From: Candidatus Omnitrophota bacterium
GTDB taxonomy: Bacteria > Omnitrophota > Gorgyraeia > Zapsychrales > Fredricksoniimonadaceae
DNA length: 64,000 bases
Direction of reading: 5' to 3'
Assembly: GCA_013287965.1 (NCBI GenBank)
Contig: JABDCU010000006.1
Span: 2,216-66,215, forward strand
In this document: piece by piece, positions 1 through 64,000 of the stretch
How the letters are laid out: the number at the start of each line of letters is the position of its first letter
How positions within the stretch are numbered: position 1 is the first letter of the stretch
Notes under the pieces: generated by a model
Databases searched by the model: none
Told to the model about the DNA's origin: nothing
The model's input: the letters and a program-made list of their open reading frames with translations, nothing else
Made by a program: the position numbers and the translations under genes

Positions 1-3000
1 TCACAGCGAGCTTGATTTATCCGGAGGACGAAATTGGCAAGAAATTTTGGAAACGCATTTACGAAGAAGCAGACAAGAAATTCGGCACAACCAATATTCC
101 TGTGAACACATTTAACAAGGTCTGGATCGTCCCCGAAAAAGCAGTTGTCTACGAAAACGCCAAAGCCGGCACAGCCTATGTGGTGGAAGCAAAATTAAAA
201 GTCATGCTTGAAGAAGACTATTTGTCTCTCTCTCACAATGTCATTCCCGCGCAAGCGGGAATCCACAACAAGAACGACATCAACGCCCTTGGCTCTCAAA
301 TTGTCCGTGAGATTGTCATTCCAGAATTGACCAAAGAAGTCAACTGCGGCCGCAATTTCGCCCAACTCCGCCAAGTTTACAACAGCCTCATCTTGGCCGC
401 CTGGTATAAAAAGAAAATCAAAGACAGTATCCTGGTTCAAGTGTATGACGATAGAAATAAAATCCAAGGCCTTGTCATTCCCGCGAAAGCGGGAATCCAC
501 AACAAGAACGACGTAGAACACATCTATCAACAATACCTAAAAGCCTTCAAAAAAGGCGTCTACAATTACATCAAAGAAGACCAAGACCCTTTGACCCAAC
601 AAACCATCCCAAGAAAATATTTTTCCGGTGGATTGAGAATGGTTGTCAATATACAGACCATGAGGGATTTACCGAGCTTTGCTATGTTACATTCAAACGA
701 TGGATATAGAGTGACAATGGATTTGGCAATGACAACCACTCCCGATACCAGAAGCCTTGTGCATCGTGTTCAGACGGCGGATGTTTATCCGGACATGGAG
801 CGAACAAATTTTATGTTTAAGTACGGACTGAAATTTGAACGCGCGGACCCCAAAGAGATCAGCAACATGCAGAATATGATCAAAAATCCGCTTACGGTTA
901 AAATAGATATTTACCGCCGTCAAGCTGCTGTCGGCCAATTGATCCACTTAGGGACAACGGGGCGTAGAGAATTAGATGGATTGCACGCAGCAGCCAGGTC
1001 TTGGAGTCATGCCCATGCCTGGCTGACTGGAAAAGATAGCGAACACCCGCAAGGCATGCTTGTTTCTTTGATAAACACAGGCAAGGTTAGCGTAGAAAAA
1101 TGGCAGCAGGAAGCCCAGCGCGTTCATAAAAAACAACAGGAAGAAATGCTTCGCAGGAAAGGAAATGAGAAAGAAAAAGAACCTCCTCCTGAAGAAACCG
1201 CTTATTTGGCCCTTGAAGCTGTCTATAATTTTTCTTCTTTATTTGATGGATTGATTAAAAGGCTCGAGGGCTTCAATGACCCCTTACTGCGTGAAATGGC
1301 TGAAGAATTAAACTCATTGAGGCAGGGGTTTTCTTCTCCGGAAGGGTTCTTGGATATTGTCCGCAGGAATGATCAGGAACAATTGGCCGCGATCCATCAG
1401 AAGGCTGATGTCATCGCAGGTAATTTATTGGATCTCGGGGCGCTGTTGTGTTTTGCTGACTACGCGCAAGAAAGAAAGTATGCTCAGGTCAGCTTTGAGG
1501 AAGGCCAGCCTGTTTATTATGAACAAGGAGAGCTTTTTACAGATACTGACGAGAATCAAACAAAGAATGGTAGCCCGGAGGACAGCCTTGTCACGGTCTT
1601 GACAGGCAGTAATATGTCCGGTAAATCACATTATTTAGAACAAAATTTTTACATTCAGCTTTTAGGGCAGGCCTTTGGCTGGGCACCGGTGCAAAAAGGG
1701 AATTTACGGATTTATAAATACATCGCCTATTTAGACCGGCCGCAGGGGGAATATGATTTAAGTTCCTGGGGAAAAGAAGTAACAAATTGGCTTCTTCCGG
1801 AACACCGCATCGGCCAAGACGCCATTTTCTTTGTGGACGAAGGATTTTCCACGACTTCTCCGGAAGACCAGGCCAAATTCCTGAAGGCCTTAAATTCTTT
1901 ACATCAATTGGCCATGAGCCGGGGCGTGCGTTTGATGCTTGCCACTCATAATGAGGAGTATATCAGTGTTAGCGGGAAGGACCGGCAAAAGGTGAAACTG
2001 TACCATTTGGGCGTAGAGGTAAAAAAAGATAAAATTAAATTTACGTATAAACTTAAAAGGGGCAGGGCAGATTCCAACGCCTTCGTTGTAGCACAGGTAT
2101 TGAATTTTCCGAAGCGTGTTTTAGACCGGGCCAAACGTTATGCCCGCGGGCAAGCCCAGCCGGTAAATAATATTGCCCGAAAGGAATTAATCCCTATTCA
2201 AGCATATTCACCTGCTGAACGGGAGGCTGAGAAAAATAAAAAAGGGGGATTTTTGGGATTTTTTCCAAATGATAGCGTATTGCAAATCGTTCCTGCCAAG
2301 GATTCTTGGGACAGGGGCGGTATCGGATGGCGCTATCTATTTAAGGAATATAACACGGTGGGAAAACCATGGAGTCGGCTTAATTCGCATGATTCAAAAG
2401 AGATCTTTCAGCACGATCCTGTTTTTAATGTTTGGAGCCAGGACCCGGATTTTGACGAGGACAGTTCTCCGATGGCAAGGCAGGTGGATTATGGCAAGTT
2501 GACAGGGCAAAAACACCACAGTTACCCTATGCAGAGGATCCACAGGCTTCTTATGGAAGCGTCGGCTCGCGATCCCAAAGAAATTTTAGAACGCCAAAGA
2601 ATGTTTGCTGCCCTTAAAGGATTGGAAAGCACTGATTTTATCAGCAGGCCTTTGGAAAAAGTAGAAGACTTTATGCGCGCGTTGGCCCCCTATGAAGGAG
2701 AGGAAACCTATGATGATGCGCGTTTTAACCTGCGCTTCTTGGAATCATCTGCTGAGATATTCAAACATATAAGTCATCGTAGTACGACGAAAGATCTTAA
2801 GGAAGCTGTGGAATTTTATCTTGGTGTTTTACGGATGAATCTACGGCTTGCCGGCCAAACAGAGAAGGGCTTAGGGGTTGAGGAAGAAATTTCCAAGATT
2901 AAGGAAGTTTTAAGCTTGCAAGAAAAGCTTGATACCTTAGAGCAAGGCAGTCCACGGCATAGCGGGGTAGAGTTCGAGGATGAAGTTTATCAAAAATGGT

Positions 3001-6000
3001 ACAAGGATATTTATGAGCCCAATTTTGACAGGATTTTAGAAAGATTAAGCGAATTAAAAGGCGCGTCGTTAGAATTTTTTGAAACCAAGATAACTGACAA
3101 TACTGAACTTATTGAACAATTTATCCAATCCATTAACACCAAGGTCATGGCTCAAGTACCTGCTTTTTCCGTTTATGATCCCAAGGTATGGGATATCCTG
3201 CGTCAGGAGGTTAATAATTTATATCCTTATGCGTATGAACAAATACAGGCATATTATGGTGGCGATGCTTTCCGAGGTATTGTGCGTTTAAAAAGTCTTT
3301 TGAGTGAGGAAGACGTTGTCAGGCAATTACTGGATGCCATGCGTACGGTAGATTCAGTGCATATGCATCAATGGAGCAATTATTTCGAAGAGATCTTGAA
3401 ATATTCGCTTGGGGCCGTGCGCACAGGCATGGATTATGTCCGGCAATCTGAAGAAAATAGAAAGAAAATACGTGAGCAGGCTTATTGGAATTATCACAAT
3501 TTTGATGAGTTTGAAAAACTGCAAACTATTTTAAATATTGCTTATGTGATCAAATATCAGGACTGGCAGCCGGTGGAATTAACGGACAAAATGCAGATCG
3601 ATATAAAAGGCGCCTGGAACCTGAATAGAAACAAACAGGAACAAGTTCCTTTGAATATGAAAATGGGGGACAATGAACTCCTGCGCATTTATTCCGGCTC
3701 CACGATGTCCGGTAAAACATTCGCGGAAAAAACACTGATATGGCTATCTTTGGCCGGAATGGCCACTGGTTTTGTGCCGGCACAGCGCGCAAAGCTGCCG
3801 GTTTTTGCCCATGTTTTATACCTGGACCGTATTGCAGAGAAACAATTTCGCCATTTGAGTTCTTTTGGCCAGGAAATCACCAACGAGAACGAATTTTTGG
3901 AAAAAGCGGCGGTGCCTGGAGTCGTGCTTGCCGTTGCTGATGAGATCGGGTCAACCACATCGCCGCGGTATCAGGAAGCATGGTCCTATGGTATTTCTGA
4001 GGAAATGCTTGAGGCGGGTAATTTCATGGTCCTCTCATCGCACAATCATCAATTCATTGAAGCCTTTTCCCGCAATAATAAAGAGAGGGTAGGGGTCTAT
4101 AATTTCAAAACCACTGTTGACAAGCAAGCGAATGTGGTTTTTAAACATAAGATCCAAAGAGGGCATGAAGCCAGCAACAGCCTTAGGGTCGCAAAAACCT
4201 TAGGCCTTAAACGGCTGACGGAAATGGTGGAACAGGACAACGCCATGCTCACCACCAGCCGACAAAAGGGCATTGCTTTCCCAAAAAGGCCTTCCGGCGT
4301 AGAAAATAAAATTTGGAATTTAGTACCTAATATCATTATGGTCCATATGATTGATTCGCCTAAATTATTGGATGGTTTGGAAAAGATCGTTCCAAGATTT
4401 AAAAAGCAGTTTATTTTGACATCTCCCCAGTTTCCTAAACCAGCTTTTTTAGGAAAAATTTTTTCCATCGGGAGTTCCTGGGGGGAATTTTCTCCTAAAT
4501 TTTATGAAAATTCTGTTTTTGTTGGCGGCCACATGATGGATTGCTTAGGTAAGTCTGTAGCAGATTTTTCAAAGGCAGCTTTTAAAGCAGGCAGGAGAAA
4601 GGTGACAGTATATTTGTTGGCACCATATGTTTGGACCAATTGGTCAGATAATACTCTTGAGGGTTTTCTACGAGATATGGATTCAAAAGGCGAATCAGTT
4701 AAAATGCTCAACCCATGGACATTTTTCTATAAAAAAAGTTATTTAGACATCATTTTTCGAAAACTTTTGACTGACAATAGGGTTGGTCAGCTGGCTTATT
4801 TGGATAAAGAATTTTTAAATTCATCAACGGTCAAGGTACGGGTCAATGGCGAAGAAAAAGTCATTTATAGCCAAGGCACAACACACACGTTAATTATTGA
4901 TATAGTCAGGGCCAACGACCCTCGATTGAAAATGGATAACTCAATGCTCACCGCCGGTCAGAAGAAATATATAGACGGCGGTTTTGAAAAGGAGATCGGC
5001 GTGCCGTGGGATGGGAAATATGGTTTATCAAAGTGGGCAAAGTCTGTGATTGAAGATCTTGAACCCGCAGAATTACAGGCAATCGCACAGGCAGCCGGGC
5101 CAAAGGCGGCAAAACAGGTGTTTAAGTTCGGGTTCGATACATTGAAAATAGAAAAGGTGTTTACTGCAAAGGACAAAGGATATGGGCCGGGATTGGTGGC
5201 CATGGCAGAGGCGGTTAAAGACAAGACAGGGTTTTTATTGGAAGTTGAATTACCTGGGGCGAAACGAGTAGTAGGCGCGCAGTTTATGGGATACTGGCCT
5301 GGCTTGGTCAGGATTGTACAGGCAGTTGGTCCCAATGCTGTCAATATCGAACCCTATGATGGTGATCTCGGTAAAAAACTTTTTTTAAAAAATGTATTAA
5401 TTACGCTAAAAGAAACTTTTAAAGACGAGTCTAAAGATGAAATTGAAAATGAGCGTGAGTTTAGGGAGCATTGGTGGCCAGAGCTGGTTGAGATGGCAGA
5501 GGCGCTCGGGCCTGACGCGGGAGATGTTCTTTTATACGCATTGCCGACGGTAAAAGGGGTATTGGGCAAGGACTTTAAAGGATATTATTGGCCGGGCTTG
5601 ATCATCATGGCACAAGCGGCAAAAGCCCATACGGTGCTTTTGTTTAAATTGACATTACCGCCATTAAAGAGATTATATGGTAAGAATTTTAAAGAATATT
5701 GGCCGGTATTGGTGGAGATCGCCCGGGATGCCGGGCCTCTCGTAAAATATGTCTTCCGTGGGCTACAGTTGGAGGGTGTGAAATCCCTCGTTTATGATAA
5801 GGAGAGTTTAAAAGAAATAGGCGGGACAGTACTCGACATATTGCACAAAGCCCAGGAGCGTGGGGGCGATCTTGAAGTTGTATTCCCGAGTTTGGCGAAA
5901 GTTAAGGAGGATCCTCAGACGCATGAGGTGGTGGATCCGGACCATATTTTTCTACCTGAGCAGATAAGTTTGATAAACCGGAACTTGGCGAACCATTACC

Positions 6001-7436
6001 ACGAAAATGCGGCGATGGTGTCCAAGAGCAAGGCTTTTAGCGACCGGGCGATGACCAAAGTGGTCAATGGCCATGGGCAGGAAGATCCACTTGTTGTGGA
6101 AGAAAAGATCAAAAAGTTTAATAACGATTTTATCAAATGGGAAAATGTTTGGGACGAAATGCACCGTCAATGGCTTCATGGAGGGGTCCTGATAGATTTT
6201 TGGTTGGGGAAAATCATGCGCGATCATTTGAATTTTAGGGATTATTCGCCTGAAGATTTGGGAGGAGGGGGACGGAGTTCTCCGATACCGTCCAATAAGG
6301 GCGTAATAATGTGGTATGCGTCTAACTCGAAATATCCTTCAGGGATGGTGCTTACTAAAGAGAATTTTATGCGTATGATGCTGGATTTACTTGAACGGGA
6401 CCAGCGCGCAGCAAGGATCTTGATGTGGCAGCTTATTAAAGCTAGCGATGATACAATTGGCCAAGAAGCCATGCACCGCATTGGTCAAGCAAAGGATGAA
6501 GTGGTTAGTCAATATCGGGTGGAAAGACTGGTCCGGTTGCTCCAAAAAGAAAAGATCAACAGGGCATCGTTTCATTTAATGGAGGATATTAAAGAAGTTT
6601 TTGGCAGTGTGACTGATTTTTATGCTTATGACAAAGGTTTTGATCCAGAAATTATTAATAAAACAAGAGGTGATATTGCGTTGAAATGGTCGCATCGGGG
6701 TGCAGATGAGATGCGATGGGGAATTTTAAAACCAGGCCACTTTAAGGCGCTGATCGCTGATCTATTGCAAAAAGATCCTCTGATGGCCAGAAAATTAATT
6801 ATCTCTATGTTAAAAATAAGCCCTAAGAAAGAACAGAAAGCCGTTAATGCCAGGGTCCGAAGAATAGGAGGACAGAAAAAACTGGATGAGATCAATGCCC
6901 TTGCTGATAAATTAATGCAGATGCCATATTTTACAATTTCGCCCCAGCTTGCAGAAGACATGTCACGGGTTTTAAGAAGATTTGGCTGGTATGCCCGGCA
7001 GGGAAAGATTTATATACCTGATAACTCTAAATTAGAGATAAAAGAAGCAGATGAAGTTCAATTCTTATATCATCTTCCAAAAGAAAAAGTCACTAAGGGG
7101 TTTAAGGCGGCCAGAAACAGGGTCCTTTACATATTGGCTGATTTATTGGAAAAGAATAAGTCTGTTTTTAATCAACTTGAACGTGAGGCGGCCAACGCTG
7201 CGATGTCGGTGGAGAATAGAGGTGGTATTGATTTCACCGCTAATAAGACACCGTTGGAGGTGAAAGTGGATTCCCGCTTGCGCGGGAATGACAATGGGAT
7301 ACAGTTTCACCTTGATCCTGCACAGCTTGCACAACTGCAAAATGCGCCTGGTTTTGTGCCGGTGATCATCAGTATTCAGCCCCTGGCTGGCGGACAGGCC
7401 GGGATAACGGATTTGCGCCATTTTTTGGAAACATAA
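1..7436 (+). CDS. Giant multidomain protein, 5' end outside window (2,477 codons visible): conserved N-module, two MutS-type ATPase modules, helical repeats, conserved C-module
   Basis: One uninterrupted frame from the window edge (codon phase starts at nt 3; T-A-S-L-I-Y equals aa 156-161 of the paralog at 38261) to the TAA at 7434-7436. The TTG at 12 in the ORF track is therefore not the real start. Domain evidence is given in the sub-features. Confidence 0.85.
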   Translation, partial: TASLIYPEDEIGKKFWKRIYEEADKKFGTTNIPVNTFNKVWIVPEKAVVYENAKAGTAYVVEAKLKVMLEEDYLSLSHNVIPAQAGIHNKNDINALGSQIVREIVIPELTKEVNCGRNFAQLRQVYNSLILAAWYKKKIKDSILVQVYDDRNKIQGLVIPAKAGIHNKNDVEHIYQQYLKAFKKGVYNYIKEDQDPLTQQTIPRKYFSGGLRMVVNIQTMRDLPSFAMLHSNDGYRVTMDLAMTTTPDTRSLVHRVQTADVYPDMERTNFMFKYGLKFERADPKEISNMQNMIKNPLTVKIDIYRRQAAVGQLIHLGTTGRRELDGLHAAARSWSHAHAWLTGKDSEHPQGMLVSLINTGKVSVEKWQQEAQRVHKKQQEEMLRRKGNEKEKEPPPEETAYLALEAVYNFSSLFDGLIKRLEGFNDPLLREMAEELNSLRQGFSSPEGFLDIVRRNDQEQLAAIHQKADVIAGNLLDLGALLCFADYAQERKYAQVSFEEGQPVYYEQGELFTDTDENQTKNGSPEDSLVTVLTGSNMSGKSHYLEQNFYIQLLGQAFGWAPVQKGNLRIYKYIAYLDRPQGEYDLSSWGKEVTNWLLPEHRIGQDAIFFVDEGFSTTSPEDQAKFLKALNSLHQLAMSRGVRLMLATHNEEYISVSGKDRQKVKLYHLGVEVKKDKIKFTYKLKRGRADSNAFVVAQVLNFPKRVLDRAKRYARGQAQPVNNIARKELIPIQAYSPAEREAEKNKKGGFLGFFPNDSVLQIVPAKDSWDRGGIGWRYLFKEYNTVGKPWSRLNSHDSKEIFQHDPVFNVWSQDPDFDEDSSPMARQVDYGKLTGQKHHSYPMQRIHRLLMEASARDPKEILERQRMFAALKGLESTDFISRPLEKVEDFMRALAPYEGEETYDDARFNLRFLESSAEIFKHISHRSTTKDLKEAVEFYLGVLRMNLRLAGQTEKGLGVEEEISKIKEVLSLQEKLDTLEQGSPRHSGVEFEDEVYQKWYKDIYEPNFDRILERLSELKGASLEFFETKITDNTELIEQFIQSINTKVMAQVPAFSVYDPKVWDILRQEVNNLYPYAYEQIQAYYGGDAFRGIVRLKSLLSEEDVVRQLLDAMRTVDSVHMHQWSNYFEEILKYSLGAVRTGMDYVRQSEENRKKIREQAYWNYHNFDEFEKLQTILNIAYVIKYQDWQPVELTDKMQIDIKGAWNLNRNKQEQVPLNMKMGDNELLRIYSGSTMSGKTFAEKTLIWLSLAGMATGFVPAQRAKLPVFAHVLYLDRIAEKQFRHLSSFGQEITNENEFLEKAAVPGVVLAVADEIGSTTSPRYQEAWSYGISEEMLEAGNFMVLSSHNHQFIEAFSRNNKERVGVYNFKTTVDKQANVVFKHKIQRGHEASNSLRVAKTLGLKRLTEMVEQDNAMLTTSRQKGIAFPKRPSGVENKIWNLVPNIIMVHMIDSPKLLDGLEKIVPRFKKQFILTSPQFPKPAFLGKIFSIGSSWGEFSPKFYENSVFVGGHMMDCLGKSVADFSKAAFKAGRRKVTVYLLAPYVWTNWSDNTLEGFLRDMDSKGESVKMLNPWTFFYKKSYLDIIFRKLLTDNRVGQLAYLDKEFLNSSTVKVRVNGEEKVIYSQGTTHTLIIDIVRANDPRLKMDNSMLTAGQKKYIDGGFEKEIGVPWDGKYGLSKWAKSVIEDLEPAELQAIAQAAGPKAAKQVFKFGFDTLKIEKVFTAKDKGYGPGLVAMAEAVKDKTGFLLEVELPGAKRVVGAQFMGYWPGLVRIVQAVGPNAVNIEPYDGDLGKKLFLKNVLITLKETFKDESKDEIENEREFREHWWPELVEMAEALGPDAGDVLLYALPTVKGVLGKDFKGYYWPGLIIMAQAAKAHTVLLFKLTLPPLKRLYGKNFKEYWPVLVEIARDAGPLVKYVFRGLQLEGVKSLVYDKESLKEIGGTVLDILHKAQERGGDLEVVFPSLAKVKEDPQTHEVVDPDHIFLPEQISLINRNLANHYHENAAMVSKSKAFSDRAMTKVVNGHGQEDPLVVEEKIKKFNNDFIKWENVWDEMHRQWLHGGVLIDFWLGKIMRDHLNFRDYSPEDLGGGGRSSPIPSNKGVIMWYASNSKYPSGMVLTKENFMRMMLDLLERDQRAARILMWQLIKASDDTIGQEAMHRIGQAKDEVVSQYRVERLVRLLQKEKINRASFHLMEDIKEVFGSVTDFYAYDKGFDPEIINKTRGDIALKWSHRGADEMRWGILKPGHFKALIADLLQKDPLMARKLIISMLKISPKKEQKAVNARVRRIGGQKKLDEINALADKLMQMPYFTISPQLAEDMSRVLRRFGWYARQGKIYIPDNSKLEIKEADEVQFLYHLPKEKVTKGFKAARNRVLYILADLLEKNKSVFNQLEREAANAAMSVENRGGIDFTANKTPLEVKVDSRLRGNDNGIQFHLDPAQLAQLQNAPGFVPVIISIQPLAGGQAGITDLRHFLET
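240..278 (+). repeat. In-frame palindromic hairpin element, copy A (27-nt core + 12-nt tail), translated VIPAQAGIH-NKND
   Basis: Sequence is gtcATTCCCGCgcaaGCGGGAATccac: an 8-bp perfect stem with a GCAA (GNRA) loop, 27 nt = 9 codons. It is 38/39 identical to 474-512, and the core is 27/27 identical to the reverse complement of 7266-7292. Confidence 0.9.
474..512 (+). repeat. In-frame palindromic hairpin element, copy B, translated VIPAKAGIH-NKND
   Basis: Sequence is gtcATTCCCGCgaaaGCGGGAATccac + aacaagaacgac, with a GAAA loop. The core is 27/27 identical to the reverse complement of 43211-43237. The paralog has no element at this site (GYKNSIN instead). Confidence 0.9.
1404..2147 (+). other. 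MutS-type ATPase module 1 (domain V-like, with preceding core-like helices)
   Basis: Motifs appear in the canonical MutS domain V order: Walker A VLTGSNMSGKSHYLEQ (GSNMSGKS at 1605-1628), Walker B FFVDEGFSTTSPEDQ, LMLATHNEE, then FTYKLKRGRADSNAFVVAQVLNFP. Confidence 0.7.
3534..4226 (+). other. MutS-type ATPase module 2
   Basis: Second copy of the same motif series: IYSGSTMSGKTFAEK (GSTMSGKT at 3696-3719), LAVADEIGSTTSPRYQ, VLSSHNHQF, FKHKIQRGHEASNSLRVAKTLGL. Confidence 0.7.
5058..5816 (+). repeat. About six degenerate ~37-45-aa helical repeats (HEAT/ARM-like) inside the giant ORF
   Basis: Recurring unit [FY]xG-[YW]WP[GEV]L[VI]xxAxAxGP...LP..K...GK.F. Examples: YGPGLVAMAEAV, YWPGLVRIVQAVGPNA, WWPELVEMAEALGPDAG, YYWPGLIIMAQAAKAH, YWPVLVEIARDAGPLV. 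Confidence 0.6.
7221..7436 (+). repeat. Conserved C-terminal module (partner 43163-43360)
   Basis: GGIDF..(hairpin insert)..GIQFHLDPAQLAQLQNAPGFVPVIISIQPL aligns with GGIDL...GIQFHLDPAMLAQLQNAPGFVPVIINIQPL in the second giant ORF. Confidence 0.85.
7266..7292 (-). repeat. In-frame hairpin element in opposite orientation, translated VDSRLRGND
   Basis: gtgGATTCCCGCttgcGCGGGAATgac is the exact reverse complement of 240-266. Confidence 0.9.
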
Positions 7437-7447
7437 GAGAAAATGAC

Positions 7448-7476
7448 TTTACATATCTATGAGCGGAGGATATAAT
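7448..7476 (+). promoter_or_regulatory. Candidate sigma70-type promoter for hisG
   Basis: TTTACA (7448-7453), 17-nt spacer, TATAAT (7471-7476). The ATG at 7487 is only 10 nt downstream, so the leader would be very short. Confidence 0.35.
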
Positions 7477-7486
7477 TCCAAACCAT

Positions 7487-8362
7487 ATGAAAAAGCTTAA
7501 GTTAGGATTGCCTAAAGGAAGTTTGCAGGACGCCACCGTGGCCTTGTTTGAGAAGGCGGGCTTTAAGGTGATGGTGTCCACCCGTTCCTATTTCCCTCAA
7601 ATTGACGACGAGGAAATTTCGCCGGTGCTTTTGCGCGCCCAGGAAATGTCCCGTTATGTTGAAGATGAGACCCTGGATTGCGGCATCACCGGTGCTGACT
7701 GGATCCAGGAGAATTCTTCCCAGGTCACATCCTTGGCCGAGCTTTTATATGCCAAACAGACCAGCAATAAGGTTCGCTGGGTCCTGGCCGTGCCTGAAGC
7801 TTCCTCTATTAGGTCAGTCAAAGACCTGCAAGGCAAGAAGATCGCCACTGAAGTTGTCAATGTCACCAAAAAATATTTAGCCAAACATAAGGTCAAGGCA
7901 GATGTGGAATTTTCCTGGGGTGCCACCGAAGCCAAGGTCGCCACAGGCCTTGTTGATGCCATTGTTGAATTGACGGAGACAGGTTCGTCCCTGCGCGCCA
8001 ATAAGCTGCGCATCGTTGATACTTTGTGCGAATCCACCACCCAATTCATTGCCAATAAAAAAGCCCTTAAAGATCCTTGGAAAAAAATGAAAATGGACCA
8101 GATCATTATGCTGTTAAAAGGGGCCTTGCAGGCGAAAAACATGGTGGGCTTGAAGATGAATGTGCAGCGTAAGAATTTGAACAAGATCTTAAAGTCAGTC
8201 ACCGCGTTGCGCAATCCCACGATCTCACCATTAGTCAACGACCAGTGGGTGGCCCTGGAAACAGTCATTGATGAAGGTACCGTACGTAAAATTATCCCGG
8301 CCCTTAAAGAAGCAGGGGCTGAAGGGATCATTGAATATTCGCTCAATAAGTTGATATATTAA
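7487..8362 (+). CDS. hisG: ATP phosphoribosyltransferase (long form)
   Basis: 291 aa. [22 protein letters not shown]-terminus, [26 protein letters not shown] core, and a C-terminal regulatory-domain-length tail. Confidence 0.85.
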
Positions 8363-8375
8363 AGGAAGGAAGAAA

Positions 8376-8477
8376 ATGCCCTGCGGAAGAAAAAGAAAAC
8401 TGATCAAGATCAGGACCCACAAGCGTAAGAAATTACGCAAAGCCCTACGCCATCTCAAAAAGAGAGCCACTCGCTAA
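8376..8477 (+). CDS. Small highly basic peptide, bS22-like (33 aa; absent from ORF track)
   Basis: ATG at 8376 is preceded by aaggaagga. Sequence MPCGRKRKLIKIRTHKRKKLRKALRHLKKRATR has 17/33 K/R. The MPxGxKxK...HKRKKxLRK pattern resembles bS22-type ribosomal peptides. Confidence 0.55.
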   Translation: MPCGRKRKLIKIRTHKRKKLRKALRHLKKRATR

Positions 8478-8492
8478 CTTCGGAGGCCGCGT

Positions 8493-9503
8493 ATGCTTTG
8501 GGGGGCACGCCTATTTGCGCTAAGGATGCTATTATTCTCCTGGCTGTTGGCGGTCGCAAGCCCTTGCTATGCTTGGGGACCGGCCTTGGACGCGAAAGCC
8601 CGTGGCCTGGCGCATTACATCATGGCCGCCTGCTATGACATCAACGGTGAAACCGCCCAGGCGGTAAGCGAATATCAAAGGTCTGTCAAATATAACGGTA
8701 TGGAAGCTGCCCCCAGGTTAAAACTGGGGGCTTATTATTTGCGCCTTGATGAAGTCCCCCAAGCCATCGTCCAGCTAAAAGCGGTGACGCGTCTTGCTCC
8801 CCAGGAATCCCAAGCGCATTATTTGCTGGCCCTCATCTATTCTTCCGGGCATAAATATGATTTAGCAGCGTCGGAATATGAGACCATGCTTAAGTACGCG
8901 GCCCAGGATGATCCGGCGAACACGGACGTTTATATGTATTTGGGCCAGCTGTACTATTCCGAACAAAAGTACCCTCAGGCCATCGGGCAGTTTTTGAAGA
9001 TATTGGCCATTGACCCTGCCAATACATCAGCTCTTTATTTATTGGGATCGGTTTACTCAGATAGCAATGAACCTTCGAAAGCCATTGCGGCATTCCGTAA
9101 AGTATTGCAAATTGAGCCGGAGAACAGCGACGCGCTTAATTCGCTCGGATATATGTACGCCCAGGGCGGTGTTCATTTAGATGAAGCCATCAGGATGGTC
9201 CGCAAGGCCATAGAGATCGATCCAGGCAATGGCGCTTATTACGACAGTTTGGGATGGACGCTTTATAAAAAAGGAAGGTATGCGGAAAGCTTGATGGCCA
9301 TGCAGAAAGCACAGACGTATATCGAAGATGAAGTCCTTTATGACCATATAGGCGATGTTTTTAAGGCGTTGAAAGAATACACCCTGGCGTGTAAATATTG
9401 GAGAAAGTCTTTGGACCTGGACCCTCATCAGATCTTAGTCAAACAAAAAATCAAAGGATTAGAAAAATGCACCGCCTCACAGTCCTCTCGCCGGCTAAAT
9501 TAA
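8493..9503 (+). CDS. TPR-repeat protein with N-terminal signal sequence
   Basis: Hydrophobic N-terminus followed by repeated 34-aa A..Y..A/L....P units (e.g. ALYLLGSVYSDSNEPSKAIAAFRKVLQIEPEN). Confidence 0.8.
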   Translation: MLWGARLFALRMLLFSWLLAVASPCYAWGPALDAKARGLAHYIMAACYDINGETAQAVSEYQRSVKYNGMEAAPRLKLGAYYLRLDEVPQAIVQLKAVTRLAPQESQAHYLLALIYSSGHKYDLAASEYETMLKYAAQDDPANTDVYMYLGQLYYSEQKYPQAIGQFLKILAIDPANTSALYLLGSVYSDSNEPSKAIAAFRKVLQIEPENSDALNSLGYMYAQGGVHLDEAIRMVRKAIEIDPGNGAYYDSLGWTLYKKGRYAESLMAMQKAQTYIEDEVLYDHIGDVFKALKEYTLACKYWRKSLDLDPHQILVKQKIKGLEKCTASQSSRRLN

Positions 9504-10324
9504 ATCTTGTCCTTGATGTGGTGGGAAAAAGGCCTGATGGTTTTCATGAGTTAAGGACCATCTTTGAGCGCATCAGTCTGACTGATCAGATCATCTTGAC
9601 ACGCAATAAAACCAATAAGATAAGCATCCGTTGTGCCCATCCCCATGTGCCTCGAGGTCCGGGTAATTTAGCTTTTAAGGCGGCGATGATGTTATCCAAA
9701 GATTTTTCTATTTCAGAAGGTTTAGATATAAATATTATAAAAAATATACCCGTGGCAGCCGGCCTGGCCGGCGGCTCCAGCAACGCGGCTGCGGTGCTGG
9801 CAGGCCTAAACCGTTTGTGGCAGATAGGCTTAAATAACGCCCAATTGGTCGACTATGCGGCCCGCTTAGGCAGTGATGTGGCGTTCTTCTTATATAATAG
9901 TCCATATGCCCTGGGGACAGGGCGTGGGGAGCTTATCAAGCCCTTGAAGATCAATACAAAATTATGGCATCTGCTTGTGACACCTCGGGTTAAAATGCTG
10001 ACAAAAGACGTTTTTACCCGTCTTAAATTAAAATTGACAAATAAAAAGGATAATGTTAATATTCTGCTTCCCTTTTTAAGAAAAGGGGATTTGACCGGAC
10101 TGGCAGGGGCTTTATCCAATGGTCTGGAGCCTGCTATTTTGTCGTTAAGGCCTGATTTTATTTATATAAAAAAGAAGTTACTCGACGCTGGAGCCATCGG
10201 TGTCTGTTTTTCCGGCAGCGGCCCGTCGGTTTTTGGTTTGGCCGGGTCACAAAAGCACGCTGAAAGCCTCCGGGCGAAATTTGACAGGCGTTACACTCAA
10301 AGTTTTGTGGTCAGCACATTGTAA
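9467..10324 (+). CDS. ispE: 4-diphosphocytidyl-2-C-methyl-D-erythritol kinase
   Basis: MHRLTVLSPAKLNLVLDVVGKRPDGFHEL start and GHMP-kinase motif PVAAGLAGGSSNAAA. Start placed at internal ATG 9467 (ORF-track start 9398 overlaps the TPR gene). Confidence 0.85.
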   Translation: MHRLTVLSPAKLNLVLDVVGKRPDGFHELRTIFERISLTDQIILTRNKTNKISIRCAHPHVPRGPGNLAFKAAMMLSKDFSISEGLDINIIKNIPVAAGLAGGSSNAAAVLAGLNRLWQIGLNNAQLVDYAARLGSDVAFFLYNSPYALGTGRGELIKPLKINTKLWHLLVTPRVKMLTKDVFTRLKLKLTNKKDNVNILLPFLRKGDLTGLAGALSNGLEPAILSLRPDFIYIKKKLLDAGAIGVCFSGSGPSVFGLAGSQKHAESLRAKFDRRYTQSFVVSTL

Positions 10325-10329
10325 TTTAC

Positions 10330-10400
10330 TGCCCGGTGGTGTAATGGTAGCACCCGAGAATTTGGATCTCGTTGTTCAGGTTCGAGTCCTGGCTGGGCAA
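10330..10400 (+). tRNA. tRNA-Gln (anticodon TTG)
   Basis: Hand-folded cloverleaf. Acceptor TGCCCGG/CTGGGCA (U1-A72), D arm GTGT/GCAC, anticodon stem CGAGA/TCTCG with loop ATTTGGA, T arm TCAGG-TTCGAGT-CCTGG. No encoded CCA. Confidence 0.85.
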
Positions 10401-10407
10401 CTTATAT

Positions 10408-11676
10408 ATGAGTCATTTTAAAGCGATCATTTTGGCGGCAGGCCGCGGCGTACGGATGAAGTCAGATACTCCTAAGGTGCTGCATAAAGTTGCCGGCCGT
10501 CCGGTACTTGAGTATGTTTTAGATATTACAAAGGCATTGCGTTCTTTGACAACTTATGTGGTGGTGGGGCACGGGGCCAACGAGGTAAAGAAATCTGTCG
10601 GAAACAGTGTCCATTACGTGCTGCAGGACAAGCTTCTGGGGACAGGTGACGCGGTACGCCGGGCTGGGCCGTTCTTAAAAAATTTCAATGGTACTGTGCT
10701 GGTCTTGTGCGGGGATACGCCGTTATTAGAAACGGTAATTGTCAGTCGTTTGCTTGCCAAACATCAACAGCTTAAGGCCGCGGCCACGGTCCTGACCGCC
10801 ATTGTTAAAGAGCCGTACGGCTATGGCCGCATCGTGCGGGACAGGTTGGGCAATTTTGGGGCCATCCGTGAACATAAGGACGCGAGTGAAAATGAACTAA
10901 AGATCAATGAGATCAATGTCGGGGTATACTGTTTCAAGGCACAAGCGTTGTTTAATACGCTAAAGTCAGTGAAGCTCAATCCAAAGAAAAAAGAATATTA
11001 CCTGACAGATGTCATTGAATTGTTATTAGCGAAGGAAGAGACGGTTGCGACGGTGACAACGGATGATGAAACAGCGGGGTTTGGCGTGAATACACGGGAA
11101 GATCTGGCGCAGGCGGAAAAAGTTATCCGCACGCGCATTTTAAAGAAATTGATGGCTGATGGTGTGTCGATCATTGATCCTGCCACGACCTATGTTGAAG
11201 CCGGGGTCAAGATCGGCCATGACACGGTGCTTTATCCGTGCACCTTCATTGAAGGCGATGTCACGATCGGCAAGAAATGCCAGATCGGGCCTTTTGCGCA
11301 TCTGCGTCCGGGGACACGCATCGCGGACAATGCGACGATCGGGAATTTTACGGAAGTTTCACGCACCAAGGTTGGCCGCAATGTCATGATGAAGCATTTT
11401 TCATTCTTGGGGGACGCGACGGTCGGCAATGATGTGAACATCGGTGCCGGGACGATCACCGCTAATTATGACGGCAAGGACAAAAACAAGACAGTGATCG
11501 GTGATGGCGCCTTCATTGGTTCAGATTCGATCCTGATAGCGCCGCTGACGATCGGTAAAAAAGCAATGGTGGGCGCCGGCTCAGTGGTGGCCCGTGGAAA
11601 AAATATTCCGGCGGGGATGTTGGCTGTCGGCGTTCCGGCAAGGGTGATAAAAAAAGTTGCGAAGGGGAAAATATGA
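10408..11676 (+). CDS. glmU: Bifunctional UDP-N-acetylglucosamine pyrophosphorylase / glucosamine-1-phosphate N-acetyltransferase
   Basis: AIILAAGRGVRMKS nucleotidyltransferase loop with a C-terminal left-handed hexapeptide-repeat region. Start moved to ATG 10408 so that it does not overlap the tRNA. Confidence 0.9.
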   Translation: MSHFKAIILAAGRGVRMKSDTPKVLHKVAGRPVLEYVLDITKALRSLTTYVVVGHGANEVKKSVGNSVHYVLQDKLLGTGDAVRRAGPFLKNFNGTVLVLCGDTPLLETVIVSRLLAKHQQLKAAATVLTAIVKEPYGYGRIVRDRLGNFGAIREHKDASENELKINEINVGVYCFKAQALFNTLKSVKLNPKKKEYYLTDVIELLLAKEETVATVTTDDETAGFGVNTREDLAQAEKVIRTRILKKLMADGVSIIDPATTYVEAGVKIGHDTVLYPCTFIEGDVTIGKKCQIGPFAHLRPGTRIADNATIGNFTEVSRTKVGRNVMMKHFSFLGDATVGNDVNIGAGTITANYDGKDKNKTVIGDGAFIGSDSILIAPLTIGKKAMVGAGSVVARGKNIPAGMLAVGVPARVIKKVAKGKI

Positions 11677-12623
11677 GTAAATTATCGGTCTTAGGCGGCA
11701 ATGCCAATCCTGCTTTGACGGCGGAAATTTGCCAGAAGCTGGGGATCAAGCAGACCGAAATTTTTGTCGGGCGTTTCAGCGAAGGCGAGATCCGTGTCCA
11801 TATCAGGGAAAATATCCGCGGGCAGGACGTTTTTATCGTCCAGCCGACCTGTCCGCCGGTCAATGAGAATTTGATGGAGCTTTTGATCCTGATCGACGCT
11901 GTACGCCGCGCTTCCGCGGACAGGATCACGGCCGTTATCCCGTATTACGGCTACGCGCGCCAGGACCGCAAGGACCAGCCGCGGGTACCGATCACCGCTA
12001 AGCTCGTGGCTAACTTGATCGTCGCGGCCGGTGCCAATCGTGTCTTGACGATGGACCTTCATGCCAGCCAGCTGCAGGGATTTTTTGATATCCCGGTGGA
12101 CCATTTGTATGCCATTAATGTTTTGGCTGAGTATTTTAAAGAACGCAAGATCGGGGACCTGGTCATCGTTTCGCCCGATGTCGGCGGCATTAAAATGGCC
12201 CGGGCCTATGCCAAGCGTTTGAACGCGGGGTTGGCCATCGTTGATAAGCGGCGCATGTCTCCGGAAAAAACCGAGGTCATGCACATTTTAGGCGAGGTCA
12301 AGGGTAAAAATGTGGTGATGGTGGATGATATCATTGCCACCGCGGGCTCTTTGATCGACGCGGTCACGGCGCTTAAGAGTTCCGGGGCCAAAGGCATATA
12401 CGCGGCTGCAAGCCATGGGGTCTTGTCAGGGCCGGCGCATGAGAGGATCTCCGCCTGCAAGGAATTGCTCGAAGTGGTCGTCACTAACAGCATCCCTTTA
12501 AAAGACGGGACACAGAACCCTAAAATAAAACAATTGTCAATTGCCCCGCTGATGGCCGAGGCCATTGCCCGAACACACAACGCGGAGTCTATCAGCAGTT
12601 TATTCGAAGAAATCAGGAACTAG
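11673..12623 (+). CDS. prs: Ribose-phosphate pyrophosphokinase
   Basis: Motifs YYGYARQDRK, VSPDVGG, VDDIIATAGS. ATGA overlap with glmU. Confidence 0.9.
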   Translation: MSKLSVLGGNANPALTAEICQKLGIKQTEIFVGRFSEGEIRVHIRENIRGQDVFIVQPTCPPVNENLMELLILIDAVRRASADRITAVIPYYGYARQDRKDQPRVPITAKLVANLIVAAGANRVLTMDLHASQLQGFFDIPVDHLYAINVLAEYFKERKIGDLVIVSPDVGGIKMARAYAKRLNAGLAIVDKRRMSPEKTEVMHILGEVKGKNVVMVDDIIATAGSLIDAVTALKSSGAKGIYAAASHGVLSGPAHERISACKELLEVVVTNSIPLKDGTQNPKIKQLSIAPLMAEAIARTHNAESISSLFEEIRN

Positions 12624-12636
12624 GAAGGAAAGTAAA

Positions 12637-13362
12637 ATGGAACAAATTAATTTTGACGTTCAAATCAGGAAAAACACGGGGTCTGCGAGGTCCCGTCAGG
12701 TGCGCCGTTCAAATTTGATCCCCGGGATCGTTTACGGGGGGAATTCCAAGCCGACGGTGATCCAGGCTGACCGCAAGGCCTATGACCGTATCTATCGTCA
12801 GCACGCCGGCGAAAGCTTGATCTACCATCTGAATTTGGTGGACGAGGGGAAGAAGATCTCGGATTTCCCCGCGATCATCAAGGATGTCCAGCTTCATCCG
12901 GTCACTGATGAGGTCATCCATATTGATTTTAACCGCATCTCCCTTGATAAAGAAATTGAGATCAAGGTCAAGGTCCTCACCAAAGGCGAGGCCGTGGGTG
13001 TCAAGCGTGACGGCGGTACCCTTGAGCATTTGATGTGGGAGCTGGATGTTATCTGTTTGCCGACGAATATCCCGCACCACTTGGAAGCGGATGTAACGAA
13101 TTTGGGCGTGCATGATGCCATCCACGTTAAGGATCTGGTATTGCCCGCAGGTGTGCGTACCAAGCATGATCCTGAATCCGTGGTCATCACCATCGCCGGT
13201 TCCATGCGTGAAGAAGTAGCTGCGGCGCCCGTTGAAGGCGAAGCTGCTGCCGCCGGTACTGAACCTGAAGTTTTGAAGGAAAAGAAGAAGGAAGAAGGAG
13301 CTGACGCTGCCGGGGCTGCCAAGAAACCCGAAGCTGCCAAGAAAGACGACGCTAAAAAATGA
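12637..13362 (+). CDS. rplY: 50S ribosomal protein L25 / general stress protein Ctc, with A/E/K-rich tail
   Basis: N-terminus MEQINFDVQIRKNTGSARSRQVRRSNLIPGIVYGG. RBS aggaagg lies upstream of ATG 12637. Confidence 0.85.
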   Translation: MEQINFDVQIRKNTGSARSRQVRRSNLIPGIVYGGNSKPTVIQADRKAYDRIYRQHAGESLIYHLNLVDEGKKISDFPAIIKDVQLHPVTDEVIHIDFNRISLDKEIEIKVKVLTKGEAVGVKRDGGTLEHLMWELDVICLPTNIPHHLEADVTNLGVHDAIHVKDLVLPAGVRTKHDPESVVITIAGSMREEVAAAPVEGEAAAAGTEPEVLKEKKKEEGADAAGAAKKPEAAKKDDAKK

Positions 13363-13907
13363 AGTTGATTGTAGGCTTGGGCAACCCCGGGCCGCAATAT
13401 AGATGGACCCGTCACAATTTAGGTTTTATGGTCCTTGAAGCAATGGGCGCCGGAGAGAAACCTAAGAAGGCGCGTATCAGCGGTGTTGAATGTTCTTTGT
13501 TGATGCCGATGACGTTCATGAATGATTCCGGATTGTCTGTCAAGAAGCTGGCCGACAGGCAGGGGGTGTCCCTGGAAGATATCCTGGTCATTTGTGATGA
13601 TCTGGACCTGTCCTTTACAAAGATGCGCTTGCGGCCTTCGGGCTCTGCCGGAGGCCATAATGGGTTAAAATCCATTATCAAGGAGTTGGGGTCAAATCAA
13701 TTTTGTCGTCTCCGGATGGGTATTGACAGCCCCAAAAACGGGGCTGATACAGTAGATTACGTCTTATCGAATTTCACTCTCGAGCAGAAAAAAGTTCTGC
13801 CGGAATTTATTAATCATGCACTAGACTGTGTCACATGCTGGGTGACCGAAGGTGCGGAAGTTGCAATGAACCTCTACAACCAAAGGAAAAGTAATGAACA
13901 AGTATGA
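13359..13907 (+). CDS. pth: Peptidyl-tRNA hydrolase
   Basis: MKLIVGLGNPG..Y..TRHNLGF and GGHNGLKSI motifs. Confidence 0.9.
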   Translation: MKLIVGLGNPGPQYRWTRHNLGFMVLEAMGAGEKPKKARISGVECSLLMPMTFMNDSGLSVKKLADRQGVSLEDILVICDDLDLSFTKMRLRPSGSAGGHNGLKSIIKELGSNQFCRLRMGIDSPKNGADTVDYVLSNFTLEQKKVLPEFINHALDCVTCWVTEGAEVAMNLYNQRKSNEQV

Positions 13908-14184
13908 TTTAGTCTACATCGTCGACGCGCACGCGCCGCAAACGACCAAGGATGAGATCGCCAAACAGGTGGCGGATTCCCTGGCTAAAACCGAGATCAA
14001 GTTAGTCAGCAGCCAGTTGTGGCTGGACCGTCATAAGATGAGCTTTCCCATCCAGAAGATCGGGGAAGGCACGTACTACCTGTTGAGCCTTGAAGCTAAA
14101 AGCTCCAGTGTGGCCAAATTGCAGAGCATCCTGCGCATCAACGAACAGATATTGCGCTTTTTGACAGTTAAAGCGGAGGGATAG
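13894..14184 (+). CDS. rpsF: 30S ribosomal protein S6
   Basis: 96 aa starting YDLVYIVD. Sits in the conserved rpsF-ssb-rpsR-rplI order. Confidence 0.85.
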   Translation: MNKYDLVYIVDAHAPQTTKDEIAKQVADSLAKTEIKLVSSQLWLDRHKMSFPIQKIGEGTYYLLSLEAKSSSVAKLQSILRINEQILRFLTVKAEG

Positions 14185-14186
14185 GC

Positions 14187-14615
14187 ATGGCAAGTTTAAA
14201 TAAAGTTTTATTGATCGGTAATTTGACCAAGGACCCGGAATTGCGTTATACGCCCAATGGCACGGCAGTTACAAATTTGCGCATTGCCGTTAACCGCAAA
14301 TTCAAGGACCGTACCGGTGAATTAAAGGAAGACACCTGCTTTATCACCGTGACAGCTTGGGACAAGCAGGCGGAAATTTGTAACCAGTATTTGCAAAAAG
14401 GCCGGGCGGTTTTTGTGGAAGGTATTTTACAAAGCCGTTCCTGGGAAACGGGTGACGGCCAGAAGCGCAGTACCATTGATGTGCGGGCCGAGCGCATCCA
14501 ATTTTTAAGCGGACCTGTTAAAAATGAAGCTGCCGTGAGCAACGAGCCCGCGGCCAAAGATGCCGGTGATCAGGACACAGTGATATCACCGGAAGATATA
14601 GCTTGGGAGGAATAA
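14187..14615 (+). CDS. ssb: Single-stranded DNA-binding protein
   Basis: LNKVLLIGNLTKDPELRYTPNG OB-fold start and an acidic C-terminal tip. Confidence 0.85.
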   Translation: MASLNKVLLIGNLTKDPELRYTPNGTAVTNLRIAVNRKFKDRTGELKEDTCFITVTAWDKQAEICNQYLQKGRAVFVEGILQSRSWETGDGQKRSTIDVRAERIQFLSGPVKNEAAVSNEPAAKDAGDQDTVISPEDIAWEE

Positions 14616-14621
14616 GAGATC

Positions 14622-14948
14622 ATGGAAAGAAAATTTACCAAAAAGCGTGGTGCCACAGACAGAAAACCATTCAAAAAAGACGGTGATAACCATTCCTTCG
14701 GCGGCCGCGGAGGCAGCGGTGATGGTGCCCGCCGGGGACCGCGTCCCGCGCGCATGTCCATCCCCAAGGGGACGGAGATCAATTTTAAGAACATCGCGTT
14801 CTTGCAAAAATGTTTGACCGAGCGCGGGAAATTGTTCTCGCGCCGTTTGACCAGTGCCAATGCCACTCAACAGCGCAAGATCACCGTCGCGGTCAAGCTC
14901 GCCCGCTTTTTGGGGCTTTTACCGGTCGGATCAACCCGGCGCAAATGA
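14622..14948 (+). CDS. rpsR: 30S ribosomal protein S18 (with ~45-aa G/R-rich N-terminal extension)
   Basis: INFKNIAFLQKCLTERGKLFSRRLTSANATQQRKITVAVKLARFLGLLP. Confidence 0.85.
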   Translation: MERKFTKKRGATDRKPFKKDGDNHSFGGRGGSGDGARRGPRPARMSIPKGTEINFKNIAFLQKCLTERGKLFSRRLTSANATQQRKITVAVKLARFLGLLPVGSTRRK

Positions 14949-15036
14949 CGCTCAACGAAATGTTGAGGGAGCAAGTGACGAATCGAATCCTAACTTGAGG
15001 GAAACAACCTCACGATTTCGATATATAGGATCTTTA

Positions 15037-15062
15037 AGATTCTTCGCTTCGCTCAGAATGAC
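15037..15062 (-). repeat. Imperfect hairpin element of the GATTC...GAATGAC family, intergenic
   Basis: aGATTCTtcgcttcgctcAGAATGAC ends 12 nt before the rplI ATG, immediately 5' of the gaggag RBS. Confidence 0.6.
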
Positions 15063-15074
15063 AATGAGGAGAAT

Positions 15075-15521
15075 ATGAATATCATACTAATGGAAAATGT
15101 GGAAAAGTTGGGCACGGTCGGCGATGTTGTTAAGGTCAAGGACGGCTATGCCCGTAATTACCTGTTGCCCCGCCAATTAGGCATGCCGGCGACCAAAGGC
15201 AATATCAATCGTATTGAAAAAGAAAAAGCCAAACGGCTGGCTATTTTTGAAGCGGAGAAAAAAGAAGCCCAGCAAAAAGCCGAGATTTTAAGCAAGGTCT
15301 CTTTGACGATCGCGGTCGAGGTCAATGACCAGGAAAAGCTTTACGGGGCGATCGCGGAATCTGATATCCTCGAGGCCCTGGAAGCAGAAGGCCAGAAGGT
15401 CGATAAAAAGTCCCTGGTCCTTGAGAAGCCTGTTGATGACCTGGGTATTTTTGAGATCGGCGTCAAACTTCATCCGCAAGTGATCGCCAAGGTCCGCTTG
15501 TGGGTCACTAAAAAAAGTTAA
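15075..15521 (+). CDS. rplI: 50S ribosomal protein L9
   Basis: MNIILMENVEKLGTVGDVVKVKDGYARNYLLP. Confidence 0.9.
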   Translation: MNIILMENVEKLGTVGDVVKVKDGYARNYLLPRQLGMPATKGNINRIEKEKAKRLAIFEAEKKEAQQKAEILSKVSLTIAVEVNDQEKLYGAIAESDILEALEAEGQKVDKKSLVLEKPVDDLGIFEIGVKLHPQVIAKVRLWVTKKS

Positions 15522-15535
15522 ATAACGCGTACGCA

Positions 15536-16906
15536 TTGATAACCCCTATGCCGAGCAAGGAGCAGGGAATATTGGAGCAAACGATAAGGGTCCCTCCCCA
15601 GAATATCGACGCTGAAAAAGCGGTTTTAGGGGCCATGATGATCTCCGAAGACGCTATCGGGGTGTCCATTGAACACCTCGATAGCTTTTATTTTTATGAA
15701 ACCACCCACCAGAAAATTTTTGACGCGGTACGCGAATTATACGCGGAACGCAAAAGGGTGGACATCATCACCCTTTCGGACTGGCTTAAAAATACCGGGC
15801 AGCTGGAGAATTTAGGCGGCCTGTCCTATTTGTCACAATTGGCTGATTTTGTCCCCACCGCGGCCAACGCCCAATATTACGTTGATATCGTCAAGGAAAA
15901 AGGCATCCAGCGCCAGCTGATCAAGAATGCCACGGAGATCATTTCTAAAAGCTATGGTGTCAATGTGGACATTGATGAGCTGGTGGACACGGCTGAACAG
16001 CTGATCTTTGAGATCGCTGACGCCAAGCAAAAACAGCAGGCCGTCCACATCAAGGACATCATCAAAGGCACCATTGAGAACATTGACCTGTTATACCAGC
16101 ATAAAAAATCCATTACAGGGGTCCCGACGGGATTTACGGATTTTGACAGTAAGACATCGGGTTTGCAAAATTCGGACCTGATCATCATCGCGGGACGTCC
16201 GTCGATGGGCAAGAGTGCCTTTGCCGTATCCATCGCTGAGCACGCCTGCCTTGAACACAATATCCCGGTGGCTATTTTTTCCCTGGAAATGTCCAAGGAA
16301 CAATTGGTCCAGCGCATGTTGTGTTCCCAGGCCCAGGTGGATGCCCATAAGGTCCGCACGGGGTTTCTTTCGCCGTCAGACTGGCCATTGCTCACCAAGG
16401 CAGCCGGACGCCTGTCGAACGCTCCCATATTCATTGATGATACTCCGGCCATTTCCATGCTGGAACTGCGGGCCAAGGCCCGGCGTTTAAAAGCTTCCCA
16501 AAACATAGGCCTTGTGATCGTGGACTATTTGCAGTTGATGCAGGGGCACACCAAAACAGAAAGCCGCCAGCAGGAAATTTCGGAAATTTCCCGTTCCCTA
16601 AAAGCACTGGCGCGCGAGTTGGGAGTGCCTTTGATCGCCATCAGCCAGTTGTCGCGCGCGGTGGAAAGCCGGCAGGACCACCGCCCCCAACTTTCTGACC
16701 TGCGTGAATCCGGGGCCATTGAACAAGACGCGGACGTGGTGGTGCTTTTGATGCGTGAGGAATATTATAATCCGACCGAGGAAAACCGCGGCATTGCCGA
16801 GGCGATCATCGCCAAACAGCGCAACGGGCCCACCGGCTCGGTAAAAATGAAGTTCTTTAAGGAATTTGTCAAATTTGTAAACTTAGAAATGGCTCATCAC
16901 GAATAA
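15536..16906 (+). CDS. dnaB: Replicative DNA helicase
   Basis: PPQNIDAEKAVLGAMM N-terminal domain and Walker A AGRPSMGKSAF. Start is TTG 15536 or ATG 15548. Confidence 0.9.
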   Translation: MITPMPSKEQGILEQTIRVPPQNIDAEKAVLGAMMISEDAIGVSIEHLDSFYFYETTHQKIFDAVRELYAERKRVDIITLSDWLKNTGQLENLGGLSYLSQLADFVPTAANAQYYVDIVKEKGIQRQLIKNATEIISKSYGVNVDIDELVDTAEQLIFEIADAKQKQQAVHIKDIIKGTIENIDLLYQHKKSITGVPTGFTDFDSKTSGLQNSDLIIIAGRPSMGKSAFAVSIAEHACLEHNIPVAIFSLEMSKEQLVQRMLCSQAQVDAHKVRTGFLSPSDWPLLTKAAGRLSNAPIFIDDTPAISMLELRAKARRLKASQNIGLVIVDYLQLMQGHTKTESRQQEISEISRSLKALARELGVPLIAISQLSRAVESRQDHRPQLSDLRESGAIEQDADVVVLLMREEYYNPTEENRGIAEAIIAKQRNGPTGSVKMKFFKEFVKFVNLEMAHHE

Positions 16907-16921
16907 AAGTTGCGATGTGCA

Positions 16922-16950
16922 TTGACAGCCCCATGCACAGAATCTATAAT
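16922..16950 (+). promoter_or_regulatory. Consensus sigma70-type promoter upstream of bamA
   Basis: TTGACA (16922-16927), 17-nt spacer, TATAAT (16945-16950). The aggag RBS and ATG 16980 follow. Confidence 0.6.
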
Positions 16951-16979
16951 TGGACAACGCTATCAATTTCAGGAGTTTC

Positions 16980-19334
16980 ATGCTAAAAAATAAAATTTTG
17001 TTGGTCACTTTTTTTGTCCTCTGCATGGTTTTATCAGGAACAAAAATTATTTTCGCCCAAGCAGTTACGGATAATTCCAAACAAACCGAAGTCTCCAGCG
17101 CCTTGAATGAAGTTAAGATCGTCAAAGCCATTGATATTCAGGGTAATAAGTCCATCGGCGTCGCCCAGGTCTTGGCCAGGATCAAGACCCGTGTTGGAGA
17201 AGAGTATCAGGACGCGGTGGTGAGTGATGACCTAAAGCGCCTGTACAATACCGGGCATTTTTCTGATGTGCAAATTGACCATGAAGACCTGGATGGCGGC
17301 TATAAGGTGATCGTGCGGCTGAAGGAAAAGCCGATCGTGGATGAAATAACTTTTTCCAAGATCCGTTATTATAATACGCATTATTTGTTAAGTAAGATGA
17401 AAACAAAGAAAGACAAGTTCCTTGATAATAAGACCCTTAAGGACGACATTAATACCATCGAAGACCTGTATAAGAAAAAAGGGTTGACCCAGGCGAAGGT
17501 GGATGTGGAAAGTTTCATTGACGATACCACCAGCAAAGCCAGCCTGCATTTTATTATCCGTGAAGGCTTCAGGGTCAGGATCAAGCGGATCAATGTCTAC
17601 GGCAATGTGGCTTATCCGGACAGGAAGATCATCAAGGTCATGAAATCCCGCTGGAAATGGCTTTTTAGTTCAGGCCTTTTAAAAGAAGATGTTTTAGAAA
17701 CAGACATGACGGCGATCCAGTCTTTTTATGAACAAAATGGTTTTCTTGACTCTAAGGCCACTTATCAGATAGAGCCCTTGTACCAGGGATTGGTCAATGT
17801 GAATGTCACCATCCAGGAGGGCAAGCGTTATTACGTCGGAGATGTCAGCTTTTTGGGCAATTCCATCCTTTCGGATTATGATATCAAAAGCAAACTCAAG
17901 AATTTGATAGAGGGCAATGTCTTCAGCCATGAAAAGATGGAAGAAGATGTCGGCAATGTCCGTGAGGCTTATTTTGACCGCGGTTATATTTCCGCCCTTG
18001 TTGAAGAATCAACGTCATTTAATGCCGCGACCGCCAGGGTGGACGTTAAGGTCACTATTAAGGAAGGTAAACTGGCGTATATCAACAAGATCAAGATACA
18101 AGGCAATGCCCATACACGTGACATTGTCATCCGCCGTGAGTTAAAGATGTATCCCGGCGATCAATTTGACGGTGCCAAATTACGCGTTTCCAAACAGCAC
18201 TTGAAAGACCTGGGTTATTTTGAAGATGTTGGTTACGATATTGAAGACACTGACCAGGAAGAACTTAAGGACTTAGTCGTGCAGGTCAAAGAAGCCAAGA
18301 CAGGGTCTTTTTCCTTTGGCGGCGGTTACAGCACGGTGGACAAATTAGTGGGTTTCGTGGAAGTCGAGCAGAAGAATTTCGACATCTCCAATTGGTCTTC
18401 ATTTACCGGCGGCGGCCAGGACCTGCGCCTGCGTGCCCAGATCGGTTCCAGCCAGCGGAATTTCCTGTTGAGTTTCACGGAACCATGGCTTTTTGACCAT
18501 CCGATTTCCGCTGGTTTTGACGGCTATTATACGGAGAACCTCAAGGATGGGTCCACCGGGTTTTCCTATGACCAAAAAACAGCCGGCGGGGACATACGCC
18601 TGGGCAAAAGCTTCAATGATAATCTTTCCGTCGGGTCTGTTTATCGCCTGGAACATATTACGATCAGCAATTTGGACACAGATGTCTCCTCGGCTTTAGC
18701 GGAGCAGGCGGGGAGCAGTTTAGTCAGTTCCCTGGGCTTTAGTGTCACCAATGATTATCGCGACAGTAAAGTGTCTCCAACCAGGGGCTGGGCCATCACC
18801 AATAACGCGGACTTGGCCGGCGGTCCTTTAGGGGGAGACAAGAATTTCTACCGCCTTCAGACCAGCGGCGAATTTTATTATCCCATCAAATTCAATGATG
18901 TGACAACGGTCATCGAGATCAGCGGACGCACCGGCATTGTCCAGTCTTACCCGAAAACACCGGATGTCCCTATTTTTGAACGTTATTTTACCGGCGGCCA
19001 GGATTCGATCCGTGGTTATGACGAGCGTACCGTGGGTCCCCTTGATCCCAATACGAATGATGCTATCGGCGGCGATGCCTTATTATTAGGCAGTGTCGAG
19101 TATACTGTCCCCATCATTGAGATCATCAAAGGCGCTGTATTTTTCGATACAGGTAATGTGTGGGACAAGGTCAGGAATTACGGTACCGGCGGTCTTAAAT
19201 CCGGTACCGGTGTCGGCCTGCGCGTCAAGACGCCCATCGGCCCCATTAAACTGGATTATGGTATTCCTTTAAGCAGTGAACCCGGGCAAAAGAAGACCGG
19301 TAAATTTTATTTCAGTGTCAGCCGCGGGTTTTAA
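16980..19334 (+). CDS. bamA: Outer membrane protein assembly factor BamA
   Basis: Signal peptide, repeated POTRA-like units (..I.I.GN..), and a C-terminal Omp85 barrel ending F-S-V-S-R-G-F. Confidence 0.9.
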   Translation: MLKNKILLVTFFVLCMVLSGTKIIFAQAVTDNSKQTEVSSALNEVKIVKAIDIQGNKSIGVAQVLARIKTRVGEEYQDAVVSDDLKRLYNTGHFSDVQIDHEDLDGGYKVIVRLKEKPIVDEITFSKIRYYNTHYLLSKMKTKKDKFLDNKTLKDDINTIEDLYKKKGLTQAKVDVESFIDDTTSKASLHFIIREGFRVRIKRINVYGNVAYPDRKIIKVMKSRWKWLFSSGLLKEDVLETDMTAIQSFYEQNGFLDSKATYQIEPLYQGLVNVNVTIQEGKRYYVGDVSFLGNSILSDYDIKSKLKNLIEGNVFSHEKMEEDVGNVREAYFDRGYISALVEESTSFNAATARVDVKVTIKEGKLAYINKIKIQGNAHTRDIVIRRELKMYPGDQFDGAKLRVSKQHLKDLGYFEDVGYDIEDTDQEELKDLVVQVKEAKTGSFSFGGGYSTVDKLVGFVEVEQKNFDISNWSSFTGGGQDLRLRAQIGSSQRNFLLSFTEPWLFDHPISAGFDGYYTENLKDGSTGFSYDQKTAGGDIRLGKSFNDNLSVGSVYRLEHITISNLDTDVSSALAEQAGSSLVSSLGFSVTNDYRDSKVSPTRGWAITNNADLAGGPLGGDKNFYRLQTSGEFYYPIKFNDVTTVIEISGRTGIVQSYPKTPDVPIFERYFTGGQDSIRGYDERTVGPLDPNTNDAIGGDALLLGSVEYTVPIIEIIKGAVFFDTGNVWDKVRNYGTGGLKSGTGVGLRVKTPIGPIKLDYGIPLSSEPGQKKTGKFYFSVSRGF

Positions 19335-19366
19335 CATCCTTTAATAGTATAAACAGGAGGATCATT

Positions 19367-19873
19367 ATGAAAGCGTTAAAAGTGTTGGGTTTAGCGGTAA
19401 TGTTTGGATCAATGGCAACGGGGGCCGCTTTGGCCGGGGACCTGAAAATCGCCTATGTGGACCTAAGCAAGGTCTTTGATGGTTATCAAAAAACAAAAGA
19501 ATTCGATGCTGTTTTGCAAAGCGAGGGCCAGGCGTTCCAGAAAGAGCGTGATGTGATGATCCAGAAGATCCAGGATGCCCAGAGCAAGCTGGATTTGATG
19601 AAAGATACAGAGAAAGCGGCCCTGCAGGAGGACATTGCCAAACAAAAAGATGAGGTCGTGGCCTATGACAAGGACAAGCGCACGGAATTGTCCAAGAAAC
19701 GTGATGATAAAGTGCGTGAGATATTGGCCGAGATCCAGGTTGTTGTCAGTGACCTGGCTAAAAAAGACGGCTACACCTATGTTTTAAACGACCGTGTCAT
19801 GATCTACGGTGACCCGCAATTCAATGTCACTGATGAAGTGTTGAAGACCTTAAATGACAGTTACAAGAAGTAA
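19367..19873 (+). CDS. skp: OmpH/Skp family periplasmic chaperone
   Basis: Signal peptide, KIAYVDLSKVF, coiled-coil body. Canonical position between bamA and lpxD. Confidence 0.8.
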   Translation: MKALKVLGLAVMFGSMATGAALAGDLKIAYVDLSKVFDGYQKTKEFDAVLQSEGQAFQKERDVMIQKIQDAQSKLDLMKDTEKAALQEDIAKQKDEVVAYDKDKRTELSKKRDDKVREILAEIQVVVSDLAKKDGYTYVLNDRVMIYGDPQFNVTDEVLKTLNDSYKK

Positions 19874-19883
19874 TTTATCCCTC

Positions 19884-20912
19884 ATGCAGATCAGCGCGGC
19901 TGATATTGCCCGGTTGGTCAAGGGAGAATTGATCGGTGAGGGCCAGGTATTAATCAGTGGTTTTTCAGGGATCAAAGAAGCCAAAAAAAATGAACTGACG
20001 TTTTTGGGCAATCCCAAATATGAGCCGTTGCTCCTTGACACCCAGGCGGGTGTCACCCTTGTTCCCCGGCAGATCACTTGTCCGGGGAAAACTCTTATTA
20101 GGGTGGATAATCCTTCTTTGAGTTTCACCCAGGTGGTCAATTATTTATTAAAGGACGCGCCTGATTATAAACCTCGCGGCATTCATCCAACCGCTGTTAT
20201 TGCCACGGGTGCCAAGCTTGGGCCCAATGTGGCTGTCGGCGCTCATACGGTCATTGAAGACGGAGCAATGGTCGCGGAAGGCTGTGTCATCTATGCCGGG
20301 TGTTATGTGGGGCATGAGACGCATTTGGGAAAAAATTGCCTGATCTATCCCCAGGTGGTTTTGCGTGAAAAGGTTTCTTTGGGGGAGCGTGTGATCATCC
20401 ACAGCGGTACGGTGATCGGCAGTGACGGGTTTGGTTATGTAACGGTTGACGGCAAGCACATGAAGATCCCGCAGGTGGGCACGGTGCTTATTGAAAATGA
20501 CGTTGAGATCGGGGCCAATGTCACCATTGACCGCGCGCGTTTCGATCGTACGATCATCGGTGAGGGGACAAAGATCGATAATTTGGTGCAGATCGCGCAT
20601 AACGTCATCATCGGCAAGCATTGTCTGGTGGTGGCCCAATCGGGTATTGCCGGTAGTACGAAATTAGGCGATCATGTCATTTTAGCGGCACAGACAGGAC
20701 TGGTGGGGCATATAGAGATCGGCAACGGGGCGGTCGTTGGCGCTCAATCCGGGGTGAGCCATTCCATAAAGGCTGGCGAGCAGGTTTTCGGGTACCCTGC
20801 CTATCCCATCAAGGACGCATTAAGGAACAACGCGCATATCCAGCGGCTTGACAAGTATGTGGAAACGATCAAAGATTTGAAAAAACGTATTGAAGAATTA
20901 GAGAAAAAATAG
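19884..20912 (+). CDS. lpxD: UDP-3-O-acylglucosamine N-acyltransferase
   Basis: Hexapeptide-repeat body with a GFGY..V.G...KIPQ.G core. Start taken at internal ATG 19884. Confidence 0.9.
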   Translation: MQISAADIARLVKGELIGEGQVLISGFSGIKEAKKNELTFLGNPKYEPLLLDTQAGVTLVPRQITCPGKTLIRVDNPSLSFTQVVNYLLKDAPDYKPRGIHPTAVIATGAKLGPNVAVGAHTVIEDGAMVAEGCVIYAGCYVGHETHLGKNCLIYPQVVLREKVSLGERVIIHSGTVIGSDGFGYVTVDGKHMKIPQVGTVLIENDVEIGANVTIDRARFDRTIIGEGTKIDNLVQIAHNVIIGKHCLVVAQSGIAGSTKLGDHVILAAQTGLVGHIEIGNGAVVGAQSGVSHSIKAGEQVFGYPAYPIKDALRNNAHIQRLDKYVETIKDLKKRIEELEKK

Positions 20913-20913
20913 A

Positions 20914-22242
20914 ATGAAACAGAAAACGATAAAAAATCCCGTCACTCTTTCCGGTGTTGGCTTGCACAGCGGCAAGGCCGTGCGGATGACTATAAAGCCG
21001 GCAGGGGACAATGAGGGGATCTCTTTTTCACGTGTTGATCTTCCCGGTAAACCACATGTCAAGGTCATGGCTGCCAACGCGGTCATGGATGAGAAGGTCA
21101 CGCGCTGCACCGCGGTTACGGCACAAGGGGTGTGTATTTATACCATTGAGCATCTGATGGCGGCTTTAAGCGGTCTGGGTATTGATAATGCGGCCATTGA
21201 GATCGATGCCGAAGAGCTTCCCGGCATGGACGGCAGCAGCCTGGAGTTTTTAAAAGCGTTAGAGCAGGCGGGGTCCACCGAAGGGCAGGCGGATAAAAAT
21301 ATCTTTACCATTCAAGAGCCGATCATCGTTGCCAATAAAACTTCGACGATCGTGATGGTGCCTCATGACCAATTAAATGTTTCCTATACGCTGGATTACG
21401 ATCATCCTTTATTGCGTTCACAATTTTTTTCACGGCCCATTGATACGGCTTCTTTTGCTAAAGAACTGGCAGCGGCCCGTACTTTTTGCCTGGAATCTGA
21501 AGTCAATGAGATCAGGGCCCAAGGGCTGGCCCGTGGTGCTAATTATCAAAATACCCTGGTGATGTCTTCCCAAGGGCCTTTGGAGAATACCTTGCGTTTT
21601 CCTGATGAGTGCGCGCGTCACAAGGTCCTGGATATCGTCGGTGATCTATTCCTGTTAGGTTTCCCTGTTAAAGGCGCTGTCTATGCCACCAAAAGCGGGC
21701 ATGCTTTAAACCGGGCCCTGGTCAAGAAAATAGAGGCCCAGCGCCAAAAGTACACCGCTGTTTCTTATCCCTCTGTGCCGCCCGGGGCCGCGGGCAGGGT
21801 TTTTGATATCCATGAGATCATGAAGATCCTGCCTCATCGTTATCCGTTTTTGTTTGTTGACAGGGTCATTGAAATTGAGCCGGGCAAAAAGGGGATCGGC
21901 ATCAAGAATGTGACGATCAATGACGGGTTTTTCCAGGGCCATTTCCCCCAAAAGCCGGTGATGCCGGGAGTGATCATGATCGAAGCCATGGCCCAGACCG
22001 CGGGAGTTGTGGTATTGACCAGCGGCGCGCATAATGGTAAAGTAGCATTGTTCATGTCTATTTCAGATGTGAAATTCCGTAAAGTCGTTTACCCCGGAGA
22101 CCAGTTATTGATGGAAATTGAGATCATCCGCGACAGGGAACGCACCGCGCATATCAAAGGGGTGGCCCGTGTTGATGGGGAAGTGGCCATCGAAGGGGAG
22201 ATGATGTTTTCTTATACAGATGCGCATTATTTAAACAGCTAA
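20914..22242 (+). CDS. lpxC/fabZ: Bifunctional UDP-3-O-acyl-GlcNAc deacetylase / 3-hydroxyacyl-ACP dehydratase (LpxC-FabZ fusion)
   Basis: N-terminal LpxC (TLSGVGLHSG...HKVLD..GDL) fused to C-terminal FabZ (LPHRYPFLFVDRV...GHFP..PVMPGV...EAMAQ). Confidence 0.9.
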   Translation: MKQKTIKNPVTLSGVGLHSGKAVRMTIKPAGDNEGISFSRVDLPGKPHVKVMAANAVMDEKVTRCTAVTAQGVCIYTIEHLMAALSGLGIDNAAIEIDAEELPGMDGSSLEFLKALEQAGSTEGQADKNIFTIQEPIIVANKTSTIVMVPHDQLNVSYTLDYDHPLLRSQFFSRPIDTASFAKELAAARTFCLESEVNEIRAQGLARGANYQNTLVMSSQGPLENTLRFPDECARHKVLDIVGDLFLLGFPVKGAVYATKSGHALNRALVKKIEAQRQKYTAVSYPSVPPGAAGRVFDIHEIMKILPHRYPFLFVDRVIEIEPGKKGIGIKNVTINDGFFQGHFPQKPVMPGVIMIEAMAQTAGVVVLTSGAHNGKVALFMSISDVKFRKVVYPGDQLLMEIEIIRDRERTAHIKGVARVDGEVAIEGEMMFSYTDAHYLNS

Positions 22243-22245
22243 CTT

Positions 22246-23025
22246 ATGTCTAACGCCATTCATAAAACCGCCATTGTCGGTGAACACGTCAAGCTCGGGA
22301 AAAATGTGAGCATTGGGCCCTATTCGGTCATTGACGGTGCCGTGACCTTGGGGGACGATGTTGTCATCGGTGCTCATTGCATCGTTGAGGGGCATACCAC
22401 TCTTGGGAAGGGATGCCAATTGTTTACCGGGGCTGTGATCGGCTCGCTGCCGCAGGACAGGAAGCACCAAAAACAAGACAAGGTTTTTTTGAATATCGGT
22501 GCCAATAATATTTTTCGTGAATATGTGACGGTCAATCCCGGCACCATCGAAGGCGGCGGCACCACCAGCATCGGGGACAATAATTTATTCATGGCCTGCT
22601 GTCATGTGGCCCATGACTGCCACATCGGCCATGACTGTGTTTTAGCTAATTATGTGGGGCTTTCAGGGCATGTGACCATTGAAGACCGGGCAGTGATCGG
22701 CGGTTTGTCCGGTGTCCATCAGTATGCCCGCATCGGATACTTATCCATGATCGGCGGCTGTTCCAAGGTCAACCAGGATGTACCGCCGTATTCTTTGGTG
22801 GATGGTAATCCTGCCACTCTCCGGGGTTTAAATATTGTCGGATTAAAACGCGCGGTGGTCCCGTCACCCAACCAAAGGGCCTTGCACAGTGCCTTTAAGA
22901 TCCTTTTTAATTCCGGGTTAAACCGCAGTAACGCCGTGCTTCAGGTCAAAGAGCAATTAAACGGTTTGCCTGAGATCCATCGGGTCATTGAGTTTATCCA
23001 GATATCCAAACGTGGCATCTCCTAA
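22246..23025 (+). CDS. lpxA: Acyl-ACP--UDP-N-acetylglucosamine O-acyltransferase
   Basis: IHKTAIVGEHVKLGKNV hexapeptide repeats and a C-terminal GLNIVGLKR helical domain. Confidence 0.9.
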   Translation: MSNAIHKTAIVGEHVKLGKNVSIGPYSVIDGAVTLGDDVVIGAHCIVEGHTTLGKGCQLFTGAVIGSLPQDRKHQKQDKVFLNIGANNIFREYVTVNPGTIEGGGTTSIGDNNLFMACCHVAHDCHIGHDCVLANYVGLSGHVTIEDRAVIGGLSGVHQYARIGYLSMIGGCSKVNQDVPPYSLVDGNPATLRGLNIVGLKRAVVPSPNQRALHSAFKILFNSGLNRSNAVLQVKEQLNGLPEIHRVIEFIQISKRGIS

Positions 23026-23830
23026 TCCTAAAATCATAGGTCTTATCGCGGGCAACAGGCAGTTCCCTTTCCTTTTTGCCAGGGCAGCGCGTGACCAGGA
23101 CTACAAGATCATTGCGGCGGGCATTGCGGGGGACACGTCACCGCTTTTGCATTTCTCCGTCGATAAATTCCAATATTTCAAAGTAGGCGAATTAAAGAAG
23201 CTTTTCGGGTATTTCCGCGCCAACGCTGTTGCCCAGGTCATCATGGCGGGCCAGGTCAACCAGGACAATTTATTCAATCCGGCGGTCAAATTAGATGAGG
23301 AATTCCAGGCCCTTGCTGATGCCCTGCGCGACCGCAAGGCAGACACCATTTTTGCCGCGGTGGCTGATCGCTTGGGGGCTGAGGGCATGACCTTGCTGGA
23401 TTCCACCTTTTTATTAAAGAAATATTTAGCGCCCCGCGGTACCCTGACCAAACGCGGGCCCAGTGTGAGTGAATTAAAAGACATTGAATTTGGGTTGACC
23501 ATTGCCAAGCTCGTGGGCGGCATTGATATCGGGCAGACGGTGGTGGTCAAAGAAAAAGCCATTGTGGCCATTGAAGCGATGGAAGGCACAGACCAAGCCA
23601 TTACCCGCGGGGGGAAGATTGCCCGCGAGGGGGCAGTGGTGATCAAAACCTCCAAACCTGCCCAGGACAATCGCTTTGATGTGCCGGTCATCGGTCCGCG
23701 CACCATCCAAACCATGGCCCGTGTCAAGGCCGCTTGCCTGGCCATCGAGGCTGGCAAGACCCTCATCATCGACCGTGAAAAAACCGTAGCTCTCGCCAAC
23801 AAAGCCAGTATCTGTTTAGTAGCTGCTTGA
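23012..23830 (+). CDS. lpxI: UDP-2,3-diacylglucosamine diphosphatase LpxI (DUF1009 family)
   Basis: IGLIAGNRQFPF...GQTVVVKEKAIVAIEAMEGTD. Start uncertain (GTG 23012 or TTG 22988). Confidence 0.7.
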   Translation: MASPNPKIIGLIAGNRQFPFLFARAARDQDYKIIAAGIAGDTSPLLHFSVDKFQYFKVGELKKLFGYFRANAVAQVIMAGQVNQDNLFNPAVKLDEEFQALADALRDRKADTIFAAVADRLGAEGMTLLDSTFLLKKYLAPRGTLTKRGPSVSELKDIEFGLTIAKLVGGIDIGQTVVVKEKAIVAIEAMEGTDQAITRGGKIAREGAVVIKTSKPAQDNRFDVPVIGPRTIQTMARVKAACLAIEAGKTLIIDREKTVALANKASICLVAA

Positions 23831-23847
23831 AATTATAGGAGGATAAA

Positions 23848-25008
23848 ATGCTTCATGTGAATCGCAGGATCAAGGACATGTTGGGATCAACAACACTGGC
23901 CATTACGGCCCGCGCTAAGGAATTAGCGGTACAGGGGCATGATGTGGTCAATTTTGCCGCCGGTGAGCCGGATTTTGACACGCCGGATTTTATCAAGAAA
24001 GCCGGCATCAAGGCCATTGAAAACGGAGCGACCAAATACACGCCTTCCATCGGGACACAGGAGCTGCGCGAGGCCATTGCCGCTAAATTCCAAAAAGATA
24101 ACGGCCTTGTTTATAAACCCAGCCAGATCGTTGTTTCCTGCGGGGCCAAGCATTCATTATTCAATATCATCCAGGTTTTAGTTGATGATGGGGATGAGGT
24201 CATTTTTCAATCGCCTTATTGGGTGAGCTATCCTGAAATGGTCAAGGCCGCGGGCGGCAAGTCTGTCGTCATCCCCACGGATGCTGCCAGCGGGTTTAAG
24301 ATCACGCCGGATTCATTAAAAAAACATATTACGCCCAAGACTAAGATATTGATCATCAATTCTCCGTCTAACCCAACAGGGGTCATGTACCATAAAGAAG
24401 AGCTGGCCAAGATCGCTGAGATCTGTGTCGCGCACAAGATTTATGTGATTAGTGATGAAATCTACGAGAAGTTGATTTATGATACTAACGAATTCACCTC
24501 GATAGCTTCATTGGGTCGGGAGATCTTTGACTTGACCTTGACGGTCAACGGTGTGTCTAAGGCGTACGCCATGACCGGTTGGCGTATCGGCTACGCGGCA
24601 GGGGCCCTCGAGATCATGGAGTATATTAAGAAATACCAGGACCACTCGACCTCCAACCCAACATCCATCAGCCAGGCCGCGGCCGTGGAGGCCCTGAAAG
24701 CTTCTCCAGAGTCCATTGATCAAATGTGCCAGGTGTTTAAAAAGCGCCGTGACCTGATGCTGCAGTGTTTAGACCGTGTGGGAAAGCTTTCTTATATCCG
24801 TCCGGAAGGCGCTTTTTACGTTTTTTGTGATTTTTCGAAAGTAGGGGACGCGACGATGATCGCCAAGCAGATCCTGGATGAAGTCAAGGTGGCCGGGATC
24901 CCGGGTGACGGTTTTGGAGCTCCCAATTATATAAGGTTTAGTTTTGCCACGTCGGAGGCGCGCATCCAGGAAGGTATTTCGAGAGTGGCCAAGTGGATCG
25001 CTAAATAA
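23848..25008 (+). CDS. Class I/II pyridoxal-phosphate aminotransferase (aspartate aminotransferase-like)
   Basis: NSPSNPTG and SKAYAMTGWRIGY (PLP-lysine) motifs. aggagg RBS. Confidence 0.85.
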   Translation: MLHVNRRIKDMLGSTTLAITARAKELAVQGHDVVNFAAGEPDFDTPDFIKKAGIKAIENGATKYTPSIGTQELREAIAAKFQKDNGLVYKPSQIVVSCGAKHSLFNIIQVLVDDGDEVIFQSPYWVSYPEMVKAAGGKSVVIPTDAASGFKITPDSLKKHITPKTKILIINSPSNPTGVMYHKEELAKIAEICVAHKIYVISDEIYEKLIYDTNEFTSIASLGREIFDLTLTVNGVSKAYAMTGWRIGYAAGALEIMEYIKKYQDHSTSNPTSISQAAAVEALKASPESIDQMCQVFKKRRDLMLQCLDRVGKLSYIRPEGAFYVFCDFSKVGDATMIAKQILDEVKVAGIPGDGFGAPNYIRFSFATSEARIQEGISRVAKWIAK

Positions 25009-26078
25009 TGGAAAAGATCTCTCTTTTACGGGAACTTCTTTTATTAACTATCCAGGAAAATGCTTCTGACCTGCATTTGACTGAAAATAGTCCTCCGATC
25101 TTTCGTATTGACGGCCGTCTGGTCCCGCTTAAGGCCGAGGCCCTTGTCCGTGACCAGATCCAGGACATGATCTACAGCGTCCTTTCGGACACTCAGAAAA
25201 CCAAATTCGAAGAAGAAAAGGAATTGGATTTTTCCCTGGCCTTGACCGGCATGGACCGTTTCCGTGTCAATGTGCATATCCAGCGCGGCTCTGTCGAGGC
25301 TGCTTTCCGTCGTATTTCCTTATATATCCCTTCCATGGAAGAACTGCAATTGCCGCCGGTGATCGCGGATCTGGCGCGCAAGCAAAGCGGTTTGGTCCTG
25401 ATCACCGGTCCCACGGGGACGGGGAAGACCACGACATTGGCCGCGATCATTAATTTAATTAACTCCGAGCGTACCTGTGTGATCACGTGCATTGAAGATC
25501 CCATTGAGTACATTTTTACGAATAAAAAATCAGTGATCAAGCAGCGTGAGGTTTATCGCGATACCAAGTCCTTCGCGGAAGCGCTTAAGCGCTGCCTGCG
25601 CCAGGACCCGGACGTGATCGTGGTGGGAGAAATGCGTGACCTGGAGACGATCTCAACGGCCCTGACAGCGGCGGAAACAGGGCATTTGGTCTTGGCCACC
25701 CTGCACACCCCTGACGCTCCGCAAACCATTGAACGTATCATTGATGTTTTTCCGCCCTACCAACAGCAGCAGGTCCGGCTGCAGCTCTCGTCGGTTTTAG
25801 AGGGCGTTGTTTCCCAAAAATTGGCGCCCAGGGCCTCCGGCAAGGGACGCATCATGGTGCCTGAGATCATGCTGGCCACGGCCGGTGTCCGCAATATGAT
25901 CCGCGAGAGGGCGGTGGAACAGCTACGCACGGCCATGCAAACCGGCGGTCAATTCGGGATGCGTACCTTTGACAAATCCCTTAAAGAACTTTATGAAAAA
26001 GGTATCATTACTTATCAAACGGCCATGAACATGGCGACGAATGTCAACGAATTAAAGACTTTAATGCCGAAAAAATGA
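25008..26078 (+). CDS. pilT: Type IV pilus retraction ATPase PilT
   Basis: ASDLHL, Walker A GPTGTGKTTT, GEMRDLET, TGHLV..TLHT. Confidence 0.85.
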   Translation: MEKISLLRELLLLTIQENASDLHLTENSPPIFRIDGRLVPLKAEALVRDQIQDMIYSVLSDTQKTKFEEEKELDFSLALTGMDRFRVNVHIQRGSVEAAFRRISLYIPSMEELQLPPVIADLARKQSGLVLITGPTGTGKTTTLAAIINLINSERTCVITCIEDPIEYIFTNKKSVIKQREVYRDTKSFAEALKRCLRQDPDVIVVGEMRDLETISTALTAAETGHLVLATLHTPDAPQTIERIIDVFPPYQQQQVRLQLSSVLEGVVSQKLAPRASGKGRIMVPEIMLATAGVRNMIRERAVEQLRTAMQTGGQFGMRTFDKSLKELYEKGIITYQTAMNMATNVNELKTLMPKK

Positions 26079-26101
26079 CCCCCAGCGGGTAAGGAGCTAA
26101 A

Positions 26102-27181
26102 ATGAGCCATACAGTAACGTTATTGCCAGGGGACGGTATCGGTCCGGAAGTGACCAATGCCATGAAGCTCTGCGTGGATGCCACGGGTGTGAAGATCAAT
26201 TGGGACGTGCAGGAGGTGGGCGAGAAGTCCATGCAAAAACACGGCAAGCCCTTGACGGATGAAGTGCTGGATTCCATCCGCCGCAACAAGACAGCCATCA
26301 AAGGCCCTATCACGACGCCCATCGGTAAAGGTTTTCGTTCGGTCAATGTCCAATTACGCCAGTCGCTCGATCTGTTCGCGTGCGTGCGTCCTTGCCTTTA
26401 TTATGAAGGTGTTAAGACCCCTATTAAGAACGTGAATTTAATGATCTTCCGTGAAAATACGGAAGATTTATATGCCGGCATTGAGTTTGATCTTGGCACG
26501 CCTGAGTGTGACCGCCTGCGTACCTTGATCAATGAGATGTCAGTTAAGAAGGTCAAGCAGGACGCGGCTATTTCCATCAAGCCGATCTCAGTGAGCGGCT
26601 CTAAGCGTATCGTTAAATTTGCTTTTGACTGGGCGGTAAAACTTGGGCGTAAAAAGATGACCGCGGTGCATAAGGCCAATATCATGAAATTTACCGACGG
26701 ATTATTTTTGCAAGCTGCCCGTGAAGTGGCCAAGGAATATGAGGGGAAGATCGAATTCGGTGACTGCATCGTGGATAATATGTGCATGCAATTGATCCAG
26801 TACACCTCTCTTTATGATTGCCTGGTGCTGCCTAATCTTTACGGGGACATTGTTTCAGATCTGTGCGCCGGGATTGTCGGCGGTTTGGGAGTGGCTCCGG
26901 GGGCCAATTATGGCGATGAGATCGCCTTATTTGAACCGGTGCATGGCTCCGCGCCTAAATATGCCGGCCAGAACAAGGTCAATCCCACCGCGACCATTCT
27001 TTCCGCTGTATGGATGCTGCGCCATCTTAAAGAAAATGCCGCGGCTGATCGTTTGGATAATGCTGTCCGGACCATTTTAAAAGAAGGCAAGGACGTGACG
27101 TACGATCTGAAGAGTGATCGTAATGATCCTACGACTGTCGGGACCATGCAAATGGCTGAAGCAATTTGTAAGAAATTATAG
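26102..27181 (+). CDS. icd: Isocitrate/isopropylmalate dehydrogenase family; best guess NAD-dependent isocitrate dehydrogenase
   Basis: TLLPGDGIGPEV, IKGPITTPIGKGFRSVNVQLRQSLDLFACVRP, NLYGDIVSD. Confidence 0.7.
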   Translation: MSHTVTLLPGDGIGPEVTNAMKLCVDATGVKINWDVQEVGEKSMQKHGKPLTDEVLDSIRRNKTAIKGPITTPIGKGFRSVNVQLRQSLDLFACVRPCLYYEGVKTPIKNVNLMIFRENTEDLYAGIEFDLGTPECDRLRTLINEMSVKKVKQDAAISIKPISVSGSKRIVKFAFDWAVKLGRKKMTAVHKANIMKFTDGLFLQAAREVAKEYEGKIEFGDCIVDNMCMQLIQYTSLYDCLVLPNLYGDIVSDLCAGIVGGLGVAPGANYGDEIALFEPVHGSAPKYAGQNKVNPTATILSAVWMLRHLKENAAADRLDNAVRTILKEGKDVTYDLKSDRNDPTTVGTMQMAEAICKKL

Positions 27182-27193
27182 TTTTCCTTCCGT

Positions 27194-27360
27194 CAGCTTA
27201 AACGGTGTTGTTCCCGAAACGGGATATTTTGGCCGTCCGCTACGGTTTACAATAAATCTGTTTTATAGAAGCACTGGTATATGAACAGATTTATTGTAAA
27301 GCCTTGCGGACATTTGCCCAAAAATCCCTGAATGTTTCGTCCACAACACCATTTAAGCTG
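27194..27360. repeat. 167-nt near-perfect foldback (long imperfect inverted repeat) in the icd-lipB spacer
   Basis: Arms pair as follows: 27194-27211 with 27343-27360 (17/18); cgaaac 27215-20 with gtttcg 27334-39; gggat(a)ttttgg 27221-32 with 27317-28; gtccgc 27235-40 with gcggac 27306-11; 27244-27262 with 27284-27303 (19 bp, 1 bulge). Apical loop 27263-27283. Confidence 0.8.
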
Positions 27361-27366
27361 CTCGCT

Positions 27367-27987
27367 ATGAAATCAAAGATAATCATACAAGACTGGGGTT
27401 TAATTAATTACGCTGATGGCCTTGAGCGGCAGAAGAAGTGTGTCCAAAATGTCATTGAAGGTGCGCAGGATCATTTAATTCTTTGCGAACATCCTCCGGT
27501 TTTGACGCTGGGGCGTATGACCAATCCTGACAGTCTGCTCTATCAACGCAAGGAAATTGAAGATCGTGGTGTAATGGTTACTAATGTTGACCGTGGAGGG
27601 GATGTGACTTTGCACGCGCCGGGGCAGCTGGTCGTTTATCCTATCTTTAATTTAAATAAACGTGGTCGTGACCTTAAAGTATATATGGAAATGCTTGAAG
27701 AAGTTGCGGTTGATTTATTGAAGAATTTTGGTATATTGGCAATAAGCATTTCAGGCAAGAGGGGCGTATTCGTTGGTAAAGACAAGATCATTTCCATCGG
27801 TGTGGGTGTGCGCAAATGGGTCACCTATCATGGCTTAGGGATCAACGTTAATACCGACTTGTCCCTTTTTAATTTGATCAAACCCTGTGGTCTTGATGTG
27901 CGCATGACCTCGATGCAAAAATTAAAAGGTCATCCTGTGCCGATGCAGGATGTGAAGTCAAAAGTAATTGAGCTTTTCCAAAAATGA
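27367..27987 (+). CDS. lipB: Octanoyltransferase (lipoyl(octanoyl) transferase)
   Basis: DWGLINYADGLERQ, EHPPVLTLGR, NVDRGGDVTLHAPGQLV.YPI, G.FV...KI.SIGV. Start set at ATG 27367, downstream of the foldback. Confidence 0.85.
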   Translation: MKSKIIIQDWGLINYADGLERQKKCVQNVIEGAQDHLILCEHPPVLTLGRMTNPDSLLYQRKEIEDRGVMVTNVDRGGDVTLHAPGQLVVYPIFNLNKRGRDLKVYMEMLEEVAVDLLKNFGILAISISGKRGVFVGKDKIISIGVGVRKWVTYHGLGINVNTDLSLFNLIKPCGLDVRMTSMQKLKGHPVPMQDVKSKVIELFQK

Positions 27988-28214
27988 CAAAAATTATTTT
28001 ACCTGAATTAGGCGAAGGTATCACCAAGGCGACGATCGCCTGCTGGCACGCGAAGGTGGGCGACAGCCTGCAGGAAGGCCAGGAGGTCTGCGAGGCGGTC
28101 ACTGACAAAGCTTCTTTTATTATTGAGGCGCCGGCCCCGGGCAAGCTTAGATCAATTTCCGTCGCTGAAGGCCAAGAAGGTTTGGTTGGCGGCGTGTTGG
28201 GGACTATCGAGTAA
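27984..28214 (+). CDS. Stand-alone E2-type lipoyl-attachment domain protein (76 aa)
   Basis: ILPELGEGITKATIACWHAKVGDSLQEGQEVCEAVTDKASFIIEAPAPG matches the lipoyl domain with the TDKA lysine. ATGA overlap with the lipB stop. Confidence 0.7.
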   Translation: MTKIILPELGEGITKATIACWHAKVGDSLQEGQEVCEAVTDKASFIIEAPAPGKLRSISVAEGQEGLVGGVLGTIE

Positions 28215-28217
28215 GGC

Positions 28218-29339
28218 ATGGCAGAGATTAAACACAAGCGCGTTCTACTCATGTACATTTCGCAGGTTTCCGGGCATCGTCAGGGTGCGGTGGCGATCGC
28301 CAAGTCCCTTAAGGCCCTTGATCCTGATTGTGAAGTTTTGAGCATCAACGGATTTGGTTACACCTACCCGTTGATGGAAAAGATCATCAATACCGCTTAT
28401 ATGGGTGTCATCAAACGGGCCCCCAAGATATGGGAATACCTTTACGATAATCCCAAGGTCATCAAGTTTTCCGAAAAATGGAAACAATCCATCCACAAGT
28501 CTTCGCATAAGAAATTAAAACCATTGATCGATGAATTCAAGCCCGATGTGATCGTCTGCACCCAGGCTTTTCCTTGCGGCATGGTCGCGGATTATAAAAC
28601 GGCCAATCAACTTGGCCTTACAGTCATCGGCGTGCTGACGGATTACGCCCCGCATCTTTATTGGCTGCATGAAGGGGTGGATTTTTATGTGGTGCCGTCC
28701 CAAGAGGCCTGTGACCGTTATGTGAAAGAAGGTATCTCCAAGGAGCAGATCAAGATTTTTGGGATCCCTATCCGCATGAAATTCGCGGAAAGCTTCGGTG
28801 TAGAGAGCATTGCCAAAAAATTAAAACTTGATCTGAGTATTCCTACCATCCTGATCATGGGCGGCGGCCAAGGCTTGGGCCCCATGAAAGAAGCGGTCAA
28901 ATCCCTGGTGCGTCTTGAGAGGGCCTTGCAGCTGATCGTCATCTGCGGTACCAATGTCAAGTTAGTCAATTGGCTCAAGAAGATCCAGCGTAAGACAAAG
29001 AAGAAAATTATTTTTTATGATTATGCCAGCAATGTGGATGAGCTGATGGAAGTGTCCACCCTGATCGTCAGCAAGCCCGGCGGCATGACCACCAGCGAAT
29101 GCCTTGCCAAAGGCCTGCCCATGGTGATCGTTGATCCTATCCCCGGCCAGGAAGAGCGTAATTCTCAATTTTTGGTCAATCAGGGCATTGCTATCCGGGT
29201 GGATGACAAACGCCATATTGCCCGTGAGATCGATGTGCTTTTGGATGATCCAAAGAAATTGGCAGGGATGAAGCAGGCCGCGTTAAAAAACGGCAAACCA
29301 ATGGCCGCGGAAAATATCGCGCGGCTGATCTTGAACTAA
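28218..29339 (+). CDS. MGDG-synthase-family (GT28-like) diacylglycerol glycosyltransferase
   Basis: N-terminal RVLLMYISQVSGHRQGA..A and C-terminal SKPGGMTTSECLAKGLPMVIVDPIPGQEERN. Confidence 0.7.
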   Translation: MAEIKHKRVLLMYISQVSGHRQGAVAIAKSLKALDPDCEVLSINGFGYTYPLMEKIINTAYMGVIKRAPKIWEYLYDNPKVIKFSEKWKQSIHKSSHKKLKPLIDEFKPDVIVCTQAFPCGMVADYKTANQLGLTVIGVLTDYAPHLYWLHEGVDFYVVPSQEACDRYVKEGISKEQIKIFGIPIRMKFAESFGVESIAKKLKLDLSIPTILIMGGGQGLGPMKEAVKSLVRLERALQLIVICGTNVKLVNWLKKIQRKTKKKIIFYDYASNVDELMEVSTLIVSKPGGMTTSECLAKGLPMVIVDPIPGQEERNSQFLVNQGIAIRVDDKRHIAREIDVLLDDPKKLAGMKQAALKNGKPMAAENIARLILN

Positions 29340-29345
29340 GAAGAT

Positions 29346-30209
29346 ATGGGTAATTATTATCTTTATAGGACCGCTAAGTTTTTAGCAAAGATATTGCCCT
29401 TGGGGGTGAGCAGTGCCCTGGTCAGTTTCTTGTGTGACATGCATTTTTGTTTTTCCAAGGCCGATCGTCAGGCCGTTGAAAACAATTTGAAAATAGTGTT
29501 AAAGACAGATCATGTGCCCAGTGCCCAAGTCCGCGCGGTGTTCCGTAATTTTGGCAAGTACTTGCTGGAATTCTTTACCATGACCAATTATTTGCGTCCG
29601 GCCTTTGTTGAATCCAATGTCCATATTAATAATGTCGAATACCTTAGCCGAGTGCTGGAAAAGGGCAAGGGCGGTATTGTTGTCAGTGCCCATTTGGGCA
29701 ATTGGGAGATGGGCGGAACGATATTGCCCCTGGTGGGATTCCCGTTATCCATCGTGGCCTTGGCGCACAAAGACCCGCGGGTCAATGCCCTGTTTAACGC
29801 GCAGCGGGAAGCGTTTGGGGCCGTGATAATCCAAACCGATGTGGCTGTCCGGCGTGTCGTGGAGCATTTGCGGCAGAACCGCTTGGTCGCGATCCTGGTA
29901 GACAGGGATTTTGGTAATCGCGGGCTAATGATGGATTTTTTTGGCCGTCAAACAATGGTCCCCAAGGGGGCCGCTTTCTTTTCCATCAAAACAGGTGCTC
30001 CTATTATCCCTCTTTTTATCCTTCGCACGGCTGAAGGCCGCTTTGAAATTAATATTCATCCGCCCATTGAGCCTCCTCATGTGCCGGAGGGTAAGATCAC
30101 GGATGAAGCGGCCAAGGAGTATATCCAGAAATATTTGACGATCATTGAGGATGAGATCAAGAAGGACCCGTCACAGTGGCTTTTATTCAGGGAGTTTTGG
30201 AGATCATGA
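29346..30209 (+). CDS. LpxL/HtrB-family lysophospholipid (lipid A-type) acyltransferase
   Basis: SAHLGNWEMGG acyltransferase motif and a DRDFG..G region. Confidence 0.7.
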   Translation: MGNYYLYRTAKFLAKILPLGVSSALVSFLCDMHFCFSKADRQAVENNLKIVLKTDHVPSAQVRAVFRNFGKYLLEFFTMTNYLRPAFVESNVHINNVEYLSRVLEKGKGGIVVSAHLGNWEMGGTILPLVGFPLSIVALAHKDPRVNALFNAQREAFGAVIIQTDVAVRRVVEHLRQNRLVAILVDRDFGNRGLMMDFFGRQTMVPKGAAFFSIKTGAPIIPLFILRTAEGRFEINIHPPIEPPHVPEGKITDEAAKEYIQKYLTIIEDEIKKDPSQWLLFREFWRS

Positions 30210-30877
30210 AAATAGCCATTATCATTCCGGCGCATAATGAAGCCCAGACCATTGGTCCCCTGGTTGGGGCTGTGCGCGCCTTGGGGTATGACTGTATTGT
30301 GATCGATGATGGTTCGGTGGACCATACTGATGCCGTGGCCATCAAAGCAGGCGCCGTGGTGTTAAAGACCGGAATCAAAAGCGGCAAGGGCAATGCCTTA
30401 AAGGCCGGATTTGATCACGTGCTTAAGAATGGTTATGAGGCCGCCATCGCCATGGATGGTGACGGCCAGCATTCACCGTCGGATATCGCGGCATTCGCGG
30501 CTTGTTATCAAAATACAAACGCGGACATTATCAACGGTAACCGTATGCACAACCCGCGGGGAATGCCCTTGGTGCGCCTGATCACCAACCGGTTCATGTC
30601 CTGGCTGATCTCTCTTTTTTGCCGCCAAAGTATTCCGGACACGCAATGTGGTTTTCGCCTGATCAAAACAAAGGTGCTTAAAGCCATTAAACTTACAAGT
30701 TCTGATTTTGAGATCGAGACTGAGGTGCTGATCAAGGCCAGTAAAAAAGGTTTTAAAATAGCCTCGGTGGATATACAGACCATTTATAGGGATGAGAAGA
30801 GCAAGATCCAGCCGGTGCGCGACACCTTTCGTTTCATGGCCTATTTAGGGCGTGAGCTTTTGGGGAAAAATGACTGA
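30206..30877 (+). CDS. Family 2 glycosyltransferase
   Basis: MKIAIIIPAHNEAQTI...VIDDGSVDHT...MDGDGQH. ATGA overlap with the upstream gene. Confidence 0.8.
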   Translation: MKIAIIIPAHNEAQTIGPLVGAVRALGYDCIVIDDGSVDHTDAVAIKAGAVVLKTGIKSGKGNALKAGFDHVLKNGYEAAIAMDGDGQHSPSDIAAFAACYQNTNADIINGNRMHNPRGMPLVRLITNRFMSWLISLFCRQSIPDTQCGFRLIKTKVLKAIKLTSSDFEIETEVLIKASKKGFKIASVDIQTIYRDEKSKIQPVRDTFRFMAYLGRELLGKND

Positions 30878-31538
30878 AAATTTTATTTTTAAGGCCGTGT
30901 TTATTTCGTTGGCCGCTCATACAGCGTTCTTGTGCGTCACTTATCTTAGCCGGATCCATGACCCGCATTATCAGGCCGTCCGCCAGGGCCGGATCGAGAT
31001 CACCTACAAGCCGATCCATCTAAGATCTGCTGATATCCGGGAGCATCCTGTCAAGCCGGCCCAGCACCTGGATTTAAGTAATAATCCTAAATTTCTTTCC
31101 GACGGGAGCATACCTGTCAGCCTGGTCAAAGAACGGCCGACACTGCCTTTTGGGATGTTCTATGAACGTAAGTCCGAACGCATGCGCACCATGGAGTTAA
31201 GCCATAGGGTTTCCATTACGCCTATCAGATCGGAAAAAATAAATAATCCGGTTTATGCTGCTTATAATGAAATGGTGCGGGAGCGCATCAAGGAAAAAGT
31301 TTACGCCAATTATGACAAGATGGAGCGGGGTTCTGTGTATTTGACGTTTTTGTTGGATGAACATGGCGTGCTTAAAGACGCAAGGATCATAGAGGAGAAA
31401 ACCGATGCCTCAGAACATCTGCAGGAGATCGCCATGAGGAGTCTCCAAGAAGCCAGCCCATTCCCGCCTTTTTTAAAAGGCATGAATCTCACCGAATACC
31501 CCTTCAACATTGAGATCCAGTACCAAGTCAGTGATTGA
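30870..31538 (+). CDS. TonB-family C-terminal-domain protein (N-terminal membrane anchor)
   Basis: TM helix FIFKAVFISLAAHTAFLCV and a C-terminal G.VYLTF.LD..G.L.DARI......S....L...A..S...ASPFPPFP-like fold. Confidence 0.6.
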   Translation: MTENFIFKAVFISLAAHTAFLCVTYLSRIHDPHYQAVRQGRIEITYKPIHLRSADIREHPVKPAQHLDLSNNPKFLSDGSIPVSLVKERPTLPFGMFYERKSERMRTMELSHRVSITPIRSEKINNPVYAAYNEMVRERIKEKVYANYDKMERGSVYLTFLLDEHGVLKDARIIEEKTDASEHLQEIAMRSLQEASPFPPFLKGMNLTEYPFNIEIQYQVSD

Positions 31539-31623
31539 TCAAATTCCAGGCCACCCGCCGCAATTTTAATTTTGACTTTTTCAATATCCAATGATAATGT
31601 AATGCACTTTAGAGAGATGAAAT

Positions 31624-31653
31624 GGATTCCCGACAGAAGCATTCGGGAATGAC
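31624..31653 (-). repeat. Hairpin element of the GGATTCCC...GGGAATGAC family, intergenic
   Basis: GGATTCCCGAcagaagcatTCGGGAATGAC has an 8-bp perfect stem and ends 14 nt before ATG 31668 (gggag RBS in between). Confidence 0.75.
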
Positions 31654-31667
31654 ACTGGGAGTAATCT

Positions 31668-32036
31668 ATGACTTTACAAAATCGTTGGGGAGATGATGTG
31701 CAGAAGGATGAAGGCGGGCTTTTGGGCCCTGACGGACAGCCATTGGCATCAGCGCCCAAGCCCCCTCAGGAAGATGCGGCACCTGCGGCAGAGCCGCAGC
31801 TGGATTTCTTTAATTACATCGCGAGCCTCGGCTTTCAAACCATGATCTTCTTAGGGGAAATGCCAAACCCCATGACCAATCAAGTTGAAAAGAACCTCAA
31901 GCAGGCCAAATTCCTGATCGACACGCTGGTCATTTTGCGTGATAAGACCAAGGGCAATCTATCCAAGGAAGAGGATGATCTGCTCAACGGCTCCATTTAC
32001 GAACTGCAACTGCGTTTTGTGGACTTGTCCAAATGA
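31668..32036 (+). CDS. DUF1844-like protein
   Basis: FFNYIASLGFQTMIFLGEMPNPMTNQVEKNLKQAKFLIDTLVILRDKTKGNLSKEE pattern. Confidence 0.6.
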   Translation: MTLQNRWGDDVQKDEGGLLGPDGQPLASAPKPPQEDAAPAAEPQLDFFNYIASLGFQTMIFLGEMPNPMTNQVEKNLKQAKFLIDTLVILRDKTKGNLSKEEDDLLNGSIYELQLRFVDLSK

Positions 32037-32194
32037 TAGATGAGAAATTATTGGCATTACTTGCTTGTCCTGCCTGTCAAGGTGATGTTGAGCTTAAAGA
32101 TAAGACGGCGTCCGCGCCTAAGATCGTTTGTACGCGCTGTCAGCGCGAATATCCCATTGTCGACGGTATTCCTGTACTTTTAGTCGAATCTTAG
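32033..32194 (+). CDS. Trm112-family small zinc-ribbon protein (53 aa; absent from ORF track)
   Basis: MIDEKLLALLACPACQGDVELKD...IVCTRCQREYPIVDGIPVLLVES. ATGA overlap with the upstream stop. Confidence 0.7.
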   Translation: MIDEKLLALLACPACQGDVELKDKTASAPKIVCTRCQREYPIVDGIPVLLVES

Positions 32195-32200
32195 TTAAAT

Positions 32201-32230
32201 GGACCCCCGATTAAAACATTCGGGGGTGAC
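32201..32230 (-). repeat. Hairpin element, variant of the same family
   Basis: GGACCCCCGAttaaaacatTCGGGGGTGAC has a 7-bp stem, the same GA...TC inner pair and TGAC end as 31624-31653. It ends 9 nt before ATG 32240. Confidence 0.7.
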
Positions 32231-32239
32231 ATATATTAA

Positions 32240-33298
32240 ATGATGAATTCGCGTCTAAACAAGCTTGTTGAAGATTTTTCCCGCCATAAGAATATTGACG
32301 CCCTTTTGATCGTTAATGACAGTAATATCCGTTATCTGACCCAATTCCCTGCTTGCGAGTCCTGGCTTTTGGTCACCAAGACAAAAGCTTTCTATATTAC
32401 AGATTCCCGCTATTGTCTGGAAGCCCGCCAGGGGCTTAAAGGGGTTACGGTCAAGCAATATAGCAAGACGCCTTGCGCCACGCTTTGCGAGCTTTGCAAG
32501 CAATTTAAGATCAAGCGCCTTGGATTTGATGAGCGGCATACCAGCTTTGCTTTGTGGAAAAAGCTTAAGGAATTTTGCCCCAGGAACCGCAAGCTCATAC
32601 CGGCAACAGGATTGGTTGAATCCATTCGGGAAGTTAAGGATGAAGGGGAGATCGATCAGATCAGAAAATGCCTGAAATTGCACTATAAAGCCATTGATTT
32701 TATGAGAAAAGTGGTGAAACCTGGGCTTACGGAGCGTCAAATAGCCTTGAAATTGGAGGGTTTAGTGAAATCTCATGGGGCAGAGTTCTCTTTTCCACCC
32801 ATTATTGCTTCAGGCCCTAATTCCTGCTATCCTCACGCCAGGGCCACGGACAGGGTCATCCGTAACAATGAGAACGTTTTGCTGGATTTCGGCATTGATC
32901 TTAATGGTTATAAGTCTGACTTGACACGCAATTTCTTTTTGGGTAGAATAGCGCCTCGTGTCAAGCGAGTATTTGATGCCCTTAACCTTGCGCAACGGGA
33001 AGCTATAAGTATCATCAAGCCTGGCATGGCTTGTTCACAGGTTGATGCTCAAGCGCGTAAGATTTTGCGCAAGTTTGGTTTAGCGAAATATTTTGGCCAT
33101 TCTTTAGGCCACGGGGTGGGTTTGGACATTCATGAAGCGCCCCGGCTTTCCAGCCAAAGTACGGCTATATTAGAGCCTGGAATGATCGTCACGGTTGAGC
33201 CGGGTGTTTATATCCCCAATCAATTTGGCCTTAGAGTAGAAGACATGGTATTAGTAACTAAAGAAGGGTGTGAGGTGTTAAGTGGCTATTACAATTAA
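32240..33298 (+). CDS. pepP: Xaa-Pro aminopeptidase (M24 family)
   Basis: Creatinase-like N-domain followed by HSLGHGVGLDIHE and VEPG.Y motifs. Confidence 0.8.
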   Translation: MMNSRLNKLVEDFSRHKNIDALLIVNDSNIRYLTQFPACESWLLVTKTKAFYITDSRYCLEARQGLKGVTVKQYSKTPCATLCELCKQFKIKRLGFDERHTSFALWKKLKEFCPRNRKLIPATGLVESIREVKDEGEIDQIRKCLKLHYKAIDFMRKVVKPGLTERQIALKLEGLVKSHGAEFSFPPIIASGPNSCYPHARATDRVIRNNENVLLDFGIDLNGYKSDLTRNFFLGRIAPRVKRVFDALNLAQREAISIIKPGMACSQVDAQARKILRKFGLAKYFGHSLGHGVGLDIHEAPRLSSQSTAILEPGMIVTVEPGVYIPNQFGLRVEDMVLVTKEGCEVLSGYYN

Positions 33299-33848
33299 TG
33301 AACTTGAAACGGGGACCGGATTAGTCGTTGATGGTCAGCTTTATTTTATCACTGAGCTGACCCATGTTAAGCCGGGCAAAGGCTCGGCCTTTGTGCGCGT
33401 GCGCTTAAAGAACCTGCGTACTGACGCTGTTTTGGAGCGTACCTTCCGTACGGCGGAAACGCTTGAAAACGCTGACCTTGAGCGCCGCCGCATGCAATTC
33501 ACCTATGTCACGGGCGACGAGTATCATTTTATGGACCAAAGCACTTTTGAAGATACCATTATAGCCAAGTCATTATTGGGGGACGGGGTCAAGTATTTGC
33601 AGGACAACATGGAGGTTGAAACTATTCTTTATAATGACCAGGTGGTCAAGGTGGATGTGCCTAATTTTATCATTGCCACGATCATTGAAGCTGACCCGGG
33701 GCTCAAGGGAGATTCTTCCCGCGCAGGATATAAGCCGGCTAAAATTGATACCGGGGCCTCCATTCAGGTGCCTTTATTTATCGGGCAGGGTGAGACCGTT
33801 AAAGTAGATACCAGGACAGGGATTTACGTCGAAAGGGTCAAAAAATGA
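33282..33848 (+). CDS. efp: Elongation factor P
   Basis: GTG start; HVKPGKGSAFVRVRLKNL loop. Confidence 0.9.
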   Translation: MAITINELETGTGLVVDGQLYFITELTHVKPGKGSAFVRVRLKNLRTDAVLERTFRTAETLENADLERRRMQFTYVTGDEYHFMDQSTFEDTIIAKSLLGDGVKYLQDNMEVETILYNDQVVKVDVPNFIIATIIEADPGLKGDSSRAGYKPAKIDTGASIQVPLFIGQGETVKVDTRTGIYVERVKK

Positions 33849-34306
33849 ATTTAAAAGAGATCAAAGAGATCATTACCCTGATGAATGAAAATAATCTCAA
33901 TGAGATCGAGATTGAGCGTGAGGGATTAAAACTTAAGCTTAAAAAATCCGCGGATGGAGGGCTTGTCATGGGAACACCGGCCCATTATGCCGTGGAATCT
34001 CTTCCGGCGCCCAAGGCCGTAGCCCCAACTGCCGCGGCTTCCGCTGCCGCTGACGCGTCTAAAAATAATAAAGATATCAAATCTCCGATGGTAGGTACCT
34101 TCTATCGTTCTCCCTCGCCGGAAGCCGAGTCCTTTGTTGAGGTCGGCCAAACGGTTGAAGTCGGCCAGGTGGTTTGTATCGTGGAAGCCATGAAGTTAAT
34201 GAACGAGATCAAATCTGAGGTCCGCGGCAAGATCACGGAAGTGTCGGTGCAAAACGCGGAGCCGGTGGAATTCGGCCAGACTTTGTTCATCGTTGAGCCA
34301 CTATAA
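33845..34306 (+). CDS. accB: Acetyl-CoA carboxylase biotin carboxyl carrier protein
   Basis: A/P-rich linker and [12 protein letters not shown] biotinyl-lysine motif. Confidence 0.9.
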
Positions 34307-35652
34307 TGTTCTCCAAAATCCTGATCGCCAACCGCGGTGAAATTGCCTTAAGGGTCATCCGTGCCTGCAAAGAAATGGGCATACGTACCGTCGCGGTTTA
34401 TTCCGAAGCAGACCGCGACTCTCTGCATGTGCGCTTCGCTGATGAAGCGGTTTGTATTGGTAAAGCCTCCAGTAAAGAATCTTATCTTAATATCCCGGCC
34501 ATTGTCTCTGCCGCGGAGATCACGGACGTGTCCGCCATCCATCCCGGCTACGGTTTCTTGTCGGAAAACGCGCATTTCGCGGAAATTTGTGAATCCTGCC
34601 ATATCAAATTCATCGGGCCTTCTCCGGACAGCATACGCAAAATGGGCGATAAAATTGTCGCCAAGGAAACAGTCAGGAAAATGGGCGTGCCTTTAACACC
34701 GGGGAGTGACGGTGTCATCAAAACCCAGGACAAGGCATTGAGTATTGCCCAGAAGATCAAATATCCCGTAATTATCAAAGCCGTGGCTGGGGGTGGCGGC
34801 AAGGGCATGCGGGTCTGCCATAATGATGTGACCCTGATCAATTCTTTTAAAATGGCCCAAACCGAGGCAGAAGCTAATTTTGGCCTCGGGGACGTGTATA
34901 TAGAGAAATACATTGAAGGCCCCCGTCATGTGGAATTCCAGATCCTGGCAGATGAGCATGGCAATGTGATCCATTTGGGCGAGAGGGATTGTTCAGTACA
35001 GCGGCGCCATCAAAAATTATTAGAAGAGTCACCCTCGCCGGCTTTGGATGCTAATTTGCGTAAGAAAATGGGCGATGCCGCCGTTAAAGCGGCCAAGGCG
35101 GTCAATTATCACGGAGTGGGCACTATTGAATTTTTGTTGGACATGCACAATAATTTTTATTTCATGGAAATGAACACCCGTATCCAAGTCGAACATCCCG
35201 TCACTGAAATGGTCACGGGCATTGACTTGATCAAGGAGCAGATCAAGATCGCGATGGGCCAGAAGCTTAAGCTCAAACAGGAAGAGATCAAATTTCATGG
35301 GCATGCCATGGAGTGCCGCATCAACGCCGAAGACCCTTATAATAATTTTATCCCAAGCCCGGGCAAGATCGTTGAGTTAAACCTCCCCGGGGGGCCGGGC
35401 GTGCGCATTGACACGCATATTTATCCGGGTTATACGATAAGCCCGTATTATGATTCCATGGTGGCTAAATTGATCGTCCACGGCAAGGACCGTAATGAGG
35501 CAGTACGCATCATGCGCCGCGCCCTGGATGAGTTTTATATTGCACCTATCAAGACGACCATTCCAATACACATGGAGATCCTTCATCATCCGACCTTCCT
35601 GGAAGGCAAAGCCACGACACACTTCCTGGAAAAAATGATGAAGAACGAGTAA
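34306..35652 (+). CDS. accC: Acetyl-CoA carboxylase biotin carboxylase subunit
   Basis: [48 protein letters not shown]. Confidence 0.95.
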
Positions 35653-35661
35653 GGGGGACGT

Positions 35662-36024
35662 ATGAACAGGGACAATACGGTTGACTTAGGTGTCGTACAG
35701 ATCCATAAAAAGGTCATCGGGGACATCGCGGCCGCGTCCATTAAAGAAGTTCCCGGTGTTGAGCTTGCTACTTTCGGCATCATCGGGCCTATCGCGGAAG
35801 CGTTTGGCTATAAAAATTTTCCTGCTGTCAGTGTGACCGTGGATAAAGAAAGCCAAGTGTCCCTGGAGATCCGTGTTATAATTTATTATGGTATGAACAT
35901 TCCGGTTGTTGCCCGCCAGATCCAGGACGTGATCCAGCGCGCGGTGGAAGATGCCGTGGACATTAATTTAAAAGAGATCAATGTGAATGTTCAAGCCATT
36001 GAGAGGCCTGAAAGGAGCGCGTAA
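35662..36024 (+). CDS. Asp23/Gls24-family envelope stress protein
   Basis: VQIHKKVIGDIAAASIKEVPGV and a V.V.V C-terminal pattern. Confidence 0.8.
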   Translation: MNRDNTVDLGVVQIHKKVIGDIAAASIKEVPGVELATFGIIGPIAEAFGYKNFPAVSVTVDKESQVSLEIRVIIYYGMNIPVVARQIQDVIQRAVEDAVDINLKEINVNVQAIERPERSA

Positions 36025-36623
36025 TGTGGTTGCTGACCCGTATAGCCATCATATTTTATATTTTCATTATTTGGACGACCGGCATTGCTGTCATGCTCTT
36101 TGTGTCCCATGTTCTTGACCTGCAGACCATCCAACGCCTGTTGACGATGGTTTATTTTGATAATCAAAGCGGTGCCATCGCCGGGATCTGTGCCGGCGGC
36201 ATCATGTTCATGAGTTTTCTTTTGGCCAGGCTTATTTATGGAAGGCGCCAGATGGAGCGCACCATTGCTTTTGAAAATCCCAGCGGCGGGGTCACGGTGT
36301 CATTGACAGCCCTTGAAGACCTGATCAAACGCCTGATCGTGCAAATGCCCGAGGTCAAAGAGATCCGTCCGTACATGATCGCTGTTAGAAAAGGCCTGGA
36401 AGTGGACATTAAATTGGTGTTGAAGCATGAAGTCAATATTCCTGAGCTGACCGCCCGTTTTCAGGACCTGGTGCGCCGCAAAATAGAAGAGGCCGTCGGC
36501 ATGGAAGGCAAGATCAACATACGGGTGCATGTGGTTAAAATTTCACTGGATGACATTAAATCCAGGAACAAGGATGAATTTCAACTTCCAACCCAGGCCC
36601 CATTGCACGGGTATCGTTCATGA
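36024..36623 (+). CDS. Membrane protein, AmaP-like (Asp23 membrane anchor partner)
   Basis: Two N-terminal TM helices, size ~200 aa, and translationally coupled to the Asp23 gene. Confidence 0.5.
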   Translation: MWLLTRIAIIFYIFIIWTTGIAVMLFVSHVLDLQTIQRLLTMVYFDNQSGAIAGICAGGIMFMSFLLARLIYGRRQMERTIAFENPSGGVTVSLTALEDLIKRLIVQMPEVKEIRPYMIAVRKGLEVDIKLVLKHEVNIPELTARFQDLVRRKIEEAVGMEGKINIRVHVVKISLDDIKSRNKDEFQLPTQAPLHGYRS

Positions 36624-37654
36624 AGAAAATAGGAATAATGACAGGCGGGGCAGATTGTCCGGGACTTAACTCGGTCATTCGCGCGGTGGTGCGCAAAGGC
36701 ATGCAGGAAGGTTACGTTGTTACCGGCATCAAGAACGGGTGGCTAGGCCTCATCGAAAATGATATGCGCGTCCTGGACATCAAGTCTACGACGGGAATTT
36801 TGGATAAGGGTGGTACTATTTTAGGTACCAGCCGTGTCAATCCGTTGAATGACGAAGAGCAGGTCAAGAAGATCAAGGATAATTATGCCCGCAGCGGCAT
36901 GGACGCGCTGATCGTTGTCGGTGGTGAAGAAACGATCAAAATAGCCTTGAGCCTGCATAAAGCAGGCGTCATCAGGGCTGTTGCTGTGCCCAAGTCCATT
37001 GATAATGCCTTGTCAGGGACAGATTACGCCTTTGGTTTTGATACGGCGGTGAATATAGCCACTGAATGCATTGACCGCCTGCATACAACTGCTGAATCGC
37101 ACCATCGCATCATGGTTGTTGAGGTCATGGGCCTATATACCGGATGGCTGGCCGTGCAATCGGGGATAGCCGGCGGGGCTGATATCATTTTGATCCCTGA
37201 AATTCCGGTGAATTTGGAAGAAGTTTATGAACTTTTGCGTGAGAGGCATAAGCGCGGCAAGCCTTTTAGCATCATTGTCGTTTCTGAAGGCACCAAGATC
37301 GACGGGTACATGACGCACTCCAGCGAGACCCCGTCTTTGATGGAGAAGCGCCGTTTTGGTTCGGTGGGCGAATTCTTGGCCAAGGTCATTGAAGACAATA
37401 CCAGTTATGAAACTAGGGTCAGCGTTCTTGGTTATATTTTACGCGGAGGTTCTCCGACGGCATTTGACCGGGTCCTTGGCACGCGCCTGGGAGTCAAGGC
37501 CGTGGAGCTTGTCAAGGAACATAAATTCGGTAAAATGGCTTCTTTAAGGGAAAACAAGATCCGTTTTGTGGACATGGAAGAAGCCGTGTCCCATCGCAAA
37601 CTGGTAAATATGGATTTGGTTGAGATCGCTAACGTATTTTCGACCAAGCATTGA
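36620..37654 (+). CDS. pfk: 6-phosphofructokinase (residue signature suggests PPi-dependent type)
   Basis: GGADCPGLN and VVGGEET (acidic residue where ATP-PFKs have GGDG). PKSIDN has Lys where ATP-PFKs have Gly. Confidence 0.8.
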   Translation: MKKIGIMTGGADCPGLNSVIRAVVRKGMQEGYVVTGIKNGWLGLIENDMRVLDIKSTTGILDKGGTILGTSRVNPLNDEEQVKKIKDNYARSGMDALIVVGGEETIKIALSLHKAGVIRAVAVPKSIDNALSGTDYAFGFDTAVNIATECIDRLHTTAESHHRIMVVEVMGLYTGWLAVQSGIAGGADIILIPEIPVNLEEVYELLRERHKRGKPFSIIVVSEGTKIDGYMTHSSETPSLMEKRRFGSVGEFLAKVIEDNTSYETRVSVLGYILRGGSPTAFDRVLGTRLGVKAVELVKEHKFGKMASLRENKIRFVDMEEAVSHRKLVNMDLVEIANVFSTKH

Positions 37655-37655
37655 T

Positions 37656-38222
37656 ATGAGAAAAACAGTAGAGCAGATCTTCGCGGAATCAATAGAAGTC
37701 AAACAGGAAACTTTAAAAAAGAATCTGCCCCAGATAATCAGAGCGGCTGAGGCGATCATTAGCGCGTTTAAGAGCGGCCATAAAATATTCTTTTGCGGTA
37801 ACGGCGGCTCAGCCGCGGACAGCCAGCATATCGCCGCGGAGTTTGTCGGGCGCTTCCAGAAGGAACGCAAGGCCTGGCCGGCCATTGCCTTGACCACTGA
37901 TACGTCGGCCCTGACAGCCCTGGGTAATGATTATACTTTTGATATTGTTTTCTCCCGGCAATTGCAGGCTTTGGGGCAAAAGGGGGATGTCCTGATCGCC
38001 ATCACCACCAGCGGCAATTCCAAAAATGTCCTGGAAGCTGTTAAACAGGCCAAGGCTATGGGGATTGTTACCGTTGGCGTGACCGGAGGCAAAGGTGGTC
38101 AATTAGCCGGCCAGTGTGATATCACTATTATCGCCGCATCCTCCAAAACCGCCCGCATCCAGGAATCCCATCTGGTTATTTTCCATTCCATCTGCGAATT
38201 AGTTGAAAACGCCCTTACGTAA
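37656..38222 (+). CDS. gmhA: D-sedoheptulose-7-phosphate isomerase (SIS domain)
   Basis: FFCGNGGSAADSQHIAAEF and ITTSGNSKNV. Confidence 0.85.
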   Translation: MRKTVEQIFAESIEVKQETLKKNLPQIIRAAEAIISAFKSGHKIFFCGNGGSAADSQHIAAEFVGRFQKERKAWPAIALTTDTSALTALGNDYTFDIVFSRQLQALGQKGDVLIAITTSGNSKNVLEAVKQAKAMGIVTVGVTGGKGGQLAGQCDITIIAASSKTARIQESHLVIFHSICELVENALT

Positions 38223-38260
38223 GATAGCAGCTTCCCACCCTTGTTTTTTATCTAAATATA

Positions 38261-41200
38261 TTGCATACTTTATATAGTATGGAGAGGACCCCAAGATTCC
38301 CTGTTTCTTGCTTTTCAAAGCGGCTTTATAGGTCGTGGGGTTTTTTTGTCGTTTTAACCGCCTTTTTGGCTAATTCCTTTGGGCCTCTGCCTTTGGCTCA
38401 AGCTCAAGAGTTTCGTCTGCCTGCGCCCGGAGTAATGGTCCGTTTAAGCCCTGAATTCAATCCGCCAATATTAAAAGGCCTCAAAGTCCATCCTAACAAT
38501 CCTTTCCGTTTCGATTTCATTTTGGACAAAGGTGATTCATCGGTTCCTCTTAAGCCCGAAGCCACCAAACTGATCAAATATTTCCTCTCCAGCTTAACCA
38601 TCCCTGAAAAAGATTTATGGGTTAATCTTTCGCCATATGAGAAAAATAGGATCATCCCCCAAAGTTTCGGTTTAACCGAAATGGGCAGGGACCTTTTGGC
38701 TGAAGACTATATGCTCAAGCAGATCACTGCAAGTTTAATTTATCCTGAGGATGAGATAGGTAAGAAATTCTGGAAACGCATTTATGAAGAAGCCGCGAAG
38801 AAATTTGGTACAACCAACATCCCGGTCAATACGTTCAATAAGGTCTGGATAGTGCCTGAAAAAGCCGTTGTCTACGAAAACTCCAAGGCCGGCACAGCTT
38901 ATGTGGTGGAAGCAAAACTTAAGGTCATGCTTGAGGAAGATTATTTGTCTCTTTCCCATCATGTCATTCCTGCGAAAGGTCGTATTGACCGACACTCGCA
39001 GTTGCTCGCGGGAATCCAGAACACGAGCGCCCTTGGCTCTCAAATCGTCCGCGAGATAGTCATCCCCGAACTGACCAAAGAGATCAACCAAAACAAAAAC
39101 TTCGCCCAGCTCCGCCAGGTCTATAATTCGCTTATTTTAGCCACCTGGTACAAAAAGAAGATCAAAGACAGTATTCTGGCTCAAGTGTATGAAGACAAAA
39201 AGAAAGTAGCAGGTGTAGGATACAAGAATTCCATCAACATTGAAGCCATCTACCAGCGCTACCTCCAAGCCTTCAAAAAAGGCGCCTATAACTATATCAA
39301 AGAAGAACAAGACCCGTTGACCCAGCAAGTCATTCCCAGGAAATATTTTTCAGGAGGGGCTGCTTTTAATAATAAAGCTATGTTAGTAGCGATGAAATTT
39401 ACCACCCAGATGCCAAAGAGTCAGACAGGATTACAGGAAATTGATATCAATTTGGCAATGGCACACCAGGAAGGATTTATCAGGACCCGCCATGATCATC
39501 CATCGTGGGAAAATCAGGCCCAGCAATTCCATGATCTTTATGGGGAAAGCCACGCCAAGGAAGCCTATCTTCTATATGGGACCAACTATGATATTAGGCA
39601 AGGCGATGTACGGATTCTTGCTTCTATACTTAATGCCCATCATATATTTCCTAAACCCGGCGGGACCCTGGTTGTTGCCGGGTTTGGAAGTCGTCTTAGC
39701 GAGTTGCCAATGCTTCAGAAACTTTTCCAAGCCAGCCGGGTGCTCGGAGTGGATTGGATGCAGTCCGTTATTGATCGGGCGGATATTTATCTTAGGCAAC
39801 AGGACGTCTCTCCTGACGTTTTCGGTCTTTACCACGAAGATGTAAGAGATATGCATTCATTCATTAAGGATGATTCCGTTGATGTTTTTTTTGCACAATT
39901 GATCACAGAACATGACTATTCACGTGAATCTGAAAAACTTAATGAGATCCTGCGCATACTCAAGCCTGGAGGCGTTGCTTTTCTTGGTGGATGCGGGGCT
40001 GATTTTGCTAAAGATATTCCTCCCGGTTTAGAGGTGAAAGTCATCAATTCAGGAAGAAGTATTATCTTGTATAAAGCAGGGAAAAGAGGAGCAGAAAGTC
40101 AGGCAATGTCGGCCCCGGTCCCTGCCCAAAATAAGGTGGCGAAATCACCGCAAGCCCGCAAGGCGCAGGCCAAGCCTGGTGATAAGGCGATGGTTGAATT
40201 AATTGATAAGCGTTTAAAAAGGGCTGCCGAAGCAGAACAAGTAGCCGTGCTGAATTATCATCCTGACATTCCCGGAACGCGGGAAGCCCTTATAGCAATG
40301 TTAGGGTTTTTAGGGCAATCTTATTATGAAGTGACAAAGGAGAATTTAGCCACAACGCTTAAGAGAGGTGATGGCAGGTGGTTGAATGTTGTTGTTGCTC
40401 CTGATGATTTGCCGTTTGCAAGTGATGAACAAAGGGAAGCTTTTTTGAACCTGATCCACGTACAAGCCGGGAAAGAGGTCAGTTTGGAAACCATTGGTGA
40501 TGTGTCCAGGTATCAAGATAAAGATTTGACTGTATTTTCTAGAAAGCTTAGGGATAATTTGACTGATTTATATAGTATTGAGGGGTTTAGGTTCATGGTG
40601 CGGAAATTAATTCAAAAAAGAGGAGATAAACGTGATGACGCACATCTAAAATTGGCGGTTTTTGATATAGATCATTTAGGATCAATTAATTCGATTTGGG
40701 GCCATGATCAGGGTAACAAAGTCGTAGTAGGTACGTCCGGGGTTTTCGAGTCTGTCGTTAGGCCTGATGAAATTATTGCCCATTTACACGGTGGTGATGA
40801 ATTTGCCATATTAACGGAAGGGTCAGAAGATCGTCCTCAACAGATCCTCAAGGCAATCAGGGAAAAGATGCATCAGTTTCTTCCTTATACCAGGGAAAAA
40901 GTGATTGAACAGCTCAAGTCAAAGAGGCTTGAAAATGATAAAGATGATGCTTATGATGGAATGATATATCAGTTGGCTTTACAGAATCCCCAAAAGGGTA
41001 AGAACCCTGCTGTTATTGAGAGTGTCTTAAAACGAAAGTTTAAGAGTTTAAAACAAATTGTCGTAGAACTGGAGCAACCGGAATCGCCATATAAATTTGA
41101 AGGACCGCGCCTCACATATAGTATGGGTGTTGTTGATTTTGACGAAAACGAAACAACAAAACTTCCCAGAGATCGTGTTGGGATTAGAAAACTAGTCGAC

Positions 41201-43360
41201 AGTCTTTATGCACAGGCTGACGAGCATTTGCTAGTTGCCAAAAGCAAGGGGAGGGATCGGGTTTGGGAAGAACCTTATAGAGATTCAGCCATGGTGATGA
41301 ATTCATCGCAAGCCAGCGACAGGGCCATGGCCCAAGAGCATGAAGCGACGGCCCAGGAGCTTGGATGGTTTTTTATGAACCATGATCTTTTTCTCACATT
41401 TCCGGTTTTTTCTAACCACGCCAAGACCAATAAGGTCAAACGAGGAATATATTTGCCCCATGATGAAGTCAAGAAATTACTGGGGATCGTTAAAAAATCC
41501 AGCCTTTCAAAATATGAGGGTTCGGGCACAGTTTTGGATGCCAATAATCGAAACATTTGGGAAGAAATCTCCGTCCCAGCAAATAAAGAAGAGGGTATTG
41601 CCCCTTCAGCAGATGAAATAGAAGTGCGCTTAAAACCTGATATTATTATCACAGAAAGTGATTTTCGGGGCATGGTAAAAAATGGCGGTGACTTTGACCA
41701 TATTGCGGCCATTGTCAAACAGGTACAGGATAGAAAATTGAAAGCAGTTACGAGGGGGCCGGGGATGGTAGATTTTTTTTGGAAGCCGGGGCAGGAGTAT
41801 AAATGGACAATGATCACAAAAGAACCGGTCGACCAGGTGTCCGTTGTCCCATCAGGAGAATATGATCAGATCAATTTTGAGGATTTTGTAACAGTAGGAG
41901 ACAAGAAAAATTATAAAATTTGGGTTGAAGGGGGATCAGTAATGTTCCAGGTTTATAATAAAGATGGCAGTGTTCCCCTAAAAAATATCGTAAAGGCGAA
42001 GGTAATGAAGCTAAAATCAGCTGAAGGGACCTTTTTTGATATCAACGATAAAGAGAGCGTCTGGGAACAGGGCGATTCCCCGGAAGAGATGCATTTAAAG
42101 CCCCATTTTTTTATAGATGCGAAATTGAAAGATGAGAGTAGGAAATTGGCAAGGATGCCGGGAAAAGAGCATTATGATAGTTTGGAAGACGCTGCCCGGA
42201 AAATCTTAAAAGGCAATGATGTAATAGAATTTTTGAAGATCTTGAAAGAAGCCCAAGAAGAGATGGAAGTAAAAAGACTTCCCTGGCAGGGGTTTTATGT
42301 TGAAGAAAAAGCCTTCAGGTTCCATGTTCAGGAAAGGGAGAAGGGTAAATATACGTTATATTTTCGAAGCCTTAAAGCATCTCCCACTTTACGGTGGAAA
42401 GCTGTTCCGGTTGATCCGTTGATCTTGGGGGCCTTTCAGAATGCGGGGGATAAAAAGAAATCGTTTGGATTTGTTGATACAATAAAAGGATTGGCTGTGT
42501 TGATGGCGGGGGACGCTCCTGGACTAAGGGATGGGTTTCAGGTGTTGACGGAAGAGCTTTCTAACAAGGAGGCGCGGGAAATAGCCAATGATACACAGGA
42601 AGGGCTCAGGTTTTTCTTGCAAAAGTCAGTCATTAAGGCATGGGGCGCCATTATAGAACATACCATGAATAGAAATTATGTTTATGATTCTGCTAAACAC
42701 CATCCGGATATTATGGCGGCTGCCTATGGGAAAGATGAGAAAGGCCATCCCATTATCATTGTAGTCTATACGGGCGCAGGGAATCTGTATGAGCTCAGGC
42801 ACAAAACACACTCACATTCTGAGGTCCTCACGCTTTTGAACATTCAGGAAAATCGTTTAGGTATAAAAGTGTCATTAGTAAAAGATTTGAGGGAAGGAGA
42901 TTCTGTAATTATGATGTCCGGCAGGGGCGAACTCGAAGAAGGTGTTGCTTTTCATGATGATGACGATGACACCCCGGAAGGAATTGCCCAGACGTATCTG
43001 CCCAGCGATATAAGGCAAATTAAGAAAAATCCTGGCATACTGGTTTTTCGTATTGTCAATGCCGCTATGTCTTCCGCAAATATTTTAGCCGGCAGGAATA
43101 TTAAAACAAGGCCAAGTGCCCGGGTGGGTTTAAAAGGTCAAGTAAGGAGACAGTTGAAAAACGGCGGTATTGATCTGACCCCTGCGCGTATGGATTTACA
43201 GACTAAAGTAGTGGATTCCCGCTTTCGCGGGAATGACAAAGGGATTCAGTTTCACCTTGACCCTGCCATGCTGGCCCAACTGCAAAACGCCCCTGGCTTT
43301 GTGCCGGTGATCATCAATATCCAGCCATTAAATGATTTGAAAGCATTCTTGGCTGGCTAA
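38261..43360 (+). CDS. Giant exported multidomain protein (1,699 aa): signal peptide, conserved N-module, methyltransferase-like region, GGDEF domain, ~600 aa unassigned, conserved C-module
   Basis: Single ORF; likely start is ATG 38279 (MERTPRFPVSCFSKRLYRSWGFFVVLTAFLANSFGPLPLAQA/QE, a Sec-type signal). N- and C-modules are paralogous to ORF 1-7436. Confidence 0.9.
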   Translation: MHTLYSMERTPRFPVSCFSKRLYRSWGFFVVLTAFLANSFGPLPLAQAQEFRLPAPGVMVRLSPEFNPPILKGLKVHPNNPFRFDFILDKGDSSVPLKPEATKLIKYFLSSLTIPEKDLWVNLSPYEKNRIIPQSFGLTEMGRDLLAEDYMLKQITASLIYPEDEIGKKFWKRIYEEAAKKFGTTNIPVNTFNKVWIVPEKAVVYENSKAGTAYVVEAKLKVMLEEDYLSLSHHVIPAKGRIDRHSQLLAGIQNTSALGSQIVREIVIPELTKEINQNKNFAQLRQVYNSLILATWYKKKIKDSILAQVYEDKKKVAGVGYKNSINIEAIYQRYLQAFKKGAYNYIKEEQDPLTQQVIPRKYFSGGAAFNNKAMLVAMKFTTQMPKSQTGLQEIDINLAMAHQEGFIRTRHDHPSWENQAQQFHDLYGESHAKEAYLLYGTNYDIRQGDVRILASILNAHHIFPKPGGTLVVAGFGSRLSELPMLQKLFQASRVLGVDWMQSVIDRADIYLRQQDVSPDVFGLYHEDVRDMHSFIKDDSVDVFFAQLITEHDYSRESEKLNEILRILKPGGVAFLGGCGADFAKDIPPGLEVKVINSGRSIILYKAGKRGAESQAMSAPVPAQNKVAKSPQARKAQAKPGDKAMVELIDKRLKRAAEAEQVAVLNYHPDIPGTREALIAMLGFLGQSYYEVTKENLATTLKRGDGRWLNVVVAPDDLPFASDEQREAFLNLIHVQAGKEVSLETIGDVSRYQDKDLTVFSRKLRDNLTDLYSIEGFRFMVRKLIQKRGDKRDDAHLKLAVFDIDHLGSINSIWGHDQGNKVVVGTSGVFESVVRPDEIIAHLHGGDEFAILTEGSEDRPQQILKAIREKMHQFLPYTREKVIEQLKSKRLENDKDDAYDGMIYQLALQNPQKGKNPAVIESVLKRKFKSLKQIVVELEQPESPYKFEGPRLTYSMGVVDFDENETTKLPRDRVGIRKLVDSLYAQADEHLLVAKSKGRDRVWEEPYRDSAMVMNSSQASDRAMAQEHEATAQELGWFFMNHDLFLTFPVFSNHAKTNKVKRGIYLPHDEVKKLLGIVKKSSLSKYEGSGTVLDANNRNIWEEISVPANKEEGIAPSADEIEVRLKPDIIITESDFRGMVKNGGDFDHIAAIVKQVQDRKLKAVTRGPGMVDFFWKPGQEYKWTMITKEPVDQVSVVPSGEYDQINFEDFVTVGDKKNYKIWVEGGSVMFQVYNKDGSVPLKNIVKAKVMKLKSAEGTFFDINDKESVWEQGDSPEEMHLKPHFFIDAKLKDESRKLARMPGKEHYDSLEDAARKILKGNDVIEFLKILKEAQEEMEVKRLPWQGFYVEEKAFRFHVQEREKGKYTLYFRSLKASPTLRWKAVPVDPLILGAFQNAGDKKKSFGFVDTIKGLAVLMAGDAPGLRDGFQVLTEELSNKEAREIANDTQEGLRFFLQKSVIKAWGAIIEHTMNRNYVYDSAKHHPDIMAAAYGKDEKGHPIIIVVYTGAGNLYELRHKTHSHSEVLTLLNIQENRLGIKVSLVKDLREGDSVIMMSGRGELEEGVAFHDDDDDTPEGIAQTYLPSDIRQIKKNPGILVFRIVNAAMSSANILAGRNIKTRPSARVGLKGQVRRQLKNGGIDLTPARMDLQTKVVDSRFRGNDKGIQFHLDPAMLAQLQNAPGFVPVIINIQPLNDLKAFLAG
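38963..39019 (+). repeat. Expanded (57-nt) in-frame version of the hairpin element, translated VIPAKGRIDRHSQLLAGIQ
   Basis: Arms gtcATTCCTGCgaaa...GCGGGAATccag match the 27-nt element. 30 extra nt (ggtcgtattgaccgacactcgcagttgctc) sit at the loop. It occupies the same site as copy A (240-266) in the paralog. Confidence 0.8.
39644..40015 (+). other. Class I SAM-dependent methyltransferase-like region
   Basis: GGTLVVAGFGSRLSE (divergent motif I), VLGVDWMQSVIDRA, DVFFAQLITEH, LRILKPGGVAFLGG. Confidence 0.45.
40568..41269 (+). other. GGDEF (diguanylate cyclase-type) domain
   Basis: LAVFDIDHLGSINSIWGHDQGNKVV, HGGDEFAIL (GGDEF at 40790-40804), TYSMGVVDF, ADEHLLVAKSKGRDRV. Confidence 0.75.
43211..43237 (-). 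repeat. In-frame hairpin element, opposite orientation, translated VDSRFRGND
   Basis: gtgGATTCCCGCtttcGCGGGAATgac is the exact reverse complement of 474-500 and occupies the same site in the C-module as 7266-7292. Confidence 0.9.
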
Positions 43361-43406
43361 AGTCCTTCCTTTTTTAGCATTCCTGTGTTAAAATTCATCC
43401 TTCCTT

Positions 43407-43886
43407 ATGGCGATTGCAAATAAAATCCTTAGTTTACCCGCCTTACTCAAGAAGTTACCGGCTTTGCGCCGGCAAGGCAAGACCATTGCTTTCACCAACG
43501 GCTGCTTTGACCTGATGCATATCGGCCATGTGAAGTATTTGGAAGAAGCCGGCCATGGCAACCGCGTTTTAATTGTCGGTCTTAACAGCGACGTATCCAC
43601 TCATCGCATCAAAGGTTCCAACCGCCCCATCATTGGACAAAAATCCCGTGCCGCAGTCCTGGCAGCTCTTGAAAGTGTAGATTTTGTCGTTATCTTTAAC
43701 GAAACTACTCCTTATAAGATCATCTCTGTTATAAAACCTGATATTTTGATCAAGGGCGCTGATTATAAGGGCAAACAGGTCATTGGTGAAGATTTGGTTA
43801 AGAAGGTGGAGCTTGTAAAGTATGTCAAAGGTTTCTCTACCTCTAACATAATTGAGAAGATCATTAAAAGTGAAAAAAAGTCCTGA
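43407..43886 (+). CDS. hldC: D-glycero-beta-D-manno-heptose-1-phosphate adenylyltransferase (RfaE domain II type)
   Basis: GKTIAFTNGCFDLMHIGHVKYLEEA cytidylyltransferase-fold motif; ~159 aa. Confidence 0.8.
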   Translation: MAIANKILSLPALLKKLPALRRQGKTIAFTNGCFDLMHIGHVKYLEEAGHGNRVLIVGLNSDVSTHRIKGSNRPIIGQKSRAAVLAALESVDFVVIFNETTPYKIISVIKPDILIKGADYKGKQVIGEDLVKKVELVKYVKGFSTSNIIEKIIKSEKKS

Positions 43887-44286
43887 CAAAACCCTTTACC
43901 GGATCCTGGATGCTAATTTTAACCGTGCTAAGGAAGGGTTAAGAGTTTGTGAAGATTTGTGTCGATATGTTTGGGACCAAAGGACTTTGACCCGTGCTTT
44001 CAAAGACCTTCGCCATGATTTGACTGAGGTTGTTGGCAAACTAGATATTCAAAAAGCCCTTGAATCCCGCCACATCCAAGGCGATGTGGGCCGTGCTACT
44101 TCTGCCAGTGAATCTAAAAGAAAGAATGTCAACGCGGTGTTTGGGGCCAATAGCCAGCGGGTCAAAGAGTCCTTGCGGGTACTGGAAGAAGTCACTAAAT
44201 TGATCGACGCTGGGGTATCAATTAAACTTAAAGCATTGCGGTATAAGGTGTATGCGCTCGAACAAAAAGCTATTGGCCAGTGCTAA
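43852..44286 (+). CDS. Conserved protein resembling the N-terminal extension found fused to some thiamine-phosphate synthases
   Basis: LYRILDANFNRAKEGLRVCEDLCRYV pattern, directly upstream of and overlapping thiE. Start uncertain (43852 or GTG 43870). Confidence 0.4.
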   Translation: MRRSLKVKKSPDKTLYRILDANFNRAKEGLRVCEDLCRYVWDQRTLTRAFKDLRHDLTEVVGKLDIQKALESRHIQGDVGRATSASESKRKNVNAVFGANSQRVKESLRVLEEVTKLIDAGVSIKLKALRYKVYALEQKAIGQC

Positions 44287-44890
44287 ATTGTATTTGATCC
44301 TGGATACCCAGGTCTTGGATTACGGCGCTCTTCTGCAAGTGTTAAAAGATTCTGTACGTGGCGGCGTTGATATAGTACAATTACGGGACAAAAAAGGCAG
44401 CGCCAAAGAAATTTTAGATTTTTGCGCTAAAGTTTTTAAAATAACGAAGCACCAGATACTGTTCATTGTCAATGACCGCGCTGACTTAGGCTTTTTATCA
44501 GGGGCCGATGGCTTGCATGTAGGCCAAGAAGATATTGATTGCTTGGCTGCCCGGAAAATGATGGGCCAGGGGAAGATTATTGGCGTTTCATGTCAAAATT
44601 TAGCCCAGGCGCTCAAGGCCCAGGCCCAGGGCGCTGATTACATCGGTTTTGGTTCGGTATTTCAGACCCAAACTAAGCCAGGGCGTCAGGCCATGGATTT
44701 AGATCTTTTACAAAAGGTGATCAAACAAATAAAGATACCTGTTTTTCCTATTGGCGGTATTAGCCGGAAGAATATCGGGCAATTAATTCCATTGGAAGTC
44801 ACAAGAGTAGCTGTTTGTAGGGACATTTTATTAGCGGAAGATGTGATAAAAGCGACTAAGGAATTAAGGATTGCGGCGGGTGGCACGTAA
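44252..44890 (+). CDS. thiE: Thiamine-phosphate synthase
   Basis: LYLILD, VQLRDK, HVGQED, GAD.Y.GFG.VF.T.TK, PV.AIGGI. Confidence 0.8.
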   Translation: MRSNKKLLASAKLYLILDTQVLDYGALLQVLKDSVRGGVDIVQLRDKKGSAKEILDFCAKVFKITKHQILFIVNDRADLGFLSGADGLHVGQEDIDCLAARKMMGQGKIIGVSCQNLAQALKAQAQGADYIGFGSVFQTQTKPGRQAMDLDLLQKVIKQIKIPVFPIGGISRKNIGQLIPLEVTRVAVCRDILLAEDVIKATKELRIAAGGT

Positions 44891-44895
44891 TTCGC

Positions 44896-44969
44896 GCGGG
44901 GTTCATACAGTGGTAGTATTTCAGCTTCCCAAGCTGACTGCGCGGGTTCGATTCCCGCACCCCGCTCCA
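44896..44969 (+). tRNA. tRNA-Gly (anticodon CCC), CCA encoded
   Basis: Hand-folded. Acceptor GCGGGGT/ACCCCGC, D arm ATAC/GTAT, anticodon stem TCAGC/GCTGA with loop TTCCCAA, T arm GCGGG-TTCGATT-CCCGC, discriminator T, then CCA. Confidence 0.9.
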
Positions 44970-44976
44970 TAAAATT

Positions 44977-45660
44977 ATGAAAAATTTGTTCTTTGTATCG
45001 TTGTTGATTTTTGCCACTGGTTGCGCGACCGAAGAATACAAGCCCATGCCTTCCCCGCCTGCAGAGACGGCGACAGCAGCGGCCCCTGCGGCAAAGTCGG
45101 GGGTGTACCACAAGGTCATGCGCGGCCAGACACTTTGGCAGATCGCCCAAGCGTACGGGGTGGGCATCAAGGACATTATTGACAGCAATAATATCCCTAA
45201 TGGAAGCGCCCTTGAAGTCGGTCAATTGCTCTTTATCCCGGGAGCCGCTCAGATCAAAGATCTTTCAGAGCACGTTACCGTGGACCAGAATAAAAACGCG
45301 TTCATTTGGCCGCTTAAAGGCAAGGTGGTAGCTTATTTTGATGACCCGATAGGTGTCAGTACTGTCAACCACGGTATTGATATCCAGGCCCAGGCCGGGG
45401 ACACTGTCCAGGCTGTTCGCGAAGGCGATGTGGTTTTGGCCGGTTATATGAGCGGCTACGGGCAGACGGTGATGATAGACCATAAAGACGGATTTATTTC
45501 AGTGTACGCGCGCAATGCCAGGCTTTTAGTGAAACTCGGTGACCACGTTTACAAGGGCGACACCATCGCCGAAGTCGGACAAATAGGCAGTAGGGTCGTT
45601 GAACATTTTGAAATTCGCCGTGGCAGCCAGGCGATGAATCCTTTGTATTATTTGCCATGA
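44977..45660 (+). CDS. nlpD: LysM + M23 peptidase lipoprotein (NlpD-like)
   Basis: Lipobox FATGC, LysM motif YHKVMRGQTLWQIAQAYGV, and M23 motifs HGIDI...GYGQTVMIDH. Confidence 0.8.
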   Translation: MKNLFFVSLLIFATGCATEEYKPMPSPPAETATAAAPAAKSGVYHKVMRGQTLWQIAQAYGVGIKDIIDSNNIPNGSALEVGQLLFIPGAAQIKDLSEHVTVDQNKNAFIWPLKGKVVAYFDDPIGVSTVNHGIDIQAQAGDTVQAVREGDVVLAGYMSGYGQTVMIDHKDGFISVYARNARLLVKLGDHVYKGDTIAEVGQIGSRVVEHFEIRRGSQAMNPLYYLP

Positions 45661-47297
45661 ATTTAATTGATTTCGACCATAATTTTTACGGCCGTCGCGG
45701 CGTTTTGGAAATCCTGAAAAAACGTGTGATGGGGCTCAAGGAAGGCTATCGTCAAAACGTGGCCCTCTTGGGTAACCGTTATATCGGTAAAACAGCCCTT
45801 TTGCACCGGCTGATGGCCCAGATGGAAGACCAGGATGTGTTTTTTATCTATCTGGACCTGGAGGACCGCGATTTTGATCATTTTGCCACGCAATTTACCA
45901 AAAGCCTGCTTTACAATTACCTCAAAAAAGAAAATTTGCCGCCCTTGCAGGAAGATTTAAAATTATTGTGTATCGCGGCCAAAGAACGCCTTCCCCGGAC
46001 GGTGTTTTTGGTGCAGGCGATAGCGGATTTGGCGGCCCAAGGCAAGGTCCTGGAAGCGTATCATATGATCCTGTCCTTGCCGGAAGTTTTTACCCAGGAA
46101 ACCGGCAGGTCGGTGGTCCTGATCTTTGATGAATTTGGGCATCTGGAGAATTTTAACATCCCCGAAGTCTTTGCTGAACTGGGCAAGCGCATCATGACCC
46201 AGAAAAATTGTTTGTATATTGTCGCCAGCTCAAACCCCCAGCAGAGCCAAACCATCCTTTCCGAGAAGCTGTCACTCTTGTTCGGTAATTTTGAGACCAT
46301 TAACCTGGATGTTTTTAATTTTAGCGAGGCCCAGGGATTGATCGACCACAATCTCGAGGGTATTAAGATGGGCCTGCATTTAAAGAATTTCATCGCTGAT
46401 TTTACCGGCGGGCATCCTTTGTATATCAATCTTTTATGCCAGGAATTAATTTGTTTAAGCGGTGTTTACAGCCAGCAGGAAATCTATGCCCCTATCGTCA
46501 CCCAGGCCATTGAAAATGTGATCTTTAATCCTTGGGGTGTCATCAGCCGGCATTTTGAACTGCAGATCAACACCCTGACCACCGGAAAAAGCGCGGGGCT
46601 GGCCCAACGGGTGCTGGGCGCTCTGGCCGAGGGCAAGCATAAGATCAGCGACCTGTCAGAAAGTTTGAAGTTAAAGGCAGCACAGGTAAACTCCCGCATC
46701 AACGCTTTGCAGGATTCCAATATCGTCGAGCGAAACGGGAATTATTATCATATCAAGGACAAATTGCTCAGCTACTGGATCAAGTATGTCCATAGCCGCA
46801 GGCTTCGTGTCATTGACCTTGAGATGGGGCGCTCCCGCAAGCAGTTTAAGGATGAGATCAGCCGCGCCTTGAATGATTTTGGCATGGTGGCCCGTAAAGA
46901 CCTTTGTGCCCGTGTGGCGGACCTGATGCATAAATTTGATAATGAGTCCTTTGTGCTCTGCGGCCGACGCTATAAATTGTCCACTTTTAAGGACATCAAG
47001 GTCTTGAAATTGCGGATCGGGGCCGGCAATTATTTTGACGCCATCTCCGCCGATAGCCAGGAGGGAGGGTGGCTCGTGGTCCTCAAAAAAGATCCGGTGC
47101 ATGATACTGACTTGAGCGGCATCCTTGAGGAGATCAAAAAGCTGGACCCCAAACCTTTGCGCAGTGTCATTGTTTCTTTGAGCGGCCTGGATGAGAATGC
47201 CAAGGTGCGCGCCCTTCAAGAGAAGCTGTGGATCTGGGATGAAGACCAGCTTAATTGCTTGATGCATTTATTCGATGAGCCTATAATTGTAAGATGA
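45657..47297 (+). CDS. ATP-binding protein of the archaeal-type ATPase (PF01637-like) class with winged-helix and C-terminal domain
   Basis: F.GRRGVLEIL...LLGNRYIGKTALL (Walker A), VLIFDEFGHL (Walker B), and a wHTH-like ISDLSESLKLKAAQVNSRINALQDSNIVER. Confidence 0.55.
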   Translation: MNLIDFDHNFYGRRGVLEILKKRVMGLKEGYRQNVALLGNRYIGKTALLHRLMAQMEDQDVFFIYLDLEDRDFDHFATQFTKSLLYNYLKKENLPPLQEDLKLLCIAAKERLPRTVFLVQAIADLAAQGKVLEAYHMILSLPEVFTQETGRSVVLIFDEFGHLENFNIPEVFAELGKRIMTQKNCLYIVASSNPQQSQTILSEKLSLLFGNFETINLDVFNFSEAQGLIDHNLEGIKMGLHLKNFIADFTGGHPLYINLLCQELICLSGVYSQQEIYAPIVTQAIENVIFNPWGVISRHFELQINTLTTGKSAGLAQRVLGALAEGKHKISDLSESLKLKAAQVNSRINALQDSNIVERNGNYYHIKDKLLSYWIKYVHSRRLRVIDLEMGRSRKQFKDEISRALNDFGMVARKDLCARVADLMHKFDNESFVLCGRRYKLSTFKDIKVLKLRIGAGNYFDAISADSQEGGWLVVLKKDPVHDTDLSGILEEIKKLDPKPLRSVIVSLSGLDENAKVRALQEKLWIWDEDQLNCLMHLFDEPIIVR

Positions 47298-47773
47298 TCA
47301 TCGGCGTACTTTCAGACACCCATTCCCTCAAAATTCCAAGTCCCTTGATCGAACGCTTCAAGTCCGTGGACCTGATCATCCACGCGGGCGATATTTGTGA
47401 TCTTCACACCCTGAAAATGCTTAAGAAACTGGCCCCTGTCAAGGCGGTGCAGGGCAATATGGATGAAATGGCGGTCCGGAAAGAATTACCTTTAAAGGAA
47501 ATCATCAGTCTCGGGGTTTTGAAGATCGGTGTGACGCATGGCCATATCGGTGACACCCGTGAAGCATTAAAAAACGCGCAGGCCCTCTTTAAAGATGATA
47601 AGATGGATGTCGTGATATTCGGGCATTCGCACCAGGCGCTTAACGAGCAGGTGGGGGCAACATTGTATTTTAATCCCGGCAGCCCTAATGATGTGGTCAA
47701 GGCCAGGTTCTTTTCTTACGGCCTTATCAGCGTTGAGGGGGGAAAAATAAAAGCGGAAATCATAAAATTATGA
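47294..47773 (+). CDS. YfcE/MJ0936-family metallophosphoesterase
   Basis: IIGVLSDTH, HAGD, VQGNMD, THGH, GHSH. Confidence 0.75.
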   Translation: MIIGVLSDTHSLKIPSPLIERFKSVDLIIHAGDICDLHTLKMLKKLAPVKAVQGNMDEMAVRKELPLKEIISLGVLKIGVTHGHIGDTREALKNAQALFKDDKMDVVIFGHSHQALNEQVGATLYFNPGSPNDVVKARFFSYGLISVEGGKIKAEIIKL

Positions 47774-47777
47774 CCTT

Positions 47778-47796
47778 GTCAATCCCCGGGATTGAC
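47778..47796. repeat. Perfect 19-bp palindrome GTCAATCCCCGGGATTGAC (minimal relative of the hairpin family, or operator-like dyad)
   Basis: Self-complementary around C47787. It shares the GTCA.TCCC / GGGA.TGAC ends with the other elements and ends 16 nt before ATG 47813, just 5' of the ggagg RBS. Confidence 0.7.
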
Positions 47797-47812
47797 GGAG
47801 GTTTGGAGATTT

Positions 47813-48319
47813 ATGGAAAGATTGTGGGCGCCGTGGCGGGAGAGTTATATCACCAAACTTGACGAGAAGAAAAAGTCCTGTGTCTTTTGCAGCATCCTGG
47901 CGGCCCGTAAGGATAAACAGCATCTGATCTTTATCCGAAAGCCCCATGCCTACGCGGTCTTGAACCTTTATCCGTACAGCAACGGGCATTGTTTGATCCT
48001 GCCTAATCGTCACATTGCGGATATCAGCAAATTGTCGCAAGTTGAATACGTCGGGCTCATGGAGCTTTTAAGGGAAACCAAGGACCTTTTGCAGGAAGTG
48101 TTTAAGCCTCATGGTTTTAATGTGGGGATGAATTTAGGCCGTATTGCCGGCGCAGGGATCCCCGGTCATGTGCATATTCATATTGTTCCCCGCTGGAAAG
48201 GGGACCATAATTTTATGCCGGTGACAGCCGGCACCAAGGTGATCTCTCAATCATTATCAGTCATTTACAAGAAACTTAGTGATGCGTACACGAAAAGATA
48301 TCGAGGAACTCGAAAGTAA
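47813..48319 (+). CDS. HIT-family nucleotide hydrolase/transferase
   Basis: PGHVHIHIVPR histidine triad; CVFC; start at internal ATG 47813. Confidence 0.85.
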   Translation: MERLWAPWRESYITKLDEKKKSCVFCSILAARKDKQHLIFIRKPHAYAVLNLYPYSNGHCLILPNRHIADISKLSQVEYVGLMELLRETKDLLQEVFKPHGFNVGMNLGRIAGAGIPGHVHIHIVPRWKGDHNFMPVTAGTKVISQSLSVIYKKLSDAYTKRYRGTRK

Positions 48320-49454
48320 TACCCTTGCTCCTTATGCCATGAAGTCCCAAGATGCCGGGGCCCGCCAGCATGATGAGCCCCAGCATGAATGGCGCACCTG
48401 TTTTCAGCGCGACCGCGACCGCATCGTGCATTCCGAGGCCTTCCGCAAGCTCGAATATAAGACCCAGGTCTTCGTCATCTTTGAAGGAGATTACTATCGC
48501 ACGCGGCTGACCCACACCATTGAGGTCGCGCAATTGGCCCGCACCTTGGGGCGCAACCTGCGTTTGAACGAAGATCTCATTGAGGCCATTGCCCTGGCGC
48601 ATGACCTGGGCCATCCGCCTTTCGGCCACGCCGGAGAAGAAGCGCTCAACAGCATTGTCCGCGAGGCCAAGATCCGGTTCAACCATAATTTCCGCAGTTA
48701 TGAGATCGTCGCTAAATTAGAAAAAAAATACCCCCATTTTGACGGCCTTAATTTGACCCGCGAAGTGCTGGTGGGCATCCTCAAGCACCAGACGGTCTTT
48801 GACATGCCGGGCGTTGATATCCCCCAACAATACCGTGACGAAGGCCCTACCCTGGAAGCGCAGATCGTTGACATCGCGGATTCCCTGGCGTATTTGAACC
48901 ATGATGTGGATGACGGCCTGGCTTCAGGCTGTATCGTCGAGGAAGACCTGATGGACAGCACCCTTTGGCAGAAAGCCGTGAGCAAGGTCGGCGGGCGAAG
49001 GGATGGGCAAACCCAGGACATGTTCCGCTACCAGGTGGTCAAAGAATTAATTGATATGCAGGTCAAAGACCTTTTGAACGCGACCTACAAGCGGCTGGTG
49101 GCGCTTAAATTTAAATCAGCGCAAGATGTCAAGCGTCATAAGGGTTATGTCGTGGGTTTCAGCAAATCCATGCATCAGGAGAGGGAATATTTACAGGAAT
49201 TGCTGGATGAAAAACTTTATCATCACTGGCGGGTGGAGCGCATGACAGCCAAGGCCCGTCGTATCATCCGCGACCTGTTTGATGTTTATTTAAAGAACCC
49301 CAAACAATTGCCGTATACTATTTACGCGCGGGACAAGAAATTCTCTACACCACAAAAATATGCTATTATCTGTAATTATATCGCTTCCATGACGGACCGT
49401 TTTGCCATGGATGAACATAAACAACTTTTTGGGTTTGACGGCCATGGCGCGTAA
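48279..49454 (+). CDS. dgt: dGTPase-like deoxynucleoside triphosphate triphosphohydrolase (HD domain)
   Basis: FQRDRDRI.HS.AFR.L..KTQVF, RTRLTHTIEVAQ, AHDLGHPPFGH. Confidence 0.85.
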   Translation: MMRTRKDIEELESNTLAPYAMKSQDAGARQHDEPQHEWRTCFQRDRDRIVHSEAFRKLEYKTQVFVIFEGDYYRTRLTHTIEVAQLARTLGRNLRLNEDLIEAIALAHDLGHPPFGHAGEEALNSIVREAKIRFNHNFRSYEIVAKLEKKYPHFDGLNLTREVLVGILKHQTVFDMPGVDIPQQYRDEGPTLEAQIVDIADSLAYLNHDVDDGLASGCIVEEDLMDSTLWQKAVSKVGGRRDGQTQDMFRYQVVKELIDMQVKDLLNATYKRLVALKFKSAQDVKRHKGYVVGFSKSMHQEREYLQELLDEKLYHHWRVERMTAKARRIIRDLFDVYLKNPKQLPYTIYARDKKFSTPQKYAIICNYIASMTDRFAMDEHKQLFGFDGHGA

Positions 49455-50514
49455 TCCTATTTCTTCCAACAAGCGTTACCAGCTGGTCCTCTCGGCGGTG
49501 CACATGGTTTACCGCCTGGTCAATTCCACGTATACCGTCAAAGAATTGACCCTGCGCCTGACCCGTTTATTGTGCCAATTCATCCGGGCCTCCTCGGCAA
49601 GTGTTTATTTGGTGCACCCGGGCAAAAAGAACGTGATCATTTGTGCCAGTTTTGATAACCAGATCAATATTTGGCGGGACAAGCCCCAAGAATTAAAGGA
49701 TGTGGGGGAAGATGTCCTGAGTGTCACCCGCGGGGCGTCGGTCTTAAAAGATAATTGCATCGGCCTTCCTTTGGTCGCTGATGATTACCTGGGCGCCATC
49801 TTTGTCCAACGGACAGGGGTTTCAGAAGGGCCTTTTAATGATTTTGATTACGAGATGCTTTCGGTTTTTGCCGAGCAGGTGGTCACTGCCTTAAAGAATT
49901 TACAATTGCACCAGGAGCATGAGAAGATCATCCTGGGCTCCATTGCCTCCATCGGTAATCTGCTTAAGAAACAAGCGCTTTCAGGATTGACCCACGCGCC
50001 GGTGTATATGGAGATCGTTAAGATGCTGGGGGTGGCCTTGAAGGTCAACAGCGACGGTCTTAAGCAGTTGGAATACGCCAGCCTGCTTCATGATATCGGT
50101 ATCATCGACGTGCCATATGATATTTTGTCCAAGCAAGGCAAGTTGTCTCCCCAGGAATTTGAACTCATCCGTCAGCACACCGCGCACAGTGTCGCTTTGA
50201 TATCTCCCGTCGAGTATCTTAAGCCCGTGCTTCCCATCATCCTGCATCATCATGAAAAATACGACGGGAGCGGTTACCCGTCGGGGCTGAAAAAAGAGCA
50301 GATCCCTCTGGGTGCCCGTGTGCTTTCGGTGGCGGATGCTTTTGAAGCCATGGTGCAGAGCAGGCCCTATCGCTCGTCGCTGTCAGTTAACGCGGCGCTG
50401 GATGAACTGGTCAAACACAGCGGCTCGCAGTTCGACCCTAAAATCGTCGACGCCTTCGTAAAACTGACTTCACAAAAAAAATTCAGAAAACTCTTGTCTT
50501 CGCTTAAGACCTAG
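49444..50514 (+). CDS. GAF-like sensor + HD-GYP domain protein (c-di-GMP phosphodiesterase type)
   Basis: LLHDIG, HHHEKYDGSGYPSGL, ADAFEAM. Start uncertain (49402 or 49444). Confidence 0.8.
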   Translation: MARNPISSNKRYQLVLSAVHMVYRLVNSTYTVKELTLRLTRLLCQFIRASSASVYLVHPGKKNVIICASFDNQINIWRDKPQELKDVGEDVLSVTRGASVLKDNCIGLPLVADDYLGAIFVQRTGVSEGPFNDFDYEMLSVFAEQVVTALKNLQLHQEHEKIILGSIASIGNLLKKQALSGLTHAPVYMEIVKMLGVALKVNSDGLKQLEYASLLHDIGIIDVPYDILSKQGKLSPQEFELIRQHTAHSVALISPVEYLKPVLPIILHHHEKYDGSGYPSGLKKEQIPLGARVLSVADAFEAMVQSRPYRSSLSVNAALDELVKHSGSQFDPKIVDAFVKLTSQKKFRKLLSSLKT

Positions 50515-50606
50515 AACTATAATGGCTTACATTGCACGTAGGGGGCAGGTATCATGGCTGTCTTTACCTATTACTGATAACCTTTATATTTTTAATGGAC
50601 TTATAA

Positions 50607-51161
50607 ATGAATATTAATTACAAGCAGCCCCAGTTCGAACTTTTTCCCGCTAATTCAGCCACCCTGGAGGACATCAACAAGCCCAAGTTCCTTTTGGCCA
50701 ATTTGACCCTCTCTGTAGAAAACCTTGTCATTTTTGCGATTTTGGCTATAATGGTTGCGCTTTTTTCATTTTCTTTGGGAGTGGAGCAGGGCAAGCATAT
50801 AGCGGCCCAGGCATTGGATGAACGGGTTTCCGCGGCCTGGAATGTCGGTGCCCGCACAATTGCCCAGCCCGCGGCCGCGGCTATTTCAACAGCGAGGATG
50901 CTGCCGGAACAAAGACCGATTTTTAACCATGGTTTTATGCCGGCCGCGCGCTACACGCTGCAGGCTGCCACCTATGGGAATGAAGAGTATGCCCGCCAGG
51001 ACGCATTGCGCCTGAAGGCTAAAGGTTTCGCAAGTTTTTTAATCAAAAACGGGAAATACTGGCTGGTATGTGTTGGTAATTATACCAATAAAGAAAGTGC
51101 CGCGGCACTTTTGCGGAAATTACCAGGCGAGTACCGTTCAAGTCAAGTAAGGAGATTTTGA
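50607..51161 (+). CDS. SPOR-domain membrane protein
   Basis: TM helix plus C-terminal YTLQAATYGNEEYARQDALRLKAKGFASFLIKNGKYWLVCVGNY. Confidence 0.7.
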   Translation: MNINYKQPQFELFPANSATLEDINKPKFLLANLTLSVENLVIFAILAIMVALFSFSLGVEQGKHIAAQALDERVSAAWNVGARTIAQPAAAAISTARMLPEQRPIFNHGFMPAARYTLQAATYGNEEYARQDALRLKAKGFASFLIKNGKYWLVCVGNYTNKESAAALLRKLPGEYRSSQVRRF

Positions 51162-51451
51162 TGTCACTGCATTCCTCATTAAAGATTGATAGGGCCAGCG
51201 GTACGCAACGGACCGTGCAGACGCGCATTGAGCGTATCAAAGAGTTGATGAAAAAAGGTCTTTGGAAAGAAGAGACAGGTGTTGTTGGCCTTCCTAAAAC
51301 CAAGATCGTTCGCATTAAGGCCAAGAAGAAAGCCAAGGCCGAAGAAGGTGACGCTGCCGCTCCCGCCGCGGGTGGTACAGGTGCTGCAGGCAAGCCTGCA
51401 GAGGCCGCCAAAACTGCTGCTAAACCAGCCGCAGGCGCCGCCAAAAAATAA
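51158..51451 (+). CDS. Small basic protein (TIGR04137-like, as in PVC-group bacteria) with A/K/P-rich tail
   Basis: MSLHSSLKIDRASGTQRTVQTRIERIKELMKKGLWKEETGVVGLPKTKIVRIKAKKK. Confidence 0.55.
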   Translation: MMSLHSSLKIDRASGTQRTVQTRIERIKELMKKGLWKEETGVVGLPKTKIVRIKAKKKAKAEEGDAAAPAAGGTGAAGKPAEAAKTAAKPAAGAAKK

Positions 51452-52252
51452 ATGATAAAACAAATCATTTTTTGCTCATCGGTATTCCTGGTATTCGCGT
51501 TCACTGCGCCAGGACATGCCGATGAGCATTTTCCTTTTTTGGCGCAAGTTATCAAAGAGTCCGTCAATGTCCGCGCGGGCCCGAACACCAATTTTGAAAA
51601 GATCGACAAGCTCAGCAAGGGTGCCCAGGTGGTTGTTTTAGGCCGGTCTTATGAATGGTATAAGGTCCAGCCACGAGCGACGACAAAAGCCTATATCCGG
51701 TCTGATTACCTGAAGGTAAAGGAAGGGGAAGACGTCGGTGTTGTCTGGGGCGATAATGTCAATATCCGTTGCTCAGCGAATAGTAACGCGGCCTCTTTAG
51801 GGGAAGTTAAAAAAGGCACCCCCGTCAGGATCTTAGGGCAGACCAATGGCTGGTCCCGTCTGGCACCGGTGGCAGGGACAGCGGCCTGGATCCATCAGGA
51901 TTTTTTAAAAGAAATATCAGCGGATGTGCCGGATTCTTTGTTGATACCAACGGTCATGGGGCCGTCGATGCCTGTTACTGAGAAACCGGCGGCAGTTCCC
52001 CCAGTCTCTGTCGGGGTCAGCCCGTGGGTCACCATGCAGGGGACAGTGGAAGCCCTGGTCCAGTCCCCGCGAGCGGACGTGCATTATGAAATTGTTTTAG
52101 GTGACAAATCGGTTTTCTTTCTGCAGGACATCCCGAAGGTAGCATTCTTTTGTAATACGGTCGTTGATCTTGAGGGGGCCATTGTCCCGGACCCTCAGAA
52201 AAAATTGATGTATCCGCTGCTGCATATCAATAAAATATCCCTGGTCCTTTAA
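51452..52252 (+). CDS. Secreted protein with two bacterial SH3-like domains
   Basis: Signal peptide. VNVRAGPNTNFEKIDKLSKGAQVVVLGRSYEWYKV and a second VNIRCSANSNAASLGEVKKGTPVRILGQTNGWSRL. Confidence 0.65.
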   Translation: MIKQIIFCSSVFLVFAFTAPGHADEHFPFLAQVIKESVNVRAGPNTNFEKIDKLSKGAQVVVLGRSYEWYKVQPRATTKAYIRSDYLKVKEGEDVGVVWGDNVNIRCSANSNAASLGEVKKGTPVRILGQTNGWSRLAPVAGTAAWIHQDFLKEISADVPDSLLIPTVMGPSMPVTEKPAAVPPVSVGVSPWVTMQGTVEALVQSPRADVHYEIVLGDKSVFFLQDIPKVAFFCNTVVDLEGAIVPDPQKKLMYPLLHINKISLVL

Positions 52253-52253
52253 T

Positions 52254-52874
52254 ATGTTAGATGTAGTCCTGTTAATACTCATTATCGTCGTCCCTGCCAT
52301 TGTCTTGCATGAAGTGGCACACGGCTTAAGCGCGTATTGGCTGGGCGACCCCACGGCCAAAATCCAGGGGCGCCTCACCTTAAATCCCATTAAACACATA
52401 GACCCCGTAGGCAGCATCCTTGTTCCCGGCGGTCTTTTTTTGGCGCATTATTTTTTGCATACGCCTTTGATGCTTTTTGGCTGGGCCAAGCCGGTGCCGG
52501 TCAATTTCAGGAATCTCCGTCCCCAGCGATTGGGCATGGCCCTGGTGGCTATTGCGGGACCTTTGACCAATATTGCTTTGGCTTTTATTTTTTCCAAACT
52601 TTATGTATGGCCGGCATTGTCCGGGTTTTCCCATATTTGCGCCTGGGGAGTACTGCTCAATTTGACCCTGGCGGTCTTTAATATGACGCCCATACCTCCT
52701 TTGGACGGCTCACGGGTGGTCACCAGCCTTTTGCCGACAAAATTGGCATATTATTACAGCCGCCTGGAACCTTTTGGTATAATCATCGTGATCGTGCTTT
52801 TAAATTTTGGCATGCTGGGTTTTCTATCTCCATTGATCGAGCAAGTGGGTCAATGGATCGGAGTGCAGTTATGA
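52254..52874 (+). CDS. Site-2 protease family (M50) membrane metalloprotease
   Basis: HEVAHGLSAYWLGDPTAK, multiple TM segments, NL.LAVFN..PIPPLDGS. Confidence 0.75.
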   Translation: MLDVVLLILIIVVPAIVLHEVAHGLSAYWLGDPTAKIQGRLTLNPIKHIDPVGSILVPGGLFLAHYFLHTPLMLFGWAKPVPVNFRNLRPQRLGMALVAIAGPLTNIALAFIFSKLYVWPALSGFSHICAWGVLLNLTLAVFNMTPIPPLDGSRVVTSLLPTKLAYYYSRLEPFGIIIVIVLLNFGMLGFLSPLIEQVGQWIGVQL

Positions 52875-53932
52875 TCCCTTACGCCATTACGATTGGCCAT
52901 GGTATTTTAGGAAAATTTCCCCGGTCCATCCGAAGTTTAGGTTTGGGCAAGGACGCTGTTATTATTTCACATCCTTTTATCCAGCGCCTATACGGGGCAC
53001 CATTGTCCGCTGCCCTTAAAAAAGCAGGGTATACGGTCAAGGCCGTTAATGTTCCCGAGGGTGAAAAGAGCAAAAGCGCCTCCTATGCTTTGCGTTTGAT
53101 CAAGCAGATCAGTACTTATGATGTGGATCGTAAGATATTCATCATCGCTTTAGGGGGTGGCGTCGTCGGTGATCTGGCTGGATTTGTGGCGGCCATCTAC
53201 AAACGCGGAGTGCCCTATATCCAGGTGCCTACGACCCTATTGGCCCAGATCGATTCTTCCATCGGCGGCAAGACCGCGATCGACCTGGAAACCGGCAAGA
53301 ACATGGTCGGTGCTTTTTATCAGCCCAGCCTGGTATTTACGGACACCAAACTGCTTAAGACCCTTAAGCCGCGCCAGGTCCGCAACGGCCTGGCTGAGGC
53401 GATCAAATACGGGATCATTGGTGACGCGAAGCTTTTTTCTTATATCGAGGCCAATCATCAGAAATTCTTTAAAGGTGAGGTCAAGGCCCTGAATTTTATT
53501 GTCCGGCGCTGTGCGGCTATCAAGGCCCGGATCGTTGCAGCGGATGAAAAAGAAACCAAGGGCTTGCGCACGGTCCTTAATTTCGGACATACCGTGGGCC
53601 ACGCCGTGGAAGCAGCCGGCCGGTATGACCAGTATCATCATGGTGAAGCCGTGGGTTTAGGGATGCGTGTGGCATCCCGTATTTCCGTGAGCATGGGGCT
53701 TTTATCAGTTAAGGAAGAGGAGCGCGTCAATAGATTGATCTCCAGCGTCGGCCTGCCGGAGAGGATCGTTGGTGTCCGTTTAGCTAAAATTTTGGATTTG
53801 ATGCGCCATGATAAGAAGTTTACTGCAGGACATAACCGTTTTGTGCTTACCCCTAAGATCGGCCGGGTCAAGGTGGTCCGTGACATTCCTGCCGCTATCA
53901 TCACTGAAGCTATCCAAAATTATTTGTCTTAA
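52871..53932 (+). CDS. aroB: 3-dehydroquinate synthase
   Basis: ALGGGVVGDLAGFVAA.Y.RG...IQVPTTLLAQ.DSSIGGKT and LNFGHT.GHA.E. Confidence 0.9.
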   Translation: MIPYAITIGHGILGKFPRSIRSLGLGKDAVIISHPFIQRLYGAPLSAALKKAGYTVKAVNVPEGEKSKSASYALRLIKQISTYDVDRKIFIIALGGGVVGDLAGFVAAIYKRGVPYIQVPTTLLAQIDSSIGGKTAIDLETGKNMVGAFYQPSLVFTDTKLLKTLKPRQVRNGLAEAIKYGIIGDAKLFSYIEANHQKFFKGEVKALNFIVRRCAAIKARIVAADEKETKGLRTVLNFGHTVGHAVEAAGRYDQYHHGEAVGLGMRVASRISVSMGLLSVKEEERVNRLISSVGLPERIVGVRLAKILDLMRHDKKFTAGHNRFVLTPKIGRVKVVRDIPAAIITEAIQNYLS

Positions 53933-54525
53933 TTCTTTACCCGGATCGTTTCTTCCCTGCCGTTATTGGTGATCGTGATGGAGTTTAGATCGATCTTGAT
54001 GATCTTGACACCGTCAACATCATCACCTTCCTGGTAGATCTGGTCATCGATCAAAACAACGTTACCCTTGGTATTGGACATGATCCCGTGGATATTCAGC
54101 GTGGCCGGTCTGGGCACGGCAGCCGGGACCGTCGCTGGTTTAGGCGGACTCACCAGCTTAGGCGGGTTGACGGGTTTAGGAGGGCTGATGGGCTTAGGCG
54201 GTCTAACTGTAATTTGGGCCAAAGGCACCAGGTCTTCAGGGCGTCTGGTCTTAAAATCAGGCAGTTCTTCTTTATGGATCAATTTATAAAACGATGAGGT
54301 GGCAAATTTTTTGATCTTTGGAAGATAGGGATACAATGGCGCGGAGAAGGACCCAAAATACCATAAGACCGCAGTGGCACAAAGAAGCGCAAGCAGGGGC
54401 TTGACCTTGCTTTTCCTGGGCGGTAAAACTTCGACTTCAGGAGGAGCGTCCTCATAAAGCCTTTCATCAGTTTTAGGGGAAGACCCTTGCTGGACTTTTT
54501 TAAGGGCGTCGTGAATGATGCTCAT
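53929..54525 (-). CDS. GspB/ExeB-like type II secretion accessory protein (P-rich linker)
   Basis: Start MSIIHDALKK, a TM segment, a PPKP repeat linker, and C-terminal VVLIDDQIYQEGDDVDGVKIIKI. Directly downstream of the exeA-like gene. Confidence 0.5.
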   Translation of the reverse strand: MSIIHDALKKVQQGSSPKTDERLYEDAPPEVEVLPPRKSKVKPLLALLCATAVLWYFGSFSAPLYPYLPKIKKFATSSFYKLIHKEELPDFKTRRPEDLVPLAQITVRPPKPISPPKPVNPPKLVSPPKPATVPAAVPRPATLNIHGIMSNTKGNVVLIDDQIYQEGDDVDGVKIIKIDLNSITITNNGREETIRVKN

Positions 54526-55330
54526 AAGCGAATTGTGTCTCTTTGGCGCTTTCCTGGACCAGGGAATGGTCGATGGCAAATGTGCCCCTTGCAAATCCGG
54601 CCAAGAGGGCGCGGTCGCAGATGATATTGATGACCCGCGGTGTCCCTTTTGAAATATCATAAATGGCCTCAATGGCCTGCGGGGTGAATTGCAGTTTGGG
54701 ATCAGCCCCGGCGACCTTCAGGCGGTGATTGATATATTGCTGGATCTCTTCTTTTTGCAGGGGAAGGATATGGTAGTGCACGCTCACCCGCTGGGTCAGC
54801 TGGCGCAGGGCCGGGCTTTTTAGTTTTTCGCCCAACTCCGGCTGGCCGACTAAGATGATCTGCAGCAGTTTTTCTTTTTCAGTCTCAAGATTGGACAAAA
54901 GCCGGATCTGTTCCAGCTGGCGGACGTTGAGGCTTTGGCATTCGTCGATAATGACAGCCACATTATTGCCTTTGACGGTCTCATCGATCAAAAAAAGGGA
55001 GATGGCGCCCACCAGGTCAAGCTTGGTTTTTTTGACATAGGAGATCCCCAGGTCATTGATGATCATCTGCAGCAATTGCAGGTCCGAAAAATTGGGGTTT
55101 AAGATCAGCGCTGTTTTGACGGACTTGTCCAAACGGTTAAGCAGGGTGCGGCAAAGGGTGGTTTTGCCCGTGCCGATCTCGCCGGTGATGACCACAATGC
55201 CGCGCCGCGAGCTGATGCCGTAAACCAGGTGGCTGAAGGCTTCCTGGTGGCGCGAAGAGGGAAAAAAGAAATCAGGATCAGAAGTGGTGTTAAAGGGCAG
55301 TTCTTTGAGCTTGTAAAAATCCTTGTACAT
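54500..55330 (-). CDS. exeA: ExeA/GspA-family AAA ATPase
   Basis: MYKDFYKLKELPF...ITGEIGTGKTTLCR (Walker A), IIDECQ (Walker B). Start taken at the internal Met (55330). Confidence 0.8.
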   Translation of the reverse strand: MYKDFYKLKELPFNTTSDPDFFFPSSRHQEAFSHLVYGISSRRGIVVITGEIGTGKTTLCRTLLNRLDKSVKTALILNPNFSDLQLLQMIINDLGISYVKKTKLDLVGAISLFLIDETVKGNNVAVIIDECQSLNVRQLEQIRLLSNLETEKEKLLQIILVGQPELGEKLKSPALRQLTQRVSVHYHILPLQKEEIQQYINHRLKVAGADPKLQFTPQAIEAIYDISKGTPRVINIICDRALLAGFARGTFAIDHSLVQESAKETQFAYEHHSRRP

Positions 55331-55369
55331 TACCTTGAATATACACAATAGTTTTGACATAATCAAGGC

Positions 55370-56101
55370 ATGATTGTAAAAACTGAGGGCATCGTCCTCA
55401 AGAGCTTTGATTTCCGCGAGACCAGCCGCATCGCCACTTTTTTCACACGGGACTTCGGCAAGGTCAAAGGTGTTTTAAAAGGCATCCGTAAAGATCCCAG
55501 GAAATTCGGTTCCAGCATAGAGAAATTCTCCGTCAATGATATTGTCTATTACCAATACCGTAACAGCGATATCCATTTGGTCAGCCATTGCGACATGAAG
55601 GATTTTTTTTCAGGCCTCCGTCAGGACCTGGAGCGCATGACCGCGGCCAGTTATGCCTCGGAGCTTATTGACACCCTGATGCCGGCGGAGGAACAAAATT
55701 TGGAGATCTATGGCCTGATGCAGGCGTTTCTTCACGCCCTGCAGTCAACGTCGGATGTCAGCAAACTCGTCCAGACATTCCAGATCAAGATCTTGTCCTT
55801 GTCCGGTTTCCAGCCCCATTTGGAGGCCTGTGTGTCCTGCCATAAAATTGTCGAGGAGCACCCTCGCTTCAGTCTGCGTTTAGGCGGGCTTTTATGCGGG
55901 GTTTGCAAGGATAACGCAGAGGCCACGCCTATTTCCCTGGGGGCAGTGGCGTCCATCCTGCATATCCAAAAAAATAATTGGGAGGCCGCGCTGCGTTTAG
56001 GGATGGCGCCTTTTATCAAGAAAGAACTCAAGTACGTTTTGAACCATTTTTTGGTTTTCCATTTGGAACGCCATTTACGCTCAACGAGGTTCTTATCATG
56101 A
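55370..56101 (+). CDS. recO: DNA repair protein RecO
   Basis: EGIVLKSFDFRETSRI OB-fold start and zinc-finger C.SC......F......G..C..C. Confidence 0.85.
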   Translation: MIVKTEGIVLKSFDFRETSRIATFFTRDFGKVKGVLKGIRKDPRKFGSSIEKFSVNDIVYYQYRNSDIHLVSHCDMKDFFSGLRQDLERMTAASYASELIDTLMPAEEQNLEIYGLMQAFLHALQSTSDVSKLVQTFQIKILSLSGFQPHLEACVSCHKIVEEHPRFSLRLGGLLCGVCKDNAEATPISLGAVASILHIQKNNWEAALRLGMAPFIKKELKYVLNHFLVFHLERHLRSTRFLS

Positions 56102-56577
56102 AAAAAATCTATTGTTTGATGGCATTATGTTTTTTGGCCGGCTGCGCCTCGACCAAGGCGATCTATAAGAATTACGATTATATGGTGCATCCTGAACATG
56201 GGGTGGATGTGCAAGCGGCCAAGATCATGGCGCAAAGGATGCTGGTCAATACGGAAGAAAGGGACAATTACCGGATCTCGTTTCCGGACATTAAGACCGG
56301 ACCCATGGTCTACAAATATCCGGATTACTGGTTTGTGGTCTTTGGGCACAATTTTCTGGAGCCTTTGTCCAGCAACGCGTTGACCGATACCTATAGGGAA
56401 TTACTGGCAACGGAATATCTGGTCGTCATCAATAAAAAGACGGGAAGAATGCCGTTTTTTGGCCAGTGGTATCCCAAGCGCGAGAATGATTTTGACTGGG
56501 TTTTTGACCAGCGTGCCTACAACCGCAAAGACCCTCTGGTCCTTCCGCCGTACAAAAAGAGCAGGGAAATATTTTAG
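56098..56577 (+). CDS. Lipoprotein of unknown function
   Basis: MKKIYCLMALCFLAGC lipobox. ATGA overlap with the recO stop. Confidence 0.6.
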   Translation: MKKIYCLMALCFLAGCASTKAIYKNYDYMVHPEHGVDVQAAKIMAQRMLVNTEERDNYRISFPDIKTGPMVYKYPDYWFVVFGHNFLEPLSSNALTDTYRELLATEYLVVINKKTGRMPFFGQWYPKRENDFDWVFDQRAYNRKDPLVLPPYKKSREIF

Positions 56578-56588
56578 GAGGCAGTGAC

Positions 56589-56924
56589 ATGAATAAAAAA
56601 CAAGCGCTCGCAGCTTTGGTCATATTTTCTTTTTTAGCGGCATCTGCATCTGCAAAGTCAAAACAAGAGCTGCTGCAGCAATTAAACGCCGGTGATATTG
56701 TCGCCAAGATGAAGACACAGCTGGAATTGACCGATCAACAGGTTGATGAGGTCAAGAAGATCGTTGAGGACCGCTTGGCCAAAGAAAAGCAATTAGACCT
56801 TGAAGAGAAAAAGCAGCTGAGCAGGGTCCTTACAGGTGAACAAATGTACACGTGGAATTTCCTGCAAAATGAGGTGGCGCAGGAGAAAGAGAAAAAGAAG
56901 GGCAGTAAGAAAAAAGGTCTTTGA
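56589..56924 (+). CDS. Small periplasmic protein with LTXXQ motifs (Spy/CpxP-like)
   Basis: Signal peptide; LELTDQQVDEV and VLTGEQMYTW; K-rich tail. Confidence 0.45.
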   Translation: MNKKQALAALVIFSFLAASASAKSKQELLQQLNAGDIVAKMKTQLELTDQQVDEVKKIVEDRLAKEKQLDLEEKKQLSRVLTGEQMYTWNFLQNEVAQEKEKKKGSKKKGL

Positions 56925-57029
56925 TGGTAACCATAATTCTCATCCTATTTTAATCCTTCCTTAATCTTCCCTTTGTTACAATTCCCCAGGAAATCAGGGG
57001 CATGGACTAAATAAAAGAAAGGGACCATT

Positions 57030-57317
57030 ATGAAAAAAACTTTGATTTTAGTGGTTTTCGGGGCCATTGTGCTCATCTGTTTGTATTTTGCCGTAGGGCA
57101 GAGTAAGGCTAATATGAACACGAGTGCTAATGCAGAAACCAATGTCGCCGTGGAAACCAATACCGCGGAAACCAATGCTAACGTGGACATCAACGCAGAG
57201 ACGAAGCCAGGTGTGACCACCAGCATGAACGGTAATACAAGTACTAATGCCGGAGTGCCCATTTCAAGCACTTCCGCCAGTAAAGAGAGTAGAAGCGTGA
57301 CCGGCAGCGGCACTTAA
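57030..57317 (+). CDS. Small membrane-anchored/secreted N/T-rich low-complexity protein
   Basis: MKKTLILVVFGAIVLICLYF anchor and reiterated (A)ETN units. The opposite strand is also open, so strand assignment is tentative. Confidence 0.4.
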   Translation: MKKTLILVVFGAIVLICLYFAVGQSKANMNTSANAETNVAVETNTAETNANVDINAETKPGVTTSMNGNTSTNAGVPISSTSASKESRSVTGSGT

Positions 57318-57340
57318 ATAAATGTGTCCGTCACCTTTAT

Positions 57341-59590
57341 TTAGTCCGTCCAGACTTCTGTGATCTCGGCTATCGGCTGGTTGTCAGCTTCGACGGGTGA
57401 ATACCTTTTGGAAGTAAAGCGCTTGGGGCCGGGATGGTGGATTTGCTGCACGATGCTATCGGCCAGGGATTTACCGATGGTTTTGATTGATGCTAAATGC
57501 GTGGCAGTGGCAGGCTTCAGGTCTGCCAAGGTGTGATAGCCGTGTTTAAAAAGCATCCGTGCCCGGATGCGTCCCACACCTTCCAGGACCGCTAATTCCA
57601 GCAATTCTTCCTTGATGCCGTAACGCACGCGCAAACGCAGGGCCTCCAGGTCAAAGGTCATCTTTTTATAGTGAAGCAATTCAGCGATCATGCCCGCGGC
57701 ATAAAGCAGCCATCCGGCGGATTCCACATGGCGGTAAATGTCCCCCGGCCCGACGTTGAAATCATCACACATGGTTTCTTCTTTTTCTTCGTCGATCCAG
57801 CGTGACCATAACCACATGGTCTTAAGTGTCGCATAATAAGTGTAAACATCCTGCAGTTGGGGCAGATCATTGGGGGTCAAGATCAATTCATCCTCGATCT
57901 TGCTGGCCAGACTTTCCAATTCCTCGTAATCACTTTTGCCCACATTTAACATTTCACTGTCAGGGCAGCAGGTGAGCATATGTAAAAGGCCAAAGGTGGA
58001 AAATGATTTTCCCTCGTGGACCTTGGTCAGGCCTTCGCGCAGGATGAGGCTGGTCATGGGGTCGATATACAGGCGGCTCGTCGTGTTGCCGAAGGGGGTG
58101 GTAAAATATTTAAAGCCGCTTTTGTCGATAAAACCGTTTTTGTGCAGGTAATCAAAGATCTCGCCGACCAGGCTTATCAGGTTTGCTCCCTGCTTTTGGT
58201 AAGAAAGAAAGGTGTGGTTGAGAAAGTCAAACATGCTGGTGATATCATGCACATAACCGGCCGCGATCGAAGACAAGATATGGATGCGCAGTGCCGCTTC
58301 TGATCCTAATTTGGAAGTCACAGGTTCGGGCTTGGATAAAATGAAGCGTTCAAATAAGGTGTTTTGCTCGGAAAGGGACTTGGCCATGAGCACGGCTTCC
58401 CCGTGATCATCGTATTGGGGGCGTCCGGCGCGTCCGGCGCATTGCTTGTATTCACCGACCGAAATATACACTGACCCCAAACCGCTGGCATAACGTTTGC
58501 AGTCACGGATGATGGCGCGCCTCGCCGGAAGATTGACACCTGCGGCGAGAGTTGGCGTTGAGCAGATCACCTTGATGATATTGCGTTTGAAATGGTCTTC
58601 GATCAAATGGCGCTGTTTGGGTGTGAGGCCCGCGTGGTGAAAAGCGCAGCCTGCCTTGACGATCTCCGCTAATTTTTTGCAGACCTTGGTGGCGGAATGG
58701 TCTTCGCTGATCTCATTAGCCAGATCACTGAGAACCTTTTTCTCTTCAGGTGTCAGCAGGGTCACTACCGAGGGGCATAATTCACGCGCCGCGGCCTGGG
58801 CCGAACGACGGGAATTAACAAATACTAACACCTGCCCCTGCCCGCGCAGGGTATCCATCACAAGCTTGTTCAGATCCTCGTCCGCATCCTCTTTGACCAG
58901 GCGGATGGAATCATTATTGAACATGATCTTTTCATTAAAATAAACGCCCTCTTTAAGGGGGATGGGACGCCAATTACTAAACGCCAGATTAGCATCCAGC
59001 CAGCCGGCCAATTCCTGGGCATTGCTGATGGTGGCACTCAGGGCCAAGATTTGGATGTCCGGTTTTAGTTGCTTGATGCGGGCCGTGAGGATCTCTAAGG
59101 TGGGCCCGCGAGATTCATCGTCGATAAAATGGATCTCGTCCAGGACGATCACCGAAAGGGAGTTGATCAGCCATCCGGCTTTGTTGCGCAGGATGGAGTC
59201 AACCTTCTCAGCGGTGGCGATCAATATCTGATAGCGATCCAAGTATTTGCCGGGTGAATCCAAATCCCCGGTGGCAATGCCGATCTTGATGCCTAAAGGT
59301 TCATATTTTTTTTTGAAGTCATGGTATTTTTCACTGGCCAGGGCTTTGAGCGGGGCGATGTATAAAGCCTTGCCGCCATCCTGCAGGATGGATTTGAGCA
59401 TGCACAGCTCCGCGATCAGGGTCTTACCGGCAGCCGTAGGCACGGCCATGACCACGTTCTTTTTATCCAATACCCCTTTGCGGATGGCTTCGGCCTGGGG
59501 CGGATGCAGGGTGGTGATGCCGCTGGCTTCAAAAACATCAATGACAGCCTGCGGGAAAGCGTGTTGGGTCAGGAGTTCTTTAAGGTTCAC
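57341..59590 (-). CDS. Ski2-like DExH helicase of the Hel308 type
   Basis: AVPTAAGKT (I), VLDEIH (II), LSAT (III), [13 protein letters not shown] (V), QCAGRAGRP (VI). C-terminal ratchet and helix-hairpin-helix-like [23 protein letters not shown]. Confidence 0.8.
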
Positions 59591-59647
59591 ACTTGATTTT
59601 GTAGCACAAAGGAGGGATAATTAAAAGTAAATAGTGAGTATTTAAAT

Positions 59648-60088
59648 ATGCGTGTAGTTATTCAGAGGGTCAAAGAAGCACAAGTGAAGGTGGCAGGGCA
59701 GACAGTTGGTCAAATTGCTCAAGGGATGCTGGTCTTTTTAGGTGTTGGCCGCGACGATGACCAAACTTCGGCAGACCATCTGGTCAAAAAAATCACGGAA
59801 TTACGCATTTTTGAGGATGCGCAAGGTAAGATGAATGTATCGGCCGAGGCAAGCGGGGCGCAATTCCTGGTTGTTTCTCAATTCACCCTGTATGGCAATT
59901 GCGACAAAGGCCGCAGGCCTTCTTTTGATGAGGCCGCTGACCCCTCCAAAGGCGAAGAATTGTATAATTATTTTGTGGCGCAATTAAAAGCCACGAAGGC
60001 GAAGGTTGAGACAGGGCAATTTAGAGCCATGATGGATGTATCTTTGATCAACGACGGGCCTGTAACATTTATAATTGATAGTAAATAA
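59648..60088 (+). CDS. dtd: D-aminoacyl-tRNA deacylase
   Basis: MRVVIQRV, SQFTLYG, GRRPSF, NDGPVT. Confidence 0.9.
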   Translation: MRVVIQRVKEAQVKVAGQTVGQIAQGMLVFLGVGRDDDQTSADHLVKKITELRIFEDAQGKMNVSAEASGAQFLVVSQFTLYGNCDKGRRPSFDEAADPSKGEELYNYFVAQLKATKAKVETGQFRAMMDVSLINDGPVTFIIDSK

Positions 60089-60849
60089 TGATCATTGATA
60101 CTCACGCGCACATTGATCAGCTTGAAGATTTGCCAGGCGCGCTTGAGCGTGCGCATGAAGCTGGTGTTAGTGATATAATAGCGGTGAGTGTTGATCTGGG
60201 CTCCATGGAAAAGGTCCTGAGTATCGCAGGTCAGTACCAGAAGCCCAAAATCCATCCGGCCTTGGGCGTGCACCCGGGCATGGTCAAAGCAGAAACACAG
60301 CAGATGGCCCTTGATTTTATGCGCGCGAATTTAAGCCAAGCCCGTGCCGTCGGGGAAACCGGTTTGGATTATTGGTATAAATGGGTGCGCAAAGACGAGA
60401 TAGAGCGTCAACAACAAAAAGACTCCTTTGCCGTTCATTTAGAGTTGGCCCAGGAGTTTGACCTGCCCATTGTCATTCACAGCCGCGGGGCATGGCAAGA
60501 TTGTTTGAGCATGACGTTAGCATCCGGGGTCAAGCGCGCTTTATTCCATTGGTACAGCGGCCCGGTGGATATCCTGGACCAAATTATCAGCGCCGGTTTT
60601 TATGTGTCAACCAGTGTCAGCGTCGCCTATAGCCCCGAATCGCGGCAGGCCATGGGGCATGCGCCGCTAGATAGAATTCTCGTTGAAACAGATGCACCGG
60701 TCACTTACAGGGATGGGGAAACGAAGTTTATGGCTGAACCCAAGGACGTGATAAGGACGTGGAAGGCCCTGGCCCAATTAAAGAATTTGGATGAACAGGA
60801 AGTTTTAACAGTAGTGAACGCAAACGCAAAAGCATTCTTCGGTATCTGA
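60088..60849 (+). CDS. tatD: TatD-family metal-dependent hydrolase
   Basis: MIIDTHAHI, GETGLDY, IHSR, ETDAP. Confidence 0.85.
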   Translation: MIIDTHAHIDQLEDLPGALERAHEAGVSDIIAVSVDLGSMEKVLSIAGQYQKPKIHPALGVHPGMVKAETQQMALDFMRANLSQARAVGETGLDYWYKWVRKDEIERQQQKDSFAVHLELAQEFDLPIVIHSRGAWQDCLSMTLASGVKRALFHWYSGPVDILDQIISAGFYVSTSVSVAYSPESRQAMGHAPLDRILVETDAPVTYRDGETKFMAEPKDVIRTWKALAQLKNLDEQEVLTVVNANAKAFFGI

Positions 60850-60850
60850 T

Positions 60851-62770
60851 ATGAAAAATAAAGTCGGTTGGATACTCAGTATTTTTTTAGCCGCAATACT
60901 GGGTTTTTGGATATGGTCCCAGCGTCCGGGGCTGCCGGTGGATCTGGTATTGCCTTCACATCCGCTGGTTTTTGCCCGTTTGGCGCATACACAAGAGCAT
61001 ATTGACCAGGTGATCAATTCGGATTTTGGAAAAAACATAGCCGCCATTGATGTGCCGGATGTTTTGAGCCGTAATAATTTTTCCTCCAAAGATATCAGGC
61101 ATTTTCAGCGCTGGCAGAAAGACCTGCTGGAAGTTTGGGGCAACCCTTTGATCAAAAGATTTTTGGCCAAAGAAGCTGGCATCGCCGTGTATCGGCAAAA
61201 CAATTCCTATCAGGTTTTTGTGGTTTTGCGCTTGACATTCTCGACGAGGATCGCGGAAGCCTTGGCCCAGCTTTCCCATCACTGGGGCGATGATGTCACC
61301 ATTAAGCAGCAAAAATACCACAGGCGGGTCATTAATCATATTTTATTCAAAAAGCAGCGGGTTGGCTTGGGCTATGTGCGCATCAGGGACCTGGTCATTA
61401 TTGCCCCTGAACCGCTGGGGCATTTGGAAGAGGTGGTGGATGTTTATCAGCATAAGCACGATCCCCTGCAGGCAGACCCTTCGTTCAATTTTGTGCAGCG
61501 CAATGCCTATCCGTCGGGTGACGGTTTGGCTTTTGTTGACCCTGATCTTTTTTCTGTCCCGGGCCTTCAAATGGCGGCCTTTCCGGTGTTGGGAGTGTCG
61601 TACATGCCTGGCGTGGTCAGTAAATATAAAATGATGGTGGGCTTGGATGAAAAGTATATGCCTTTGGGGATGCGCAAGACTTTTGCCTGCCCGGCCTTGA
61701 GTAACGATTCGTTGAAATTCATACCCGACAGCGCCATCTTTTATGATTGGGGGATCTGTTATGATCTTGAGCAGTCCTGGGGACTTGCCAGGCAGAAATT
61801 GGCAGAGTATCCTGCGTTGGCCCAGGGGATCGATAAGTTCAAGAGCAGGTTGGAAAAACACTTTAATATCAATATCAGGCAGGACATCTTGCCTGTCATA
61901 GGCCAGGAGATCGGCGGCTATTTGACGGATGTTGATATGCAGGGCACCTATCCTTTTCCCCGTCTTTTGGTTTTTGTCAAGATACAAGACCGCGTCAAGG
62001 CAGGGCGTTTGCTGGAGAAGCTCACTCAAAATCCGGCCACGACGCTGCACAGTGAAGAATATGACCACGTGGCTATCCATTATGTTTCCCTGCCGTTGGG
62101 GGCCAACATGGACCCGGGATATGCTTTTCTGGGCGATTATTTTTTAGCTGCCACCAGCCGCCAGCTGCTTAAAAAATCCATTGATGCCTATAATGATTCG
62201 ATGCATTCCATTGTTTCTGATGACGCGATCGAGCAATTCAGTTTGGCCGGCGGGGAAAAATTTCATTCCATGGCCTTGATGAAAACATCTGAACTTTCCC
62301 GAAGGGCCCAGGATTTCCTGGGATGGATGGATAAATACCTCTCCGGCCAGGTTTCCATGGCCGCGGCCTATAAGCAGGACGGGGACAATAAAAAGCATGA
62401 ATTGGACGAAGCCATCGCCGACAAGAGCGCGGAACTGGTCCTGGCCCGGAAAAAATTAACTGAGTTGAAAAATACGTCGTTGGTCAATGCTGCCGTCCAG
62501 GACCCGGATTTGGTCAACGGGGCCATTGATAATTTAAGCCGTGAAGAGCAATCCATCCGCGATGATATTGCTAATTACACACAGCAGAAACAAGACCTGT
62601 CCCGTCTCTTGGATAATTACGCGACAGGCGCCCAATCAGCCAAGTTGACCATGTATAACATGGAAAATCTCGTCTCTCCGGTCTTGAAAGGCCTGGAGTC
62701 TATTGATGCCCAGGCGGTGACCGTGCGTTTTGGCGATAAAATACTGGAAACGGAATTTTTAGTTAAATGA
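60851..62770 (+). CDS. Membrane-anchored hypothetical protein (639 aa) with C-terminal coiled coil
   Basis: N-terminal TM VGWILSIFLAAILGFWIW. No motif I can assign. Confidence 0.6.
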   Translation: MKNKVGWILSIFLAAILGFWIWSQRPGLPVDLVLPSHPLVFARLAHTQEHIDQVINSDFGKNIAAIDVPDVLSRNNFSSKDIRHFQRWQKDLLEVWGNPLIKRFLAKEAGIAVYRQNNSYQVFVVLRLTFSTRIAEALAQLSHHWGDDVTIKQQKYHRRVINHILFKKQRVGLGYVRIRDLVIIAPEPLGHLEEVVDVYQHKHDPLQADPSFNFVQRNAYPSGDGLAFVDPDLFSVPGLQMAAFPVLGVSYMPGVVSKYKMMVGLDEKYMPLGMRKTFACPALSNDSLKFIPDSAIFYDWGICYDLEQSWGLARQKLAEYPALAQGIDKFKSRLEKHFNINIRQDILPVIGQEIGGYLTDVDMQGTYPFPRLLVFVKIQDRVKAGRLLEKLTQNPATTLHSEEYDHVAIHYVSLPLGANMDPGYAFLGDYFLAATSRQLLKKSIDAYNDSMHSIVSDDAIEQFSLAGGEKFHSMALMKTSELSRRAQDFLGWMDKYLSGQVSMAAAYKQDGDNKKHELDEAIADKSAELVLARKKLTELKNTSLVNAAVQDPDLVNGAIDNLSREEQSIRDDIANYTQQKQDLSRLLDNYATGAQSAKLTMYNMENLVSPVLKGLESIDAQAVTVRFGDKILETEFLVK

Positions 62771-62937
62771 AGAGCAAGCAGCTTTTTCCTTTGTTGTTGA
62801 TCGTATGTTTGTCCCAAAGCGGCTGTGATCTTTTGGCCCTGCCGGGAGAGATCATCGGCGGCATGTTTGGTTTGGCCGGCCAGGCGCTGGGGGTGGCCTC
62901 GACCCTGCCTTTGCCTCCGCCGTGGATGTTCTTTTAA
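62767..62937 (+). CDS. Small lipoprotein (56 aa; absent from ORF track)
   Basis: MKSKQLFPLLLIVCLSQSGC lipobox. ATGA overlap with the upstream stop. Its stop lies 1 nt before the next ATG. Confidence 0.5.
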   Translation: MKSKQLFPLLLIVCLSQSGCDLLALPGEIIGGMFGLAGQALGVASTLPLPPPWMFF

Positions 62938-62938
62938 T

Positions 62939-63814
62939 ATGTACAAAATCATTCACAAACAAGTTATCGCCCAGGACATCAAGAAGATCGATATCACGGC
63001 ACCTGCCATCGCGGCCCGCGCCCTGCCCGGCCAGTTTGTGATGGTGACGCCTGTTTTGGGTGAGCATAATATCCCCATGACCATTATTGACAGCGACGAG
63101 CGCCGCAGTGTGGTGTCCCTGCTGGTCCATGAAGTAGGGTCAGCTACCCGGAAATTAGGGGACCTTTCCATCGGAGAGGGTGTTTATCAGATGGTGGGGC
63201 CTTTGGGCAGGGGCGCTCAGATGGACAAGTATGGGTTGGTTATTTGTGTGGCCACCGGTATCGGGGCGGCGCAAATCTTGCCGATCTGCCGCGGGTTAAA
63301 GAAAAAGGGCAATAAGGTCATCGGCATTATCGGTGCCAAGTCCAAAAAAGTGCTGATGCTGGAGTCCCAAATGCGGGTGGTCTGCGATGAGATCTTTATC
63401 ACGACCAACGACGGCTCTTATGAGCGCAAGGGCCTGGCCACGGGCCTTTTGAAAGAATTATTGAACAAATACACCGTCCATCGGGTGTATGCCATTGGTT
63501 CGGTGGAGATGATGCAGGCGGCCGCCCAAATGACCAAAGAAAAAAATATCCCCTTAAGGGTGACATTAAACCCGTATATGGTCAATGGGCTCGGGACTTG
63601 CGGGTCGTGCAGGGTAAAAATAGACGGGCAATACCGCCTGGCCTGTGTCGATGGTCCGGAATTCGACGGGCATATGGTGGATTATCAGGATCTAACACTA
63701 CGCATGAATGCGTTGGAGCAGGTAAAATGGGAAAACCATACCCCATCTATCAGCCCAAAGAGGCCAGGGTTCGCAATTTTCGGGAAGCCTCTTTGGGGTT
63801 CATCAAAAAAATAA
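62939..63814 (+). CDS. nfnA: Ferredoxin-NADP+ reductase-like FAD/NAD-binding subunit (NfnA / GltD-partner type)
   Basis: MYKIIHKQVIAQDIKKIDITAP..., GTGIGAAQILP-like site, C-terminal C..C.V......ACVDGPEFDGH [2Fe-2S] motif. Start at internal ATG 62939. Confidence 0.75.
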   Translation: MYKIIHKQVIAQDIKKIDITAPAIAARALPGQFVMVTPVLGEHNIPMTIIDSDERRSVVSLLVHEVGSATRKLGDLSIGEGVYQMVGPLGRGAQMDKYGLVICVATGIGAAQILPICRGLKKKGNKVIGIIGAKSKKVLMLESQMRVVCDEIFITTNDGSYERKGLATGLLKELLNKYTVHRVYAIGSVEMMQAAAQMTKEKNIPLRVTLNPYMVNGLGTCGSCRVKIDGQYRLACVDGPEFDGHMVDYQDLTLRMNALEQVKWENHTPSISPKRPGFAIFGKPLWGSSKK

Positions 63815-64000
63815 CCCAAGAGGAAGCCCGCCGCTGTCCGCAGTGCGCGGTGGCGACCTGCCTGCCTGGCTGTCCTTTGGGCATTGATATCCCGGGGTTT
63901 ATCCGTTTATTGCGCGAAGGCGAGACGGCCCAAGCCCTGGAACGCATTAAAAAAGAGAACCCTTTTCCGGCGATCTGCGGACGTATCTGTCCGGCGCCTT
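63727..64000 (+). CDS. nfnB: NADPH-dependent glutamate synthase beta-chain-like oxidoreductase (NfnB type), 3' end outside window; absent from ORF track
   Basis: MGKPYPIYQPKEARVRNFREASLGF...EARRCPQCAVATCLPGCPLGIDIPGFIRLLREGE...NPFPAICGRICPAP. Open to the window end. Confidence 0.75.
   Translation, partial: MGKPYPIYQPKEARVRNFREASLGFIKKITQEEARRCPQCAVATCLPGCPLGIDIPGFIRLLREGETAQALERIKKENPFPAICGRICPAP

Follow-up and report, generated by a model that had tools for sequence, protein, structure and literature searches.

REPs of the CGTC-1 family are multi-copy, dispersed elements that occur as single units or as head-to-head pairs (PMC3733652). Di Nocera, De Gregorio and Rocco (2013, BMC Genomics 14:522; PMC3733652) equated CGTC-1 with dRS3 of Neisseria and RPE-6 of Rickettsia conorii, and tabulated in-frame copies reading VIPAKAGI, SFPRKRES, CHSRESGNP and DSRFRGND in proteins of R. 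conorii, Chlorobium and Micavibrio. In Neisseria, the NTS is the binding and cleavage site of SsnA, a GIY-YIG nuclease of roughly 95 aa (Nat Commun 2025; PMC11893778). The Rickettsia palindromic elements (RPEs) are found in frame within ORFs, in solvent-exposed regions, and are enriched for ATGAC/GTCAT termini; orthologues may hold different element groups at one position (PMC3767692).

The window analysed here, a 64-kb stretch of Omnitrophota DNA, contains four intact hairpins and one disrupted copy, all of them within two genes for giant proteins (Table 1). Judged by their sequence, these hairpins belong to the already described and very widespread CGTC-1 REP family, that is, to the elements known as dRS3/NTS in Neisseria and RPE-6 in Rickettsia. 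The sequence-only reading had taken the element for a mere analogue of RPEs with a distinct sequence, a view that fails given the published equation of CGTC-1 with dRS3 and RPE-6 (PMC3733652). Including flanks, all four intact copies had the 28-nt form TGTCATTCCCGCG[C/A]AAGCGGGAATCCAC (28-mer of the window hairpin, TGTCATTCCCGCGAAAGCGGGAATCCAC), and all four matched exactly the published pattern of the SRM, or Ssn-related motif (PMC11893778), for which the window had 4 matches versus 0.3 in shuffles. Each agreed with the 28-nt NTS consensus CGTCATTCCCGCGMAVGCGGGAATCYRG at 26 of 28 positions, with mismatches only at the two ends, and contained the dRS3 core ATTCCC-N8-GGGAAT. The sequence features that define CGTC-1 were also present. 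The tag, for which CGTC, TGTC or CCTC is allowed, was TGTC directly 5' of the stem in the four intact copies and the disrupted one; the 8-bp stem had A-T pairs at its first and second positions; the loop of 4 nt was GCAA or GAAA (TTGC or TTTC on the other strand); and the CCA tail was found as CCAC after the stem in all four intact copies. There was no Rfam family for the hairpins. Searches of the main texts of the literature for the peptides IPAFAGMT, DSRFRGND and others found no mention of them, and the DNA string leads to Neisseria papers.

Table 1. Hairpin copies and their host genes, in positions of the 64-kb window.
Feature	Position	Strand	Details
Host gene 1	3..7436	+	truncated at the 5' end by the edge of the window; frame open from base 3 for 2477 codons; listed ORF 12..7436, 2474 aa
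Gene 1 layout	N-module to about 629; C-module 7221-7433	+	MutS_V cargo
CGTC-1 REP / NTS-like hairpin copy 1	239..266	+	TGTC tag, stem ATTCCCGC, loop GCAA, stem GCGGGAAT, tail CCAC; VIPAQAGIH; gene 1 N-module linker site 1; shared unit to 278
CGTC-1 REP copy 2	473..500	+	loop GAAA; VIPAKAGIH; gene 1 N-module linker site 2; shared unit to 512
CGTC-1 REP copy 3	7266..7293	-	reversed relative to gene; VDSRLRGND; gene 1 C-module linker
Host gene 2	38261..43360	+	1699 aa
Gene 2 layout	N-module to about 39355; C-module 43163-43357	+	methyltransferase and GGDEF cargo
Disrupted copy 5	38962..39019	+	left arm TGTCATTCCTGCGAAA, 30-nt nested insert, right arm GCGGGAATCCAG; VIPAK-GRIDRHSQLL-AGIQ; gene 2 linker site 1
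Nested 30-nt in-frame mini-element GGTCGTATTGACCGACACTCGCAGTTGCTC	38978..39007	+	splits gene 2 hairpin
CGTC-1 REP copy 4	43211..43238	-	reversed relative to gene; VDSRFRGND; gene 2 C-module linker

The pattern ATTCCCGC-N4-GCGGGAAT was matched exactly at 243-262, 477-496, 7270-7289 and 43215-43234, a number of matches reached in 0 of 100 shuffles of the window, and the pattern search detected no further copy in the window at up to three mismatches. Two forward copies lie in the N-module of gene 1 and one reversed copy in the C-module of each giant gene; the reversed copies had been correctly recognised from the letters as reverse complements reading VDSR(L/F)RGND. Comparison of 240-278 with 474-512 bore out the two N-module copies proposed at 240-266 and 474-500, with 38 of 39 nt identical and a single loop base (c versus a) as the sole difference; the unit common to both is 39 nt, not 27. 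Its 12-nt tail, AACAAGAAYGAC, accompanied the hairpin at both N-module sites in other genomes too. The perfect 8-bp stem, the 4-nt loop and the nine-codon reading VIPA(Q/K)AGIH all held up, and the peptides of the four intact copies lie within unbroken ORFs (12..7436 and 38261..43360). Folded as DNA, the hairpins had free energies of -8.9 to -10.4 kcal/mol; compared with shuffles, the z-scores were -3.8 to -5.2.

Two further claims of the sequence-only reading stood in part. The element had been described as free of stops in both orientations, which is true of five of its six frames, while one reverse frame reads GFPLSRE and then a stop. The paralogous N-module, in gene 2, was said to lack the second copy; it does have GYKNSIN and no hairpin at site 2, where the paralogues show a net difference of 18 nt within a diverged patch, but its first site is not empty, and the disrupted copy there had been missed. 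That copy had one stem mismatch, and the 30-nt in-frame insert lay between its loop and right arm. Eight related copies of the 30-nt mini-element were found in Omnitrophota loci, several of them inside or beside hairpins. Between genes, the 64-kb window had no copy of the hairpin, and no hairpin repeat of another kind exceeded chance in it.

Comparisons with homologues supported, at the level of sequence, the proposal that the hairpins are in-frame insertions rather than ancestral protein sequence and behave like RPEs. The peptide was carried by only a handful of the best 120 database homologues, and most of about 200 homologous N-modules had no element. We compiled 87 N-modules (85 from 80 metagenome loci and two from the window) and 40 C-modules (38 from metagenomes and two from the window). 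The hairpin was present in 6, 12 and 10 of the 87 N-modules at sites 0, 1 and 2, respectively, and in 4 of the 40 C-modules; most homologues, both among the 120 and among the 87, had short, non-palindromic linkers. The carriers were scattered and did not group by N-module similarity; as a test of single versus multiple origins this is weak, because identity among the N-modules is uniformly about 75%. From filled and empty sites, neither a target-site duplication nor a clean empty site could be defined, since the linkers have diverged too far and in many cases contain what is left of earlier elements. The stems of most in-ORF copies were still perfect. Decay was evident as single-sided stem mutations in four loci (L124, L136, L178 and L172) and as nested inserts, and tandem as well as nested arrangements were present. 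The related loci L176 and L198 had dimers.

The AlphaFold model agreed with the expectation that the inserts would map to surface loops. Insert residues 80-88 and 158-166 were modeled as coil or a short turn between helices, with a pLDDT of about 55-61, and the flanking helices had a pLDDT >90. On this model, the encoded segments are predicted to be exposed to solvent and to lie outside the protein core. Neither the N-module nor the C-module had a model in Pfam or NCBIfam. There were four linker sites for hairpins, three in the N-module and one in the C-module. We rejected the hairpins as boundary markers of the conserved modules, since homology extends well beyond their positions: it continues for 43 aa beyond site 2 in the N-module and begins about 15 aa ahead of the hairpin in the C-module.

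These four linkers were hot spots. Per 100 kb, there were 22 elements in the N-modules and 38 in the C-modules versus 2.1 in the remainder of the 777 kb, an enrichment of 10-18-fold, and perfect stems of at least 8 bp were present in 23%-47% of linkers versus 2-4% of control segments. Other REP families also sit in frame within these linkers, including GTAG-type elements (peptides VGAGSKPA.. and VETQ..) in homologues. At site 2, a related REP family was read in two frames, as VIAS..AKQS and as VSLRG.., and therefore represents independent events. Long Omnitrophota ORFs used a single frame in each orientation, which could reflect common descent of a few events instead of selection. The enrichment in modules, with few intergenic copies unlike in most REP hosts, hints at targeting or function.

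The same repeat is spread widely in bacteria. A database scan found the exact 27-mer in at least 120 loci. Among the matches listed, the titled hosts were Proteobacteria, Acidobacteriota, Chloroflexota, CPR groups, Planctomycetota, Gemmatimonadota, Spirochaetota and Omnitrophota, and the 27-mer occupied all open frames, mostly of short ORFs. In five loci (L031, L032, L034, L039 and L116) a GIY-YIG gene or remnant was located a few tens to about 170 bp from the 27-mer. In addition, an Omnitrophota MAG locus (L002) had a 97-aa GIY-YIG gene (Pfam PF01541) with CGTC-1-like hairpins on both sides. The protein of this gene had no sequence relative in the PDB, and a search with it returned at least 7980 matches, which gave no taxonomic resolution for Omnitrophota. 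No GIY-YIG gene was found in the 64-kb window by regular expression or by tblastn with a consensus with which real genes were found in other loci.

Together, these data make it probable that copies of a CGTC-1 REP have accumulated in tolerant linkers of giant proteins, filtered by reading frame, multiplied and lost with the paralogues, and decaying as passengers. The repeat would be a small hairpin of single-stranded DNA that spread horizontally across many bacterial groups, copied by an enzyme whose existence we infer. Its in-frame segments of 9-13 codons would occupy a few poorly structured linkers of a large, paralogous, modular family of giant proteins. We propose two reasons for the persistence of the copies: extra residues are tolerated in these linkers, and a selective filter lets only open, chemically mild frames survive, namely VIPAKAGI forward and DSRFRGND reverse. 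The copies would be neutral. As the many N- and C-module paralogues duplicate and recombine, copies would then be multiplied or lost, and they would decay through point mutation or further nested insertions. At the protein level, the hairpin-encoded segments are most likely passengers. With no intergenic copy and no other above-chance hairpin repeat in the window, any active transposition in this genome is hypothetical, and the window copies may simply travel with their modules.

A rather unlikely alternative is that one or very few ancient insertions account for all the copies, with no ongoing mobility. The hairpin would have been gained once by an ancestral N-module and C-module, and the present pattern would have arisen as paralogues were duplicated, as gene conversion copied it from site to site and module to module, and as copies were often lost. 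The use of one frame per orientation by all in-ORF copies, the lack of intergenic copies in the window and the filling of both window paralogues at the identical site 1 and C-module site are consistent with this history, as is the 38/39 identity of the 39-nt unit in gene 1 with its recurring 12-nt tail, which resembles the outcome of gene conversion. It accords poorly with the scattered, unclustered carriers, with the many unrelated REP families in the same linkers, with the two frames of a related family at site 2, which require independent events, and with the tandem and nested arrangements; most stems also remain perfect although the peptide is dispensable. We regard as quite improbable the more elaborate possibility that the four linkers are preferred landing or recombination sites for several REP families, that Ssn-type nucleases and hairpins drive cargo diversification or cassette exchange, and that small elements such as the 30-nt GRIDRHSQLL target hairpin loops. 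An exapted DNA function, in which the hairpins bracket variable cargo (compare NTS-gene-NTS) and serve as Ssn cleavage or recombination sites governing how paralogues exchange or diversify their cargo cassettes, appears very improbable. The consistent orientation of the copies in the window, L121 and L136, which are forward when in an N-module and reversed when in a C-module, and the enrichment in modules would fit such a role, and an analogy might be drawn with Neisseria, where NTS-flanked genes transform less via SsnA (PMC11893778). In Neisseria, dRS3-adjacent genes are also more variable. Against it, such a hairpin was missing from 59 to 81 of 87 N-modules at any given site and from 36 of 40 C-modules, the hairpins lie inside conserved modules and not at homology boundaries, and copies decay without compensatory change.

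A role in mRNA, with the GNRA-capped stem pausing translation, providing an RNase site or stabilising the message in very long transcripts, is extremely improbable. It is suggested by the GCAA or GAAA loop on the G+C-rich 8-bp stem of the forward copies, and REPs of other bacteria have often been proposed to work as RNA (PMC3733652), but the C-module copies would give UUGC or UUUC loops in mRNA rather than GNRA, most homologues have no element, Rfam yielded no match, and the RNA form is not bound by SsnA (PMC11893778). The idea that VIPAKAGIH and VDSRFRGND are ancestral functional protein motifs with an incidental palindrome is already effectively refuted. The peptides are kept in frame in several genomes, yet they are missing from most homologues, at positions hypervariable in length and sequence where the AlphaFold model has low confidence, and the DNA 27-mer is found unchanged in many phyla, in all frames and in contexts that are non-homologous and mostly non-coding.

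The window hairpins are not a new class of coding hairpin, the repeat being already known from Neisseria and Rickettsia. They extend protein-coding palindromes to the phylum Omnitrophota and to a family of modular giant proteins that is very large and unannotated. What is new here is this host phylum together with the 10-18-fold concentration in four linker hot spots shared with other REP families, several of which are unusually concentrated in a few loop positions. The giant genes offer a convenient natural system for studying REP site choice (targeting versus selection), spread between phyla and the role of Ssn outside Neisseria. For annotation, the finding accounts for the recurrent VIPAKAGIQ, SFPRKRES, DSRFRGND and WIPAFAGMT peptides in hypothetical proteins.

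The window element resembles CGTC-1 REPs in its TGTC tag variant, its 8-bp stem starting with AT, its 4-nt loop, its CCA tail and its in-frame VIPAKAGI and DSRFRGND copies. It differs in that Omnitrophota is outside the five phyla listed in the CGTC-1 survey (PMC3733652), and its copies crowd a few linkers of one protein family whereas CGTC-1 copies are mainly downstream of genes. Compared with the NTS, its tail is CCAC rather than CYRG and its first base T rather than C; every window copy is coding, unlike in N. meningitidis, where only 2% of NTS are intragenic. The GIY-YIG gene between hairpins in the Omnitrophota MAG locus is comparable to NTS-flanked ssn genes, and the window is without a detected ssn gene. 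As short hairpin repeats accumulating as mosaics, the copies are reminiscent of GTAG-type REPs with RAYT transposases and of BIMEs, from which the CGTC-type tag separates them; the unit is far shorter than typical MITEs and has no recognisable target-site duplication. In behaviour the element is like RPEs, especially RPE-6 (with RPE-4 and RPE-7), in that it lies in frame in open ORFs and is absent from homologues. With extended regions counted, RPEs are annotated at 68-192 bp, compared with 27-39 nt for the recognisable window unit, and the hosts differ: housekeeping genes of an obligate intracellular bacterium for RPEs, and modular giant proteins in a phylum that is free-living or epibiotic for the element described here.

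A pattern search of the 64-kb window for ATTCCCGC-N4-GCGGGAAT returned exactly four matches, against an expectation of none from dinucleotide-preserving shuffles, and no further copy with up to three mismatches was found in the window. All hairpin copies fall within the ORFs of gene 1 and gene 2, and no intergenic copy was seen in the window. Together with translation of the matches, this search confirmed the in-frame hairpins described in the sequence-only reading, including the 38/39 identity between the 39-nt stretches at 240-278 and 474-512. With their flanks, the four copies have the consensus TGTCATTCCCGCG[C/A]AAGCGGGAATCCAC in common, and folding of the hairpins as single-stranded DNA gave -8.9 to -10.4 kcal/mol (z-scores -3.8 to -5.2). 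A fifth copy, at the first site of gene 2, had been overlooked in that reading.

Hairpin copies, their host genes and associated features in the window and in database or metagenome loci (L numbers)
Feature	Position	Strand	Peptide or content
Gene 1	12..7436		MutS_V domains; uninterrupted giant ORF, cut by window edge
Gene 2	38261..43360		1699 aa; methyltransferase and GGDEF domains; uninterrupted giant ORF
Hairpin copy 1, gene 1 N-terminal	243-262	+	VIPAQAGIH
Hairpin copy 2, gene 1 N-terminal	477-496	+	VIPAKAGIH
Hairpin copy 3, gene 1 C-terminal	7270-7289	- (reverse-complemented)	VDSRLRGND
Hairpin copy 4, gene 2 C-terminal	43215-43234	- (reverse-complemented)	VDSRFRGND
Fifth copy, gene 2 first site	38962-39019		VIPAK-GRIDRHSQLL-AGIQ; one stem mismatch; hairpin split by 30-nt in-frame insert
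Mini-element, window	38978-39007		
Mini-element, L164	5771-5799		
Mini-element, L122	9759-9787		
Mini-element, L184	4358-4386		
Mini-element, L144	2700-2728		
Mini-element, L136	2422-2450		
Mini-element, L191	371-399		
Mini-element, L195	3159-3187		
tRNA genes (Rfam), two	10330-10400; 44896-44966		
CGTC-1-like hairpins, L002	6690-7260; 7551-7640		Longer loops; around GIY-YIG gene

A full-text search with the element's DNA string led to the Neisseria literature, in which the Neisseria Transformation Sequence (NTS) is defined as CGTCATTCCCGCGMAVGCGGGAATCYRG, with the classical dRS3 repeat ATTCCC-N8-GGGAAT inside it, and the Ssn-related motif (SRM) is described as a degenerate motif that adjoins small GIY-YIG ssDNA nucleases across bacteria (PMC11893778). 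All four window copies matched the SRM pattern exactly (4 matches observed versus 0.3 in shuffles) and agreed with the NTS consensus at 26/28 positions, the first and last base being the only mismatches. They also show all four features that define the CGTC-1 REP family (Di Nocera et al. 2013, PMC3733652): the tag is CGTC or TGTC, the 8-bp stem starts with AT, the loop is 4 nt long and the tail is CCA. CGTC-1 is equated there with dRS3 in Neisseria and with RPE-6 in Rickettsia conorii, and in-frame copies encoding VIPAKAGI, SFPRKRES, CHSRESGNP and DSRFRGND have been tabulated in proteins of R. conorii, Chlorobium chlorochromatii and Micavibrio (PMC3733652). Based on these features, the RPE-6 equivalence and the tabulated peptides, the element is a member of one Rickettsia palindromic element family and no mere analogue. 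The interpretation in the sequence-only reading was thus only partly supported: in-frame insertion and the expected surface loops held up, but a sequence distinct from those elements did not.

The two giant genes (window 3-7436 and 38261-43360) are members of a large Omnitrophota family that lacks annotation. Gene 1 and gene 2 have in common a conserved N-module (~370 aa in the family, with a signal-like start) and a short C-module (~65 aa, reading GGIDLT..I[KQ]FHLDPAMLAQLQNAPGFVPVIINIQP). The intervening cargo is highly variable: one gene encodes MutS_V ATPase domains, the other a methyltransferase together with GGDEF. Neither Pfam nor NCBIfam has a model for these modules. The database held 1259 N-module homologues, and the named ones were Omnitrophota. 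An Rfam match to SNORD36 at 4690-4759 (-) was taken as chance (E = 0.36).

Alignment of the best 120 of the 1259 homologues identified only a handful of carriers of the element's peptide; most had short, unrelated linkers in its place. Among 87 N-modules (80 metagenomic loci and the window), the CGTC-1 peptide was present at site 0, after FDFILDKGD, in 6, and at sites 1 and 2, the two noticed originally, in 12 and 10, respectively. The reverse copy occurred in 4/40 C-modules. As carriers are a minority and most aligned homologues lack the element, its proposed origin as an insertion rather than ancestral protein sequence was upheld. N-modules of carriers resembled each other no more closely than they resembled those of non-carriers, and their nearest neighbours usually lacked the element, a weak test given that the modules are uniformly ~75% identical. 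AlphaFold modelling of residues 1-216 of gene 1 (mean pLDDT 80) predicted both inserts as coil between helices (local pLDDT ~55-61), consistent with the expected surface loops.

Across 777 kb of Omnitrophota DNA, the density of the element per 100 kb was 22 for N-modules, 38 for C-modules and 2.1 elsewhere. Many other palindromic repeat families were also translated in frame in the same four linkers (three in the N-module, one in the C-module), some CGTC-like (e.g., VIASEAKQS, VILSEAKDL..ATPQND, SSPNALIGDP) and others GTAG-like (e.g., VGAGSKPA..GLEPAPT, VETQ..DAINRVST). Examples of such peptides are at site 1 of L121, L148 and L192, at site 2 of L199, and in homologues P0001, P0015, P0029, P0050 and P0059; the repeats in the linkers, GTAG- and CGTC-tagged, are sometimes tandem or nested. 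At site 2, one family was read in two frames, a result that requires independent events. Perfect stems of at least 8 bp were found in 23%-47% of linkers, whereas 2-4% of control segments taken from these ORFs had one, and tandem remnants, head-to-head pairs and nested insertions were all seen. Eight related copies were found of GGTCGTATTGACCGACACTCGCAGTTGCTC, a 30-nt in-frame mini-element that encodes GRIDRHSQLL. Four of them lie within hairpins of two different families, in the loop or the right arm, and another two abut a hairpin on its 5' side; the mini-element resembles a secondary insertion or footprint targeting REP hairpins.

Outside this family, the exact 27-mer GTCATTCCCGCGMAAGCGGGAATCCAC was identified at 120 or more loci of a one-genome-per-species collection. 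Hosts among the matches listed were Rhodocyclales, Alphaproteobacteria, Rickettsiales, Acidobacteriota, Dehalococcoidia, Binatia, several CPR groups, Planctomycetota, Gemmatimonadota, Spirochaetota and Omnitrophota, mostly with the 27-mer in short open frames and with every frame used, as expected of intergenic repeats. The 25-nt core also turned up in viral or prophage contigs (108 stretches; IMG/VR, L201-L280), which may have been vehicles for spread across phyla.

The best-supported explanation is that the hairpins are passengers, copies of an ssDNA-hairpin repeat that spreads horizontally. Copies would persist only at positions tolerated by the protein and in open, mild frames, and duplication and recombination among the many paralogues would multiply, exchange and lose them. 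A serious variant of this account is that there were few insertions, subsequently spread by gene conversion; it draws support from the single frame per orientation in long ORFs (VIPAKAGI forward, DSRFRGND reverse), the 39-nt unit with a 12-nt tail common to both sites in several genomes, and the lack of an intergenic copy in the window. It is unlikely that the hairpins function as cassette boundaries, because N-module homology runs 43 aa past site 2, C-module homology starts ~15 aa ahead of the hairpin, most family members have no hairpins, and decaying copies show no compensatory changes. A role in mRNA is similarly improbable, as the C-module copies present no GNRA loops and no Rfam match was found for the hairpins.

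For passenger copies of such a repeat, a copying enzyme is presumed, and the Ssn-type GIY-YIG nuclease is the known partner of the motif. Regex and tblastn searches with a GIY-YIG consensus found no such gene in the window, weak evidence from 64 kb. At five loci, a GIY-YIG gene or remnant lay a few tens to ~170 bp from the 27-mer. In L002, an Omnitrophota MAG locus, a 97-aa GIY-YIG gene (PF01541) has CGTC-1-like hairpins on both sides and adjoins a tandem array of hairpin pairs. Each hairpin there is paired with one from a second family (GGATCCCCGA..TCGGGGATGAC). Upstream there are three tandem units, and a ~90-nt insert interrupts one hairpin.

The hairpin, GIY-YIG gene, hairpin order of L002 reproduces the NTS-ssnA-NTS arrangement of Neisseria. 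The element itself and its in-frame behaviour were already known, and even hot-spot behaviour has precedent. Novelty lies in the host phylum, in the host protein family and in how strongly the element is concentrated in a few loops: in N. meningitidis 2% of NTS are intragenic, whereas in Omnitrophota the element is concentrated in the N- and C-modules.

Follow-up and report, generated by a model that had tools for sequence, protein, structure and literature searches.

Host genes and insertion sites

ORF2 lies at positions 38261–43360 (+) of the window, by which we mean the whole 64-kb stretch of Omnitrophota DNA that was analyzed. It is open for 1699 codons and encodes a signal-like N-terminus, a conserved N-terminal module of ~330 amino acids, a methyltransferase and GGDEF core, and a conserved C-terminal module. 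In the protein collection, the product read from M38279 is a single record and forms a singleton cluster. Its paralog ORF1 (1–7436, +) is cut by the window edge and has a MutS_V-type core between N- and C-terminal modules common to ORF2. The shared N-terminal module, for which a fold search against the PDB gave no significant match, shows 81% DNA identity and about 95% protein identity between the two. The original prediction described them as anciently diverged paralogs. This needs qualifying, as the protein sequences are close and yet 19 of 47 fourfold-degenerate sites in this module differ.

At site A of ORF2 a 57-nt composite element occupies positions 38963–39019 (+) and consists of a hairpin host with a nested module. 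Direct reading of the sequence gives, all on the forward strand, the tag GTC (38963–38965; conserved as T-GTC, 38962–38965), the 5′ arm ATTCCTGC (38966–38973), the loop bases GAAA (38974–38977), a 30-nt module GGTCGTATTGACCGACACTCGCAGTTGCTC (38978–39007), the 3′ arm GCGGGAAT (39008–39015) and the conserved end tag CCA(G) (39016–39019). The arms and tags of a 27-nt element (GTC-ATTCCYGC...GCGGGAAT-CCAG) are therefore recovered with 30 nt in addition, as had been predicted. The stem indeed contains a single wobble, T38971 opposite G39010, and the sole departure of this copy from the family consensus is an arm base changed from C to T. The module has no mismatches to its type 1, and its boundary in this copy is ambiguous by one G. 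Within it, GTCG (38979–38982) pairs with CGAC (38990–38993) to form a small inner hairpin. The element is translated in frame as VIPAKGRIDRHSQLLAGIQ, and the ORF2 reading frame, said to be preserved, does run on into the Pfam domains Methyltransf_11 and GGDEF downstream of the insert.

In our own scan of the window the two arms of the 57-mer are separated by 34 nt. Arm pairs with short loops (pattern gap ≤33 nt) are expected 0.00 times by chance, as judged from shuffles of the window, and the 57-mer recurs 38 times elsewhere; the element is therefore not a chance arrangement. The window contains only one copy of the 30-nt module.

ORF1 carries the empty-loop counterpart at site A, a 27-nt element at 240–266 (+) with the sequence GTCATTCCCGCGCAAGCGGGAATCCAC, translated as VIPAQAGIH. 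Both elements start in the same alignment column, directly 3′ of the codons for LSLSH(N/H), confirming that one element is present in two lengths at corresponding codons of the two genes. The linker on the 3′ side shows a 9-nt difference (AACAAGAACGACATCAAC in ORF1 vs AACACGAGC in ORF2), and both genes rejoin at GCCCTTGGC. A further 27-nt element is found at site B of ORF1 (474–500, +; VIPAKAGIH), where ORF2 has none. Sites A and B of ORF1 have 40 nt in common, including the tail CACAACAAGAACGAC (239–278 vs 473–512, 98%). In reverse orientation, 27-nt elements are present in the shared C-terminal module of ORF1 (7267–7293, −; DSRLRGND) and at the matching site of ORF2 (43212–43238, −; DSRFRGND). 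None of the copies in the window is part of an array, and of the five plain hairpins four are intragenic. A related hairpin, of a family with a 9-nt loop, (GTC-ATTCCCGA-ATGCTTCTG-TCGGGAAT-CCA) lies between genes at 31623–31653 (−), upstream of a DUF1844 gene.

The 30 nt might have been ancestral protein sequence, a case considered in the original prediction. Nevertheless, 120 homologues have 7–50 amino acids of unrelated sequence at site A, much of it recognizable as other translated repeats. Occupancy of the site is patchy on a tree of the domain, and close relatives of ORF2 have unrelated inserts there. Moreover, sites A and B are hot spots for many different repeat-derived peptides across at least 93 members of the paralog family, which is hugely expanded (593 matches). 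Decayed copies of the site-A element are present in L006, L008 and L025. In the AlphaFold model, pLDDT falls below 50 at residues 187–203, and the element encodes residues 187–205; site B also has low pLDDT. The protein probably tolerates the element because it adds 19 codons without an in-frame stop to a hypervariable loop predicted to be disordered.

Distribution of the 27-mer and the 57-mer

The host of the composite is a 27-nt hairpin repeat, (T)GTC-ATTCCCGC-GAAA-GCGGGAAT-CCA, which is common in Omnitrophota both between and inside genes. About 1.6 Mb of Omnitrophota loci contained 45–52 27-mers and 39 57-mers, with 58–69% of copies outside long ORFs, in a survey of loci that center on one gene family or on the element itself. 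The 57-mers were counted within 13 mismatches of the consensus and include the window copy, the other 38 being on Omnitrophota genome and metagenome contigs. They comprise 22 distinct sequences, 14 copies being identical to the consensus, and have unrelated flanks in more than 10 metagenome samples and three Omnitrophota MAGs. Twenty-seven lie outside long ORFs, among them the intergenic copy L017:3092–3148, and 12 inside; the corresponding figures for the 27-mer are 26 and 19. Within ORFs, the 57-mers are found at three separate sites in the paralog family; one further host is an unrelated protein in L173 (HemD-like by eye). Copies examined were upstream of genes, downstream of them or intragenic in both orientations, with no consistent position relative to genes. 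Position −4 is T in 51 of 52 27-mers and 36 of 39 57-mers, and GTC is nearly invariant in the flank logo. Tandem half-arm arrays occur in some loci (L172, L038).

The site-A peptide of the 57-mer recurs at site A in four other loci (L143, L167, L176 and L183). The ORF2 copy and that in L183 are identical at 56 of 57 positions, while flanking third-codon positions are only 54% identical. Generally, elements at the same site in diverged paralogs agree at 56–57 of 57 positions with synonymous sites near saturation. The element parts shared by ORF1 and ORF2 differ at 3 of 27 positions, compared with the 19 of 47 fourfold sites (P = 0.0009), and the window 57-mer, with its one difference from the consensus, has a probability of about 3e-6 under a neutral per-lineage rate. 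Judged by these comparisons, the 57-nt element appears to be younger, or more constrained, than its host gene. Copies of the element DNA also occur in intergenic regions, in reversed orientation and in other frames, and they are conserved as nucleotide sequence, without synonymous variation.

It had been proposed that only frame-preserving variants survive in ORFs. The prediction named equal length distributions of genic and intergenic copies as grounds for rejecting this, and that is largely what was observed: the lengths 27 and 57 nt dominate in both contexts, and genic copies showed no significant enrichment of lengths divisible by three (37/38 vs 64/74; one-sided Fisher test, p = 0.06). 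Since the same two lengths also dominate outside ORFs, the claim is not needed; divisibility by three is a property of the two units themselves. Only the rare length derivatives hint at a frame filter, with 56-nt forms exclusively outside long ORFs and 54, 51, 48 and 45-nt forms inside.

A general scan of viral contigs for expanded arms returned 52 loci, mostly with duplicated 5′ half-arms before a normal hairpin or with nested G+C hairpins. This shows that this hairpin is commonly expanded in other lineages; none of the 52 contained the 30-nt module. Patterns specific to the 57-mer gave nothing in viral contigs, or chance matches in unrelated coding sequence. A doubled 40-aa peptide query matched nothing though JGI contigs encode the peptide, which sets a limit on the sensitivity of that search.

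The 30-nt module

The original prediction suggested a search for the 30-nt insert elsewhere, and this search revealed an independently dispersed repeat. The loci hold 57 copies of the module, 14 of them outside the ATTCCCGC hairpin. Because the metagenome scan demanded the 3′ arm beside the module, it gives a biased proportion of composites to modules standing alone in metagenome loci; in an unbiased set of 1.18 Mb (L001–L080 plus the window), four of seven copies are not in the ATTCCCGC hairpin. In the 57-mer the module is located exactly between the loop GAAA and the 3′ arm. It also precedes the 3′ arm of a GTCATTCTGAGGCGAA^GCCGAAGAATCTC hairpin in L176, for which two empty host versions were found, and that of a ATCCCAGC/GCGGGGAT hairpin in L051 (empty host: at least one exact copy, L010). 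In L171 it sits, again before the 3′ arm, in the loop of a 9-nt-loop hairpin (29 empty versions), a family with 29 copies in related loci and covarying arms.

Modules were also found nested within modules, as the reverse complement in L164 and directly in L166 and L135/L161. The tandem sister paralogs of L167 have closely similar flanks and differ by an exact 30-nt indel between GCG(A/C)AA and GCGGGAAT. The module has fixed ends and one and the same orientation in every hairpin host. A G invariably follows its junction, which usually has the form ..GAA^GC.. and lies at or near the boundary between loop and 3′ arm. Other contexts are between genes, in several frames and in both orientations; in L180 the module follows a terminator and in L047 it lies beside a hairpin, not inside. 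The inner stem changes from G-C to C-G in type 2. Alone, the module is not significantly structured (DNA fold z = −0.2), and covariation in the 57-mer is limited to a single compensated pair in each helix, which does not suffice to argue that selection acts on a structure of the module.

The 30-nt module is thus a discrete unit and a separate repeat. The 30 nt are neither ancestral coding sequence nor a private expansion of ORF2. Growth at the loop, as originally predicted, is supported by the position of the module at or near loop/3′-arm junctions, by self-nesting and by the L167 indel, but the 57-mer is a standard multi-copy unit and its expansion was not an event confined to ORF2.

Several other identities for the element were rejected. 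A known small RNA or ribozyme is not indicated, with no Rfam family matching at a permissive threshold. The TTGACC inside the module suggested a promoter, but type-2 modules are without it, and no arrays of the module occur as would be seen for a CRISPR repeat. A Pfam scan of the 52 window ORFs, which are housekeeping or uncharacterized, detected no transposase or recombinase. IS200 TnpA/RAYT queries gave no tblastn match in about 1.6 Mb of related loci, a negative result of low weight.

Comparison with known repeat systems

The 20-nt core ATTCCCGCGAAAGCGGGAAT of the 27-mer fits exactly the pattern of Neisseria dRS3, ATTCCC(N8)GGGAAT, a 20-bp unit with 6-bp terminal inverted repeats (PMC3898611); the match may reflect homology or convergence. 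Exact matches in the window lie at 243–262 (the core of the ORF1 site-A element), 477–496, 7270–7289 and 43215–43234. The 57-nt composite itself does not fit N8 because of the 34 nt between its arms. dRS3 is the CGTC-1 family of the "CGTC-tagged" REP superfamily (Parkhill 2000; Schoen 2009, PMC3898611; Di Nocera 2013, PMC3733652), and CGTC REPs are reported without a dedicated transposase flanked by repeats (PMC3733652). The Omnitrophota elements are likewise short stem-loops with a (C/T)GTC tag at one end, multi-copy, dispersed and with no attached transposase gene, and Neisseria dRS3 is also joined with other short repeats (RS elements) into mosaics. Nevertheless, they belong to a different phylum, and their tag is TGTC in about 95% of copies (CGTC in 1 of 52 27-mers and 3 of 39 57-mers), its first base departing from the class definition while GTC is kept. 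Genomes with CGTC repeats hold many dispersed copies, mostly between genes; in the Omnitrophota loci, selected as described above, long ORFs contain about 40% of the copies examined. Window copies are single rather than arrayed in intergenic mosaics, and the second repeat is inside one hairpin, from loop to 3′ arm, not between two complete dRS3 units. Neisseria intergenic mosaic elements (NIME) are intergenic arrays in which RS repeats of 30–160 bp are each flanked by complete dRS3 units, whereas here the module is within a single hairpin, window copies are solitary and mostly intragenic, and the arrays of L172 and L038 are built differently.

Palindromic repeats placed in frame in genes for apparently functional proteins are known as Rickettsia palindromic elements (RPE) or intragenic REPs (Ogata 2000, as summarized in PMC3733652); as recB of Xanthomonas illustrates, one gene may be struck at two sites and related genes at the same site (PMC3733652). 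The elements described here resemble these as translated palindromic repeats at permissive positions, with a gene hit twice and the same site hit in related genes, and the ORF2 insert is an in-frame insertion of this type into a low-confidence loop (AlphaFold) of an intact ORF. The RPE-1 type, however, is 100–150 bp long and found in Rickettsia only, while the units here are of 27 and 30 nt, nested, and from Omnitrophota, where the loops of a paralog family are hit recurrently by many repeat families. The very small dispersed repeats (SDR) of cyanobacteria are reportedly below ~30 nt, mobile-looking, nested, sometimes intragenic and non-coding. The small, nested, dispersed units seen here (L164, L166, L135/L161; four hairpin families) are like them in behavior only, the phylum being different and the sequences apparently unrelated.

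IS1397 and ISKpn1 insert in the loops of E. coli palindromic units, and IS110-family elements into REPs (as relayed in PMC3116915). There too a foreign segment enters a REP-type hairpin specifically and in one orientation, but these IS are of 1–1.5 kb with their own transposase. The module, at 30 nt and without coding capacity, would depend on an enzyme acting in trans. In REPIN/RAYT systems, a domesticated HUH tyrosine transposase is believed to move the short hairpin repeats in trans, in single-stranded form (PMC3116915). The present elements have no GTAG tag, the window copies are singletons rather than inverted doublets, and no RAYT-like/Y1 transposase gene was found in the window or, by the tblastn search of low weight, in about 1.6 Mb of related loci. 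MITEs are 70–300 bp long with 15–30 bp TIR and a target-site duplication; the elements here measure 27–57 nt and have arms of 8–10 bp.

Proposed explanation and alternatives

The 57-nt element in ORF2 is most likely tolerated selfish DNA. We consider it probable that the 57 nt combine two very small repeats, are carried in ORF2 as a tolerated passenger and spread as non-autonomous DNA. The module would behave as a non-autonomous element that inserts into hairpin loops at the level of DNA, probably while the hairpins are extruded and single-stranded, by means of an enzyme encoded elsewhere in the genome. Like the plain 27-mer, the composite may then spread or be transferred by copying from one hairpin to another. 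Site A would switch in place between its 27-nt and 57-nt states through gain or loss of the module, or conversion from other copies may overwrite the element there. The argument for mobility comes solely from the distribution of copies, since no enzyme, transposition intermediate or, at the module junctions, target-site duplication beyond one ambiguous G was found. The extreme conservation of sequence across species could instead mean a host function.

It is rather unlikely, in our judgment, that no transposition is involved and that the module passes between hairpins by template switching or short-patch gene conversion, with the arms as microhomology. Replication or repair would stall at one hairpin and copy the interior of another, exchanging 27-mer and 57-mer in place and keeping copies homogeneous. 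In its favor are the single orientation and identical junctions of all composites, the near-identity of same-site elements in diverged paralogs, the alternation of 27- and 57-nt states between sister paralogs and the lack of a detected transposase in window ORFs and, with low weight, in related loci. Arm-guided copying nevertheless fails for the other hosts of the module, because these share only about GAA^GC with the dRS3-like hairpin or contain no hairpin at all. The inverted self-nesting of L164 requires a strand switch, and the decayed site-A copies mean that homogenization is not universal. A further alternative, that slippage or duplication expanded the loop once in ORF2, or that the 30 nt are ancestral coding sequence with an inverted repeat happening to lie on either side, is hardly credible: it suits the view from this single window, with one module in 64 kb, but not the 38 further 57-mers and 14 further module copies with unrelated flanks, the absence of the segment from homologues or the intergenic copy in L017.

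Two forms of host function were weighed. The paralog family may draw on short repeat cassettes as a source of diversity for two or three surface loops in the N-terminal module, the peptide or its variation being useful. The hot-spot character of sites A and B, the size of the family and the recurrence of the same site-A peptide in four loci speak for this. Conservation at the nucleotide level without synonymous variation, the presence of the same DNA between genes and in opposite orientation and other frames, the predicted disorder of the encoded segment and the unrelated site-A inserts in close relatives of ORF2 make it quite improbable. We give equally little weight to the hairpin, with or without the module, being a selected nucleic-acid signal (a protein-binding or recombination site, or an RNA hairpin for mRNA stability or translation) whose presence in ORFs is incidental. 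Near-identical sequences recur across species and samples, the 20-nt core equals a pattern from Neisseria, another phylum (PMC3898611), arms covary in the 9-nt-loop family, and REPs have been reported to act in RNA stability and termination (PMC3733652). On the other hand, the copies examined have no consistent position relative to genes, no Rfam family matches, and decayed copies persist in genes.

A bolder version of the selfish-DNA explanation is possible, although we hold it doubtful. Few known mobile DNAs would be as small as the 30-nt module. As a "parasite of a parasite", it would recognize structure, not sequence, in homing to the loop/3′-arm junctions of single-stranded hairpins from several families. 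It would be moved by an unrecognized enzyme, perhaps also the long-sought mobilizer of CGTC/dRS3-type repeats, and with the host hairpins would keep rewriting surface loops of a very large Omnitrophota protein family.

Significance

CGTC/dRS3 REP hairpins have no known mobilizing enzyme, and their origin and spread are an open question (PMC3733652). From the filled and empty pairs (ORF1 vs ORF2, L167a vs L167b), together with self-nesting, the limits of the module, its orientation and its preferred junction (..GAA^GC.., loop/3′ arm) are defined. The defined 30-nt unit is a concrete substrate for an enzyme hunt by phyletic profiling and for in vitro testing.

In proteins from Omnitrophota, and in many from metagenomes, peptides like VIPAKAGIQ, DSRFRGND and VIPAKGRIDRHSQLLAGIQ come from translated repeats and do not constitute protein motifs; analyses of homology, domains and selection should mask them. 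A separate lead on how these giant proteins vary is that two loops of the massively expanded, structurally unassigned N-terminal module are filled again and again.

The composite hairpin and its host genes

Read directly, the sequence at window 38963-39019 is GTC-ATTCCTGC-GAAA-GGTCGTATTGACCGACACTCGCAGTTGCTC-GCGGGAAT-CCAG, a 27-nt dRS3-like hairpin repeat with a 30-nt module in its loop. The arms of this 57-mer have eight paired positions, with a single T-G wobble (T38971/G39010). It lies inside the giant gene ORF2 (38261-43360) and is translated as VIPAKGRIDRHSQLLAGIQ, and the reading frame runs uninterrupted past it into the methyltransferase and GGDEF domains. In the paralog ORF1 (1-7436, truncated at the window edge), the plain 27-mer GTCATTCCCGCGCAAGCGGGAATCCAC is found at 240-266, its first base in the same alignment column. 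An expanded hairpin at the site of the ORF1 27-mer, as originally predicted, is confirmed. Further plain copies occupy the second site of ORF1 (474-500) and, in reverse orientation, one common site in the shared C-terminal module (7267-7293 and 43212-43238). A related hairpin with a 9-nt loop at 31623-31653 (-) is intergenic, between ORF 30852-31538 and the DUF1844 gene.

ORF1 and ORF2 have in common an N-terminal module of ~330 aa and a C-terminal module of ~60 aa (GGIDxTP...GIQFHLDPAxLAQLQNAPGFVPVII.IQPL), while the cores between them are unrelated, MutS_V-type in ORF1 versus methyltransferase plus GGDEF in ORF2. Scanning the species representatives of GTDB recovered 593 relatives of the N-terminal module, with at least nine paralogs in single MAGs; homologues are from Candidatus Omnitrophica/Omnitrophota wherever named. 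Its AlphaFold model had no significant match in the PDB. Ordinary chromosomal genes fill the remaining window (his, prs, pth, dnaB, bamA, lpx genes, efp, acc, pfk, recO and others).

Several side observations were made. The ORF1 copies share 40 nt (239-278 and 473-512, 98%), including the 3' tail CACAACAAGAACGAC (HNKND); NAACAA-like tails follow about one quarter of copies elsewhere, intergenic ones among them. A longer element subfamily, or conversion between insertion sites A and B, is possible. ORF1 also contains four internal repeats at 5185-5729, spaced by ~111-291 nt and encoding ..(Y/W)WP(G/E/V)L(V/I)..(M/I)A(E/Q/R)A.. segments. The T-arm of tRNA-Gly(CCC) (44896-44969), GCGGGTTCGATTCCCGC, has the 5'-arm 8-mer of the repeat, ATTCCCGC (44951-44958), and the GCGGG/CCCGC stem in reversed order, a likeness that is probably coincidental. 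Rfam has no family matching the element; a match to SNORD36 inside ORF1 (4690-4759 (-); 32 bits against a gathering score of 30, E = 0.36) would put a snoRNA family of eukaryotes within bacterial coding sequence and is almost certainly a false positive.

Dispersal of the 57-mer and of its module

The original prediction of growth at the loop was right in substance. It was not local expansion: what was added is a dispersed module that existed ready-made, and the composite itself is common. The 57-nt build, homologous interior included, recurs at L017:3092-3148, within the 80 genome loci taken around members of the family; this copy is intergenic, flanked by minus-strand ORFs on both sides, and lies directly upstream of one of them, 7 kb from the family gene. 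A metagenome scan for CAGTTGNTCGCGGGAATCCA yielded 50 loci, about 40 of them with the whole 57-mer in unrelated flanks. In total, 39 copies represent 22 distinct sequences; 14 are the consensus TGTCATTCCCGCGAAAGGTCGTATTGACCGACACTCGCAGTTGCTCGCGGGAATCCA, from which the window copy differs by one change (arm C->T). The module has three recurrent subtypes, which are found together on single contigs. By the spanning-ORF criterion, 27 copies are outside long ORFs and 12 inside. Those in ORFs include copies at site A (L143, L167, L176, L183; a 54-nt derivative in L180), site B (L150, L149) and a third site (L159), and one in an unrelated protein, HemD-like by eye (L173).

Searching for the 30-nt insert elsewhere, as had been proposed, recovered 57 module copies (≤5 mismatches), of which 14 are outside the ATTCCCGC hairpin; the corresponding proportion is 4/7 for the unbiased 1.18 Mb (L001-L080 plus the window). 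Three further types of hairpin carry the module directly 5' of their 3' arm, namely GTCATTCTGAGGCGAA^GCCGAAGAATCTC (L176), the 9-nt-loop family (L171) and ATCCCAGC/GCGGGGAT (L051), and module-free versions of these hosts were found. The module also occurs in ..GAA^GCAAT.. at four loci, 3' of a terminator (L180) and adjoining hairpins (L010, L047). The next base 3' is invariably G, ..GAA^GC.. being the most frequent junction; no target duplication beyond one ambiguous G was detected at the junctions. Modules are nested in modules, reverse-complemented in L164 and direct in L166 and L135/L161. Nested mini-repeats have reportedly been described in cyanobacteria (by Elhai, in 2008).

As single-stranded DNA, the composite is predicted to keep the outer stem, lengthened to 10 bp, and to add an inner hairpin of 4-5 bp. 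Consensus forms had fold z-scores of -2.8 to -4.7 and the wobble-bearing window copy -1.4; by itself the module has little structure (z = -0.2). Across 21 distinct 57-mers, 93% of cells are paired, yet pair counting found only one compensated pair per helix.

Two related forms were seen. The 9-nt-loop family, GTC-A(T/C)(T/C)CCCGA-ATGYTTYTR-TCGGG(R)(R)T-CCAG, is represented by 29 copies across the loci (31623-31653 (-) in the window, L018, L030, L035, L041, L044, L047, L063, L065 and others), and its arms clearly covary (ATTCCCGA, ATCCCCGA, ACCCCCGA, GTTCCCGA, the complement being present each time). Tandem arrays of 5' half-arms with short spacers, such as GTCATTCCCGCTTCTCATTCT x4, run into one complete hairpin (L172:4345-4454; L038:17531-17602 (-); viral-contig loci L089-L132) and are the most frequent 'expanded' form among viral-collection contigs.

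Insertion loops, age and reading frame

In ORF2, sites A and B correspond to window 38945-39030 and the 39050-39110 region. Across 120 protein homologues and 93 loci, site A, between ...KVMLEEDYL.L.. and ..LGSQIVREIVIPEL, holds 7 to ~50 unrelated residues, many of them recognisably other translated short repeats; peptides at the two sites in different homologues include SERSEES, SAAKDL..PQND, GSKPT..EPAPT, PGDMALAVSPS, ETPFMAS and DAINRVST. Both are general landing sites without specificity for the ATTCCCGC hairpin. In the N-terminal model (mean pLDDT 74.6), the 57-mer encodes residues 187-205, over a stretch (187-203) with pLDDT <50; the second site (265-281) is likewise low. The 30 nt are therefore not ancestral protein sequence that has been conserved.

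The alternation recurs in place. Two tandem sister paralogs in L167, ~4.4 kb apart with closely similar flanks, differ at site A by exactly 30 nt, between GCG(A/C)AA and GCGGGAAT, repeating the ORF1/ORF2 pattern. The neighbour-joining tree of the domain shows 27, 57, empty and other states intermixed. Between ORF1 and ORF2, 19/47 fourfold-degenerate sites differ against 3/27 in the shared element parts (P = 0.0009); the window 57-mer differs from the family consensus once, against ~14 differences predicted by the neutral per-lineage rate (P about 3e-6); ORF2 and L183 are 56/57 identical in the element and 54% at third-codon positions. Given so few differences, the elements are younger than the paralogs, homogenised or constrained. 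Decayed site-A copies in other members (L006, L008, L025) argue against universal constraint.

Lengths of 27 and 57 nt dominate both inside and outside ORFs, so the argument that only frame-preserving variants survive in ORFs is unneeded. Divisibility by three holds for 37/38 lengths in ORFs versus 64/74 outside (one-sided Fisher p = 0.06) and, for minor variants only, 6/7 versus 11/21 (p = 0.13). Derivatives inside ORFs measure 54, 51, 48, 45, 78 and 87 nt; off-frame 56-nt derivatives (L138, L156) are exclusively outside long ORFs. Frame filtering may act on derivatives, and is no explanation for the 27- and 30-nt units. Since a 9-nt-loop element was found in a real ORF (L065), the conserved core may differ from the net insert.

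Mechanism and relation to known repeats

Both ends of the module are discrete, its orientation within hairpin hosts is fixed, and it shows a junction preference; it has several hosts, is nested in itself and occurs in filled/empty pairs. It may enter extruded hairpins at the DNA level through an enzyme acting in trans, for which a HUH-type single-strand transposase would be the most plausible class given the small unit. No transposase or recombinase is encoded in the window, and tblastn with approximate RAYT/IS200 TnpA queries found no HUH-type transposase in related Omnitrophota loci. The main alternative to enzymatic insertion is template switching or short-patch conversion between hairpins, which may explain the in-place 27/57 alternation. 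Insertion sequences targeting REP loops are known, according to references in PMC3116915.

Judged by sequence, the plain 27-nt element belongs to, or lies near, a known kind, because its 20-nt core fits the published Neisseria dRS3 pattern ATTCCC(N8)GGGAAT and it resembles CGTC-tagged REPs. Neisseria has ~700 copies of dRS3, which serves there as a building block of intergenic mosaics and as the target of prophage Nf1 (PMC3898611). Di Nocera et al. place dRS3 in the 'CGTC-tagged' REP superfamily, which spans several phyla, is at times intragenic and in frame, and lacks a dedicated transposase (PMC3733652); the tag here, in contrast, is mostly TGTC. What is new is the 30-nt module at the loop/3'-arm junction, with its spread into other hairpin types and itself, and the repeated in-frame filling of loops across a giant paralog family. 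The main value of the composite is as a precise substrate for finding the mover of CGTC/dRS3-type repeats.

Follow-up and report, generated by a model that had tools for sequence, protein, structure and literature searches.

In-frame copies of the NTS/SRM hairpin repeat in a large modular protein family of Omnitrophota

Background

Two large genes in a 64-kb stretch of DNA from a Candidatus Omnitrophota bacterium (the whole stretch is called here the window) carry, at the same position of a conserved module, a hairpin-forming segment of 27 bases. A sequence-only reading had noticed that this segment differs between the genes less than the codons around it. The question raised by the locus is why DNA embedded within a selected coding sequence should be conserved beyond its codons. 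Two answers had been offered, namely selection on the nucleic acid itself, or homogenisation or re-insertion among copies, and an assembly artefact had been named as a possible trivial cause.

Host genes and modules

The two genes are the following.

3..7436, + strand: host gene 1, at least 2477 aa, its 5' end cut by the window edge
38261..43360, + strand: host gene 2, 1699 aa

In gene 1, a cargo containing two MutS domain V regions is set between a conserved N-module and a conserved C-module (about 70 aa). Gene 2 starts with a signal-peptide-like N-terminus, followed by the conserved N-module (about 370 aa), a cargo with methyltransferase and GGDEF domains, and the conserved C-module. Both had been described as giant ORFs; two big ORFs are indeed present, and at these lengths they are better called large. 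The N-module has 1327 homologues, the named ones almost all from Candidatus Omnitrophica/Omnitrophota, and the family is multi-copy per genome: the window contains two of its genes, as does each of the related loci L274, L297 and L300. No Pfam family was found for the N- or C-modules, and a Foldseek search of the AlphaFold model of the N-module (pLDDT 70) against the PDB returned nothing below E = 0.5.

Copies of the hairpin in the window

A perfect 28-mer, TGTCATTCCCGCG[C/A]AAGCGGGAATCCAC, occurs four times in the window, so that the repeat unit is 28 nt long, with a T in front of the 27-mer originally noticed. A fifth copy is disrupted.

239..266, + strand: NTS/SRM hairpin, gene-1 N-module hot spot 1, after ...LSLSHN; matches the SRM pattern; -9.9 kcal/mol, z = -5.8
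473..500, + strand: NTS/SRM hairpin, gene-1 N-module hot spot 2, after ...KIQGL; matches the SRM pattern; -10.4 kcal/mol, z = -4.7
7266..7293, - strand: NTS/SRM hairpin, gene-1 C-module, loop GCAA on the NTS strand; matches the SRM pattern; -9.0 kcal/mol, z = -4.2
43211..43238, - strand: NTS/SRM hairpin, gene-2 C-module (the copy that raised the question), reading TGTCATTCCCGCGAAAGCGGGAATCCAC on the - strand; matches the SRM pattern; -9.1 kcal/mol, z = -4.3
38962..39019, + strand: fifth NTS copy, disrupted, gene-2 N-module hot spot 1, recognized by reading the sequence, at the same N-module position as 240-266

Re-reading of the sequences bore out the coordinates and pairings given earlier: 7266-7292 (GTGGATTCCCGCTTGCGCGGGAATGAC) and 240-266 are exact reverse complements of each other, as are 43211-43237 (GTGGATTCCCGCTTTCGCGGGAATGAC) and 474-500. 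As single-stranded DNA, the element folds into a stem of 8 bp (ATTCCCGC/GCGGGAAT) with a loop of 4 nt, as the copy at 43211..43238 does, with energies from -9 to -10.4 kcal/mol and z from -3.5 to -5.8; the insert is therefore, as had been proposed, a hairpin. The arrangement ATTCCCGC-N4-GCGGGAAT is found four times, against 0.04 expected from shuffles.

With five of its six frames open, the element is translated as nine residues, VIPA(K/Q)AGIH in sense and VDSR(F/L)RGND in antisense orientation. The N-module copies are in sense (VIPAQAGIH at 239..266, VIPAKAGIH at 473..500), those of the C-modules in antisense (VDSRLRGND at 7266..7293, VDSRFRGND at 43211..43238). Gene 2 has no copy at the position equivalent to 473..500 of gene 1. 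Its disrupted copy is composed of a left half, TGTCATTCCTGCGAAA (38962-38977), an insert of 30 nt in the loop (38978-39007) and a right half, GCGGGAATCCAG (39008-39019); a C-to-T change is also present in the left arm, and the canonical hairpin fold is lost (z = -1.45).

The two N-module copies of gene 1 have 40 nt in common (239-278 and 473-512), including 13 nt of flank, a feature which hints at copying by recombination rather than at precise transposition and, as such, sits uneasily with the explanation preferred below.

Identity with the NTS/SRM repeats

The 27-mer is a copy of an already described repeat family, NTS/SRM, which includes the dRS3 repeats of Neisseria. NTS (Neisseria Transformation Sequence) is a single-stranded DNA hairpin cut by the GIY-YIG nuclease SsnA, which binds the hairpin, cleaves it 5' of the stem at a distance of a few bases, and has no action on RNA (PMC11893778); SRM stands for Ssn-related motif. 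When the SRM pattern HGTCWYN(0-2)YYVSBRHN(0-5)WNVSBRGN(0-2)RNCYNB was searched in the window, exactly the four intact copies were found, against 0.08 matches expected from dinucleotide shuffles, and all four contain an exact match to the dRS3 20-mer ATTCCC-N8-GGGAAT. They agree with the NTS consensus CGTCATTCCCGCGMAVGCGGGAATCYRG at 26 of 28 positions, the mismatches being T for C at position 1 and C for G at position 28; this deviation counts against the explanation preferred below. NTS sensu stricto, by the search rule of PMC11893778, allows at most one mismatch to CGTCATTCCCGCGMAVGCGGGAATCYRG, and the window copies, with two, lie outside it; a single mismatch is seen in several copies from related Omnitrophota loci, whose last four bases are CCAG.

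The likeness to the NTS/SRM system and its Ssn nucleases (Nat Commun 2025, PMC11893778) extends to the shared core GTCATTCCCGCG-MAV-GCGGGAATC, to the 8-bp stem and 4-nt loop, to the non-palindromic flanks which define an orientation, to the multi-copy occurrence across many major bacterial lineages and to the inward-facing copies which flank ssn genes. The window copies retain the bases reported as critical (PMC11893778): a GTC preceding the palindrome, which matters for cleavage, and the C that directly follows it, crucial for binding. The differences are the two outermost positions and the location in frame within protein-coding genes: only 2% of the NTS of N. meningitidis are inside genes, and neither Omnitrophota nor in-frame copies are mentioned in that work (PMC11893778).

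Ssn is defined as a single-domain GIY-YIG protein (cd10448), whose gene is typically flanked by SRM. Neither tblastn nor a regular expression detected an ssn gene in the window (64 kb) or among 79 related loci (1.02 Mb of family loci). This absence counts against the explanation preferred below but says little, since the search covers a small part of any one genome and about one hit is expected at that coverage. An ORF of Ssn type (7260-7535; PF01541, E = 7.6e-17) adjoins related hairpins in the Omnitrophota MAG L163, and such ORFs with hairpins on their flanks are also present in six other NTS loci. In three loci (L028, L201, L229) the ssn gene lies between NTS-type hairpins arranged left(+)/right(-), the right one of L229 being a variant. 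We infer that the window copies may be recognized by a putative Ssn nuclease of this genome.

Distribution of the element

The exact 26-mer is contained in at least 120 stretches of genome contigs and at least 120 stretches of viral contigs, and spans well over a dozen major bacterial lineages. Hosts among the 80 matches listed include Proteobacteria, CPR groups, Chloroflexota, Planctomycetota, Acidobacteriota, Nitrospirae, Elusimicrobia, Omnitrophota and a Rickettsia endosymbiont. Copies are frequently arranged as inverted doublets. The locus of the Rickettsia endosymbiont (L188) contains two NTS-core hairpins about 100 nt apart within an open frame of about 1140 codons, and an exact inverted doublet of the 26-mer elsewhere. 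In related contigs the element is found in frame within lpxB and within an ABC-F gene, and in intergenic DNA in both orientations; it is therefore not specific to the two window genes. This wider occurrence had escaped the sequence-only reading, as had the fact that the element was already described.

Conservation of the element relative to its flanks

The C-module copies of the two genes differ at one of 27 bases, located in the loop, and the next 93 nt at 16 positions, 12 of them synonymous, in full agreement with the earlier count. Taken alone, this pair is marginal (binomial P = 0.04, Fisher P = 0.06), a weakness which had not been remarked upon. The alternative, that in a larger sample the element would diverge as much as its flanks, was evaluated on 16 same-site pairs from independent metagenome contigs, which favour the original observation: divergence is 2.6% (11/416) in the element and 24% (632/2624) in the flanks, a comparison biased by the choice of intact copies only. 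When decayed copies are included, the C-module site is represented by four intact copies, one with a single stem change and three decayed or interrupted; intact copies are far more numerous than they would be under neutral decay at the rate of the flanks. An assembly artefact is unlikely, as the gene-1 C-module copy is present, with the same flanks, in an independent assembly (Logan SRR8431262, L320).

Occupancy, orientation and turnover

Within the family, inserts are found at four indel-prone positions, three in the N-module and one in the C-module, always in frame and in the same frame at each site. The three N-module hot spots, all rich in indels, correspond to predicted loops (residues 90-96, 234-252 and 317-326); in the AlphaFold model, pLDDT falls below 50 for the second and third of these. 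In gene 1, hot spot 0 falls in the N-terminus, beyond the window edge.

Occupancy is patchy. Only four of the 120 best N-module homologues carry the element, and the nearest relatives of the carriers are usually without it; decayed and interrupted copies exist in the host family, and two further hairpin families also occupy the four hot spots. Since most homologues are devoid of the element and decayed copies exist, conservation is a property of the repeat family and not of the host gene. Patchy occupancy, decayed copies and the replacement of one family by another at the same site point to turnover rather than static inheritance, and fit the earlier suggestion of homogenisation or re-insertion. 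A search for near-identical empty sites yielded no pair closer than about 83%, and no target-site duplication was established; one candidate empty site, in L253, turned out to be filled by a GTT variant.

Compared to the surrounding DNA, hairpin density is 4-fold in the N-modules and 13-fold in the C-modules. Orientation is polarized, with 16 sense and 1 antisense hairpins in N-modules and 0 sense and 6 antisense in C-modules; about 20 C-module inserts could be judged by their peptide, and all are antisense. The polarity holds in two hairpin families with different reading frames. Neither the density within modules nor the polarized orientation is predicted by purely passive landing in tolerant loops, which counts against the explanation proposed below.

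Other hairpins and a 30-nt mini-element

Other repeats detected in the window are listed here.

15038..15062, - strand: GTCAT-type hairpin of another family, GTCATTCTGAGCGAAGCGAAGAATC, intergenic, in the rpsR/rplI spacer
31623..31653, - strand: hairpin of the 9-nt-loop family, GTCATTCCCGAATGCTTCTGTCGGGAATCCA, intergenic
32200..32230, - strand: hairpin of the 9-nt-loop family, GTCACCCCCGAATGTTTTAATCGGGGGTCCA, intergenic
38978..39007, + strand: mini-element GGTCGTATTGACCGACACTCGCAGTTGCTC, 30 nt, peptide GRIDRHSQLL, at the junction between loop and right arm of an NTS hairpin

In other loci the 9-nt-loop family shares the hot spots of the N- and C-modules. The mini-element, which interrupts the fifth copy, is present in eight copies in 1.08 Mb of Omnitrophota loci, four of them within SRM hairpins, whereas 1.9 Mb of loci from other bacteria contain no copy; no match was found in viral contigs or in the literature. 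In L316, an NTS loop is interrupted at the corresponding point by a relative of 66 nt with the same termini (GGTCGTA...GTTGCTC). A Rfam scan of the whole window revealed nothing at the hairpins, but only two tRNAs and a weak, probably spurious match to SNORD36, a eukaryotic snoRNA. Nothing relevant was found in the literature on Omnitrophota and palindromic repeats.

Origin of the conservation

The explanation to which we assign a probability of roughly 0.78 is that dispersed copies of the NTS/SRM hairpin landed in frame in the indel-prone positions of the N- and C-modules, and that their near-identity is characteristic of the repeat family. The forward strand, when single-stranded, folds into the 8-bp stem and 4-nt loop; copies would land in frame at the indel-prone spots of the conserved modules and persist there. 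Their near-identity across genes, orientations and lineages is likely caused by the constraint of nuclease recognition combined with turnover or replacement of copies. Both answers offered at the outset may thus be retained: the selection on the nucleic acid corresponds to bases constrained by a sequence-specific ssDNA nuclease and identical across many lineages, and re-insertion to the turnover described above. DNA conserved beyond its selected codons needs no new biology, since what is conserved is the hairpin recognized by a recently described family of ssDNA nucleases.

Polarity could also have a function. The hairpins may have been recruited in Omnitrophota as oriented, inward-facing boundary marks in the modules of a polymorphic protein family with signal peptides, the NTS forward strand being the sense strand in the N-module and the antisense strand in the C-module. 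They would bracket the variable cargo, like terminal inverted repeats, with Ssn cleavage of ssDNA just outside each hairpin governing exchange, replacement or protection of the cassette, among paralogues or during DNA uptake, and with the loops acting as landing pads for the second-order mini-element. The 16:1 and 0:6 orientation counts, consistent across two hairpin families, would suit such marks, as would the same left(+)/right(-) geometry around the ssn genes of L028, L201 and L229, the co-occurrence of N- and C-module hairpins within genes (3/3/2/47, Fisher P = 0.007) and the almost complete lack of hairpins in the cargo (1 in 162 kb); in Neisseria, the genes of variable surface proteins have NTS clusters on their flanks, and these clusters modulate the integration of transforming DNA (PMC11893778). 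Hairpins at both ends are found, however, in only about 4 of 55 complete family genes, and they lie inside the modules, about 45 aa and 15 aa away from the cargo junctions. Nucleotide identity between the window genes along the N-module shows no step at the hairpins (84%, 81-84%, 80%). Moreover, each hot spot may have been seeded once, in which case the orientation counts are not independent and four events give P of about 0.1, and co-occurrence may merely mirror hairpin-rich genomes. On balance we consider such a role unlikely.

Processes acting on the host genes themselves account less well for the data. Plain gene conversion among paralogous modules, which could keep a segment identical with no element-specific process, is suggested by the presence of several family copies per genome and by the 40 nt shared by the N-module copies of gene 1. 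It was rejected, as quite improbable, because identity ends sharply at the element edge, where adjoining codons are 16-24% diverged, N- and C-module copies are reverse complements set in unrelated flanks, and the same 26-mer recurs in intergenic DNA, lpxB, an ABC-F gene and many major lineages. A selected role in the host mRNAs, in stability, ribosome pausing or as a processing site, might be read from the stable stem and from the GNRA-type loops (GAAA, GCAA) of the N-module sense transcript. The opposite C-module orientation gives UUUC and UUGC loops, though, intergenic copies occur in both orientations, no Rfam family matches, SsnA is inactive on RNA and most homologues lack the element, so that an RNA element was discarded as very improbable. 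It is hardly credible that the protein family conserves these nine residues as a functional peptide motif. In its favour, copies are never out of frame, and each site uses one frame throughout. Yet the peptide read in sense (VIPAKAGIH) bears no relation to that read in antisense (VDSRFRGND), codons of the stem show no third-position variation where flanking synonymous sites vary, the element is missing from 116 of the 120 best homologues, and the three N-module sites are in predicted loops, two of low confidence. A protein motif was therefore rejected too.

Relation to other repeats

Like the palindromic elements of Rickettsia (RPE), which are inserted in frame in unrelated genes and read as a tolerated extra peptide (PMC10969869), the present copies are palindromic and read through in unrelated ORFs (the four family hot spots, lpxB and the ABC-F gene). 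RPE are, on the other hand, defined in Rickettsia and about 100-150 bp long, whereas the window unit is single, measures 27-28 nt, and identity ends at its boundaries. The REP/REPIN repeats with their RAYT enzymes are also short hairpins, frequently in inverted doublets, served by a domesticated single-gene enzyme acting on ssDNA hairpins, whose gene is flanked by the repeats. RAYT is, however, of the HUH/Y1 (IS200/IS605) type, while the enzyme which accompanies the present repeat, both in published work and in L028, L201, L229 and L163, is GIY-YIG; REP are by definition extragenic with a GTAG head, unlike the window copies, which are intragenic and have none. The element therefore falls outside the REP/REPIN-RAYT group. 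MITEs are similarly small, non-autonomous, multi-copy and palindromic, and occasionally in frame in genes, but typically far longer, and neither terminal inverted repeats distinct from the hairpin nor a target-site duplication are visible at the five window copies.

Significance

The NTS/SRM element is already known; what is new is its in-frame context in a large modular protein family of Omnitrophota. The known range of the Ssn repeats is extended to this phylum, to in-frame tolerance within proteins, including housekeeping enzymes, in a manner similar to RPE, and to hot spots of fixed orientation in one modular protein family, shared by several hairpin families. When VIPAKAGIQ, DSRFRGND, HSRESGNP, SFPRKRES or similar peptides turn up in predicted proteins, they flag DNA repeats and not protein motifs. 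The family provides a natural data set for the questions raised by the description of Ssn, namely how the repeats spread and whether they shape recombination around variable genes. Should the hairpins after all act as boundaries of the cargo, they would constitute an in-frame system of domain shuffling or recombination control.

Copies of the element and family assignment

The element lies within two genes in which conserved terminal parts (N-module and C-module) enclose a variable cargo. It is found on the + strand as GTCATTCCCGCG[C/A]AAGCGGGAATCCAC, and in the C-modules as the exact reverse complement.

Genes and element copies in the window
3..7436, +, gene 1, 2477 aa or more, truncated at the window edge; cargo of two MutS domain V regions
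38261..43360, +, gene 2, 1699 aa; cargo of a methyltransferase and a GGDEF domain
240-266, +, intact copy, gene 1 N-module
474-500, +, intact copy, gene 1 N-module
7266-7292, -, reverse complement of 240-266, gene 1 C-module
43211-43237, -, reverse complement of 474-500, gene 2 C-module
38962-39019, fifth copy, disrupted, gene 2 N-module, position equivalent to 240-266

The core, ATTCCCGC-N4-GCGGGAAT, occurs 4 times in the window, versus 0.04 expected. Identity between the two gene 1 N-module copies covers 40 nt, reaching 13 nt past the element. Folded as ssDNA, each of the four intact copies forms a hairpin with 8 bp in the stem and 4 nt in the loop (-9 to -10.4 kcal/mol, z = -3.5 to -5.8). 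The disrupted copy, which has undergone a C-to-T change in its left arm and has a loop insert of 30 nt, lacks this hairpin. Five of the 6 reading frames through the element are open.

One study (Nat Commun 2025, PMC11893778) defined both the Neisseria Transformation Sequence (NTS), CGTCATTCCCGCGMAVGCGGGAATCYRG, of which dRS3 repeats are a subset, and a wider Ssn-related motif, SRM. NTS is bound and cut as ssDNA, on one strand only, by SsnA, a single-domain GIY-YIG nuclease of 94 aa, which accepts neither RNA nor double-stranded DNA and whose gene often has repeats on its flanks; a GTC upstream of the palindrome and a C directly after it are critical for cleavage and binding (PMC11893778). Taken as the 28-mer TGTCATTCCCGCG[C/A]AAGCGGGAATCCAC, all 4 intact window copies fit the SRM pattern (0.08 expected), and agree with the NTS consensus at 26 of 28 positions, the mismatches being confined to the two outermost ones; GTC is present 5' of the palindrome and C directly 3'. 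By sequence and fold, the window element thus belongs to the SRM family. The element itself is already described; what is new is its context, a modular protein family of Omnitrophota, with the element in frame at oriented hot spots.

At gene 2 hot spot 0, one of the N-module insertion positions, window 38540-38548 reads ...GATTCATCG GTTCCT CTTAAG..., while filled alleles read ...TCT GTCATTCCCGCGAAAGCGGGAATCCAGAATCAAGAACAA CTTAAA...; the downstream flank of gene 2 is of the filled-allele type. This possible left-arm relic may, tentatively, be what remained once an NTS copy was lost.

Distribution among bacteria

The exact 26-mer has a pan-bacterial distribution. Among genome_contigs, at least 120 stretches (80 listed) contain it, including ones from Proteobacteria, CPR groups, Chloroflexota, Planctomycetota, Acidobacteriota, Nitrospirae, Elusimicrobia, Omnitrophota and a Rickettsia endosymbiont, as do at least 120 stretches of viral contigs. 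Copies are frequently arranged as inverted doublets. That major bacterial lineages share this sequence unchanged points to constraint by a sequence-specific partner. An Ssn-type protein is encoded in 7 of these 240 26-mer loci, including L163, from an Omnitrophota MAG (PF01541, E = 7.6e-17); in three loci (L028, L201, L229) the ssn gene has a forward hairpin on its left and a reverse hairpin on its right. Neither the window nor 1.02 Mb of related loci yielded an ssn gene; at this coverage, absence is little informative.

In L163, at 1285-1350 and 3657-3720, an inverted hairpin from another family comes about 10 nt after each intergenic NTS, forming a hetero-doublet similar to a REPIN. The Rickettsia endosymbiont locus, L188, contains a pair of NTS-core hairpins, spaced by about 100 nt, within an open frame of about 1140 codons and, elsewhere, an inverted doublet of the exact 26-mer. 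These observations suggest a link between SRMs and in-frame palindromes of the Rickettsia palindromic element (RPE) type.

Host family and insertion sites

Genes 1 and 2 share 77% aa identity in the N-module and 67% in the C-module (about 70 aa), while their centres are unrelated. The N-module has 1327 homologues, with many and varied cargo domains; those named by organism are nearly all labelled Candidatus Omnitrophica/Omnitrophota, and the element is present in only 4 of the 120 best homologues. Family members (window genes and loci L241-L319) start with a signal-peptide-like N-terminus, followed by the conserved N-module of about 370 aa, which has no Pfam or PDB match, an enzymatic cargo that varies widely (MutS domain V, methyltransferase plus GGDEF, HAD, kinase, HD, HEAT) and, last, a C-module of about 60 aa, again conserved (GGIDL...GIKFHLDP...APGFVPVII.IQP). 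Two such genes per locus are common, and the layout resembles that of polymorphic effector or toxin families.

Hairpins of NTS type and of a second family (GTCATYCCCGAATG...CGGGRATCC, 9-nt loop) were surveyed in 79 metagenome loci and the window.

Hairpin density by region
N-modules: 0.167 per kb
C-modules: 0.54 per kb
Other DNA of the loci: 0.042 per kb
Cargo: 1 hairpin in 162 kb

Within the host family only four positions are used, after gene 2 residues ~94, ~231-241, ~318-324 and ~1649. The three N-module positions are all rich in indels in the family alignment, and correspond to loops 90-96, 234-252 and 317-326 of an AlphaFold model (pLDDT 70), the latter two with pLDDT below 50. In-frame copies are located at permissive, indel-prone sites, which in the N-module are predicted loops. 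Orientation is polarised, with 16 sense and 1 antisense in N-modules, 0 sense and 6 antisense in C-modules. Judged by peptide, about 20 of 62 C-modules contain an insert, intact or decayed, from one of three hairpin families, all antisense; the peptides used are VIPAxAGI(H/Q) in N-modules and (V/M)DSR(F/L)RGND in C-modules.

In related Omnitrophota contigs, in-frame copies were also found in housekeeping genes: in lpxB (L248 6331-7581, - strand; PF02684, E = 5e-97), as CHSRESGNP plus an VIARSAVQRSKATKQS insert, and in the C-terminal extension of an ABC-F ATPase (L253 4692-6746), as VIPAKAGIS plus KTGSPVETFRGD. Read-through hairpins are thus a general trait of these genomes, comparable to Rickettsia RPEs.

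Other hairpins and loop inserts

Three further hairpins, of other families and starting with GTCAT, are missed by the published SRM pattern because their loops are longer.

15038-15062, -, intergenic, rpsR-rplI spacer
31623-31653, -, intergenic, upstream of the ORF at 32240
32200-32230, -, intergenic, upstream of the same ORF

A 30-nt mini-element, GGTCGTATTGACCGACACTCGCAGTTGCTC (peptide GRIDRHSQLL; window 38978-39007), enters SRM hairpins of two families in frame, at the junction of loop and right arm. Among the loci covered it was seen in those of Omnitrophota only, with no match in viral contigs or the literature.

Further copies of the mini-element, by locus
L250 (-) 6915; L258 2699; L271 10316; L282 4357
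L284 370; L290 (-) 13428; L302 (-) 18202

Locus L316, at about 13730-13800, has a 66-nt relative within an NTS loop, identical in its termini, insertion point and orientation. Both inserts look like second-order insertions having hairpin loops as target.

Conservation and turnover

The sequence-only reading held that the C-module hairpin is conserved better than the codons around it. The two C-module copies indeed differ at one position, in the loop, against 16 differences, 12 of them synonymous, in the 93 nt downstream, although the excess conservation in this single pair is marginal (P about 0.04-0.06). In a larger sample of 16 same-site pairs, from independent contigs and selected as intact copies, divergence is 11/416 (2.6%, mainly in the loop) for the element versus 632/2624 (24%) for the flanks; the observation is upheld, and the effect is real and robust. 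The C site is intact in 4 cases, has a single stem change in one (L253) and is decayed or interrupted in three (L251, L318, L316). Since a neutral 26-mer would almost never be intact at 24% flank divergence, intact copies are either young or constrained.

The alternative originally posed, selection on the nucleic acid itself or homogenisation and re-insertion among copies, was rightly framed. Element carriers are not mutual nearest relatives, a given site is occupied, in the same orientation, by different hairpin families, and half-element relics adjoin full copies in locus L241: together, these features point to copies that turn over, rather than being statically inherited.

Plain gene conversion among paralogues would not account for identity ending at the element edge, nor for N- and C-module copies that are oppositely oriented within unrelated flanks. 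Selection for a peptide motif is at odds with the different peptides encoded by the two orientations and with the invariant third codon positions of the stem, and a role at the RNA level with the opposite orientations in the modules, the intergenic copies and the lack of a matching Rfam family. Independent assemblies rule out an assembly artefact. L320, an independently assembled 14.4 kb contig of the same region (Logan SRR8431262), breaks within gene 1 and again directly past rpsR, adjoining the hairpin at window 15038-15062; these breaks agree with short-read assemblies being fragmented by repeats.

Possible role of the arrangement

By analogy with the Neisseria work, a cognate Ssn nuclease would recognise the forward strand while it is single-stranded in replication, DNA uptake or repair, with the nick presumably falling 5' of the stem. 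In the N-module the forward strand is the sense strand of the gene, in the C-module the antisense one, and either gene strand, when single-stranded, would bear a cleavable site. N and C sites face inward around the cargo, in a geometry matching that of the hairpins around ssn genes, and may serve, for instance, to restrict or steer recombination in the conserved modules flanking the variable cargo. However, hairpins are present at both ends in no more than about 4 of 55 complete genes, the hairpins lie within the modules, away from the cargo junctions, the identity profile of gene 1 against gene 2 has no step at them, and the orientation counts may come down to four ancestral events.
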